Source: Pirellula staleyi DSM 6068 (GTDB taxonomy: Bacteria; Planctomycetota; Planctomycetia; Pirellulales; Pirellulaceae). From it: a stretch of 32,000 bases of DNA. Shown in pieces: positions 1 to 32,000 of this stretch. Made by a program: the position numbers and the translations under genes. A model generated the notes under the pieces. The model was not told the origin of the DNA and ran no database searches. It worked only from the letters and a program-made list of their open reading frames with translations. Location: the NCBI GenBank assembly GCA_000025185.1, contig CP001848.1, forward strand, positions 570,001 to 602,000. The letters are read 5' to 3'. Position 1 is the first letter of the stretch. The number at the start of each line of letters is the position of its first letter.

Positions 1-518
1 TCGTCGAAATACTCCCCGATTCCAAGGCAGCGATTTTCGAGCATGTCGAAACGAAAGAGCGCCGGCAGGTGGGATTCGACATGATCCATGTCACACCACC
101 GATGAGCGCGCCGAGCATCATTCAAAAAAGCACGCTGGCTAGTAGTGCTGGCTGGGTCGAGGTCGATAAGCACACGCTACAGCACCCACGTTTTCGCAAC
201 GTCTTTACGCTCGGCGATTGCGCTGGCCTTCCGACTTCGAAAACAGGGGCCGCAATTCGCAAACAAGCGCCAGTCGTGGTGGCGAATCTGCGCAGCGCAC
301 TCGCGGGAGAACCTCTCGCGGCGAAATACAATGGCTACACGTCGTGTCCAATCGTCACCGGTTATGGAAAACTGATCCTCGCCGAGTTCGACTACGACGG
401 GAACCCACAAGAGACGTTTCCGTTCGATCAAGCGCAAGAGCGATGGTCGATGTACCTGCTGAAGGCCTACGCACTTCCCACCCTCTACTGGAACGCGATG
501 CTGCGAGGCTGGGCCTAA
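1..518 (+). CDS. sqr: Sulfide:quinone oxidoreductase, type II (C-terminal part; 5' end lies outside the window)
   Basis: Frame 3 is open from nt 3, so the listed GTG at 69 is internal. The translated sequence (FDMIHVTPPMS, GWVEVDKHTLQH, LGDCAGLPTSKTGAA, YNGYTSCPIVTGYGKLILAEFDY, ETFPFDQAQER, LYWNAMLRGW) is collinear with the C-terminal half of SQR/SQOR-family flavoproteins as I recall them. Stop at 516-518. Confidence 0.8.
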   Translation, partial: VEILPDSKAAIFEHVETKERRQVGFDMIHVTPPMSAPSIIQKSTLASSAGWVEVDKHTLQHPRFRNVFTLGDCAGLPTSKTGAAIRKQAPVVVANLRSALAGEPLAAKYNGYTSCPIVTGYGKLILAEFDYDGNPQETFPFDQAQERWSMYLLKAYALPTLYWNAMLRGWA

Positions 519-624
519 TCGCTACTCCCAGAACATAGCGCTGAGTAGTGTCGATTTCCTTGGTAGACTGGCGGCGCATTGCTTTGCGAGCAACGTCCCC
601 AACTCTCCTCGAGGAACTATCGAG

Positions 625-2514
625 ATGCGTTCTCTTCCGCTATCGCTTGTTTCACCACTGACATTCGCCTTCGCCTACTTAGTCAGCCTCACTTGGTGCA
701 ATGCCGAAGAACTGCGCTGCGACGTGCTGGTCTATGGCGCAACCCCCGGCGGCATCGCCGCCGCCCTTGCTGCTGCCGACGATGGCGAGAACGTGATTCT
801 CGTTGAGCCGACCGAGCGCATCGGGGGCCTAGTGACCTGCGGACTCTCGCATACCGACTATCACGCTTACGACGGCCTCACCGGATCGTTCCTCCAGTTT
901 TCGAAGCGCGTCGAGGCCTACTATGTGAAAAAGTACGGCCCTGACTCGCAGCAAGTGAAAGACTCCTGGCGCGGCACGTTTGGAGAGCCGCACGTGAATT
1001 TGCTGATCTTCAAGCAGATGCTCGCCGAGCGCAAAAACATTCGCGTGGTGACCAATGCTGAATTATTACGGTGCGAGGTAAAGCCCCTTCATCTGATCGA
1101 CCCCCAAGCGCCGCTCGGACCACCCAAGATTATCGAATGCCAATTCGATCAAGGATTGGCCGAGTCACTTGCGATTCGCGCCGAGATGTTCATCGATGCT
1201 TCGTATGAAGGTGACCTGATGGCGATGGCGGGTGCGGAGTATCGTGTCGGCCGCGAAGCGCGCGATGAGTATGGCGAATCTCTCGCCCCCGAGCAGGCCG
1301 ATGATCAGTTGCAGGCCTACAACTTTCGCTTCATCATGACGCAAGCTGCTGAAAATCGTGTCACCCCGCTCGCTCCACCCGGCTACAACGCCGACGACTT
1401 TCTGCCGATCGTCGAAGTGCTCAAAAGTGGCAAAATCAAGTCGATTTTTGGCTACCCGAACGACTGCATCTTCAAAGCCCAACTACCTCCGCTCCCCAAC
1501 AGCAAGCACGATATCAACGACGTTTCGAAGTCGGCCATTCGCCTTTCACTACCAGGCATCAATCGCGCGTGGCCCAATGGCGATCGCGAAACACGGGCGA
1601 AGATTTTTGCCGAGCACCGCCGCGATCAAGAGGGTTTGCTCTACTTCCTGCAGAACGACGAGCGCGTGCCGGCCAAGTTTCGCGACGAAGCACGCACCTG
1701 GGGCTGGTGTAAAGATGAGTTCGAGTCGACCGGTCATCTGCCACCGCAACTCTACGTGCGTGAAGCGCGGCGGATGGTGGGGCTGTATGTCTTCCGACAG
1801 TCGGACTGCGAGAATGCCCCCGGCGATGCCCGCGCGAAACTGTTTACCGACGCGATTGCGATGGGCGAATATGGCAACAACTGCCACGGCACCGCGCACG
1901 AAGGTCCCCGTTTTGGCGGCAAGCATACGGGCGACTTCTACCATGCGACTCCCCCGTACCAAATTCCGTATGGCGTGATCGTCCCCACGGAAGGCGACAA
2001 CCTGCTGGTGCCAGTGGCTGCCAGCGCCACGCATGTTGGCTTTTGTGCCCTGCGGCTCGAGCCCATTTGGATGTCGATGGGTGAAGCGGCAGGTCACGCC
2101 GCCCACTTCGCCCGTAAAGAGAAGGGAGATACTCGCGACCCCGCGATCATTTCGCAGGTCCAAGCACGATTGCACGCCACCGGCGCGGCGACGATCTACT
2201 TCAGCGATGTGCTGCCAGGCGATGCTGATTTTGCGGCGGCACAGTGGCTCGGCACGGCCGGCGGATTTCATGGCCTTCACCCCCAGCCTGCAAAAGTGCG
2301 CGGCGCGAGCATCGTCGGCCAGTACAGCGAAAGCTACCCGGGTCACACCGCCGATCTCGACCAGCCGCTCGACGAGAAACTGGCTGTAAAGTGGAACGAG
2401 ATTGCGGAGGTACGGCAGATCGACGTCGCAAAACTCCCGCGAGCCGATGGCAAATTGACGCGCCGCGAGTGGCTCCGGGCTGCTTACAAACTACGAACAC
2501 CTCCAAAGCCATAA
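625..2514 (+). CDS. Secreted FAD-dependent oxidoreductase (PF12831-like)
   Basis: 629-aa ORF with no competing frame. It has an N-terminal signal-like hydrophobic stretch (LPLSLVSPLTFAFAYLVSL). This is followed by a dinucleotide-binding motif, DVLVYGATPGGIAAALAAADDGENVILVEP..IGG. GAGGA lies about 10 nt upstream of the ATG. The substrate is unknown. Confidence 0.75.
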   Translation: MRSLPLSLVSPLTFAFAYLVSLTWCNAEELRCDVLVYGATPGGIAAALAAADDGENVILVEPTERIGGLVTCGLSHTDYHAYDGLTGSFLQFSKRVEAYYVKKYGPDSQQVKDSWRGTFGEPHVNLLIFKQMLAERKNIRVVTNAELLRCEVKPLHLIDPQAPLGPPKIIECQFDQGLAESLAIRAEMFIDASYEGDLMAMAGAEYRVGREARDEYGESLAPEQADDQLQAYNFRFIMTQAAENRVTPLAPPGYNADDFLPIVEVLKSGKIKSIFGYPNDCIFKAQLPPLPNSKHDINDVSKSAIRLSLPGINRAWPNGDRETRAKIFAEHRRDQEGLLYFLQNDERVPAKFRDEARTWGWCKDEFESTGHLPPQLYVREARRMVGLYVFRQSDCENAPGDARAKLFTDAIAMGEYGNNCHGTAHEGPRFGGKHTGDFYHATPPYQIPYGVIVPTEGDNLLVPVAASATHVGFCALRLEPIWMSMGEAAGHAAHFARKEKGDTRDPAIISQVQARLHATGAATIYFSDVLPGDADFAAAQWLGTAGGFHGLHPQPAKVRGASIVGQYSESYPGHTADLDQPLDEKLAVKWNEIAEVRQIDVAKLPRADGKLTRREWLRAAYKLRTPPKP

Positions 2515-2806
2515 CCAGCTTCGCGCCACTGTCGCTGGGGGGTGAACTGTGCACAACTGATGAACACTTTTTCGACAGCTTTGTGGCAAGGCAGAGCTGT
2601 GTGCTACGCGCCCTACCGCGCACGCATTGCCGGAACATCCGGAACACCCAACGCAAACTCCGGCCCTTCTCTCAGCCGCATTCTTGCCGCAAGTAGCAGC
2701 ATTGCGCAAGCAAGGTGGTACTTTTAAAAGTGAGTCCTGCCCACCTCACAATGTTGTCCCCTGATGCCCTCGGCATTGTATTCCTAACATTGCGCGACTC
2801 ACTCCC

Positions 2807-3856
2807 ATGATCATTTCAATGATTGTTGCCACACTATTTTTGCTACGTATGTTTCACTCCGGTCGCCACTGGCTATCCAAGTTCGCGTTTGCGCCGACAT
2901 CCCGTTTTCTGAAGTCGTCCGAGGGGACGACATCGATGGAATACGCGGTCGTTCTGGCGCTGATCGCTGCCACCTTAGTTCTCGCTGGTCAAGCGATGCA
3001 TGGTAGTGTCTCGAGTTCGCTCGTCGCTGCCAGTGCCGCCGTTTCGTCGGCTGTAACGACTCCTGCTCAGCTCTCCACGACGACGACTGCTCCTGTCGCT
3101 TCAACGTCAACAACAGCAGCTCCCTACTACGAAGCATGGCTGCAAGTTTCGGCCTGGAGCTGTTTAGTGCTCGCCACGCTGCTGGCCATTTACACCCGTT
3201 ATCGCAATGCACGCTTGGCTCGCGCTGTGGCCACGGTCGACTGCGATCCTGAGCCCACTACCGATCAGCCCGAGAATCCTGGTTACAGCAAGCGTCAGGA
3301 GATTCAGCGACTGCTCCGGCAGTCGATGGGACTGGTGGGTGATCATGCGATGAAGGTGCAGCACGTGATGTCGCAGCGCATTCTCTCGGTGACACCGCAT
3401 GTGCTCGTCAACGACCTCAAACAGTCGCTCGCTCGCGCCGGTTTTCGGCATCTGCTTGTGCTCCGCAGTGCAGAACTCGTCGGGGTGATTAGCGACCGCG
3501 ATCTGCATACCCGCAGCGGCCGATCGGCTGGTCAGATCATGACCCGCAGCCCGATTACCGTTACGAGCGAAACCTCCGTAACGCAGGCGCTCAGCATCAT
3601 GCTCTCGAAGCGGATCTCGAGTCTGCCTGTCGTCGACAACGGCGTGGTGCGAGGCATTCTCACCACCACCGATGCGATCATCACGCTGCAATGTCTCTTG
3701 CGACTCATCGACCAAGAGATCCAGCAGGACAAGAAGCATCCTGAACATGCGACCCTCCCCGACCTGCTCGAAACGAGCGATCCATCGGTCATCGGTGCGC
3801 TATCGATCGCCAGTCACTTGACGACGACCGACAGCAGCATGCTGACACCGACGTAA
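2807..3856 (+). CDS. Membrane protein with Flp-prepilin-like N-terminus, second TM helix and C-terminal CBS-domain pair
   Basis: RFLKSSEG/TTSMEYAVVLALIAATLVLAG fits the Flp-family G/XXXXEY processing motif plus hydrophobic helix (nt ~2903-2989). A Ser/Thr/Ala-rich spacer and a second TM helix (AWSCLVLATLLAIYTRY) follow. Two CBS repeats come next (VMSQRILSVTP..VGVISDRDL and IMTRSPITVTS..VRGILTTTDAI, nt ~3353-3700). An alternative start at ATG 2849 would give a more typical Flp leader length. Confidence 0.7.
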   Translation: MIISMIVATLFLLRMFHSGRHWLSKFAFAPTSRFLKSSEGTTSMEYAVVLALIAATLVLAGQAMHGSVSSSLVAASAAVSSAVTTPAQLSTTTTAPVASTSTTAAPYYEAWLQVSAWSCLVLATLLAIYTRYRNARLARAVATVDCDPEPTTDQPENPGYSKRQEIQRLLRQSMGLVGDHAMKVQHVMSQRILSVTPHVLVNDLKQSLARAGFRHLLVLRSAELVGVISDRDLHTRSGRSAGQIMTRSPITVTSETSVTQALSIMLSKRISSLPVVDNGVVRGILTTTDAIITLQCLLRLIDQEIQQDKKHPEHATLPDLLETSDPSVIGALSIASHLTTTDSSMLTPT

Positions 3857-3864
3857 GCTGGTTG

Positions 3865-5994
3865 CTACGACCTTGTCGTTGTCAGCTTACTGCCGAGACC
3901 TCGCAGCGCGGCGGCGATACTACTGGCTCCAGTCACTGGCGCTTGGCAGCTGAAGTTTTGGCAGATATAGAGTGACAGCTGGCTCGACTCTTTGCCTTGT
4001 ACTAGTGGCGCCACAGGGCTGCTGGCATCGACCGGCAGGCCCGTCATGAGAGCTGCCACCACTTTACGCGGCGCATAGATTTTGCGAAGCGCGCGTGCTG
4101 TTTCACGCACTTCTGCTTCGGGTCCTGCAAGGACGATCTCGCTCGTTGGACCAACAAGCAAATCAGCCGCTTGAATCATCACTGCCGAGGCGGTGGGATT
4201 CGCCGTCACGGAACCGGAGGCAGCCAGAATTGCGCGCTCGGATGCCAGCAAATAAGCCTGTTTTCCGGTGATTTTGCCGAGCCGAGCCAGAGCGAGTGCT
4301 GCCATGCTGCTGCCGCTTGGAACACTCCCATCGTGCATATCTTTAGCGCGCGTGATCAAGGCTTCGTGATCGTCGGCGGTGAAGAAAAACCCCCCGCGCT
4401 CGTGGTCAGAAAAGTGGGCGATCATTTGATCGGCAAGCTCGACAGCGGCGCTGAGCCAGCGCGTGTGAAAGTCGGCTTCGTAGAGTGAAACGAGTGCATG
4501 AACGAGGTAGGCATAGTCGTCGAGATACGCAGCGAGCTTCGCGCGGCCATGGCGCCAAGTGTGAAGTAAACGGCCATCACTATCGCGCAGATGCTGGAGC
4601 ACAAAATCGGCGGCTCGCTGTGCGGCCAGCAAATAACGAGGTTCATCGAGCACTCCTGCCACTTCAGCCAGAGCATCGATTGCCAGCGCATTCCAGCTCG
4701 TCAAGATTTTGTCATCTTTACCGGGATGGACTCGCTTTTCACGAACGTCGAACAGAATCGCCCGATCTTCGGCCAGCTCATTCGACAACACTTCGAGCGG
4801 CATCTCCCACAAGCGACTCCAATCAGCAATCGAGCGGCTGAGATTCAAAATGCTAAAGCCATGTTCGAAGTTGCCACCTGGCGCAACATCGTAGACCTGA
4901 CAAAAACGGCTGCCTCGCTCGGGACCGAGAACTTCGTAAATCTCGGCCGGTTTCCAAACGTAAAACTTCCCCTCTTCGCCTTCGCTGTCCGCATCCTCGG
5001 TACTGTAAATGCCCCCGAGCTCATCGGTCATATCGCGCAGGAGATAATTGCATGTCTCACGCATCGTGGCAGCAAACTTGGCGTCTCCCGTAGCCTGATA
5101 AGCACGCACAAGCGCTCGCAGTAACAGGCTGTTGTCGTAGAGCATTTTTTCGAAGTGCGGAACGAGCCAGCGCTCGTCGACACTGTAGCGCGCAAAGCCG
5201 CCGCCGAGATGATCGTAGATACCTCCAGCCGACATTTTTTCGAGAGTCACCAGGGTCATCTCGGCCACATCAACACGCGCAGAGCGTTGCCATTCGAGCA
5301 GTAGCAACTCGAGATCCATCGAGTGGGGAAACTTCGGCGCGCTACCAAATCCGCCATAGCGGCTGTCAAATGCGCGCGACAGCCGCGCTGCGGCGGTCTC
5401 CATCCAACCGTCGACCATCGAGCGAGAAACGGAAAGTGGCAGCTGCGCGGGGGTGTTAGAAGTCGCCAGTGAACCGAGATGATCGGTCAACTCCGTCGCT
5501 TGCGAGAGCGCCTGCTCGCGCCGATTTTTCCAAGCGTCGATTACTGCGCGAATCACGCGACTGAAGCCGGGCATTCCCTGGCGGTCGGTCGGCGGCCAGT
5601 AGGTCCCTCCAAAAAAGGGCTTCCCTTCTGGAGTCAGAAAAACCGACATCGGCCAGCCACCGCGCCCGGTCATCAGCTGCACGGCATCCATGTAAATCTG
5701 ATCGAGATCGGGTCGCTCTTCGCGATCGACTTTGATGCAGACAAAATGCTCGTTGAGATAGTCGGCGATCTCTTGGCTCTCGAAACTTTCGTGCTCCATC
5801 ACATGGCACCAGTGACAAGCGGAATAGCCGATCGAGAGGAAGATCGGTTTGTCTTCGGCGCGCGATCGCTCGAGTGCTTCGCTCGACCAGGGATACCAGT
5901 CGACCGGATTATTTTGGTGCTGAAGCAGGTAGGGACTCGACTCGCTTGCTAGTCGGTTGGGCATGGTCGTTTCGCAGTGTTCGAGAGGCTGCAT
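3865..5994 (-). CDS. Thioredoxin-domain protein, DUF255/YyaL family (thioredoxin-like N-domain + alpha/alpha-toroid, N-acylglucosamine-2-epimerase-like)
   Basis: 709-aa ORF. The N-terminus [52 protein letters not shown] is the hallmark of the DUF255 family. The long helical-repeat C-terminus is typical of it. The start may instead be the ATG at 5964 (MPNRLASE...). Confidence 0.85.
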
Positions 5995-6658
5995 GCAAGT
6001 GGCACGCAGAGGGATCGAAAATCGTGTGCAGTTGGACGGTGGTTAATTGTAGTAGTGTAGTGATTCCGCACGCAGCGGAGTCTGTCGGCGGGCGGAAGTG
6101 CAAGTTCGGAGCGATCCCCCGAAAGTGTCTCTTCTAGAAACTGGGGAACGATTTTGCCAACCGGCGATGGACTGCATCGCGAGCAACATTCTTGCAAAAC
6201 ACGCGAAAAACAGCAGAAAAAAGATCTACGATTTTTGAGGTCGATTCGGGCTTGGCAACGAGGCGAGTCGCGCCTACTATTCCACTCCCACACACGACAA
6301 GCCGCTGTCAGCAGCGACCGGAAGTGGACTGAAAAAATTTCTCGTTTGGCACGCAAGATTGTGGCAAGCGAGGCGAAGAAGTTTCCGATACTAGAGGTCA
6401 GTCGGCGAGTTCACAACCGGCGGTTGTGCTATAATTCGCAGAGCGAGTGTTGTCACAAAACAAGCGATTGATCGCTTGTGCTAATAAGTAATTTTTACGA
6501 AACAGCGATACAGCCTTTGGCAAGATTTGACTGAGGGATCAACTTATCCGGGATGGCCTAGATCACTAAACGGCAAGTGCAGAAGCACGCCCGATCTCGC
6601 CAATCTCCCAGCGACTCCATTCCGTCGCAATCGGCCGAGGGCTTGTTTCACTAAGTAG

Positions 6659-6698
6659 AGCCCCGGAAGAGCAATCTTCTGGGGCTTTGCTATTTCTT
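6659..6698 (+). terminator. Candidate rho-independent terminator (11-bp stem, 6-nt loop, U-rich tail)
   Basis: AGCCCCGGAAG (6659-6669) pairs with CTTCTGGGGCT (6676-6686), including one G-U pair. The loop is AGCAAT and the tail is TTGCTATTTCTT. It sits in a gene-poor gap with no annotated + strand gene upstream, so its transcript is unknown. Confidence 0.4.
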
Positions 6699-7009
6699 GG
6701 CCGACTTTATTGCTTCTAGGCCGATCTTCAGACGCTTCCAGCGTGATGAGCTTGTGAACTAAGTGGCCTCCTGCTGTAGCGATTGTGCGAATTTCGAGGG
6801 GCAACTGATTCGCGTGACAGCCGGCTCTACGATTTTCTCGAAAACGACCACGACCTCCCGCAGGATCTTGACGTAGGTTTGCTGTTGCGAGGATTACTCG
6901 CGCTGCTGGTGCACCGCACCTGCTGGCCGTTTCCTTCGAGCGACAAATCCTCTGGCGAGCCCTGGCGATGCTCTTCTCCTTCAAGACTTGGCAGCACGAC
7001 CGCAAAGCA

Positions 7010-7288
7010 ATGTGGGCCGCGATCTATATTGCTGGCGCGTTTGTTGCCGGTGGTGGAATGCTCGAGGTCGTTTGCCTCTCGACACTGCTGCGATCCCACA
7101 ACTCGCAGACCGCAGCTGTTCCAAGCTCGGCAGAGACCAACGGAACTGACAGCAGTCTCGCGGCCAGTTCCCCGCCAGGGAGAGACGAGAAACAGCGGCC
7201 TGTTGCTCCCATGAGCGAACAACTAGCTGTGGCGACGAGCCCACCTGATGCCGTGCTGATTACTCCGACGCCTGGGCTCAGCCACTAG
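7010..7288 (+). CDS. Hypothetical small membrane protein (weak call)
   Basis: This is the only ORF in the 5995-7323 gap with genome-like codon usage. It has one hydrophobic helix (MWAAIYIAGAFVAGGGMLEVVCLSTLL). I recognise no homology, and the ORF could also begin at 6968. Confidence 0.3.
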   Translation: MWAAIYIAGAFVAGGGMLEVVCLSTLLRSHNSQTAAVPSSAETNGTDSSLAASSPPGRDEKQRPVAPMSEQLAVATSPPDAVLITPTPGLSH

Positions 7289-7323
7289 CTGACTCGACGA
7301 CGAATTGCATCGGATAAGAAGAT

Positions 7324-7788
7324 TTACGAAATCGACTGCTGATCGCTAGCGGTGGTGGTATCGCCCGACGCCACCAAAATGGCATCGCGACCTTGCTCGA
7401 GCGTTTGCTGAGCATTCTGCATCGCGAGGACTTCGAGCGCCTCTTCACGCGAACCGTAGTGCGGCCAGATTTGCGAAAAACGAGTCGCTACGAGAACCTC
7501 GCTGGCGATTGAGGAAACATTGCAGAGGACCAGTTTTCGGTGCTGTCGTTTCGTGTGCTTCCACAAGTGGACCATCCACTCGAGCATCGTGCTTCCGAAG
7601 TATGGAACACCCGCCAGATCGACCAGCACATCGCGCGAACCGGTCTCTTCGAGGCTTTTCTCGAGCGCTTTCCAGGTGGCGGCCAGATCGAGGTCGCGGT
7701 GCACACCAAACTTGTAGGTCGGTACTACTAGCAACACATGATCGGTCGTTTCGACATGCAGCAGTGGTGAATCATTCATGGTTGTCAT
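7324..7788 (-). CDS. STAS-domain protein (anti-sigma-factor antagonist, SpoIIAA/RsbV-like)
   Basis: 154 aa with a STAS-like layout: VLLVVP...LEKSLEETGSRDVLVDLAGVPYFGSTMLEWMVHLWKH...KLVLCNVSSIASEVLVATRF. A Ser sits at the usual phospho-acceptor position (FGST). Its ATG overlaps the upstream gene's stop as ATGA (7785-7788). Confidence 0.75.
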   Translation of the reverse strand: MTTMNDSPLLHVETTDHVLLVVPTYKFGVHRDLDLAATWKALEKSLEETGSRDVLVDLAGVPYFGSTMLEWMVHLWKHTKRQHRKLVLCNVSSIASEVLVATRFSQIWPHYGSREEALEVLAMQNAQQTLEQGRDAILVASGDTTTASDQQSIS

Positions 7789-8756
7789 GCTCCTTCGCGA
7801 CTGACACTCGCTCGTTTGATCATGGTCACTTCGTTGCCGGTGGCATTGAAATGCACTTCATCCATGAACGTGCGCATCAGCAAGAGTCCACGACCACTCA
7901 CTTTCTCGATATTCGCCGGATCCGTTGGATCGGGAAGTTTACGAGGATCAAAGCCGGGTCCTTCGTCCCGGATCACGAACGTCGCTTGTTCGATCGAAAC
8001 TCGGAACGACAAATGTAATCGTCGGCTTCGGAAGGGCTCCATGCAACTGCGAAGTGCCAAAAGTTCTTGATATTCGACCGGATCTCCTTCGCGCTGTTCG
8101 CTCGTGAGTTCGAGATTTCCGTGGAACATGGCGTTGCGAATTGCTTCTTCGAGAGCGATCGAAACGCGTATCACACTCGAGTCGTCGCACAGACCAACGC
8201 TGGTCAGCAAGCTTTGGGCATAACTAATCAGGGGAGGTATCAGTTCGGGATCGCTCGAGAGTTCGAACAGCAGCGCACCTTCGCGCAAGCATGCCAGCAA
8301 TTTTTTGTGAGCGACACCATCAGCCACCCGTGCTAGTACGTCGAGCACGGTCGGAACGAGCTGCTGCGCGAGATGTGCCTTGGGAATGTAGGTGGTGGCT
8401 CCCGCCGCAAGTGAGTCGACAGCCGCTTGTTCGGTCCCTGCACTGGTGACCACGATGACCGGGAGGCTGGGATATTTCGTAGTGACCGCTTCCACAAGCT
8501 GAAGACCGCCCGACTCAAATACTTCGCGATCCGCGCTTGTTGCTTTCGTCCGCGAGCGCGACACTTGTGCAGACGCATCGATGCCAGGCATCATCAGGTC
8601 GGTGATCACCAGATCGGGGAGCATGGCTTCGAGAGCCGCCAGCGCTTCGCGAGCCGAGGCAACCGACTGTACTTCGAGTGCGGTCGAGCGCTCGAGAAGT
8701 CCCGCCACGAGATGTCGGTCGACGGCTGTATCGTCGATCACGAGCACTTTTGGCAT
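7785..8756 (-). CDS. Response-regulator receiver domain fused to RsbW/SpoIIAB-type serine kinase (HATPase_c_2) domain
   Basis: Receiver motifs: KVLVIDD, DLVITDLMMPG, PVIVVTSAG, YIPK. The C-terminal half has SIALEEAIRNAMFHGN, FVIRDEGPGFDP and GRGLLLMRTFMDEVHFN, typical of anti-sigma-factor kinases. I prefer the ATG at 8756 (MPKVLVIDD). The ORF remains open up to 8843. Confidence 0.8.
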   Translation of the reverse strand: MPKVLVIDDTAVDRHLVAGLLERSTALEVQSVASAREALAALEAMLPDLVITDLMMPGIDASAQVSRSRTKATSADREVFESGGLQLVEAVTTKYPSLPVIVVTSAGTEQAAVDSLAAGATTYIPKAHLAQQLVPTVLDVLARVADGVAHKKLLACLREGALLFELSSDPELIPPLISYAQSLLTSVGLCDDSSVIRVSIALEEAIRNAMFHGNLELTSEQREGDPVEYQELLALRSCMEPFRSRRLHLSFRVSIEQATFVIRDEGPGFDPRKLPDPTDPANIEKVSGRGLLLMRTFMDEVHFNATGNEVTMIKRASVSREGA

Positions 8757-9088
8757 TGCGCGATTACCCTTGCGTGCGTGATTTTGGGGCGAGAAGCGAT
8801 GTGACAAGAAAAAATGGAGCGAGCGGCTGATAAGCGTCCCCACCAGCCGCGAGTGCGGCGTTCTGGCTACCAGTAGACCATTCTCGAAAGAATTCTACCA
8901 GCCTTGCTCAGCGTAACGAGCCCTGCGCTAACCCGCCCTGAAGATTCCATCAAGAATTGTCGCAAACTGGCTCAGCCAAGGCAAATCGCCCACCGAAGCG
9001 AGCGGCTGAGATTGGGTGGCTCATGCGTTGCGCCGGTAATTCGTGCGGAAATTGACGAAGAAGCGTTCTCAAAAATGGAAGACGCGCT

Positions 9089-9337
9089 CTAGCGATCAGA
9101 CTCGATGATGGCGAGGACTTGGCCGATGTGAAGCGGCTCGCTGGTTCCGACAAGACGCTGGGCGAGAATGCCGGTAGCGGGAGCGGTGAGTTCGACCGCG
9201 ATTTCCCCCGCGAGAACTTCCAGCAGCTTTTCCCCCTCCACCACGCGCGAGCCTTGGGGCGCGAGCCAAGCGATGGTGCGGAGTGGAACTCCACCGAGGT
9301 CGAGCGATGGCATCGAGAAATTGACGCGGCGTTTCAT
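9089..9337 (-). CDS. Single biotinyl/lipoyl-like (barrel-sandwich hybrid) domain protein lacking the acceptor lysine
   Basis: The 82-aa sequence FSMPSLDLGGVPLRTIAWLAPQGSRVVEGEKLLEVLAGEIAVELTAPATGILAQRLVG..IGQVLAIIE aligns by hand to E2/GcvH-type lipoyl domains. The ETDKA hairpin position reads LAGEI. The gene lies 41 nt downstream of lipA on the same strand. Confidence 0.6.
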   Translation of the reverse strand: MKRRVNFSMPSLDLGGVPLRTIAWLAPQGSRVVEGEKLLEVLAGEIAVELTAPATGILAQRLVGTSEPLHIGQVLAIIESDR

Positions 9338-9378
9338 CGGAATCCTTTCGCGAAGCTGATGAGGTCGCCTGGTTCGAT

Positions 9379-10251
9379 TTACAGCTGCGGCGACTCGTGC
9401 TCGGCCATTTCGCGAGCGTGATAGCTGCTGCGAACCAGTGGTCCGCTGGCAACTTGCGAGAACCCAAGCTGTTTGGCAATTGCGCCGAGCTCGTCGAATT
9501 CTTCGGGGGGAACGTAGCGCACGACTGGCAGGTAGTTGTCGGCCGATTTAGCACTCGGCATCAGGTATTGGCCAAGTGTCAGGAAATCGCAGCCCACGCT
9601 TCGGAGATCGGCCAGAGTATCGAGCAACTCTTGACGTTCTTCGCCGAGACCGAGCATCAAACCACTCTTCGTTTTGATCGAGGGGTCGCGCTCTTTAATG
9701 CGCTCGAGCAGTCGCAGGGTCCAGCGATAGTCGCTCTTGGGACCTCGCACTTTGCGATAGAGCCGAGGGACCGTTTCGGTGTTGTGATTGAAGACATCGG
9801 GGCGGGCATCGATGACACGATCGAGCGCTTCGGGGCAGGTGACGAAATCGGGAGTGAGGACTTCAATTGCCGCGCCGGTTCGAGCACGCACCGCTTGAAT
9901 GCAGCGCACATAATGATCGGCACCACCGTCGCGCAAATCGTCGCGCGTGACGCTGGTAATCACCACATGCTTGAGCCCCAGCCGAGCGGCGGCTTCGGCG
10001 AGCCGTTCGGGCTCGTCTTGCGAAAGTGGTGCGGGGCGTCCGCGATCGACGGCACAAAAACCACATGGCCGGGTGCAGACTGCGCCGAGGATCATGAACG
10101 TGGCGGTCTTTTGCGAGTAGCACTCCATCCGATTGGGGCACTTCGCGTTGTCGCACACCGTCTCGAGTTTGAGTTCTTCGAGCAAACCGGCGGTGAAGTT
10201 GCCAAAGTTTCCTTTGGGGACCTCGCGTTTCAGCCAGCGAGGCAGACGCAT
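9379..10251 (-). CDS. lipA: Lipoyl synthase
   Basis: Auxiliary-cluster motif CDNAKCPNRMEC (Cx4Cx5C), radical-SAM motif CTRPCGFC (Cx3Cx2C) and C-terminal RSSYHA are all present. I chose the start at ATG 10251 (MRLPRWLKREVPKG). The upstream extension to 10401 would overlap lipB by 83 nt. Confidence 0.9.
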   Translation of the reverse strand: MRLPRWLKREVPKGNFGNFTAGLLEELKLETVCDNAKCPNRMECYSQKTATFMILGAVCTRPCGFCAVDRGRPAPLSQDEPERLAEAAARLGLKHVVITSVTRDDLRDGGADHYVRCIQAVRARTGAAIEVLTPDFVTCPEALDRVIDARPDVFNHNTETVPRLYRKVRGPKSDYRWTLRLLERIKERDPSIKTKSGLMLGLGEERQELLDTLADLRSVGCDFLTLGQYLMPSAKSADNYLPVVRYVPPEEFDELGAIAKQLGFSQVASGPLVRSSYHAREMAEHESPQL

Positions 10252-10318
10252 CAGTTGCTGGGGATCGGGCGATTCGCTCGATGAGCAACCCGAGTTAGGA
10301 ATCGAGACTAGCGGCAGT

Positions 10319-11107
10319 TCAAGCGGCGAGTTCACGCGAGGTATCCGGCAACTGAGCGAGGAACGGATGCGACTGATGGAGGTGAAACGACTCGCAGCCA
10401 AAAGCTTCGGCGAGGTGGTTCACCAGGAGTCGCGAGGTGGACTGTATTGTAGCTCCTCGCGCGTGGTCCGATAGTCGACAGTTCATGCTCTCGCCGCGCC
10501 GAATCGACGGCACATTAGCCCCTTGCAAAGCTGTTGTCGGGAAGGTGATCACTCGGCTGGCCGAGGAAACGTCGTTGGTGATATTCAGGAACATCCCCTG
10601 CTGCGTCACCTGGCGCCGAATGGCGAGTCCCAAAGCGGCCACAAGTCCGCCTGGGCCAAGCACATGCTGACTCGCCGGATGGAGTCGCGCCGGAAATCCT
10701 TGCTCGGCGAGTGCACGGACCACACCGTGGCGAAATTGCGTGGCAAATTGGCCAATGGTCAGGCGATGCCAACGGAGCGGAACGATCGGATAGATCGCCA
10801 GCTGACCCTCTTGATGCCACAGGCATCCCCCACCACGAGGGACATATTTGAGCGACAGGCCACGTCCCTCAAGCTCGGTCGACGAGAACTGAATGTCGCT
10901 GCGCACCCCACCTCGGCCGATGCTGACGACCCCCGCATGCTCGCAAAGCAGGAACGTGATTCGTCCATCGGCCCGCGAAATGGCGTCGTAAGCCAGACGC
11001 TGCTGAGCATGCTGCGCATCGTCGAAATCGACGCGTCCCAGCACGTAAAAGCTGGCCGCGAAATGGCGTTTCGCTCGGCGAACCTGTCCACTCGAGGTCA
11101 TGTCCAT
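10319..11107 (-). CDS. lipB: LipB-family (octanoyltransferase-like) protein with apparently degenerate active site
   Basis: Family motifs are present: LLCEHAGVVSIGRGG, PRGGGCLWHQEGQLAIYPI, LVAALGLAIRRQVTQQGMFLNI. The gene is directly upstream of lipA. My hand alignment to E. coli and M. tuberculosis LipB puts Leu at the catalytic Lys and no Cys at the PCG position. Confidence 0.6.
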   Translation of the reverse strand: MDMTSSGQVRRAKRHFAASFYVLGRVDFDDAQHAQQRLAYDAISRADGRITFLLCEHAGVVSIGRGGVRSDIQFSSTELEGRGLSLKYVPRGGGCLWHQEGQLAIYPIVPLRWHRLTIGQFATQFRHGVVRALAEQGFPARLHPASQHVLGPGGLVAALGLAIRRQVTQQGMFLNITNDVSSASRVITFPTTALQGANVPSIRRGESMNCRLSDHARGATIQSTSRLLVNHLAEAFGCESFHLHQSHPFLAQLPDTSRELAA

Positions 11108-11365
11108 GACAGTTCTGTTAGCAGCAGTTCCAGACTGCTAGCGGCGCGCAATGTGGGCCACTAGACGAGAGGTGGAGGAAAGTTAGCAGAATTGAAAGCC
11201 TTGCAGGAAGAGCAGTTTAGCGCCGCGCGACTTCGCCAGACGCAACTCTCGAGCGGCATTTTCCTGCCGTAACGAGCTGATCTTTTGCTAGAATGCTTCG
11301 AAAGAGATACTCGCATTTAGCATCGGCTGGACAATCCCCTCCTGGCGACCTGCAACACGACTGTT

Positions 11366-11905
11366 ATGGCAAAGAGCGACAAAAAAACGAAACCTGCACC
11401 CAAGGCGGCACAAAAAGGGGCGGCCAAAGCAGCTCCCAAGAGTGCCGATCCGCCGGTGACGCTCGTCGCCGAGAATCGCAAAGCACGCTTCAATTACGAG
11501 ATCCTCGACTCGCTCGAGTGCGGCATTCAGCTGGTGGGTAGCGAGGTGAAAAGCCTCCGCGATGGGAAGCTGAGTCTCGACGAAGCCTATGCCCGCATTA
11601 AAGATGGGGATGTGTGGCTGGTGGGTGCCGACATCGCCGAATACAAGCAGGCGTCGATCTGGAACCATGCCCCCAAACGTCCACGCAAACTGCTGATGCA
11701 CAAACAGCAGATGCGTAAATTCGCCGGCACCAGCCACGACAAGGGGCTGACCCTTGTTCCGCTGAAGGTCTACTTCACCGAGCGCGGAATCGCCAAAGTG
11801 GTGATCGGCCTCTGCCGAGGTAAAAAGCTGCACGATAAACGCGAGACACTGAAGAAAAACGACGCCAAACGTGATATCAGCCGTGCCTTTCGCAAGAAGG
11901 TGTAA
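11366..11905 (+). CDS. smpB: SsrA-binding protein SmpB
   Basis: ENRKARFNYEILDSLECGIQLVGSEVKSLRDGK, VWLVGADIAEY, PKRPRKLLMHK, GLTLVPLKVYF, KVVIGLCRGKKLHDKRE. The N-terminal ~30 aa are an Ala/Lys/Pro-rich extension. An in-frame GTG at ~11455 would give a canonical-length protein. Confidence 0.9.
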   Translation: MAKSDKKTKPAPKAAQKGAAKAAPKSADPPVTLVAENRKARFNYEILDSLECGIQLVGSEVKSLRDGKLSLDEAYARIKDGDVWLVGADIAEYKQASIWNHAPKRPRKLLMHKQQMRKFAGTSHDKGLTLVPLKVYFTERGIAKVVIGLCRGKKLHDKRETLKKNDAKRDISRAFRKKV

Positions 11906-12055
11906 CGCGTCGGCCCGGCGGTTCTTCGATTCTTTATGCAGCGGCGCGAACCGCTGCGAGCCAGATTGCGTAGAGCCCCCAGCCTCGTCGTCTCGCAATT
12001 CACTTGCACGTGCCACACTTCGCGCCGTGTCAGTCACCTGCTACGTTCGCCGACT

Positions 12056-12742
12056 ATGCTTCAGCTGACCAACATCAAAAAGTCGTATCGCGAGCCGGGT
12101 GGCAATCCGCTGCCGGTGCTCGACATCCCTTCGTTCCGCGTCGAATCGGCCGAGCAAATTGCGCTCGTCGGTCGTAGTGGTGGTGGCAAAACCACGCTGC
12201 TGCATATCATCGCGGGGATCACGCGCGCAGATAGCGGATCGATCGTCCTCGACGGTCTCGAGCTGTCACAGCTCTCCGAACCGGGGCTCGACAAAGTCCG
12301 GGCTCAGAAGATTGGCTACGTTTTTCAAACGTTCAACCTTCTCTCCGGTTTTTCGGCGCTCGAAAATGTCTTGCTCGGGATGACGTTCGGCAAAGGAAAG
12401 TACGACAGCGACCGAGCGCGACAGCTGCTCGCCAAAGTGGGGCTCTCCCATCGTTTGGGGCATAAGCCGCGGCAACTGAGCGTCGGCGAACAGCAGCGCG
12501 TTGCAGTGGCTCGCGCGCTCGCCTGCAAACCAAGTCTGCTCCTGGCCGACGAACCGACGGCCAATATCGATCCGCGGAATCAGCAACACATCATCGACCT
12601 GATTCGCGAGTCGTGCCGCGACGAAGGCGTGTCGCTCGTCATCGTGACCCACTCGTCGGAAGTGGCTGGTCAGTTCACACGCATCGAGCGGCTGGAGCAA
12701 ATCAATCGAGCCATTGCCGATGTCGTAGCAACTACGAAGTAA
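12056..12742 (+). CDS. ABC transporter ATP-binding protein (MacB/LolD/FtsE-type)
   Basis: Walker A GRSGGGKTT, Q-loop FQTFNLL, signature LSVGEQQR, Walker B LLLADEP, H-loop VTHS. The start at ATG 12056 (MLQLTNIKKSY) matches family N-termini. The upstream ORF extension from 11936 is Arg-rich and non-homologous. Confidence 0.88.
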   Translation: MLQLTNIKKSYREPGGNPLPVLDIPSFRVESAEQIALVGRSGGGKTTLLHIIAGITRADSGSIVLDGLELSQLSEPGLDKVRAQKIGYVFQTFNLLSGFSALENVLLGMTFGKGKYDSDRARQLLAKVGLSHRLGHKPRQLSVGEQQRVAVARALACKPSLLLADEPTANIDPRNQQHIIDLIRESCRDEGVSLVIVTHSSEVAGQFTRIERLEQINRAIADVVATTK

Positions 12743-12816
12743 AACGTTTGCACCTAGTTTGCCCCGCGCTTGCAGCTGTTGTTTGTAGCTCTTGTTTGCC
12801 CAAGGATTCGCTTCCG

Positions 12817-14406
12817 ATGTCGCTCTTCTCCATCGCATTCCGCAGCATTGTTCAGCGCCCCGTGGCCAGCGCGCTCACGATTCTCTCGATGGCGCTCGGC
12901 GTGATGATGGTGGTGATGGTCTTGTCGGTGTTTGGTGTCGTCAAGCGTAGCTTCAGCAACAATGCCAGCCTCGGCTACAACATGATCGTCGGGGCCAAAG
13001 GGGGCCAAGAGCAACTGGTCCTCAACACCGTCTTCTATCTCAGTAAGCCGGTCGAAAACATTCCTTACACCTACTATATGGAGTTCCTCCGGACCGACGA
13101 ACGGACCAAACTTCTCGAGCCATCCCTCAAGCGCATGGCGTGGGAAGAAGCCAACGCTGCTCGTGCCCGCTCGCTCTCCGCCACAGGTTTTCAGAGCAGC
13201 ATCGACGAGGTCCTGCAAGCTGCCGCGAAGGCCTCGTCGAGCATCGACGAGCGCGGACAAGGTCTCGAGCGCGATGGAAAGTTTGGCATGCTCACCGAGC
13301 TTGCGATTCCGCTCTGCTTAGGCGACTACTACGATCGTTTTCGGGTCGTCGGCACCACCCCCGATTTTCTCGACAAGCTTGTCTATCGACCTGAAGAAGG
13401 ACTGAAGTACGAACTGGCCGAGGGTCGCAATTTTGTGCATAAAAGCGAGGAAAATGGCTATTTCGAAGCGGTCGTCGGCCACACGGTGGCGCGTGAAATG
13501 GGGGTCGGTGTGGGTGACGAATTCTCACCTGCTCACGGCGATCCGACCGGACACATGCACGAACGGAAATTCAAAATCGTGGGGGTCCTGAAGAGCACCG
13601 GAACACCGAACGATCGCGTGGTGCTGGTCAACATGGAAGGCTTCTACTTGATGGAAGACCATGCCAAGCCTCTCGAAGAAGCCCCCAAGGAAGAACGTCC
13701 GGAACTCACCGACGAAGAAGCGATGCAGGCGATGAAAGCGAAGGCCAAGCTGGCTTCCGCCGTGCAGCGCATGGCCGATCCCGATCCACTGCCGGTTGAG
13801 CAGCGCGAAGTGACGGCGCTGTTGCTGAAAGTTCCGACAATGATAGCTCCCGGCATCGAGAATGCCGTGAATGAGGGGCGCGATGCGCAGGCCGTTCTCC
13901 CTGTCGCGGTGATCTATGGCCTGTTCGAATTCATCGTGAATCCGATTCAGTGGACACTGCTGGTGCTCACCGCCATGATCTGCATCGTCAGCGGCATCAG
14001 CATCTTGGTGAGCATCTACAACTCGATGAGCGAACGAAAGCACGAAATTGCGGTGCTCCGCGCACTCGGCGCTGGACGCAGTACGGTGATGACCATCATC
14101 TTGCTCGAAGCGACCTTCCTTGCACTTGCAGGTGGAGCCGTGGGATGGCTCACAGGTCACACACTTGTCGCAGCTGCCAGCCCGGTGATCGAAGACAACA
14201 CCGGCGTTTACATCGGGTTCTTCTCAGCCGATCCGATGGTCGATGTGTTTGAGCTCCTCCGTGGCGAACCGAGCGAAACGCTGCAGCTCACCGTTCCTGT
14301 CGAGTTGCTGCTGATCCCCGCGCTGATGGTGCTGGCGGTGATCGTCGGTATCTGGCCTGCATTTGCTGCCTACAAAACCGACGTCGCGGCATCGCTCGGC
14401 AAGTAG
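12817..14406 (+). CDS. ABC transporter permease, FtsX/MacB-type (N-terminal TM, large periplasmic domain, C-terminal FtsX 3-TM bundle)
   Basis: MSLFSIAFRSIVQRPVASALTILSMALGVMMVV is a typical MacB/LolE N-terminus. The C-terminus has the SERKHEIAVLRALGAGRS motif and three further TM helices. It follows the ATPase gene. The start is ATG 12817, not 12613. Confidence 0.85.
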   Translation: MSLFSIAFRSIVQRPVASALTILSMALGVMMVVMVLSVFGVVKRSFSNNASLGYNMIVGAKGGQEQLVLNTVFYLSKPVENIPYTYYMEFLRTDERTKLLEPSLKRMAWEEANAARARSLSATGFQSSIDEVLQAAAKASSSIDERGQGLERDGKFGMLTELAIPLCLGDYYDRFRVVGTTPDFLDKLVYRPEEGLKYELAEGRNFVHKSEENGYFEAVVGHTVAREMGVGVGDEFSPAHGDPTGHMHERKFKIVGVLKSTGTPNDRVVLVNMEGFYLMEDHAKPLEEAPKEERPELTDEEAMQAMKAKAKLASAVQRMADPDPLPVEQREVTALLLKVPTMIAPGIENAVNEGRDAQAVLPVAVIYGLFEFIVNPIQWTLLVLTAMICIVSGISILVSIYNSMSERKHEIAVLRALGAGRSTVMTIILLEATFLALAGGAVGWLTGHTLVAAASPVIEDNTGVYIGFFSADPMVDVFELLRGEPSETLQLTVPVELLLIPALMVLAVIVGIWPAFAAYKTDVAASLGK

Positions 14407-14415
14407 CTCGGGGGA

Positions 14416-16722
14416 CTAAACGAGCCCCCATTTCTTGCGTAAAAACCACTCGCTTCCCATCAGCGAGACCAGCAACAAGAGCATCGGCCAGGCGGTCGAC
14501 GGAGAACCTCCCAGCTGCTCGCGCTCGATACGTTCTTCGACCTCTTGAGGGCGCTGACTCAGCTCGTCGAGCATCGCAGGTAGCTCTTCGAGCGCGAGGC
14601 TTCGGCCCCCTGCATCGCGAGTCCAGGCAGCCAGTGCATCCATCGCAGCGGGATCGGCGGCAGCTATCGACAGCTCGACGTCGCGATCGACCACCAGCAA
14701 TTCTGCGCGGGAATTGCCGAGCGGTTTGCCATTTTGCGACGCAGCCACTTCGACTGCATACGGGCCGCTCTCTACCAGCTGTACTTGTCCCGACTGTAGC
14801 TTGCGATCGCTGCTGAGCGTGATCGGCTGACGCTTTCCATCGGGCCGAACAAGCACAACGTCGAGCTTGGCATCAGGAATCGGATCCCCCGCAGCTGTTC
14901 GAGCGCCCGCTTCAATCCGGAGTTTTCCACCCGGCGCAAGTCGGCGCTGATCGAGCCTGACCCACACTTCATCGCGCGCCAGATCATCACGGCGCACGAG
15001 CCACAAAATCACCTGTCGCCAAAATCGCTTGTGCTGCTGCTCGAACCCATGCATCTGCCAGCGATAGGTCGATTCGCCAGCAAACGCCAAGACCCGCCCG
15101 CGACCATACTCGCCACTCACCAGCAGCGGTTCGCCGCGCGCGGTTTCGAGCAACACCCGGACACCAGGAATCGGCTTCACTCCCACAAAACGATTGGCCC
15201 AAGCCAAAGGAGGGAGCGGCTCCCATGCAGCAGCCATATCGGACGACGGTGAGATGCGGACCACCGGATGATCGGCTGCAGGTCGAGCTTCGATCGGCCC
15301 AGCGATGAAGAACTGATCGCGCTCTTGCCCACCAAAATCGGCTCCTTCGAGTCGATCGATCTTGATCGGCAGAACGTCGGCCAACGGTGTTCCAAGATAG
15401 TGGCCAGGACCAAAACTCGAACGCCCACCGATCATCAGTAGTCCCTTCCCCTGCTCCACCATCGTTGCGATCGTCGCCAGATTTTTTTCACCCAGCGCGC
15501 TGGCGTCGATATCCCCCAGGATGATCGCGTCGTACTTTCCGTCCTGAAAATCCTGCGGCAATTCAATCGGCCAACGCGAGCGAGCACGGCGGTCGATGAT
15601 GCGATCATCGAGCTCGATGTCGGGAGAACTATTTAGCGCGCGGCGCAGAAATTTCTGTTCAAAACGCTTATCCCCATCGAGATACAAAACCCGAAGCCCC
15701 CCCTCACGTACCGTGAGATAGGCGTCGAGCATGTTGTTCGACGTGACGAGTTCACCAGGCTGTGTCGGCATCGAAACTTGGAGTCGGTAGTTGCCTGCCA
15801 CTTGTGGCACGTAGCTAAACTCCACTTCCACCTGCGAGCCCTCAGCAGGCTGACGCACCATCTTTTCGCCGATCACCTGCTGACGATTCTGGGCATCGAA
15901 AAGGGTGAGTCGCACGGGGATATCCCGGCCGACATAGCCGCGCATGCGGAGCAGGCTTTTCACCACCAATTCGGTTTTTACAAAGACCGTGAACTGCTCG
16001 TCGAGACGCTGCACCGCCACATCCTTTGACGTCGCTGCGTCGCCGACGGGACCAATCGTGACCGCATACAGCGGAGCTGCAAAATCATCGCGCAGCTGAC
16101 GCGCCGCCTCTTGTGATTCGACTTGCGGATCGAACGCTGTTTGCACACCATCCCCAAGCAAAAACACCGCCGCGACACGCTTCCCTTGCTCGGTGCGAAT
16201 CGCCTGAGAAAGGGTCGTGCCGAGATCGGTTTCACTACCGGTTGGAGCGGCGGCAAGCTTCACGCGACCAGCTGTATCGACTTCGATCTGCTGAAGCGTT
16301 TTGTCGTACTGATAGAACTTCAGGTCGGTCGTTTGCATCAGCCGCGCAAGCGCGTCGCTCGACGCCTGCAGGGCAGCAAGCTGTGCGTCGTAGCGTGAGG
16401 TGCTCGACGTGCCACTGGGCAAAAGCATGCTGCGACTTCCGTCGGCCATGATGATGGCGACTCCACGTCGCGGCGTTTGATGCGTGTGCTGCCATGTTGG
16501 ACGAAGCATCGCAATCAGCAGTAGCAGAATCACGGCGATGCGCAGAGCCGTGAGCGACCAGTAGCGGCCACGCGTGAGGGACTTTGGTGGTGGGAGCAAC
16601 AGCACGAGAACCAGGAGTGCGATCGCAACCGCAATCACCACGGTGGTGGTGCCAACGATCGGCTCGGTCGTAAGCTCTGTGAGCGCTGCATACATGAAGG
16701 GAATTACATTACTGTGCATCAC
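14416..16722 (-). CDS. Membrane protein with vWA domain and GATase1-like (DUF1355-like) domain, Bat-operon-type
   Basis: N-terminal TM helices are followed by a MIDAS-type motif (IIMADGSRSM) and later FLLGDG. A class-I-amidotransferase-like stretch follows (YDAIILGDIDASAL...GKGLLMIGG; GRGRVLAFAGESTYRW). A C-terminal TM anchor closes the protein. Its start (GTG 16722 or ATG 16719) overlaps the upstream gene's TGA. Confidence 0.65.
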   Translation of the reverse strand: MMHSNVIPFMYAALTELTTEPIVGTTTVVIAVAIALLVLVLLLPPPKSLTRGRYWSLTALRIAVILLLLIAMLRPTWQHTHQTPRRGVAIIMADGSRSMLLPSGTSSTSRYDAQLAALQASSDALARLMQTTDLKFYQYDKTLQQIEVDTAGRVKLAAAPTGSETDLGTTLSQAIRTEQGKRVAAVFLLGDGVQTAFDPQVESQEAARQLRDDFAAPLYAVTIGPVGDAATSKDVAVQRLDEQFTVFVKTELVVKSLLRMRGYVGRDIPVRLTLFDAQNRQQVIGEKMVRQPAEGSQVEVEFSYVPQVAGNYRLQVSMPTQPGELVTSNNMLDAYLTVREGGLRVLYLDGDKRFEQKFLRRALNSSPDIELDDRIIDRRARSRWPIELPQDFQDGKYDAIILGDIDASALGEKNLATIATMVEQGKGLLMIGGRSSFGPGHYLGTPLADVLPIKIDRLEGADFGGQERDQFFIAGPIEARPAADHPVVRISPSSDMAAAWEPLPPLAWANRFVGVKPIPGVRVLLETARGEPLLVSGEYGRGRVLAFAGESTYRWQMHGFEQQHKRFWRQVILWLVRRDDLARDEVWVRLDQRRLAPGGKLRIEAGARTAAGDPIPDAKLDVVLVRPDGKRQPITLSSDRKLQSGQVQLVESGPYAVEVAASQNGKPLGNSRAELLVVDRDVELSIAAADPAAMDALAAWTRDAGGRSLALEELPAMLDELSQRPQEVEERIEREQLGGSPSTAWPMLLLLVSLMGSEWFLRKKWGLV

Positions 16723-19073
16723 ACCACCTCGCCACGATAGAAGCGACTGGTGAGAAGTTGCTCGAGAGCAAACGCAATGACAAGCGCGCCAACTAGCAGT
16801 GGATAGAACTCGCTGCCAATGCGATCGGTGCCAACGACGCGTCGAATTTCATCGCGATTGCGTGCGAAGTGAAAGCGATCTTTCCCCAATAAATCGTCGA
16901 GTTCGTCTCGGGTAAACCGCGTCAGATCGGTCATCGCGGCCGGGAGGTTCACAGCGAAACCACGCACCATCGGACCACTTTTGGTTCCTCGCAAACGATA
17001 GTTGCCCGGCTGGTCGGTGAAGCGAACGACGAGACGATCTTCGCGCGCTCGAACTTCCTGAGGCTGATCGAGCGGTGTGAAGAGTTGATAGCGATCGGGA
17101 TATTCCGCTGGATCGCAATCGAGAACAGCTGCTTCGCCGCACATCACGTTCAGCTGCGACTGGCCAGTTCCCGCGAGGTGCAACATCATTTCATTGACGA
17201 GCACAAAGCAAGGCCACGCATCTTCGCCGGTGGCTAGTTCGTTCCAAAGTGGTGGCGAACCCGGCGCGATGCTCCCCGAAATTGGCGTGGTCATGGTCAT
17301 CACGCTGCCACGTCCGAGGCGATGTTCGACCAGGCACGGCTTTCCATTTCCGTAGGGAATGAGGGCTCGCGCAGTAGGCTGAAGATCATCAAGATTCCAG
17401 TGAAAAAACACCGGAAATCGCTGCCAGGGAACACTCGCCTCGAGCTGACGCAATGGCGCTAAAATTGGATGATCGTACGATTCGGGAGCGAGATAGACTC
17501 CCGCCGGAGCGCGCGTTTGTCGTGAAAGCTTTCCGCCAAGCAGTGAGGTAACGAGCGGTTGCTGAAACTTCGTCGGATCGGCGCCAGGACCAAGAAAGAC
17601 CGCCAGCCCGCCTCCCTGCGATACGTAGTCAGTGAGCTGCTGCCACGCTTCGGGGGCGAGTGGCGTGGGATCGACGAGCGCGACCGCTTGATAGAGCGCG
17701 AGCTCCTTCGAAGCAAGTTCTGCGGGGGAAATCACTTCGGTACGAAAGCGTGCTTGACCTGTTTCGCGGAGTGGTGTCGGCGCGATCGCCTCGGTGATGT
17801 AAGTCGTCGAAACACCACGTGGCGCTACCACCAGCACCGCAGCTGCATCACGCACTTCAATGGCAAAGTAGCGACGATCATCCACAGTGAGCGCATCGGC
17901 CGAAGCGATTTCAATTACCCCTTGATGCACGCCGGGAGAAAGTCCGCCGACCACAAAGCGAAGCGTCTCGCTCGTGCCATCGGCCAATGTCACTTGGCGC
18001 GTGCTGCGGAGGACCGAGGGAGGAGTGATCAGTTTGCCATCGCGTATCACAGGCAACGTGGGATCGGACTCTTCGAGTTTGAGATTCACCGCGCGATCGC
18101 CAGCAAGCGCCGCGCTGCTGATCGTTGTCTCGATCGCCAACTGACCTGCGAGGGGAAGCTGCTCGGCTTCGAGCTGCAAATCTCCCATCGCAATATTCTG
18201 AGGACGCTCGACCCCTACATCCACGACATACAATTGCACGTCGCTATTGGAAGCCAGCAGCTGCTCGATCTCGCTTGTTTCCGCTGGATTCCAGGCGGTT
18301 TTTGCGAGATCTGTCACAACATAGATTTCTTTGCGAAGCAGCTTGCTGCTCTTAGCGAGCTTGACGGCTCGGCTGAGCGCCGACGAGAGGGAGGTGACGT
18401 TGCCCGAGGATTTGAGTCGCAGCGCGGCGTCGCTGGCTGCCGCTCGATCCACCGCAAACGCGCCACTTCCGGCACGCAGGTCCATCACAGCCACCGCACT
18501 ATCGTCGGGCAACTGCTCGATGAGCCACTGCGCCAGATCGCCTGCCACTGTAAGACGCGTTTGGTTCTGACTCTTTAGTTCCATGCGCGGGCTGTTGTCG
18601 ATCAGCAGCACAGCAGCCACGGGAGTCTCTTCATCGCCGAGAACAGCTTCTCCCCCAGCCAGTGCGCGGGCTCCCACGGTGAACGAAGCGAGCAGCGCAA
18701 TCGCGGCCAAACTTGCCAAAGCAATGGTGATCCACCGCGCGAGCGAGCGGACGAGCGACGTGGCGGCGAGTGCACCCGCCAAGAGCGCACCGACCAGCAG
18801 GATCGAAGCGAAGATCCAATTGCTCATCGAGCTGCTGGCTACGCTAGGACGCGCGAGGGCAAGGGCGGCAAGAACAATCGCCGCGCAGCGAAGTACCAGT
18901 AGAAGTAGATGGCGAAGCTGCAGCCGACGCTGATTCGCCAGCTGTCGAAGCTTCAGAAGTCGCAGTGCCGGAAAGACATAAGGCTGCGGCCTCTGCTTCA
19001 TCAGCAGGTGTAGCAGGATCGGTACTGCGATGAGTAGCGCACCGGACAGCAGCGAAATGTTTACAAAAGCCAT
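16719..19073 (-). CDS. BatA_N (aerotolerance-regulator N-terminal) domain membrane protein with vWA-like and GATase1-like regions
   Basis: MAFVNISLLSGALLIAVPILLHLLMKQRPQPYVFPALRLL...LLLLVLRCAAIVLAALALARP matches the PF07584 pattern. This is followed by LLIDNSPRM (vWA-like) and GGGLAVFLGPG. The start is ATG 19073. The ORF extension to 19172 is Arg/Ser-rich. Confidence 0.7.
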   Translation of the reverse strand: MAFVNISLLSGALLIAVPILLHLLMKQRPQPYVFPALRLLKLRQLANQRRLQLRHLLLLVLRCAAIVLAALALARPSVASSSMSNWIFASILLVGALLAGALAATSLVRSLARWITIALASLAAIALLASFTVGARALAGGEAVLGDEETPVAAVLLIDNSPRMELKSQNQTRLTVAGDLAQWLIEQLPDDSAVAVMDLRAGSGAFAVDRAAASDAALRLKSSGNVTSLSSALSRAVKLAKSSKLLRKEIYVVTDLAKTAWNPAETSEIEQLLASNSDVQLYVVDVGVERPQNIAMGDLQLEAEQLPLAGQLAIETTISSAALAGDRAVNLKLEESDPTLPVIRDGKLITPPSVLRSTRQVTLADGTSETLRFVVGGLSPGVHQGVIEIASADALTVDDRRYFAIEVRDAAAVLVVAPRGVSTTYITEAIAPTPLRETGQARFRTEVISPAELASKELALYQAVALVDPTPLAPEAWQQLTDYVSQGGGLAVFLGPGADPTKFQQPLVTSLLGGKLSRQTRAPAGVYLAPESYDHPILAPLRQLEASVPWQRFPVFFHWNLDDLQPTARALIPYGNGKPCLVEHRLGRGSVMTMTTPISGSIAPGSPPLWNELATGEDAWPCFVLVNEMMLHLAGTGQSQLNVMCGEAAVLDCDPAEYPDRYQLFTPLDQPQEVRAREDRLVVRFTDQPGNYRLRGTKSGPMVRGFAVNLPAAMTDLTRFTRDELDDLLGKDRFHFARNRDEIRRVVGTDRIGSEFYPLLVGALVIAFALEQLLTSRFYRGEVV

Positions 19074-19343
19074 AGCTGCTACTGCACCGCACCAGGCGCA
19101 TCGCTGGGAATCGGCGGAAACGGGGTGTCGACGAGGGGGGTGACGTCGCGACGAAGATTGACGCGTTGCCATTTAACGCAAAGTCCGTCGCTATTTCATC
19201 ATAGCGGTATTTCTGCGCCGGTAGAGAGTTTCTCGCTCGCGAGGCAAAAATCTCGTGCGCCGAACCTCCACCAGTTGTAGCGGTTATGGCGAACAATCAT
19301 GAAGAACCGGCAGCGCTGCTCATCAGCGAAGTGTACAGTCGGC

Positions 19344-19349
19344 TATAAT
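19344..19349 (+). promoter_or_regulatory. Possible -10 box (TATAAT) for the NfeD operon
   Basis: A perfect TATAAT hexamer lies in the divergent intergenic region, ~80 nt upstream of the ATG at 19430. I see no convincing -35 element. Confidence 0.25.
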
Positions 19350-19429
19350 CGAATTACCGAGGTTTGGGGGCGTCGCCAGGACCGGCGATCTCGCCACAAG
19401 CTTCTTTTTGTGAAGGAGCAACTGCTCCG

Positions 19430-21658
19430 ATGAAACGCCAATCACACCGCAGCCATTCGACACTCGTCGCGCCTCGTCCTTACGCCCGCATCTGGTTTTG
19501 GTGCGTGCTTCTTCCGGGGCTATTGCTCCTGGCACTCGCGCCAAGTTCGCGCGGAAGTTTGCTGGCACAAGCCGATGCCGAAAAACCAACAGCCGATCCG
19601 GTGAAGCTCGAACGTTTGGTGGTGCCACTCCCCATCGTGGGGAACGTCGACACAATCGTCCGCTCGCAAATCGATCGTTGGCTGAAGACGATCGCAGCCG
19701 ATCAAGCCAACGTCGACAAACGCCCGCTCCTTGTGCTCGAATTTCGTCCCGCTGTCGGAACTGTTGGTGAGGGGAGCGAGTATGAACGCGCACTTTCTCT
19801 CGCACGTTTCCTGGCCAGCGAACGACTAGGACGCGTGCGAACCGTGGCGTTTGTTCCGCAGTCGATCGAAGGACATAGTGTGCTACCGATCCTGGCCTGT
19901 GAGCAACTCGTAATCGGTAAGGATGCAGAGATCGGTAACGCCGGGCGCGATGAAGCGGCGCTCGATCCCACAGTGCGGCGCGGCTATAGCGAAATCGCCG
20001 AACGACGACAAACGATTCCAGCAGCCGTTGCGCTCGGCATGCTCGATAACAAACTGGCAGTCACAATCGCGACGACACCTAATGGTCGACGTTTTGTACT
20101 GAGCGAGGAACTCGAAAAGCTTCGCGCCGCTGGCGAAGTGACGCAAGAGGAAACGCTATTTCACGAGGGAAAGTCGCATAAACTCTCGGGACGCCAATTG
20201 CGGCTCGAATTCAGTTTCGCATCGCATCTGGCAAGCGATTTACGCGAACTAGCCACAGCACTCGAAGTTCCGGTGAACGATCTGACGCGCGCGAGTCTGC
20301 CAACCGACGGCTGGAAGCCGATCCGCATGCAGCTGAGTGGCAACATCACGCGCGGCGAAGTGAATGGGATCATTCGCGCGCTCCGCGCGCAGCTGGAACA
20401 AACCGACGCCAACTTGCTGCTGCTCGAAATCGATTGCACCGGTGGATCGATCGATCACAGCCGACGACTTGCTCAGGAGCTTGTCGATTTACGAAGTCGT
20501 TTGCACACTGTGGCGATTGTCGAGAAGCAAGCGCTCAGCGATGCAGCCATTGTAGCTCTCTCGTGCCATGAACTTCGGGTGACGAGCGAAGCACGTCTGG
20601 GTGGCGCTGGTGCCGCATCATTTACGCCGCCACAGCTAGCCACGGCCAAGCCTGCCATCATGCAACTCGCTGAAGCGCAGAGTCGCGATTGGTCGCTGAT
20701 GATGGGTATGATCGACCGACGCCTCGAGGTTTTTCCCTGCACACGCGAAGTAACGGGACAAGTCCGTTTGCTCTCCGAAGAAGAACGCGAAGCACTCGAA
20801 GATGCTGCTGCGTGGAAGCGTGGCGAAATGCCGGTCAGCACCCTCTCGGGCATTGTTGGCAGCGATCTTATCGCATACGGACAGGCGACACCCATTGAGC
20901 AAAAAAGCGATATTCTGAGGGAATTTCAGCTCGAATCTGACCCGCCTCTTGTTCAAGAGAGCTGGGCTCTCGAAGTTATTCGCTGGATGGCCGACCCACG
21001 GATTGCTGGCCTACTGCTATTTGTCGGTTGGTTCGCGCTAATGTTCGAAATGTCGTCGCCAGGTGTTGGCGTTCCTGGATTCATCGCCGCTCTTTGTTTC
21101 CTGCTCTACTTCTGGTCGGCGTTTCTCAACGGCACCAGCGGCTGGCTCGAAGTGATGCTGTTCCTGTTCGGAATCATTTGCATCCTCGCCGAGATTTTCT
21201 TCATTCCGGGGACTGGATTCTTTGGCATCGGCGGCGCGATTGCGGTGATTGTCAGCATTGTGCTGGCGAGCCAAACCTTTGTGATTCCATCGAATGTCTA
21301 TCAGTTCAAGCAGCTCCCCTTTTCGCTCTCGATGGTGGCAGCAGGACTCGCGGGTGGCATTGGTGCGGTTGTCTTCATGCATAAGTTTTTGCCACACACA
21401 CCCTATCTCAAGCATATGATGCTGCTCCCTCCCACGGGCGAAGAACTCGAAGCGCTCGAGCAGCGCGAAACGATCGTCGACCTGGCTTATTTGGCAGGTA
21501 AGCAAGGTGTGACCACCACGAAACTTGTCCCTTCTGGCAAAGCTCTTTTTGGTGATGAGCTGATCGATGTGCTGAGCGACGGCGAGCTGATCGAACTCGG
21601 TACGAATGTTGTCGTGAAAGAAGTGCTTGGCAACCGTGTGGTTGTTAAACGTGCATAA
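19430..21658 (+). CDS. NfeD-family membrane-bound ClpP-class protease homologue (long form)
   Basis: AAGGAG lies 8-10 nt upstream of ATG 19430. The protein has a signal-like N-terminus and two ClpP/S49-like regions (LLVLEFRP...; LLLLEIDCTGGSIDHS...ALSDAAIVALSCHEL). A multi-TM block spans aa ~545-660 of the listed ORF. The C-terminus has the NfeD OB-fold pattern (GKQGVTTTKLVPSGKALFGDELIDVLSDGELIELGTNVVVKEVLGNRVVVK). Confidence 0.75.
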   Translation: MKRQSHRSHSTLVAPRPYARIWFWCVLLPGLLLLALAPSSRGSLLAQADAEKPTADPVKLERLVVPLPIVGNVDTIVRSQIDRWLKTIAADQANVDKRPLLVLEFRPAVGTVGEGSEYERALSLARFLASERLGRVRTVAFVPQSIEGHSVLPILACEQLVIGKDAEIGNAGRDEAALDPTVRRGYSEIAERRQTIPAAVALGMLDNKLAVTIATTPNGRRFVLSEELEKLRAAGEVTQEETLFHEGKSHKLSGRQLRLEFSFASHLASDLRELATALEVPVNDLTRASLPTDGWKPIRMQLSGNITRGEVNGIIRALRAQLEQTDANLLLLEIDCTGGSIDHSRRLAQELVDLRSRLHTVAIVEKQALSDAAIVALSCHELRVTSEARLGGAGAASFTPPQLATAKPAIMQLAEAQSRDWSLMMGMIDRRLEVFPCTREVTGQVRLLSEEEREALEDAAAWKRGEMPVSTLSGIVGSDLIAYGQATPIEQKSDILREFQLESDPPLVQESWALEVIRWMADPRIAGLLLFVGWFALMFEMSSPGVGVPGFIAALCFLLYFWSAFLNGTSGWLEVMLFLFGIICILAEIFFIPGTGFFGIGGAIAVIVSIVLASQTFVIPSNVYQFKQLPFSLSMVAAGLAGGIGAVVFMHKFLPHTPYLKHMMLLPPTGEELEALEQRETIVDLAYLAGKQGVTTTKLVPSGKALFGDELIDVLSDGELIELGTNVVVKEVLGNRVVVKRA

Positions 21659-21704
21659 TTCCCTCGGAAAACGCTGTTTCTATCCTTAGGAAGAATCTGC
21701 TGCG

Positions 21705-22313
21705 ATGGATGCCGCAATCTGGGCCTCGTTACTGCTGATTGCCGCACTGGTTGTGCTCGTGCTGGAATTCATCATTCCCTCAGCCGGCATTCTCTCGATC
21801 GTTTGCGCCGTGCTGTTTATCGCCGCGATCGTAGTGGGCTTTGCCGATAGCGTTCTCACCGGCGCCACGATCATGGTGGTGGAAGTGGTGTTGATCCCGG
21901 TCGTCTTAGCACTCGCCATCAAAGTGTGGCCCCACACACCTCTCGGTCGCAAGATGCTCCTCACCCCTCCCGAGAATCCCGACGATGTGCTTCCCGAGCG
22001 TTTGCAATCGCGCGAGCTCGATCGCTTGATTGGCAAACGTGGGATCGCCAAGTCTTTGATGCTTCCCAGTGGAGCCATCGAAATTGCAGGGGTGCATTAC
22101 GACGCCACCAGCGAAGGGCAAACGATTGAACTGGGAACCAAAGTCATCGTCGTCAAGGTTTCGATGAACAGTTTGGTGGTCCGTCCCGACACGACGATTG
22201 TCGCCGAGCTCAGCGACTCGTATCAGCCTAGCCGAGCTGCACAGCCTTCAAAGCCCAACCAACCCGAGAGCGATAACCCGCTCGATCAGCAGATGCCTGA
22301 TCCCTTCGCTTAG
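21705..22313 (+). CDS. NfeD-family protein (short form: TM helices + OB-fold domain)
   Basis: Three hydrophobic helices are followed by GKRGIAKSLMLPSGAIEIAGVHYDATSEGQTIELGTKVIVVKVSMNSLVVRP, the NfeD C-terminal pattern. The tail is Pro/Ser/Gln-rich. Confidence 0.7.
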   Translation: MDAAIWASLLLIAALVVLVLEFIIPSAGILSIVCAVLFIAAIVVGFADSVLTGATIMVVEVVLIPVVLALAIKVWPHTPLGRKMLLTPPENPDDVLPERLQSRELDRLIGKRGIAKSLMLPSGAIEIAGVHYDATSEGQTIELGTKVIVVKVSMNSLVVRPDTTIVAELSDSYQPSRAAQPSKPNQPESDNPLDQQMPDPFA

Positions 22314-22323
22314 CGCACGAAAA

Positions 22324-22397
22324 AAGCCTGTTTCCCAAGGCAAAAACCTCAGAAAACAGGCTTCAGTTTCAGTAATAACTTTCGTCTCACGAAAGTT
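22324..22397. terminator. Two hairpins between convergent genes (possible bidirectional terminator)
   Basis: Hairpin 1: AAGCCTGTTT (22324-22333) pairs with AAACAGGCTT (22354-22363) and is flanked by A-runs and T-runs. Hairpin 2: AACTTTCG (22377-22384) pairs with CGAAAGTT (22390-22397) around loop TCTCA, followed by TT. The segment is AT-rich and sits between the stops at 22313 (+) and 22406 (-). Confidence 0.45.
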
Positions 22398-22405
22398 TTG
22401 ATCGA

Positions 22406-24097
22406 CTACAGTTCCGAATCGTCGCCGTTACCGAAGAAGGTCTTGATGGCTTCCTTCACGGCAACACCGATAGGACGAAGCACACCTTCTTCGATCGACA
22501 TCTTGGCCGAAATGCCACGTTCGACAGGCTCTTGGCTGAAGAGAATCTTGTCGCCTGCATTGGCATCTTCCACAGCCTTCACCACGAGCGGGAGGAGTGG
22601 ACGTTCGTCGATCGAAGCCAGGAACTTGAAGATCGGCAGCATCGCCACGGTGACGCGCGATGGTGGGACCGTCTTGTCAGCCGAGGTGGCCGAGTTGTCG
22701 ATCACTTGCTTGAGCAAGCTTTCGCCATTGCGACCGAAGGCGACGTAGAGGGCAGTCTTGCTCGTGCCGATCGTCCAGATAGCCTTGTCGCCAATCACGT
22801 CGCGAGCTTCCGACCAATCTTCAGGAACTGCTTGCGACACAGTGTGGAAATTCACACCACCGTGCGACGAAACATTGGCCTTGAGTTCGGGGAGATCAGG
22901 TTCGCCTTGGGCATCGACAGCAAGGTCTTTGAAGATCTGTTCGAATTCAGCAGCCTTGGCAAAGTGACCACCAGCAACCACCGTGAAGCTCTTGGGTTCG
23001 AGCATGACCGAGAAGCCGCCGTCGATCTTGCCATCCTTGAGTGCTTCGTCGAGCAGGTCGAACAAGCGCGTGGCATATTTCTTCGAGCCTTCGCGTCGTT
23101 CGGGGGTCAGAACAGGGTCGTTCTCGATGCGATTGAGCAGATCTTTGCGGGCCGCGGTCAGCGTGGCGGCGAACTGCTTCACATCGTCTTCGCTCATCTT
23201 GCCACTGAAGTTTCCGTGCACCGCAGCGCCAGGCATGATAAAGCCGGCGAAGTTGGTTTTGGTGTCGCTAGCGAGGGCAAATTGCTTGGCCAAATCGCTC
23301 CCATCGATCGCCAGTTGCTTGACTTCGAACGTCAGCTTTTTGGTCGTTGGGTCGATCGTCAAACCAAAGAGCATTTCATCGGTTTCGTTGACCTGCTTTT
23401 CGAGCGCGGTCACCAAACCACGGCCAGTTTTAGCGGCATCGTCGGGATTGACGTCGGGACCAACGTCGCTCAGCAGATCGAGGCTCCGTTCAAAAGCATA
23501 CTTGATTTCGTCCATGCCGGCAGCGAGCACATCTTGAGGGATGTTCTTCACCAGGATTTTGGCGGCGATGGTATGGGTCTTCGGCATATCGCCAAGCCAT
23601 GGGGTTGGATCTTGAGGAACGGTGGCAAGCATCGCCTTGTTACGAGCGGCGAAAGCCCAGCCTGCTTGTTCCTTAACGAACAGCTTTTGGCCGTCGTCGA
23701 ATTCCATGATGCCCCCTTCAGTGCTCAGGGGTTCGCCAATTTGTGGCTCGAGAACGGTGAGGAATGCCTTGAGGTTGGTGACGGGGAGGAAGATCAATTC
23801 TTCGATGTCACCTTCGTGTGGCAGCAGCACGACGCCGATTGGCTTGTTGGGGTCGATGCCCGGGGTGTAGAGGCGGAGCAGAGCTACAACGCTCTTCCCT
23901 TCCTCTTCGACGCCAGCAGCGGCAGTCAGATATTTCACATCGTCTTGCAGTTTTTTCACACCGGCGATCGAAACGACGGCGATGGGCTTGGCATCGGCTG
24001 CCACTGCTGCCATGGCGCTCGATAGCAAAATCGCGATGGCACTGGCGGCCGCCACTACGGTGCGAGTGAATCCTCGCGACAGACTTACACAGTTCAC
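22406..24097 (-). CDS. Secreted protein of unknown function
   Basis: Long ORF with balanced composition. I place the start at GTG 24097, which is preceded by AGGAGA with a 7-nt spacer. That start yields a classical signal peptide (MNCVSLSRGFTRTVVAAASAIAILLSSAMAAVA/ADA). I recognise no domain. The ORF stays open upstream to 24256. Confidence 0.6.
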   Translation of the reverse strand: MNCVSLSRGFTRTVVAAASAIAILLSSAMAAVAADAKPIAVVSIAGVKKLQDDVKYLTAAAGVEEEGKSVVALLRLYTPGIDPNKPIGVVLLPHEGDIEELIFLPVTNLKAFLTVLEPQIGEPLSTEGGIMEFDDGQKLFVKEQAGWAFAARNKAMLATVPQDPTPWLGDMPKTHTIAAKILVKNIPQDVLAAGMDEIKYAFERSLDLLSDVGPDVNPDDAAKTGRGLVTALEKQVNETDEMLFGLTIDPTTKKLTFEVKQLAIDGSDLAKQFALASDTKTNFAGFIMPGAAVHGNFSGKMSEDDVKQFAATLTAARKDLLNRIENDPVLTPERREGSKKYATRLFDLLDEALKDGKIDGGFSVMLEPKSFTVVAGGHFAKAAEFEQIFKDLAVDAQGEPDLPELKANVSSHGGVNFHTVSQAVPEDWSEARDVIGDKAIWTIGTSKTALYVAFGRNGESLLKQVIDNSATSADKTVPPSRVTVAMLPIFKFLASIDERPLLPLVVKAVEDANAGDKILFSQEPVERGISAKMSIEEGVLRPIGVAVKEAIKTFFGNGDDSEL

Positions 24098-24567
24098 GTT
24101 TAACTCTCCTGGGGAAACATCGGCCGAAAGGGCCAAGCGGTCCGCCACGATTGGCAACCGCATCAATGGTCGTGCAGTTCTATACCCACCTGGCGGTGGT
24201 TTGGTTTTGCCGCTTCTGTGCGACAAAGGAACAATTGCCAAAAGAATCGCTGCCACCTTAAGGGATGGGCGAACGTTCAGCGCCGGTTACTGTCGCCTGT
24301 TCGCGGGGTAAGTGCAACAGGAGATAGCACTTTCCACCCATTTGTGCGCCCGGCCCGAGTGCATTCAGAACGAGATTTCAGCTGCCATCAGCAGGCGGTC
24401 TGCTCTTGCCGCTTGGCCAAGGGTGATCGATTCTCGGGCAGTGCGCTGCAGCCAAACTGTCCAGCACGGGAGGAATTTTTCCGGAGAATCCCGCGCCTTT
24501 TGCGCAGCCCAGATCGGCGCGCGAAAAGAGATGGAAAACGTAGAAAGAGGGTGATGCGGAGTGCTTT

Positions 24568-24789
24568 TTAGCGTTCGCGATACACGATGCGACCTTTGGT
24601 CAGGTCGTAGGGCGAAAGCTCGACGTTCACTTTGTCGCCAGGAACAATACGAATGAAGTTCTTTCGCATCTTTCCAGCCACGTGAGCCATCACTTCACTT
24701 CCGGTCTCCAACTGCACCCGAAACCTTGTGTTAGCAAGGGCTTGGGTGACAGTGCCACTCACAATAAATGCTTCTTCTTTCTCAGCCAT
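24568..24789 (-). CDS. infA: Translation initiation factor IF-1
   Basis: The 73-aa sequence [71 protein letters not shown] is a near-canonical IF-1 S1-fold sequence. Confidence 0.95.
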
Positions 24790-24841
24790 TCAGAACTCCC
24801 GGCAGTGCCGCCTACACCTATGCACCAATCTCGATAGCTCG

Positions 24842-24869
24842 ATTATAGGTGCAAACGGGGCGGCGTCCA
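24842..24869 (-). promoter_or_regulatory. Candidate sigma70-type promoter of infA
   Basis: On the minus strand, TGGACG (24869-24864) is followed by a 16-nt spacer and TATAAT (24847-24842), ~55 nt upstream of the infA ATG. The -10 lies inside an imperfect inverted repeat (CACCTAT...ATAGGTG, 24815-24850). Confidence 0.35.
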
Positions 24870-25072
24870 TCGGGCTCCCGAGGCCAGAAATGCGCAAGGG
24901 AAGCCGGGAAACCTAAACCATAGGGCTAAGGGTGGTGGTTGAGAACCTAGCCCCTCCGGGATACACTGGAAGGCTGGTTTTTTGTGGGCTCGTCGGTGGT
25001 CTGATCAGCACCAACTGGCATGCCGGTTGCGGCAAGGAGCGGCAATTCTCGTTACGCGTGTGGGAGATCGTG

Positions 25073-25720
25073 ATGTCACTTGCAGCCAAACTGGTGGTCG
25101 TCGGAGGCGAAGTGAAGACAGCGGAGATTAAACTCCGGCTGCCTTCGACCATCGGCCGAGGACGCGACAGTACGATCATGCTGCGGCACCCGCTGGTGAG
25201 CCGTCTGCACTGCGAACTGTACGAGCAAGATGGTCAGCTGATGGTGCGCGATCTCGGCTCACTCAACGGCACCTTCATAAACAACCAGAAGATCACGGAA
25301 TCGTCGCTCCCCCCTGGTGAACTCCTGACGGTCGGAACTGTCACGTTTCGCGCGGTCTACGATTCGGCCGATACAGCGGCGAGTGCTCCACCCGCAGCGG
25401 CTGCCGAGCGAACCGCCACCTCTGCGCATCAAGCTACCACCGTCCGAGCACCTGCCAAAAGCAAACCCGAGGCTGGTCATCACGCTGGAAATGGGAAATC
25501 GGCTCCCCCTCCTTCCATCACTCCTCCCTCGGGAAGTGATCTCGGCGGCACCGAGCGAGCTGATGCCACGCTCGAAGAACTCGACGACGTGGAGGAAATT
25601 CTCGATCCCACTTCGCTCGGCTCTGGCGCCATTGAAAAGACCGAATCGATTGAAGAGATCGAGACGATCGAAGATGAGGATGAAGACGACCTCAACGACT
25701 TCCTCAAGAACATCAAATAG
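25073..25720 (+). CDS. FHA-domain protein with Ala/Pro-rich linker and strongly acidic C-terminal tail
   Basis: FHA motifs are present: TIGRGRD, VSRLHCEL, VRDLGSLNGTFINNQKI. I prefer the start at ATG 25073 (GGGAG upstream). The tail is EELDDVEEILDP...IEEIETIEDEDEDDLNDFLKNIK. Confidence 0.8.
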   Translation: MSLAAKLVVVGGEVKTAEIKLRLPSTIGRGRDSTIMLRHPLVSRLHCELYEQDGQLMVRDLGSLNGTFINNQKITESSLPPGELLTVGTVTFRAVYDSADTAASAPPAAAAERTATSAHQATTVRAPAKSKPEAGHHAGNGKSAPPPSITPPSGSDLGGTERADATLEELDDVEEILDPTSLGSGAIEKTESIEEIETIEDEDEDDLNDFLKNIK

Positions 25721-25732
25721 CTCTTAAGAGCA

Positions 25733-26260
25733 TTAAATAGGTGGTCGGATCTTTGCGAGTGCCTCGGGCGGTGTCTCGCGGAGCGATGCCCACCAGCTAA
25801 TCAGTAAAACGACGATGATGGTCGGCAGAAAAATCTGATGTAGCACAACGAATCGGTTCTTTGTCTCCTCAAGATACTCTGAGCGCATGGCTGCGGAACT
25901 CGGGCCAAGATAGCCTGTCAGATTGGCGCTGAAGGTGAATCCCAGCAGCAAGAGAAGGCAAGCGATCTGCATCACCGTTGGCACTGGTCTTGTACGAATG
26001 CCCCGCTGAGCCACCACGCCGATCGCGAGGGGAACTCCGACCCATACGAGGATCAGCATGCCCTGTCCACTCCAGCGATGAAAATCGGGAGTCGCTTCGC
26101 TGCGAAAAATACCCGAGCCTAGGACCGTGGCCTGTACGGCGAGCGTGGCCAGCGCGATCGCCTGTCCTAATTGCCGCGCGAGCTCACGTTCGTAGCGCGA
26201 GGCGATCCAGCCGACCGCAATCATCATCGGGAACAGCACCAGCCGAATCGAGTCGCTCAC
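25733..26260 (-). CDS. Hypothetical integral membrane protein (about 4 TM helices)
   Basis: Hydrophobic helices include IRLVLFPMMIAVGWIA, QAIALATLAVQATVLG, GMLILVWVGVPLAIGVVA, VMQIACLLLLLGFTF and LHQIFLPTIIVVLLISWW. The start at GTG 26260 forms a GTGA overlap with the GNAT stop, which suggests translational coupling. An alternative start is ATG 26227. Confidence 0.5.
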   Translation of the reverse strand: MSDSIRLVLFPMMIAVGWIASRYERELARQLGQAIALATLAVQATVLGSGIFRSEATPDFHRWSGQGMLILVWVGVPLAIGVVAQRGIRTRPVPTVMQIACLLLLLGFTFSANLTGYLGPSSAAMRSEYLEETKNRFVVLHQIFLPTIIVVLLISWWASLRETPPEALAKIRPPI

Positions 26261-26781
26261 GCGGTGGCTCCCAGCGCTGCGTGATACGACACTACTCCAC
26301 GTAGCTTTTGTTCGCCGATCGAGAGCATCTGAAAATACTCGGGAGGTACGCCTTCGAGAACACAGTGGGGATCGTAACGAAATCCAAATCGTCGGTAAAA
26401 CGTGGGCTCGCCAAGCACTACACAACCATGAGCATCGAGTTCACACAAAGCCGCCAGGCCTGCCACCACCAGGGCCGTTCCAATTCCTATCCGCTGATAA
26501 TCGGGATGGACCGAAATCGGACCGAGCCCGAACCATTGCAGTGAACCATCCGTGCAGGTGATGGGCGAAAAGGCGATGTGACCGACGAGCTGTCCCTCGA
26601 TTTCAGCTACAAGCGATACTGAGAGTGCGTCGGCGTTTCGCAGCGCATCGACGATGAAATGCTCGGTGTGACTGGTGTGCTCCGCATCTCGAAACGCTCG
26701 CTCGGTGAGCGATCGGATGGCAGAGAGGTCGGCGCTCGTTTCGGGCCGAATAGTCGGCGAGGCTAGTTCATCGCTTGGCAC
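26257..26781 (-). CDS. GNAT-family N-acetyltransferase (YhbS-like)
   Basis: IRPETSADLSAIRSLTERAF..., LVAEIEGQLVGHIAFSPI, ISVHPDYQRIGIGTALV (acetyl-CoA-binding Q/RxxGxG/A motif) and YYRRFGF are present. Confidence 0.8.
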   Translation of the reverse strand: MPSDELASPTIRPETSADLSAIRSLTERAFRDAEHTSHTEHFIVDALRNADALSVSLVAEIEGQLVGHIAFSPITCTDGSLQWFGLGPISVHPDYQRIGIGTALVVAGLAALCELDAHGCVVLGEPTFYRRFGFRYDPHCVLEGVPPEYFQMLSIGEQKLRGVVSYHAALGATA

Positions 26782-26868
26782 AGAATTTCTCGCGCAGGAC
26801 GTGGGAAACCACCCTCGACAAGATAACGCGCCGCAAGGTTTGCTGGCTATCGACGAGCGATTTTCGTG

Positions 26869-29800
26869 CTACTGACAAGCGCTCGAGGTCAGGAGCGGCT
26901 GCCAATCGATGTCGCTGCGGCAATGCAGCCGCGCTGCCAGCTGCGCAAGGTCGCTTCGATGCTCGATGATCGACGCAGCCAGATGCGCGAGCGACAAACT
27001 CCCCTGCTCCACACAGATCACCAAATCGCTATCCGCCTGCGCTAGAAGGGTTGGATCTTGCGTGAACTGATCTTTCCCGAGACGCTGTCCTACTAGCGAT
27101 GGTGTTAGTCCGGCGGCACTTTTCTGCGGGACAAGGCAGACCAAGCGACGCTCGCCACCAAAGCGACTTTCGGTCGGTAGCATCGAAGTCAGACACTGCG
27201 AAAGCACTGCATTCTTGCCATCCGCACCGTCGCCGCTCGAAGGATCGGTGATCAGCAACCGCGCGAGATCAATCTGCTCGAGTCGCGCCAACAGCACCCG
27301 CCGCAACTGCTGCTGCATCGCTGCGAGAAGCACTTCGCGTTTGTCGTTGCCACCCATGATCATGGCGCGCATGCCGCCAGCCGGTACGATCGTCGATTCC
27401 ATCAACGATTGATCAACTTCAGCCGCGAGGGCGTCGAGGTTCGATACTAGTTGCTCCATCACAGCTTCTTTGAGCTGCAACAGTTGCTCGGCTTGGGGGC
27501 TCGCTTCGCTCTCACTTGCTTCCGCCACTTCGCCAGTGATTTGCTGCGACAGATGCGTTAGTTCTCGACCAAAATCAAAAAGCCAGTCACTAACACCCAG
27601 AAGCGAGCCTTGCACGGCAACCACAAGCTGCCCGGTGAGGGCGCTGTTGGTCTCGATCATCCTGAGTCGGCACAAACGGAGTACTGCGGCTTGCACTTCT
27701 GCAAGCGTTGGCTTCTTGACACCACGGCTCGACTTGGGATCGGGGTGGGCAATTGACTGGAGTGCACGTTCGATTTGAATCGACTCTTGTTCCATCCGAG
27801 TACGCATTTCGCGCAGCTGTCCGCTGATCCCCTTCAAATGCGCTTCGAGCCATTTCACGCTCTTCTGCGCACCACGCAAACGATAGTGAGGATCTTCGAG
27901 CATCATCTCGAACCACTTGCGACAAGTGGCAGTGAAGGGAGCGACGAGGCGCGGCAATTGTTCCTCAATCGCCAAACGGAGCGGGCTGGGCTGAATCGGC
28001 GCTAGTTCATCTCCGAGCACGCGGCGTCCGAACAGATCTCCCACCGCAACGAGCCACGGATCAATCGGTAAATCAGCGCTATTGCCACGATGTTTCAAAA
28101 GCGCTGCAAAGACTTGCTCGGGATCGCCCCCCAGCTGTTCAGCTGCGGCGGCGTGGAGCAAATTCATCAGTGGTTCGAGCGTCAGACCGGCCGACTCGAC
28201 CAGCTGAGCCATTTGCGATTCCACTTCCTTTTCCCGCGACAAAACGGGGGGCGTGACTGTCGTGCTAGGGGATGCACCAAACTGGCGGGTCGACTTCTTG
28301 GGATCGGATTTTTTGACATCACCTTGCCAGCGCTGCACCACAGCTTCGCCGACGCGAGCCGCGATCTTGTCGAGCGCAACATCGTGCGAAAAACCAATCT
28401 GACAAATGCCAAACGTGCGTAGCCAACGCAGCTGCGAGTTATCGACGCTGCTCATTTCGCGCCGGCAACCTTCAAAGAATGCAGCCGATGGCGATTGTGT
28501 TTCGATCGCCAGGAAGTCAGCCACTTTTTGACAAGCCGACTCATACTGCGGAGCGCTCATCTCCAGTCCGAGCGTACTGACATAGACGTGATCAAACGGC
28601 GTTGTGCCGATGGAAGGTGTCTTCAGTCCCAGCGCACCATCGCCAGGATAGACCGCTTCACGATGTTCGAGCTGCGCGAGTTCTTCGAGCAGTGCGAACG
28701 AATTGACTTGCGCAAGCTGCTGCGACTGTGGATTGCGATTCGTACCCGACAGCAGCACACCACTCACACCAGCATGCGCGTGACCAAGTTCGGCCAAGAC
28801 TTGCCGTGCGGCGTAGCCAATGTCGATCACCATGCCGCTTCCGGTTCCGCCAGCGATCGAGGCGACCACAATCACGCGGGGTGAAAGTTGGTTGCTGCTA
28901 CCACTGGAAATTGCCAACTTCATGACTTGTCGCAGCTTGGCCCAAATCAAGTCCGACGAGTCGACCATCGCCAAACGCCCCAGAGGACGAAGCCCTTCGG
29001 TTTGCAGCGAGCGCGGAATGTTGTAGAGCCAGCGGCGCGAGAGCCACTCGAGAATTTTTCGCGAATCGGTGCGATAATCCTGCGTTTTACGAAGGGGAAG
29101 ATGGACCGTATCTTCGGGATCGAGCGCTGCACTGCCGGTCTGCGTCACAGCGCGCGAGAGGTCGCGCGAATCGGTGTCGAGCAGAATCATGGCTGCTTGC
29201 TGTTCTGCAGGAAGATCAGCCTGGCGTTTCCGCAATGCACTCAGCACCCGCCCTGCTGTGCCACCAATCCCAATCACGATGGTGGGTGGAGCCACTTGCT
29301 GCGGCTCGACCTTCAGCGGAGGAAGATCGATCGCGGGAAGAGATGCCTCGAGTCCTTCGAGTGAAGTGGTCCACGGACCACTTGCACGCGGCTCACCCGT
29401 GTCGCTTCCGTATTGCTGAACCAGGTCGCTCGCTGCATCGAGATCGCGCTCGATATCACTCGTGCCACGCGATGTTTGGGCTCGGCCATCGCGCGACGGA
29501 ATTGCGCCGTGCGATTGATGCGCTGTGCGGTCGGTCACATTACCTGAGTCGCTGGCGCCATCATGGTTTTCGGATGGTTTAGCAAGTGCGTGGGCCTGTG
29601 TCTTGCCGAGGGTAGCGCTGTCGCCAGTCACCGGTGTTGCGGGCGAACGTGGAGCAGCAACAGCAGCTTCTGCCGCGCGGCGCGGAGCGCTCTGCAGCAT
29701 CTCGACCAGTTCGCGGCAGCTGTTAAAGCGGTCTTTCGGATTCTTCGATAGCGCGCGCCCCACCACCGTTTGATCGTAGGCCGGGAGTGGCAATAAACGG

Positions 29801-30489
29801 GGACGCGCATTGAGATGCTGGGCAGCGAGCTGCGCTGCTGTTTTCCCGGGAAATGGCAGCATTCCCGTCAGCATCTCTTGATACACAATCGCCAAACTAT
29901 ACTGATCGCTGCGCTTGCTCGGACGCCCTTCAAACACTTCAGGCGGAGCATAAACGGGTGTCAAACCACCCATCATCGAAGCGGTGCAATCTTGAATATC
30001 TTTCACCAGACCGAAGTCGGCCACCTTAATGCGGCCACCCACGATCAGCATGTTCTCGGGTTTCACGTCAAGGTGCTGCAGCGAATGCTGCTCGCTCATG
30101 TAGTCGAGCGCGTCGGCGGCATCGTGCAGATGCTGCAGCAACTCTTCGCGAGCAATACCGGTCTGTCCCGCTTTGCGGCACTGCTCGTAACGATCCTTCA
30201 AACTGCAATCGGCAAGTTCGGTAACGATCAGCAGTTGACTATCGACCACCTCGATCCGCTCGAGCGAGAGCAAGAACGGATGCCGGACACCCTTGATGCG
30301 ATTGAGCGCTTTGAGCTCGCGCGCTGCACGGTCTTCATCGAGCAAGCCGTAGACGAACTTGATCGCCTTGATCAGCTGCCCCGGAGCTTCAGCCGTCCAG
30401 ACTTCGCCGTAGCCGCCAGCGCCAATGCGCTGCACAACCCGGTAGCCAGGAATCGGTTCAGGTGATCGTGAAACGAGTGGGGAAGACAC
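26869..30489 (-). CDS. Ser/Thr protein kinase fused to a tubulin/FtsZ-like GTPase domain (Tubulin_2-like) with long helical C-terminal region
   Basis: GTG start at 30489; an in-frame stop 5 codons upstream leaves no other start. Kinase motifs: GAGGYGEV, AIK, HLDVKPEN, DFG, APPE (aa ~15-270). A low-complexity linker covers aa ~270-400. The tubulin-like region has IVIGIGGTAGR (aa ~404-414) and ASIAGGTGSGMVID (aa 543-556; AGGTGSG = nt 28834-28854). About 500 further aa look mostly helical. Confidence 0.8.
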   Translation of the reverse strand: MSSPLVSRSPEPIPGYRVVQRIGAGGYGEVWTAEAPGQLIKAIKFVYGLLDEDRAARELKALNRIKGVRHPFLLSLERIEVVDSQLLIVTELADCSLKDRYEQCRKAGQTGIAREELLQHLHDAADALDYMSEQHSLQHLDVKPENMLIVGGRIKVADFGLVKDIQDCTASMMGGLTPVYAPPEVFEGRPSKRSDQYSLAIVYQEMLTGMLPFPGKTAAQLAAQHLNARPRLLPLPAYDQTVVGRALSKNPKDRFNSCRELVEMLQSAPRRAAEAAVAAPRSPATPVTGDSATLGKTQAHALAKPSENHDGASDSGNVTDRTAHQSHGAIPSRDGRAQTSRGTSDIERDLDAASDLVQQYGSDTGEPRASGPWTTSLEGLEASLPAIDLPPLKVEPQQVAPPTIVIGIGGTAGRVLSALRKRQADLPAEQQAAMILLDTDSRDLSRAVTQTGSAALDPEDTVHLPLRKTQDYRTDSRKILEWLSRRWLYNIPRSLQTEGLRPLGRLAMVDSSDLIWAKLRQVMKLAISSGSSNQLSPRVIVVASIAGGTGSGMVIDIGYAARQVLAELGHAHAGVSGVLLSGTNRNPQSQQLAQVNSFALLEELAQLEHREAVYPGDGALGLKTPSIGTTPFDHVYVSTLGLEMSAPQYESACQKVADFLAIETQSPSAAFFEGCRREMSSVDNSQLRWLRTFGICQIGFSHDVALDKIAARVGEAVVQRWQGDVKKSDPKKSTRQFGASPSTTVTPPVLSREKEVESQMAQLVESAGLTLEPLMNLLHAAAAEQLGGDPEQVFAALLKHRGNSADLPIDPWLVAVGDLFGRRVLGDELAPIQPSPLRLAIEEQLPRLVAPFTATCRKWFEMMLEDPHYRLRGAQKSVKWLEAHLKGISGQLREMRTRMEQESIQIERALQSIAHPDPKSSRGVKKPTLAEVQAAVLRLCRLRMIETNSALTGQLVVAVQGSLLGVSDWLFDFGRELTHLSQQITGEVAEASESEASPQAEQLLQLKEAVMEQLVSNLDALAAEVDQSLMESTIVPAGGMRAMIMGGNDKREVLLAAMQQQLRRVLLARLEQIDLARLLITDPSSGDGADGKNAVLSQCLTSMLPTESRFGGERRLVCLVPQKSAAGLTPSLVGQRLGKDQFTQDPTLLAQADSDLVICVEQGSLSLAHLAASIIEHRSDLAQLAARLHCRSDIDWQPLLTSSACQ

Positions 30490-30823
30490 CGCTAAGTAAC
30501 CTCAGCCTGCAAGGGGCTTACCATACCTATCGAGGATCGCCGGCACCGAACGAAGACGTTCGTCGAGAAACTTTTGCCTTGCGCGAGCAGGCGAAATTCG
30601 CTCACTCGTAGCGCAAGCGCAGGAAGATCCCGGGGCTTGTTCGTACAAAGAAGTCTTGCTTATTTTTTGGCAAGCGACGAAGAAACGGCACGCAGAGCTT
30701 CGCTCGCTGGCACTCGTTCTCAGCCCGGCGCGATACGACGCGCATGATCGCTACAACAGGCCCCGCAATCGGCTGTCGGGAATGGGCTGATGCGCTACAA
30801 GATCGTTTCTGCCGACCACTCCC

Positions 30824-31987
30824 TTAGGTAGGAAGCCCAACGCCAGGGATGGGCCATTCAATTGTCGTCGGCCGGCCGTAATGATCTCCCTGAGCATAAC
30901 GACAGCCGAGCGAACGACAGGTTTGTGCTTCGTTATCACTATGCACACCAGCCGCCACCAGTTGCGCGCCGATCTCCCCCGCAGCTTCCACAAGCGCTTT
31001 GATCTGACGCTGACGTTCGCTGCTGCGATCAACGCCTCGCGCCAGCGATGGCGAGAGCTTGATAAAGTCAGGAGCGAAGTCCTTTTGACTTTTGATCTGA
31101 TGCTGGCCCCCTGCAAAACCGACGTAAGCAACTCCTAATCCGAGTGCACGAAGACGATCGACAAAGTGGCGAAAGTACGGAATATCAACCACCGCTGAAT
31201 CGGGAATTTCTGCCACAACACGCTTGCCACCACTCACCGACGTGAGCGAAGCAAGAGACAGCGGCAACGCATCGGCTCCCACTTCGGCAGGCTGCAGATT
31301 CAGCAGCAACCACTGCGCGCCGGGCATCGTGGCGGCTTGTTCAGCTGCGAGTAAACGGTGCAGCTGTTGGGCTCGCTCGGTGAGTCGACAATCGGTCGAT
31401 TGCAACAGACGCTCGGCAGTGGTGGGCTCGAGTCCCGCGAGTTGCGGCCGGCGGATCGCTTCATACCCAACAGTGATTCCATCGCGTAAGTCGACGATTG
31501 GCTGAAAACGATTCCGTGCCGCGCGATGCAGCAGCATCTCCTGCTGCGCTCGTACCGCTTTCACGAGCAAAATAGCCGCATCATCGACACCATCCGACAT
31601 CGTTTCACAGGAATCCATCGGCTGCGTTACGGTTTTTCGAGTCGCCTCATCTCCCTTGGAATGAAAGCTAAACTCGACATCCGCTATCACCAACAAATCG
31701 CCATCGTGCAGCACCGTTTCGTCGATCTTCTGACCGTTCAAAACGGTACCGTTGGTACTCTTCAGATCGCGGACGCGAAACTGCGAGCCGTCGAACAAAA
31801 TCTCGGCATGCTCGCGTGATACTTTCGACGACAAGATCTGATAGTCGCACGATTCGTTCCGTCCCACCGTGAACGGAAACTGCTCGAGAGGGATCTGTTC
31901 CACCTGCCCCGAGGAGTCGCTCCGCTGAAGCCACGGAGTGAGCGTTTGCGTCGCGGAAAGCATCTTTGTGCGCATATGCACTGCCAC
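30824..31987 (-). CDS. FHA domain + degenerate EAL domain protein
   Basis: FHA motifs: TVGRNES, VSREHAEI, VRDLKSTNGTVLNGQKI. The EAL fold is recognisable from FQPIVDLRDGITVGYEAIRR, LLLNL, VVAEIPDS, VGFAGG, FIKLS, VAAGVHS and AQGDHYG. The listed start is GTG 31987 and an ATG lies at 31975. The frame is still open to the window edge, so the true start could lie beyond 32000. Confidence 0.75.
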   Translation of the reverse strand: MAVHMRTKMLSATQTLTPWLQRSDSSGQVEQIPLEQFPFTVGRNESCDYQILSSKVSREHAEILFDGSQFRVRDLKSTNGTVLNGQKIDETVLHDGDLLVIADVEFSFHSKGDEATRKTVTQPMDSCETMSDGVDDAAILLVKAVRAQQEMLLHRAARNRFQPIVDLRDGITVGYEAIRRPQLAGLEPTTAERLLQSTDCRLTERAQQLHRLLAAEQAATMPGAQWLLLNLQPAEVGADALPLSLASLTSVSGGKRVVAEIPDSAVVDIPYFRHFVDRLRALGLGVAYVGFAGGQHQIKSQKDFAPDFIKLSPSLARGVDRSSERQRQIKALVEAAGEIGAQLVAAGVHSDNEAQTCRSLGCRYAQGDHYGRPTTIEWPIPGVGLPT

Positions 31988-32000
31988 CTTGCCCGCAGAA

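What the first reader, a model, noticed from the sequence alone, without database searches (positions are those of the whole stretch)
26869..30489. Hanks-type Ser/Thr kinase covalently fused to a tubulin/FtsZ-like GTPase domain
Seen in sequence: one uninterrupted 1206-aa ORF. The N-terminal ~270 aa carry every catalytic kinase motif: GAGGYG glycine loop, AIK lysine, HLDVKPEN catalytic loop, DFG and APPE. The catalytic loop is a non-RD variant, because HRD reads HLD. After a ~130-aa low-complexity Ala/Pro/Ser linker comes IVIGIGGTAGR, which resembles the FtsZ/tubulin T1 glycine loop. About 135 aa later comes ASIAGGTGSG. Its AGGTGSG core (nt 28834-28854) matches the PROSITE tubulin signature [SAG]-G-G-T-G-[SA]-G exactly. 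A ~500-aa region that looks helical follows. Established knowledge: this layout matches the 'tubulin-like' Pfam family Tubulin_2 (PF13809). Tubulin/FtsZ GTPases polymerise. Most Planctomycetota lack FtsZ. Inference: the kinase may be tethered to a polymerising GTPase, acting either as a scaffold-localised kinase or as a phospho-regulated filament. I am not aware of any characterised example, and the two FHA readers nearby fit a dedicated pThr circuit. This is my best candidate for an undescribed system in the window.
Basis: partly seen in the sequence, partly recalled or inferred. Interest (0 to 1): 0.82.

Follow-up and report, generated by a model that had tools for sequence, protein, structure and literature searches.

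The report
Known kinase–FtsZ-like (FtsZl1) fusion protein
This Pirellula staleyi gene really does fuse an active Ser/Thr kinase to a tubulin/FtsZ-like GTP-binding domain, but the architecture has been in the literature since 2010 (the FtsZl1 family) and its function is still untested; what is new here is that it nearly always sits beside an FHA–EAL partner gene.

Summary
One 1206-aa ORF (26869-30489, minus strand) carries a Hanks kinase with every catalytic motif, including an invariant HLD (non-RD) loop. After a disordered linker comes a Pfam Tubulin_2 domain (E = 2.4e-60). A confident AlphaFold model of that domain matches CetZ, tubulin, FtsZ and TubZ.

The fusion is genuine. It is full-length in at least 118 orthologs, the kinase is in the same ORF in 75 of 80 loci, and relatives occur in at least 540 Planctomycetota genomes.

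It is not undescribed. Makarova & Koonin (2010) defined this family as FtsZl1 and reported the planctomycete N-terminal kinase. A reviewer of that paper named the P. staleyi gene's EAL neighbour, and papers from 2023 and 2024 repeat the architecture. I found no experimental work.

Polymerisation remains unproven. The T1-T4 nucleotide loops are conserved, but no conserved T7 catalytic residue or FtsZ-type C-terminal domain is detectable. The C-terminal 480 aa form a helical stalk plus a small α/β domain with no PDB match.

New here:
- An FHA–EAL gene is adjacent in 48 of 51 evaluable loci.
- Its EAL is catalytically degenerate in the window's lineage and canonical in others.
- A degenerate REC–GGDEF–CBS gene and a classic-clade AAA+ ATPase also recur nearby.

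Verdict: real, already known, functionally open.

The parts
26869..30489 (-). Whole gene: Ser/Thr kinase–FtsZl1 fusion, 1206 aa plus stop codon. It is identical to the protein NCBI annotates as 'serine/threonine protein kinase' in P. staleyi DSM 6068.
29680..30444 (-). Hanks-type kinase domain (aa 16-270). Key residues: G-loop G23-G28, K44, E58, H139-L-D141 (non-RD), K143, N146, D158-F-G, A181-P-P-E184.
   Evidence: Pfam Pkinase E = 5e-29. All catalytic residues are invariant in 118 orthologs, and the domain averages 79% identity to the query.
29290..29679 (-). Low-complexity Ala/Pro/Ser/Thr linker (aa 271-400), presumably disordered.
   Evidence: Only 16% mean identity and many indels among orthologs.
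28336..29280 (-). FtsZl1 / Tubulin_2 nucleotide-binding domain (aa 404-718). Its loops are T1 G407-x-G-G410, T2 D438-T-D440, a T3-like block at aa 485-510 and T4 at aa 546-552.
   Evidence: PF13809 E = 2.4e-60. AF2 pLDDT is about 90. Foldseek matches CetZ, tubulin, FtsZ and TubZ with E down to 3.7e-6. Conserved residues are listed.
28834..28854 (-). T4 loop, AGGTGSG, which matches the tubulin signature motif.
   Evidence: G547 and G552 are invariant; T549 and G550 are about 80% conserved in orthologs.
28969..29037 (-). The most conserved block of the GTPase domain, RRWLYNIPRSLQTEGLRPLGRLA (aa 485-507). It comprises the family-specific insert plus the T3-like loop.
   Evidence: At least 95% conserved in 135 divergent representatives, yet it is the lowest-pLDDT stretch of the domain model.
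27169..28236 (-). All-helical stalk of long antiparallel helices (aa ~752-1107).
   Evidence: AF2 models. No significant PDB fold match; best E = 0.12.
26872..27168 (-). Small C-terminal α/β domain (aa ~1108-1206) ending in the conserved motif R-L-H-x-R-x-D-[IV]-x-W.
30824..31987 (-). Partner gene directly upstream on the same strand. Its FHA domain (aa 40-101) has intact pThr-binding residues. Its EAL domain (aa 147-373) has only 5 of 10 catalytic residues: DD is replaced by VG and E-G-V-E by A-G-V-H.
   Evidence: Pfam. Adjacent in 48 of 51 evaluable loci.
24932..25720 (+). FHA-only protein, convergent with the kinase gene. It is a possible second pThr reader but is conserved only in the closest relatives.
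   Evidence: Pfam FHA E = 4e-17. Homologs lie immediately downstream and convergent in L002, L021 and L085.

Best explanation
SHOWN. The ORF is one genuine gene. It encodes the planctomycete (mainly Pirellulales) form of the FtsZl1 / Pfam Tubulin_2 family. From N to C terminus it has:
- a catalytically complete non-RD Hanks Ser/Thr kinase;
- a disordered linker of about 130 aa;
- a tubulin/FtsZ-fold nucleotide-binding domain with conserved T1-T4 loops;
- a helical stalk of about 350 aa;
- an α/β end domain of about 100 aa.

It forms a conserved gene pair with an FHA–EAL protein encoded directly upstream.

INFERRED (most likely mechanism).
1. GTP binding to the FtsZl1 domain drives self-association of the GTPase-plus-stalk module. 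This need not be a canonical FtsZ protofilament.
2. Self-association concentrates the kinase domains, which do not depend on activation-loop phosphorylation.
3. The kinases phosphorylate Thr residues in trans, in the linker and/or in the invariant S494/T497 loop.
4. The partner's FHA domain docks on these pThr sites and brings its EAL domain to the assembly.
5. In P. staleyi that EAL domain is catalytically dead, so it would act as an adaptor or possibly a c-di-GMP sensor. In Bythopirellula, Lacipirellulaceae and Thermoguttaceae it is intact and would hydrolyse c-di-GMP locally.

The kinase fusion is a Rosetta-stone version of the separate kinase-plus-FtsZl1 gene linkage seen in other phyla.
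For: - Domain identity: Pkinase and Tubulin_2 hits. All kinase catalytic residues and the HLD loop are invariant in 118 orthologs.
- The kinase is the most constrained part of the protein: 79% mean identity against 43% for Tubulin_2 and about 30% for the C-terminus.
- Fold: the AF2 model of aa 394-1206 has pLDDT 89.9 and pTM 0.85. There are 78 PDB matches at E <= 1e-3; the 50 listed, led by CetZ (3.7e-6), are all tubulin/FtsZ-superfamily entries.
- Nucleotide-binding residues G409, D438, aa 485-510, G547/G548/G552 and D556 are at least 95% conserved in 135 divergent representatives.
- The fusion is conserved: same ORF in 75 of 80 loci, at least 540 genomes, and 561 cluster representatives at E <= 1e-30.
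- Partner: FHA–EAL is adjacent in 48 of 51 evaluable loci and in 44 of 45 under a stricter flank criterion. The linkage survives three different gene orders, and also the case where kinase and FtsZl1 are called as separate genes.
- The FHA pThr-binding residues are conserved in all 58 sequences: GR and TNG identical throughout, the S-x-x-H Ser and His in all listed variants.
- The EAL has 10 of 10 canonical residues in 19 loci and 1-6 of 10 in 38 loci. The window's copy has 5 of 10.
- Literature: kinases are frequent members of FtsZl1 operons in other phyla (PMC2875224).
Against: - No experiment exists for any FtsZl1 protein.
- No conserved acidic T7-like residue: D703 is only 21% conserved among divergent representatives.
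- No FtsZ/tubulin C-terminal activation domain is detectable, so GTP-driven assembly is an assumption based on the superfamily.
- Sequence profiles alone do not reach FtsZ or tubulin.
- The phospho-acceptor sites and the FHA docking are inferred only.
- A 334-nt gap separates the two genes in the window, so co-transcription is not shown. No promoter or terminator signal was found in the gap either.
- The two Anatilimnocola MAG loci (L010, L013), L021, and the A. aggregata genome locus (L082) lack the adjacent partner.
- With only 5 of 10 catalytic residues, the window's EAL may have lost c-di-GMP binding altogether.
Confidence: 0.5

Rival explanations
1. Canonical cytomotive filament. The FtsZl1 domain forms FtsZ/tubulin-like GTP-hydrolysing protofilaments that carry a tethered kinase, and it substitutes for the missing FtsZ in planctomycete budding or division.
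For: - Tubulin/FtsZ fold with conserved T1-T4 loops.
- Planctomycetes lack FtsZ (PMC3160578).
- The gene is vertically inherited and near-universal in Pirellulales (PMC2875224).
- From general knowledge, every characterised member of the superfamily polymerises.
Against: - No conserved T7 catalytic residue.
- No FtsZ-type C-terminal domain; the C-terminus is a novel helical stalk.
- The family's discoverers could not align T6-H7 and allowed that it may not form filaments. Wickstead & Gull say the same.
- In other phyla FtsZl1 coexists with FtsZ, which argues against a division role.
- The tubulin-like STK is absent from some planctomycete lineages, namely Ca. Uabimicrobium and Saltatorellus.
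Confidence: 0.15
2. Intramolecular GTP switch, by analogy to ROCO/LRRK2. The tubulin-fold domain is a non-polymerising nucleotide sensor whose GTP or GDP state allosterically gates the kinase in cis. The stalk only mediates dimerisation or partner binding.
For: - A GTPase and a kinase sit on one chain, and the kinase is the most conserved part.
- The nucleotide-pocket residues are conserved, but the inter-subunit catalytic loop is not.
- pTM 0.85 indicates a compact GTPase-stalk unit.
Against: - A disordered, poorly conserved linker of about 130 aa separates the kinase from the GTPase, which is awkward for tight allostery.
- No tubulin-fold protein is known to act as a monomeric switch (general knowledge).
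- In other phyla, and in L084, the kinase is a separate protein.
Confidence: 0.25
3. Anti-phage or conflict system, in which the kinase–GTPase protein acts as an infection sensor or effector.
For: The kinase domain matches the PADLOC models PD-T4-6, mad6 and MkoA and NCBIfam MADS6. In related loci the neighbouring AAA gene weakly matches the anti-phage ATPase IteA (2e-6, far below its cut-off).
Against: - All defence-model matches cover only the generic kinase domain. There is no hit for the Tubulin_2 part or for the FHA proteins.
- The locus is syntenic and vertically inherited across hundreds of Pirellulales genomes, among housekeeping and signalling genes. It does not look like a variable island.
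- No nuclease, toxin or other effector domain is present.
Confidence: 0.04
4. Sequencing or assembly artefact that fuses two separate genes.
For: One metagenomic relative (L084) has the kinase and Tubulin_2 parts called as two genes overlapping by 46 nt.
Against: The same single ORF occurs in a finished genome and in more than 118 independent full-length orthologs and 75 of 80 loci. The L084 split is more likely a frameshift or a local secondary split.
Confidence: 0.01

Closest known systems
FtsZl1 family (Makarova & Koonin 2010, Biol Direct 5:33), equal to Pfam Tubulin_2 PF13809
   Same: Full-length match to the family model. [quoted passage not shown] The paper explicitly reports the planctomycete subgroup with an added N-terminal protein kinase, and a reviewer cites the P. 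staleyi gene's EAL neighbour.
   Different: Nothing essential; this is a member. The vWA, OmpA and P-loop GTPase neighbours proposed for the family are not conserved here. Instead the conserved neighbours are FHA–EAL, REC–GGDEF–CBS and a classic AAA+ ATPase.
FtsZ / tubulin / CetZ / TubZ cytomotive GTPases
   Same: Same N-terminal Rossmann-like GTPase fold (Foldseek E down to 3.7e-6). T1 (GxGG), T2 (DTD against NTD), T3-like (EGxRPxGR against GAGANPEVGR) and T4 (GGTGSG) loops are present.
   Different: - No conserved T7 catalytic Asp or Glu.
- No recognisable C-terminal activation domain.
- Family-specific inserts between T2 and T4.
- A C-terminal extension of about 480 aa (helical stalk plus α/β domain) with no PDB match.
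- Polymerisation is undemonstrated.
Ser/Thr-kinase regulation of FtsZ (for example mycobacterial PknA acting on FtsZ) and STK-plus-FHA pairs (PknB–FhaA, PknG–GarA, T6SS PpkA–Fha1). These examples are from general knowledge.
   Same: A Hanks kinase is functionally tied to a tubulin-superfamily GTPase, and an FHA protein is encoded next to the kinase as the presumed pThr reader.
   Different: Here the kinase and GTPase are one polypeptide, the kinase is non-RD and has no transmembrane or sensor domain, and the FHA reader carries an EAL domain.
ROCO / LRRK2-type proteins (GTPase and kinase on one chain)
   Same: A covalent GTPase–kinase pairing, which suggests nucleotide-gated kinase signalling.
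   Different: The GTPase is tubulin-fold rather than Ras-like Roc–COR, the domain order is reversed, and the two are joined by a disordered linker. This is analogy only, with no homology outside the kinase.
Degenerate-EAL c-di-GMP receptors (FimX, LapD). From general knowledge.
   Same: The partner's EAL domain has lost catalytic residues (DD and the EGVE glutamates) while keeping the fold-level Pfam match.
   Different: It is combined with an FHA domain rather than GGDEF, PAS or HAMP domains. c-di-GMP binding is untested. Orthologs in sister families keep a fully canonical EAL.

Membership tests
Hanks-type (eukaryotic-like) Ser/Thr protein kinase, Pfam PF00069 | Profile match above the curated threshold | tested here: met
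   101.9 bits against a cut-off of 31.7, E = 5e-29.
Hanks-type (eukaryotic-like) Ser/Thr protein kinase, Pfam PF00069 | Catalytic residues: Gly-loop, VAIK Lys, αC Glu, catalytic-loop Asp and Asn, DFG Asp, APE Glu | tested here: met
   G23-G28, K44, E58, D141, N146, D158 and E184 are all present and invariant in 118 orthologs.
Hanks-type (eukaryotic-like) Ser/Thr protein kinase, Pfam PF00069 | RD subclass: Arg preceding the catalytic Asp | tested here: not met
   The motif reads HLD, with Leu140 invariant in 118 of 118 orthologs. This makes it a non-RD kinase. It does not affect membership of the superfamily.
FtsZl1 / Pfam Tubulin_2 (PF13809) | Full-length profile match above threshold | tested here: met
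   205.1 bits against a cut-off of 27, profile positions 1-355 of 356.
FtsZl1 / Pfam Tubulin_2 (PF13809) | Architecture: FtsZ-like domain, then an extended helical or coiled-coil region, then an α-helical C-terminal part | tested here: met
   AF2 secondary structure shows an α/β domain at aa 403-722, helices at aa 752-1107 and a small α/β end domain. The family description is in PMC2875224.
FtsZl1 / Pfam Tubulin_2 (PF13809) | Planctomycete subgroup with an N-terminal protein kinase | tested here: met
FtsZl1-centred 'membrane remodelling' operon (vWA, P-loop GTPase and OmpA neighbours; Makarova & Koonin 2010) | A vWA-domain gene in the same predicted operon | tested here: not met
   The only vWA gene in the window (BatA/VWA, 16719-19172) lies about 7.7 kb away with unrelated genes between. 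It has a homolog in just 1 of 80 related loci.
Tubulin/FtsZ superfamily of polymerising GTPases | N-terminal GTPase-domain fold | tested here: met
   Foldseek against the PDB gives 78 matches at E <= 1e-3; the 50 listed are CetZ, γ/α/β-tubulin, Odin tubulin, FtsZ and TubZ, with TM (target-normalised) 0.37-0.51. The model has pLDDT 89.9.
Tubulin/FtsZ superfamily of polymerising GTPases | T1 and T4 glycine-rich phosphate-binding loops at the S1-H1 and S4-H4 junctions | tested here: met
   G407-x-G-G410 follows strand 403-408. AGGTGSG (aa 546-552) follows strand 538-544 and leads into helix 548-567.
Tubulin/FtsZ superfamily of polymerising GTPases | T7 'synergy' loop with a conserved acidic residue that completes the neighbouring subunit's active site | tested here: inconclusive
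Tubulin/FtsZ superfamily of polymerising GTPases | C-terminal (activation) domain of the FtsZ/tubulin type | tested here: not met
   There are no FtsZ_C or Tubulin_C Pfam hits. The C-terminal 481-aa model has no PDB match better than E = 0.12, and those weak matches are generic helical bundles. Makarova & Koonin reached the same conclusion.
Tubulin/FtsZ superfamily of polymerising GTPases | GTP-dependent head-to-tail polymerisation | not testable with these tools
   This needs biochemistry and EM. No published data were found.
FHA phosphothreonine-binding domain (partner gene 30824-31987) | Conserved pThr-contacting residues: G-R, S-x-x-H and T-N-G | tested here: met
   GR (aa 42-43), SREH (aa 57-60) and TNG (aa 78-80). 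GR and TNG are invariant in all 58 sequences, and the Ser and His of S-x-x-H are kept in all listed variants. Pfam E = 5.8e-20.
Active EAL c-di-GMP phosphodiesterase (partner gene 30824-31987) | The ten catalytic and metal-binding residues: E, N, E-x-x-E, DD, K, E-G-V-E, Q | tested here: not met
   The window reads E N E D V G K A H Q, which is 5 of 10. DD is replaced by VG and the two glutamates by A and H. All 38 orthologs in the upstream, same-strand position are degenerate (1-6 of 10). The 19 orthologs in other gene orders have 10 of 10.
Anti-phage kinase systems (PD-T4-6, MADS mad6, Mokosh MkoA) | Match beyond the generic kinase domain, or the system's partner genes | tested here: not met
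   PADLOC and NCBIfam matches are confined to aa ~12-350, and the NCBIfam scores are far below cut-off (73.6 against 460 for MADS6). The FHA neighbours have no PADLOC hits.

The most novel reading that the evidence does not exclude
The kinase–FtsZl1 protein is the core of a vertically inherited, Pirellulales-wide module that has not been described as such. Its other parts would be the FHA–EAL partner, a degenerate REC–GGDEF–CBS protein and, in many lineages, a classic-clade AAA+ ATPase encoded directly upstream. Together they would form a tubulin-superfamily assembly controlled by phosphorylation and c-di-GMP, with its own AAA+ remodeller, analogous to spastin/katanin with tubulin or Vps4 with ESCRT-III. 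This assembly would act in budding division or membrane remodelling of these FtsZ-less bacteria.
Probability: 0.12. Interest if true: 0.85.

Novelty: already known. Interest (0 to 1): 0.38.

Why it matters
FtsZl1 is the most divergent branch of the tubulin/FtsZ superfamily, and no member has been studied experimentally in the 15 years since it was described. Planctomycetes divide without FtsZ by unknown means.

The covalent kinase fusion and the conserved FHA–EAL partner shown here give concrete, testable handles:
- a K44A kinase-dead mutant;
- T4-loop mutants;
- FHA Arg and Ser mutants;
- lineages with an intact EAL compared with those with a dead EAL.

These could show whether FtsZl1 assembles, what the kinase phosphorylates, and whether c-di-GMP is involved. 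As a discovery claim, however, the fusion itself is not new.

Tried and rejected
- Sequence search of aa 394-1206 against PDB chains, and a 13-sequence domain profile against the PDB, gave nothing significant. TubZ appears only at E = 1.7, on the T4 loop.
- hhalign of the domain profile against E. coli FtsZ aligned only S1-T1-H1-S2 at 1.6% probability, so it could not map T5-T7.
- The word-indexed search with the Tubulin_2 domain alone returned mostly fragments.
- The first genome scan, with the single sequence, chose poorly conserved peptides and found nothing. Repeating it with the alignment worked.
- The exact P. staleyi protein is not indexed for a context look-up, so genes beyond the window edge were inferred from the 78%-identical relative L085.
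- Defence-system reading: rejected.
- vWA association: rejected, because the vWA gene is not conserved nearby.
- Riboswitch or other RNA in the 334-nt gap: no Rfam hit in the window, and no promoter or terminator consensus in the gap.
- D703 as a T7 catalytic residue: rejected after it fell to 21% conservation in divergent representatives.

Full report
**1. Observation.** The window contains one uninterrupted 1206-aa ORF at 26869-30489 on the minus strand. The last two translate exactly from nt 29248-29280 and 28834-28854. Pfam gives Pkinase at E = 5e-29 (aa 16-231). It gives Tubulin_2 (PF13809) at E = 2.4e-60 over aa 404-718, covering the whole profile. The neighbours include an FHA+EAL protein (30824-31987, same strand, directly upstream) and an FHA-only protein (24932-25720, opposite strand).

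**2. Origin and reality of the fusion.** The protein is 100% identical to a Pirellula staleyi DSM 6068 protein that NCBI annotates as 'serine/threonine protein kinase'. The first 118 hits are full-length orthologs (40-78% identity, about 1150-1220 aa) with the same Pkinase+Tubulin_2 architecture. Those that carry a source name are from Pirellulaceae or Anatilimnocola. An exhaustive search with the non-kinase part found 1806 cluster representatives at E <= 1e-3 and 561 at E <= 1e-30. Nearly all of the top 150 are about 1150 aa long with the match starting near residue 350, and the five of these that I scanned all carry Pkinase+Tubulin_2. A scan of one genome per species confirmed 540 relatives among the 600 rows allowed. 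The best 80 are all labelled Planctomycetota except one 3-kb contig labelled Ca. Nealsonbacteria, which is probably mis-binned. In 75 of these 80 loci the kinase and Tubulin_2 parts share one ORF, and the other five are contigs truncated at the 5' end. An assembly artefact is excluded.

**3. The kinase.** In 118 aligned orthologs every catalytic residue is invariant: the G-loop, K44, E58, D141, K143, N146, D158 and E184. So is Leu140 in the HLD motif, which makes this a fixed non-RD kinase. The kinase is by far the most constrained part of the protein: 79% mean identity to the query, against 43% for Tubulin_2, 28-31% for the C-terminal regions and 16% for the linker. From general knowledge, non-RD kinases usually do not need activation-loop phosphorylation. 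Regulation would then come from localisation or clustering, which fits a tethered-kinase design.

**4. The GTPase-like domain.** An AlphaFold2 model of aa 394-1206, built on a 99-sequence alignment, is confident (pLDDT 89.9, pTM 0.85). Foldseek against the PDB gives 78 matches at E <= 1e-3. The 50 listed are all tubulin/FtsZ-superfamily proteins: CetZ2 (3.7e-6), CetZ, γ-tubulin, αβ-tubulin, Odin tubulin, FtsZ and TubZ. Each is aligned over about 310-370 columns with target-normalised TM of 0.37-0.51. In the model the GxGG loop follows the first strand and the GGTGSG loop sits at the strand-4/helix-4 junction, which are the T1 and T4 positions in tubulin and FtsZ. Across 135 divergent representatives, the residues that are at least 95% conserved are:
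- G409 (T1);
- D438 (T2, 'DTD' against 'NTD' in FtsZ);
- the block R485-D510, RRWLYNIPRSxxTEGxRPLGRLA, whose second half resembles the FtsZ T3 loop GAGANPEVGRNA;
- G547, G548, G552 and D556 (T4 and H4);
- E603, G641, R676 and W721.

Nucleotide binding is therefore well supported.

**5. What is missing for a canonical filament.** Makarova & Koonin could not align T6-H7 or any C-terminal domain in FtsZl1. I could not do better at sequence level: profile against PDB was not significant, and hhalign against E. coli FtsZ aligned only S1-H1-S2. The one candidate T7-like acidic residue, D703, is conserved among close orthologs but only 21% conserved among divergent ones. The C-terminal 481 aa were modelled separately (pLDDT 86.8). 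They form long antiparallel helices plus a small α/β domain, with no significant PDB match; the best is E = 0.12, to chemoreceptor, dynamin-stalk and XaxA-type helical bundles. Polymerisation is therefore an inference from superfamily membership and is not supported by identifiable interface elements. One oddity remains: the most conserved block (aa 485-507) is the lowest-confidence stretch of the domain model (pLDDT 59-66). That is expected for a loop that becomes ordered only on binding a ligand or partner. It contains the near-invariant S494 and T497.

**6. Genomic context.** An unbiased clustering of flanking ORFs across the 80 loci and targeted searches gave four results.

(i) An FHA–EAL gene is adjacent in 48 of 51 fully evaluable loci (44 of 45 with a stricter flank criterion), with a median gap of 13 nt. 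It occurs in three arrangements: immediately upstream on the same strand (as in the window), immediately downstream on the same strand, or divergent with one gene in between. The linkage also holds where the kinase and FtsZl1 parts are called as separate genes (L084), and on the contig of P0321, which begins at the FtsZl1 gene.

(ii) The FHA pThr-binding residues are conserved in all 58 sequences: GR and TNG are identical throughout, and the S-x-x-H Ser and His are kept in all listed variants. The EAL catalytic set is 10 of 10 in the 19 loci with the downstream or divergent arrangement. These are labelled Bythopirellula, Lacipirellulaceae, Thermoguttaceae or, more broadly, Pirellulales or Planctomycetota. 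It is only 1-6 of 10 in the 38 loci with the upstream, same-strand arrangement. The window's own copy reads ENEDVGKAHQ against the canonical ENEEDDKEEQ, which is 5 of 10.

(iii) A divergently transcribed REC–GGDEF–CBS gene lies beyond FHA–EAL in about 35 loci, including the 78%-identical nearest relative L085. Its GGDEF motif reads G-x-x-R-F in all 12 most common variants, so it is degenerate. In P. staleyi this gene would lie just beyond the window edge.

(iv) A highly conserved protein of about 450 aa occurs in 38 loci. It sits directly upstream of the kinase gene in the canonical-EAL lineages, and about 3 kb upstream in about half of the window-like lineages. It is not within 9 kb in the closest relatives of P. 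staleyi. By profile search it is a classic-clade AAA ATPase: ATAD1/Msp1 5e-6, spastin 1.5e-5, then VCP/Cdc48, NSF, Rpt and Vps4.

The window's GNAT, small membrane protein and 616-aa ORF are not conserved neighbours. The FHA-only gene is conserved, convergent and immediately downstream, only in the closest relatives L002, L021 and L085. The vWA gene in the window (BatA-like, 16719-19172) is distant and not conserved, so the vWA/OmpA/GTPase 'membrane remodelling' operon proposed in 2010 does not apply here.

**7. Mechanism.** Shown:
- an active-looking non-RD kinase covalently linked by a disordered tether to a tubulin-fold nucleotide-binding module with a helical stalk;
- a conserved FHA-bearing partner.

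Inferred (my best reading, confidence about 0.5 as a whole):
1. GTP-dependent self-association of the FtsZl1-stalk module clusters the kinase domains.
2. The kinases trans-phosphorylate Thr in the linker and/or the S494/T497 loop.
3. The partner's FHA domain docks there.
4. The EAL domain links the assembly to c-di-GMP. It would hydrolyse c-di-GMP where it is intact, and act as an adaptor or sensor where it is degenerate, as in P. staleyi.

Kinase genes are common in FtsZl1 operons of other phyla, so the fusion reads as a Rosetta-stone for a general kinase–FtsZl1 partnership.

Rivals:
- a canonical cytomotive filament that replaces FtsZ in division (0.15);
- a ROCO-like intramolecular GTP switch without polymerisation (0.25);
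- a defence system (0.04);
- an artefact (0.01).

**8. [quoted passage not shown] They also noted vertical inheritance in Planctomycetes. [quoted passage not shown] Wickstead & Gull 2011 list the function as unknown and say the protein possibly does not form filaments. The 2023 FtsZ/tubulin evolution paper (PMC9871819) equates Tubulin_2 with FtsZl1 and repeats the point about the planctomycete kinase N-terminus. The 2024 survey of planctomycete STKs (PMC11032199) states that the tubulin-like domain is the most common partner domain of cytoplasmic STKs. I found no biochemical, structural or genetic study, and no solved structure of the family.

**9. Verdict.** The finding is real and correctly diagnosed at the domain level, but the fusion is already known, down to this very gene. 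My analysis adds:
- structural confirmation of the tubulin fold;
- evidence that canonical polymerisation elements are absent or unrecognisable;
- a novel-fold C-terminal stalk;
- the strength and variants of the FHA–EAL linkage, including the split between dead and intact EAL domains;
- two further recurrent neighbours, a degenerate GGDEF protein and a classic AAA+ ATPase.

Interest is moderate (0.38). This is a long-standing uncharacterised family in an FtsZ-less phylum, and it now has clear experimental handles, but the finding would not surprise a specialist.

Noticed in passing
L084:3516-4859 (+); also L028:7543-8907, L046:7507-8856, L056:4462-5985 and others. Not in the window.: A highly conserved protein of about 450 aa (60-70% identity across families) recurs in 38 of 80 loci. 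It is a divergent classic-clade AAA ATPase: Walker A GAPGNGK[ST]T, Walker B LLIDDFG, and a second region of homology AFLRRIPYKIE. Profile hits are ATAD1/Msp1 5e-6 and spastin 1.5e-5, followed by VCP, NSF, Rpt and Vps4. It lies directly upstream of the kinase–FtsZl1 gene in lineages with a canonical EAL, and about 3 kb upstream in many window-like lineages. It is absent within 9 kb in the closest relatives of P. staleyi. Its N-terminal ~150 aa are unassigned, and it has no Pfam family above threshold.
   Followed up: partly
L085:1573-3036 (-) and L083:6576-7994 (-). In P. staleyi the gene would lie just beyond window position 32000.: A REC–GGDEF–CBS gene is transcribed divergently from the FHA–EAL/kinase pair in about 35 loci. 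Its GGDEF signature reads G-x-x-R-F (Glu replaced by Arg) in all 12 most common motif variants, so it is probably not a cyclase. It is often followed by a gene with an NTP_transf_4 (PF13562) domain.
   Followed up: partly
window 30824-31987 (-) and its orthologs in L006-L080: The state of the partner's EAL domain tracks gene order and lineage. It has 10 of 10 catalytic residues where the gene is downstream or divergent (19 loci). It has 1-6 of 10 where the gene is immediately upstream on the same strand (38 loci, the window's arrangement). This suggests a lineage-specific loss of phosphodiesterase activity with the FHA function retained.
   Followed up: yes
window 24932-25720 (+); 25733-26781 (-): In the nearest relatives (L085, L002, L021) the FHA-only gene lies convergent and immediately downstream of the kinase–FtsZl1 gene. 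In P. staleyi, a GNAT acetyltransferase (26257-26781) and a small, probably membrane-protein ORF (25733-26425, overlapping the GNAT ORF by 169 nt) are inserted between them. The true start of the FHA-only gene is probably the internal ATG at Met48.
   Followed up: partly
window 28969-29037 (-), aa 485-507: The most conserved block of the FtsZl1 domain, RRWLYNIPRSxxTEGxRPLGRLA, is at least 95% conserved in 135 divergent representatives. It is also the least confident part of the AlphaFold domain model (pLDDT 59-66, below 50 at three residues). It contains the near-invariant S494 and T497, which could be phospho-acceptors or γ-phosphate sensors.
   Followed up: no
window 14416-19172 (-): Two adjacent large genes look like a Bat-type (aerotolerance) pair: one has BatA_N + VWA_2 + a ThuA-like domain, the other GATase1_like + DUF7408. 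vWA proteins were proposed partners of FtsZl1 in 2010, but this pair lies about 7.7 kb away and is not conserved next to the orthologs.
   Followed up: partly
window 19364-22313 (+) and 22406-24256 (-): Two NfeD-family genes lie here: a 764-aa gene with NfeD1b_N, the membrane domain and NfeD_C, and a 202-aa gene with NfeD_C. They are followed by a 616-aa ORF with no Pfam hit. An NfeD gene and a 574-aa protein with no Pfam hit also lie downstream in the nearest relative L085, so this part of the synteny is local.
   Followed up: no
L084:4943-8514: In one metagenomic relative the kinase (367 aa) and FtsZl1 (837 aa) parts are called as two genes overlapping by 46 nt. This is either a frameshift error or a real secondary split. 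Several kinase-less representatives of about 800-840 aa exist in the exhaustive search (for example P0207, P0226, P0237, P0321), and at least one of them sits at a contig start.
   Followed up: partly
L023 (JABMRB010000618.1, 3260 bp): One homologous locus is labelled 'Candidatus Nealsonbacteria'. All the others are labelled Planctomycetota (one only as 'uncultured bacterium'). On a 3-kb contig this is most likely a binning error rather than horizontal transfer.
   Followed up: no
window 7785-8843 (-): A response-regulator receiver domain is fused to an HATPase_c_2 domain (RsbW-type anti-sigma or serine kinase-like). It is another signalling protein in the window, unrelated to the finding.
   Followed up: no

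Follow-up and report, generated by a model that had tools for sequence, protein, structure and literature searches.

A degenerate EAL domain fused to an intact FHA domain upstream of a kinase-FtsZl1 gene in Pirellula staleyi: a candidate phosphothreonine-dependent adaptor in a conserved Pirellulales module

In the mycobacterial and corynebacterial proteins GarA and OdhI, and FhaA and FhaB, with the kinases PknB and PknG, a Hanks kinase phosphorylates a threonine in a disordered tail, which is then bound by the protein's own FHA domain. A comparable switch acts on c-di-GMP metabolism in DgcB (Bd0742) of Bdellovibrio bacteriovorus (PDB 6HBZ, 6HC0), a tail-FHA-GGDEF protein gated by the phosphothreonine of its tail and its FHA domain (PMC6733907). 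Among arrangements that join an FHA domain to a c-di-GMP enzyme, only this cyclase counterpart has been studied so far. LapD and FimX (P. aeruginosa, Xanthomonas; PDB 3PJT, 4FOK) are c-di-GMP receptors in which the GGDEF and EAL domains are both degenerate, and in LapD of P. fluorescens the GGDEF domain occludes the EAL domain (PMC3032553). YdiV (STM1344) of Enterobacteria is an EAL-like anti-FlhD4C2 factor, a protein-binding EAL domain that neither binds nor hydrolyzes c-di-GMP (PMC3510510). In 2010, Makarova and Koonin described FtsZl1 proteins of planctomycetes that carry a kinase domain at their N-terminus, and mentioned the adjacency of the genes considered here in passing (PMC2875224). 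Our literature search found no paper describing an FHA-EAL architecture, in agreement with what an earlier note on this DNA had supposed.

The stretch analyzed here (the window) comprises 32,000 nucleotides of the Pirellula staleyi DSM 6068 genome. Its relevant features are as follows:

24932..25720, plus strand: gene for a small stand-alone FHA protein, convergent with the cluster
26869..30489, minus strand: gene for a Ser/Thr kinase-FtsZl1/Tubulin_2 protein (1206 aa; Pkinase E 5e-29, Tubulin_2 E 2.4e-60)
30490..30823, minus strand: spacer from the FHA-EAL stop to the kinase start, up to 334 nt
30824..31975, minus strand: FHA-EAL coding sequence (383 aa, running from ATG 31975 to the stop codon at 30824-30826)
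30869..31549, minus strand: EAL-fold domain without catalytic metal ligands (Pfam, phmmer alignments and Foldseek)
31613..31639, minus strand: interdomain linker motif R-K-T-V-T-Q-P-M-D, with T-Q-x-hydrophobic in a segment predicted to be disordered
31661..31933, minus strand: FHA domain (PF00498 match, Pfam core 31685-31870) with the phosphothreonine-binding residues G-R, S-R-x-H and N-G-T intact
31958..31975, minus strand: N-terminal tail motif M-R-T-K-M-L (consensus M-x-T-[QKEV]-x-[MILV]), with T3 as candidate phospho-acceptor and ligand of the FHA domain

The ATG at 31975 was preferred as the start over the GTG at 31987 because orthologues begin with M-R-T. In the open reading frame 30824..31987 on the minus strand, Pfam placed an FHA domain at residues 40-101 (E 5.8e-20, 71.9 bits against a cut-off of 20.7) and an EAL domain (PF00563) at residues 147-373 (E 1.1e-29, 103.9 bits against a cut-off of 31.3), the latter covering profile positions 3-236 of 236. 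With its PF00498 match and its G-R, S-R-x-H and N-G-T residues, the first of these is a member of the FHA family, and its top PDB sequence matches were the FHA structures of Rv0020c/FhaA, GarA and Rv1747; the FHA chains of DgcB were also among the matches of the protein. LapD was the closest PDB sequence match of the EAL part. All NCBIfam matches (RimA, CsrD, LapD, FhaB and others) fell far under their cut-offs, and no equivalog could be assigned.

Of 151 Pirellulales genomes, 73 encode FHA-EAL proteins, which also occur in one other family of the taxonomic class, ruling out a one-off fusion; at a threshold of E<=1e-25 none was found in the remainder of a 201-genome sample of the phylum. The Pirellulales proteins from the 151 genomes form two classes, one canonical (class B) and one degenerate (class A), split by a single branch with an SH-aLRT of 100, and by its sequence the protein encoded here is a class A, degenerate member of this planctomycete family. 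In a family alignment (MAFFT --auto), mean pairwise identity was 53% for the FHA domain and 27% for the EAL domain in class A, as opposed to 45% and 51% in class B. Columns conserved to at least 90% numbered 24 in the class A FHA domain versus 14 in class B; for the EAL domain the counts were 1 and 55, respectively. The FHA domain had been called intact in the earlier note, and the phosphothreonine-binding residues (G, R, S, R, H, N, G, T) indeed do not vary among 120 orthologues or within class A; the pocket is intact and strongly constrained.

Residues of the EAL domain were assigned from phmmer alignments to RocR (3sy8), BlrP1 (3gfx) and LapD (3pjt), using RocR numbering. The protein retains E175 (YEAIRR), R179, N233 (LLLNL), E265 (AEIPD), K316 (FIKLS) and Q372, and carries the replacements E268D, D295V and D296G (VGFA), D318S, E352A and E355H (AGVH), as well as Asp for the Tyr of QGY. 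Every residue call by which the earlier note had judged the domain degenerate (VGFA, KxS, AGVH, QGD) was borne out against all three structures. A shifted hand alignment was ruled out, as the three pairwise alignments and the family alignment agree on the residues. Ten key positions were scored (E175, R179, N233, E265, E268, D295, D296, K316, E352 and Q372); 6/10 are kept here versus 7/10 in LapD in the same alignment. The EAL fold is thus kept and the metal and catalytic residues are lost.

Orthologues are automatically annotated as 'putative c-di-GMP-specific phosphodiesterase class I', and the full-length profile match together with the presence of E175, N233, E265 and K316 would be in keeping with a phosphodiesterase gated by phosphothreonine, as its two paralogues may be. 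We regard such an activity as very improbable. An active enzyme would keep all ten positions, and four are changed in the protein studied here (D295V, D296G, E352A, E268D), in addition to D318 and E355. The changes at D296, D318, E352 and E355 are conserved among the 120 orthologues. RocR mutagenesis is said to have established that these acidic residues are required for metal binding and catalysis. The two FHA-EAL paralogues in the same genome, on the other hand, retain 10/10 of the key residues. P. staleyi has three EAL domains in all, every one of them fused to FHA and the other two catalytically intact; a second of these three FHA-EAL genes lies in an operon with a different Ser/Thr kinase and an FHA-histidine kinase. 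Because every EAL domain is FHA-fused, c-di-GMP breakdown in this species, along with whatever role the degenerate copy has, appears to be wired to Ser/Thr-kinase signalling and not to the usual REC, PAS or GAF inputs.

An AF2 model of the protein, built from the alignment, had a mean pLDDT of 82.7. The FHA beta-sandwich spans residues 15-105 (pLDDT about 90), while residues 1-11 and the linker residues 109-128 fell below 50, the linker being predicted to be disordered. The remainder was predicted with confidence as a TIM-like EAL fold, with Foldseek TMt values of 0.73-0.81 to the EAL domains of MorA, PdeA, LapD and FimX. The whole-domain profile match and this predicted EAL-type fold place the domain in the EAL superfamily (PF00563). 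They also bear on the idea that the EAL part is a decaying relic without a function of its own and that the FHA domain alone matters. The high divergence of the class A EAL domain, with its 27% mean identity and single conserved column next to a highly conserved FHA domain, speaks for decay. However, we consider it improbable, given the confidently predicted fold and the fact that an EAL-length reading frame is intact in 53 class A genes across Pirellulales (proteins of ~380-435 aa). Truncated, FHA-only versions occurred only as rare fragments (loci L095 and L120), and within the Pirellulaceae subclade the EAL domain is well conserved, lineage-specific residues included (H at E355, D at Y374, W374).

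The earlier note had proposed that c-di-GMP binding is coupled to phosphothreonine recognition. In its strict form, this would make the degenerate EAL domain a dedicated receptor of the LapD/FimX type, with c-di-GMP binding as an essential input. LapD tops the PDB sequence matches of the domain, and the number of key residues kept, including E175, R179, K316 and Q372, comes near that of LapD. The Arg after the EAL motif, the aromatic-Gln of F/YQP, E175 and Q372 are present in this protein and at least 95% conserved in the 120 close orthologues, with the metal ligands lost, which is the pattern expected of a non-hydrolyzing binder. The genome also has eight GGDEF matches, and therefore the ligand is likely to be made. 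Yet the same pocket residues are not conserved across class A, whose members keep 0-7 of the ten key residues (median about 2), three of them keeping none; a relative in the same family at 54% identity keeps three and is without R179. Only one EAL column is at least 90% conserved in class A. D295 is retained in 96 of the 120 close orthologues but is Val here, and YdiV demonstrates that degenerate EAL domains can work without c-di-GMP (PMC3510510). A dedicated receptor is therefore a reading that we take seriously but think rather unlikely. As the pocket in the Pirellula lineage keeps base and phosphate contacts (F-Q, E175, R179, K316, Q372), c-di-GMP may be an extra input there, but it is not the function common to the whole class.

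The gene lies on the same strand as the kinase-FtsZl1 gene and directly upstream of it, as had been noted earlier, with a gap of at most 334 nt. No intrinsic-terminator-like site was found in the spacer by a simple scan, and neither a terminator nor a sigma-70-like promoter was found between 30300 and 32000 by a scan that is uninformative for Planctomycetes. The kinase-FtsZl1 protein, the product of the sole Tubulin_2 gene of the genome, combines a Hanks-type, non-RD kinase with an HLD catalytic loop, an FtsZl1/Tubulin_2 domain and a long helical tail, and its kinase motifs are conserved across 21 kinase-FtsZl1 orthologues. We presume it to be the source of the phosphothreonine signal. Its kinase linker reads D-S-A-T-L in P. 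staleyi, which deviates from the D-T-x-x-[VLI] consensus. In a 90%-identical relative, a small FHA gene also adjoins the kinase gene.

Across Pirellulales, class A genes nearly always sit between a divergent REC-GGDEF-CBS gene and the kinase-FtsZl1 gene, forming a three-gene module. The kinase-tubulin gene was within 6 kb of 47/53 class A genes, nearly all of which lay directly upstream of it on the same strand. The co-occurrence check suggested in the earlier note gave 69 of the 151 genomes with both genes, 4 and 6 with only one of the two and 72 with neither, and 71 of 87 kinase-linked tubulin-like genes had an FHA-EAL gene within 6 kb, although these co-occurrence and synteny counts are inflated by the relatedness of the genomes. 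A divergent REC-GGDEF-CBS gene was found within 1.5 kb of 42/56 class A genes versus 0/59 class B genes, making it the most constant neighbor of class A, and its GGDEF signature was degenerate in all 38 readable cases (loci L129 and L131, with a wrong-strand ORF, were left out of this count). In P. staleyi this partner gene is located at contig positions 602289-603797. Two class A genes in the order sample are truly unlinked from the kinase gene (G145 and G142), and four others are contig-end cases; when the two genes lie apart, the genome still retains the kinase-FtsZl1 gene (Anatilimnocola, G145).

Universal adjacency to the kinase was ruled out. Most of the closest relatives (52-65% identity) have lost the kinase gene from the adjacent position; it is separate in 8 of the 9 for which the context was read. 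Adjacency is therefore not required, and the FHA domain could respond to a different kinase among the many that these genomes encode. Order-wide synteny and co-occurrence nevertheless support a functional tie between the FHA-EAL protein and the neighboring kinase. Of the coupling proposed earlier, the link to the kinase is thus strengthened, while c-di-GMP as a conserved function is weakened by a class A pocket that is free to vary.

Specific to class A, as judged from the alignments, are two T-Q-x-hydrophobic motifs, the first located at the very N-terminus and the second in the disordered linker between FHA and EAL. The N-terminal motif was present in 30/53 class A versus 0/58 class B proteins, and the linker motif in 36/53 versus 3/58. 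All 41 aligned orthologues share M1, R2 and T3, and T115 and T117 (383-aa numbering) are likewise invariant in the aligned orthologues. In the protein studied here T3 is followed by K and not by the consensus Q. T3 (M-R-T-K-M-L) and T117 (T-Q-P-M) both have a hydrophobic residue at +3 and lie in segments predicted to be disordered, as in GarA, OdhI and DgcB. The conserved threonines T3, T115 and T117 could also serve a different purpose than FHA binding. These motifs, the two intact paralogues and the divergent degenerate-GGDEF partner were not mentioned in the earlier note.

Class A conserves the FHA domain and the T-Q-x-hydrophobic motifs but leaves the EAL pocket nearly free of constraint; its shared role is therefore probably that of a phosphothreonine-dependent adaptor or scaffold. 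We accordingly lean towards the protein being a non-catalytic, phosphothreonine-dependent adaptor in a conserved Pirellulales module, and rate this somewhat better than an even chance. It is hypothesized that the kinase would phosphorylate the threonines of the T-Q-x-hydrophobic motifs, the D-T-x-x-[VLI] site in its own juxta-kinase linker, or both, and that the FHA domain would then bind the phosphothreonine. Such binding could be in cis, resulting in a closed state similar to that of GarA, OdhI and DgcB, or in trans, in which case the protein would either dock on the kinase-FtsZl1 protein or self-associate. Either could reposition the degenerate EAL domain, which would act as a platform for dimerization or partner binding. 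Its likeliest partner would be the adjacently encoded degenerate-GGDEF protein, which would recreate in trans the LapD/FimX pair of degenerate GGDEF and EAL domains.

A bolder extension, which we offer as speculation and consider unlikely, is that the FHA-EAL and REC-GGDEF-CBS proteins form a 'split LapD/FimX-like' pseudo-enzyme pair whose assembly on the kinase-FtsZl1 protein is switched by the threonine phosphorylation that this kinase carries out, with c-di-GMP as a further input in some lineages, and that this complex controls the polymerization or placement of the FtsZ-like protein. If true, second-messenger and Ser/Thr-kinase signalling would thereby be linked to cell division or membrane remodelling in the FtsZ-less, budding Pirellulales. 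At the center of the module stands a kinase joined to an FtsZ-like GTPase, in organisms whose division proceeds without FtsZ. Its EAL domains also form a natural series, ranging from fully active to completely eroded, that should be useful for asking why c-di-GMP pseudo-enzymes are kept.

The neighboring protein belongs to the planctomycete kinase-FtsZl1 proteins of the FtsZl1/Tubulin_2 operons of Makarova and Koonin (PMC2875224), a paper that is silent on the FHA domain, the loss of catalytic residues, the degenerate-GGDEF partner and the breadth of the linkage. Like DgcB, the protein joins an FHA domain with a consensus-type pocket to a domain of c-di-GMP metabolism, has a conserved Thr as FHA ligand (shown for DgcB and proposed here) within a disordered tail that flanks the FHA domain, and is presumed to act downstream of a Ser/Thr kinase. 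It differs in that its output is a dead EAL domain in place of GGDEF, that the FHA domain has candidate Thr motifs on either side and that an adjacent gene encodes the presumed cognate kinase, which is fused to an FtsZ-like domain. The same logic is proposed as for GarA/OdhI and FhaA/FhaB, which include the best matches of the FHA domain, although those belong to another phylum, whereas here FHA is fused to an EAL fold and the kinase to an FtsZ-like GTPase.

LapD and FimX resemble the protein in the loss of DDFG and the retention of the Arg after the EAL motif, N233, E265, K316 and Q372, and in the pairing of a dead GGDEF with a dead EAL domain, which is proposed here. FimX, moreover, has a degenerate receiver domain, and the neighbor of the FHA-EAL gene encodes a REC domain. 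In the Pirellulales module, however, the two domains are on separate, divergently transcribed proteins, the inputs are FHA and REC/CBS with no HAMP or periplasmic part, E352 is lost where LapD keeps it, and the c-di-GMP-binding residues are not conserved among class A orthologues. YdiV is a stand-alone EAL domain with 2/10 key residues, eight being lost, whereas the P. staleyi protein has lost four and carries an FHA domain; many class A orthologues, with 0-2/10 kept, are as eroded as YdiV.

The degenerate FHA-EAL gene of the window lies upstream of the kinase-tubulin (kinase-FtsZl1) gene, in a genome consisting of a single contig of 6,196,199 bp (C1 below), of which the window spans C1:570001-602000.

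30824-31987, minus strand: FHA-EAL open reading frame, 387 aa if counted from GTG
FHA-EAL residues 40-101: FHA domain (Pfam, E 5.8e-20)
FHA-EAL residues 147-373: full-length EAL domain (Pfam, E 1.1e-29)
26869-30489, same strand, downstream of FHA-EAL: Pkinase and Tubulin_2 protein of 1206 aa (Pfam), its start at most 334 nt past the FHA-EAL stop codon

Orthologues of 380-385 aa open with M-R-T, and an alignment of 41 sequences shows no variation at M1, R2 or T3; the true start is therefore assigned to the ATG at 31975, for a predicted product of 383 aa. Homologues carry the names 'Pirellulaceae bacterium' and Anatilimnocola, and the automatic database label of the family is 'EAL domain-containing protein (putative phosphodiesterase)'. 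An AlphaFold2 model built from 41 orthologues (mean pLDDT 82.7) was confident for the FHA beta-sandwich (residues 15-105) and the EAL barrel (residues 130-375), with a disordered interdomain linker (residues 109-128; pLDDT <50). Foldseek hits for the EAL region were the corresponding domains of MorA, PdeA, RocR, BlrP1, LapD and FimX (TMt 0.73-0.81).

The earlier note had read this EAL domain as catalytically degenerate. Comparison of the EAL region with RocR, BlrP1 and LapD in phmmer alignments bore out all of the note's residue calls and confirmed the loss. Retained (RocR numbering) are E175 and R179 (YEAIRR), N233 (LLLNL), E265 (AEIPD), K316 (FIKLS) and Q372; replaced are E268 (D), D295 and D296 (V and G, in VGFA), D318 (S), E352 and E355 (A and H, in AGVH) and the Tyr following QG (D). 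Six of ten canonical residues are thus kept, and LapD keeps seven in the same alignment, lacking E175, D295 and D296. The domain is predicted to be well-folded, and c-di-GMP hydrolysis cannot be expected of it.

The P. staleyi genome has eight GGDEF matches and exactly three EAL domains, each of the latter in an FHA-EAL protein of ~375-385 aa. The other two lie outside the window, one of them in a run of genes with overlapping ends.

C1:5579655-5580773, minus strand: FHA-EAL paralogue
C1:5905573-5906706, plus strand: FHA-EAL paralogue
C1:5899681-5906706, plus strand: three-gene run, outside the window

Both paralogues have all ten residues (ELxR, N, ExxE, DDFG, KxD, EGVE, QGY/F). Since all three EAL domains are FHA-fused and the other two are intact, FHA-EAL is, as judged by sequence, the standard EAL protein form of P. 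staleyi, and the window gene its catalytically dead member. All c-di-GMP hydrolysis in P. staleyi appears to be coupled to FHA domains, because both catalytically canonical EAL domains belong to FHA-EAL proteins. In the run, the first gene specifies a Ser/Thr kinase of 1298 aa (Pkinase, Polyketide_cyc2-like and DUF5939) and the second an FHA-PAS-HisKA-HATPase-REC hybrid kinase; the canonical FHA-EAL at 5905573 comes last. The run is a second, independent kinase-to-FHA-EAL wiring.

Of 151 Pirellulales genomes sampled evenly, 73 have full-length FHA-EAL matches, and all 115 matches outside P. staleyi were fetched for a motif table. They form two groups split by one tree branch (SH-aLRT 100). Class B (59 usable members) has all ten catalytic residues, with mean pairwise identities of 45% in the FHA and 51% in the EAL domain. 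In class A (53 usable members, the window protein among them) the FHA residues GR...SRxH...NGT are invariant, the EAL domain retains from 0 to 7 of the ten key residues (median ~2), and the corresponding identities are 53% and 27%. Columns conserved at 90% or more number 24 in class A against 14 in class B for the FHA domain, and 1 against 55 for the EAL domain; these counts indicate that selection in class A is on the FHA domain and on upkeep of an EAL-sized fold, and not on the nucleotide pocket. The degeneracy is stable in the subclade of the window protein (120 proteins, 52-99% identity, mainly Pirellulaceae metagenome sequences), where D296 is G in 109/120, D318 is A, S or T in 120/120, E355 is H in 116/120 and Y374 is D in 112/120; F/Y-Q, E175, R179 and Q372 are at least 95% conserved there. 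In a phylum sample of 201 genomes, full-length FHA-EAL occurred in P. staleyi and, within its class, in five of the eight genomes from a single further family, and was not found elsewhere in that sample.

The same 151 genomes were searched with the tubulin-like part of the neighboring protein, which was present in 76. On the co-occurrence that the earlier note had proposed checking, 69 genomes carry both genes, four FHA-EAL alone and six the tubulin-like gene alone, and for 71 of the 87 tubulin-like genes an FHA-EAL lies no more than 6 kb away. Kinase-tubulin adjoins 47/53 class A genes, the class A gene almost always lying directly upstream on the same strand; the six exceptions comprise four at contig ends and two true relocations (G145, G142). 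Likewise, 20/59 class B genes adjoin kinase-tubulin, in divergent, downstream or upstream arrangements. In nine genomes (G010, G036, G037, G074, G076, G102, G115, G117 and G134) kinase-tubulin is present twice, one copy paired with a degenerate class A and the other with an intact class B FHA-EAL, which suggests duplication of the whole pair followed by inactivation of one EAL.

The more constant neighbor of class A is a divergent REC-GGDEF-CBS gene, which in P. staleyi begins 289 nt past the window end.

C1:602289-603797, plus strand: REC-GGDEF-CBSx2 gene, GGDEF signature GDDHF
C1:602289-605176, plus strand: the same gene and the NTP_transf_4 sugar-nucleotidyltransferase-like gene that follows it

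A divergent orthologue lies within 1.5 kb of 42/56 class A genes and 0/59 class B genes. Its GGDEF signature is degenerate in all 38 readable copies (e.g. LGDDRL, LGSDRF, AGDNRF), and most orthologues keep the phospho-acceptor Asp of the receiver domain. Gene context was read for nine proteins closely related to that of the window. Among those at 54-64% identity, the REC-GGDEF-CBS and NTP_transf_4 genes are kept divergently in 7/7 with a readable upstream side (for the eighth, P0026, the contig begins too close for that side to be read), and kinase-tubulin adjoins in 0/8; in Anatilimnocola sp. NA78 its orthologue is present ~4.7 Mb from the FHA-EAL gene. A 90%-identical relative (locus L165) has the full arrangement, small FHA gene included. 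The neighborhood and these contexts therefore identify the module, degenerate REC-GGDEF-CBS, then (divergently) degenerate FHA-EAL, then kinase-FtsZl1, as ancestral for class A, with the kinase link loosened in one lineage.

The small FHA gene of the window (24932-25720, plus strand) encodes a stand-alone protein of 262 aa and is convergent to the cluster; in L165 the corresponding position beside kinase-tubulin is taken by an FHA gene of 226 aa. At G087:C5:511711-516686, REC-GGDEF-CBS and kinase-tubulin lie ~2.4 kb apart, with no above-threshold FHA-EAL match between the two; a class A gene diverged beyond detection may lie there.

Two candidate phospho-site motifs, at the N-terminus and in the FHA-EAL linker, are specific to class A in the aligned proteins. 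M-x-T-[QKEV]-x-[MILV] opens 30/53 class A and 0/58 class B proteins (window, M-R-T-K-M-L), and T-[QE]-x-[MILV] is in the linker of 36/53 and 3/58, respectively (window, R-K-T-V-T-Q-P-M-D). Neither T115 nor T117 varies among the 41 aligned sequences, and both lie in the predicted-disordered segment; class B linkers also have a conserved Thr, in a different context. FHA domains usually bind a Thr that is followed at +3 by a hydrophobic residue, and PknB-type kinases prefer T-Q sites. The kinases linked to class A genes, of which 21 were compared, show high conservation of the kinase domain (GxGxxG, AIK with its Lys, HLDVKPEN, DFG), including a Ser/Thr in the activation loop. The kinase-to-tubulin linker (window 29300-29700, minus strand; aa ~265-400) is Ser/Thr/Pro-rich and highly variable. 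A semi-conserved D-T-x-x-[VLI], found in most orthologues ~25-35 aa beyond the kinase domain (D-S-A-T-L in the window kinase), is a candidate site for autophosphorylation and for docking of the FHA domain.

We propose that the kinase would phosphorylate the threonines of the FHA-EAL tail and linker, its own linker, or both, and that the FHA domain would bind the phosphothreonine in cis or in trans. The degenerate EAL domain would serve as a dimerisation or partner-binding platform. The reading put forward in the earlier note, in which c-di-GMP binding is coupled to phosphothreonine recognition, is supported in part: because the subclade of the window protein preserves the contact residues, c-di-GMP binding by this protein is plausible, if rated somewhat short of probable, but the pocket is not conserved across class A, and from the aligned residues such binding cannot be the function common to that class. 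The note's view of FHA-EAL as an undescribed architecture agrees with the literature searched: the string 'FHA-EAL' occurred in no paper of the library, and combined searches returned DgcB and unrelated work only.

FtsZl1 and four planctomycete kinase fusions were described by Makarova & Koonin 2010 (PMC2875224), where a reviewer comment links the FtsZl1 of Pirellula staleyi to Psta_0487, named there 'a diguanylate phosphodiesterase'; the evidence suggests that Psta_0487 is the window FHA-EAL gene. The present analysis contributes the class A/B split, the constraint on each domain, the range of residue retention and the Thr motifs. The degenerate FHA-EAL offers a way into kinase-FtsZl1 biology that can be tested. 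By analogy with LapD, in which the degenerate GGDEF packs onto the binding face of the degenerate EAL (PMC3032553), the probable partner of the EAL domain would be the adjoining dead-GGDEF protein. We infer that the window protein combines an FHA-gated c-di-GMP-domain protein with a degenerate-EAL adaptor or receptor; DgcB is gated by binding of a tail phosphothreonine to its FHA domain (PMC6733907), and YdiV, with 8/10 residues lost and no c-di-GMP binding, uses its EAL domain for protein binding only (PMC3510510).
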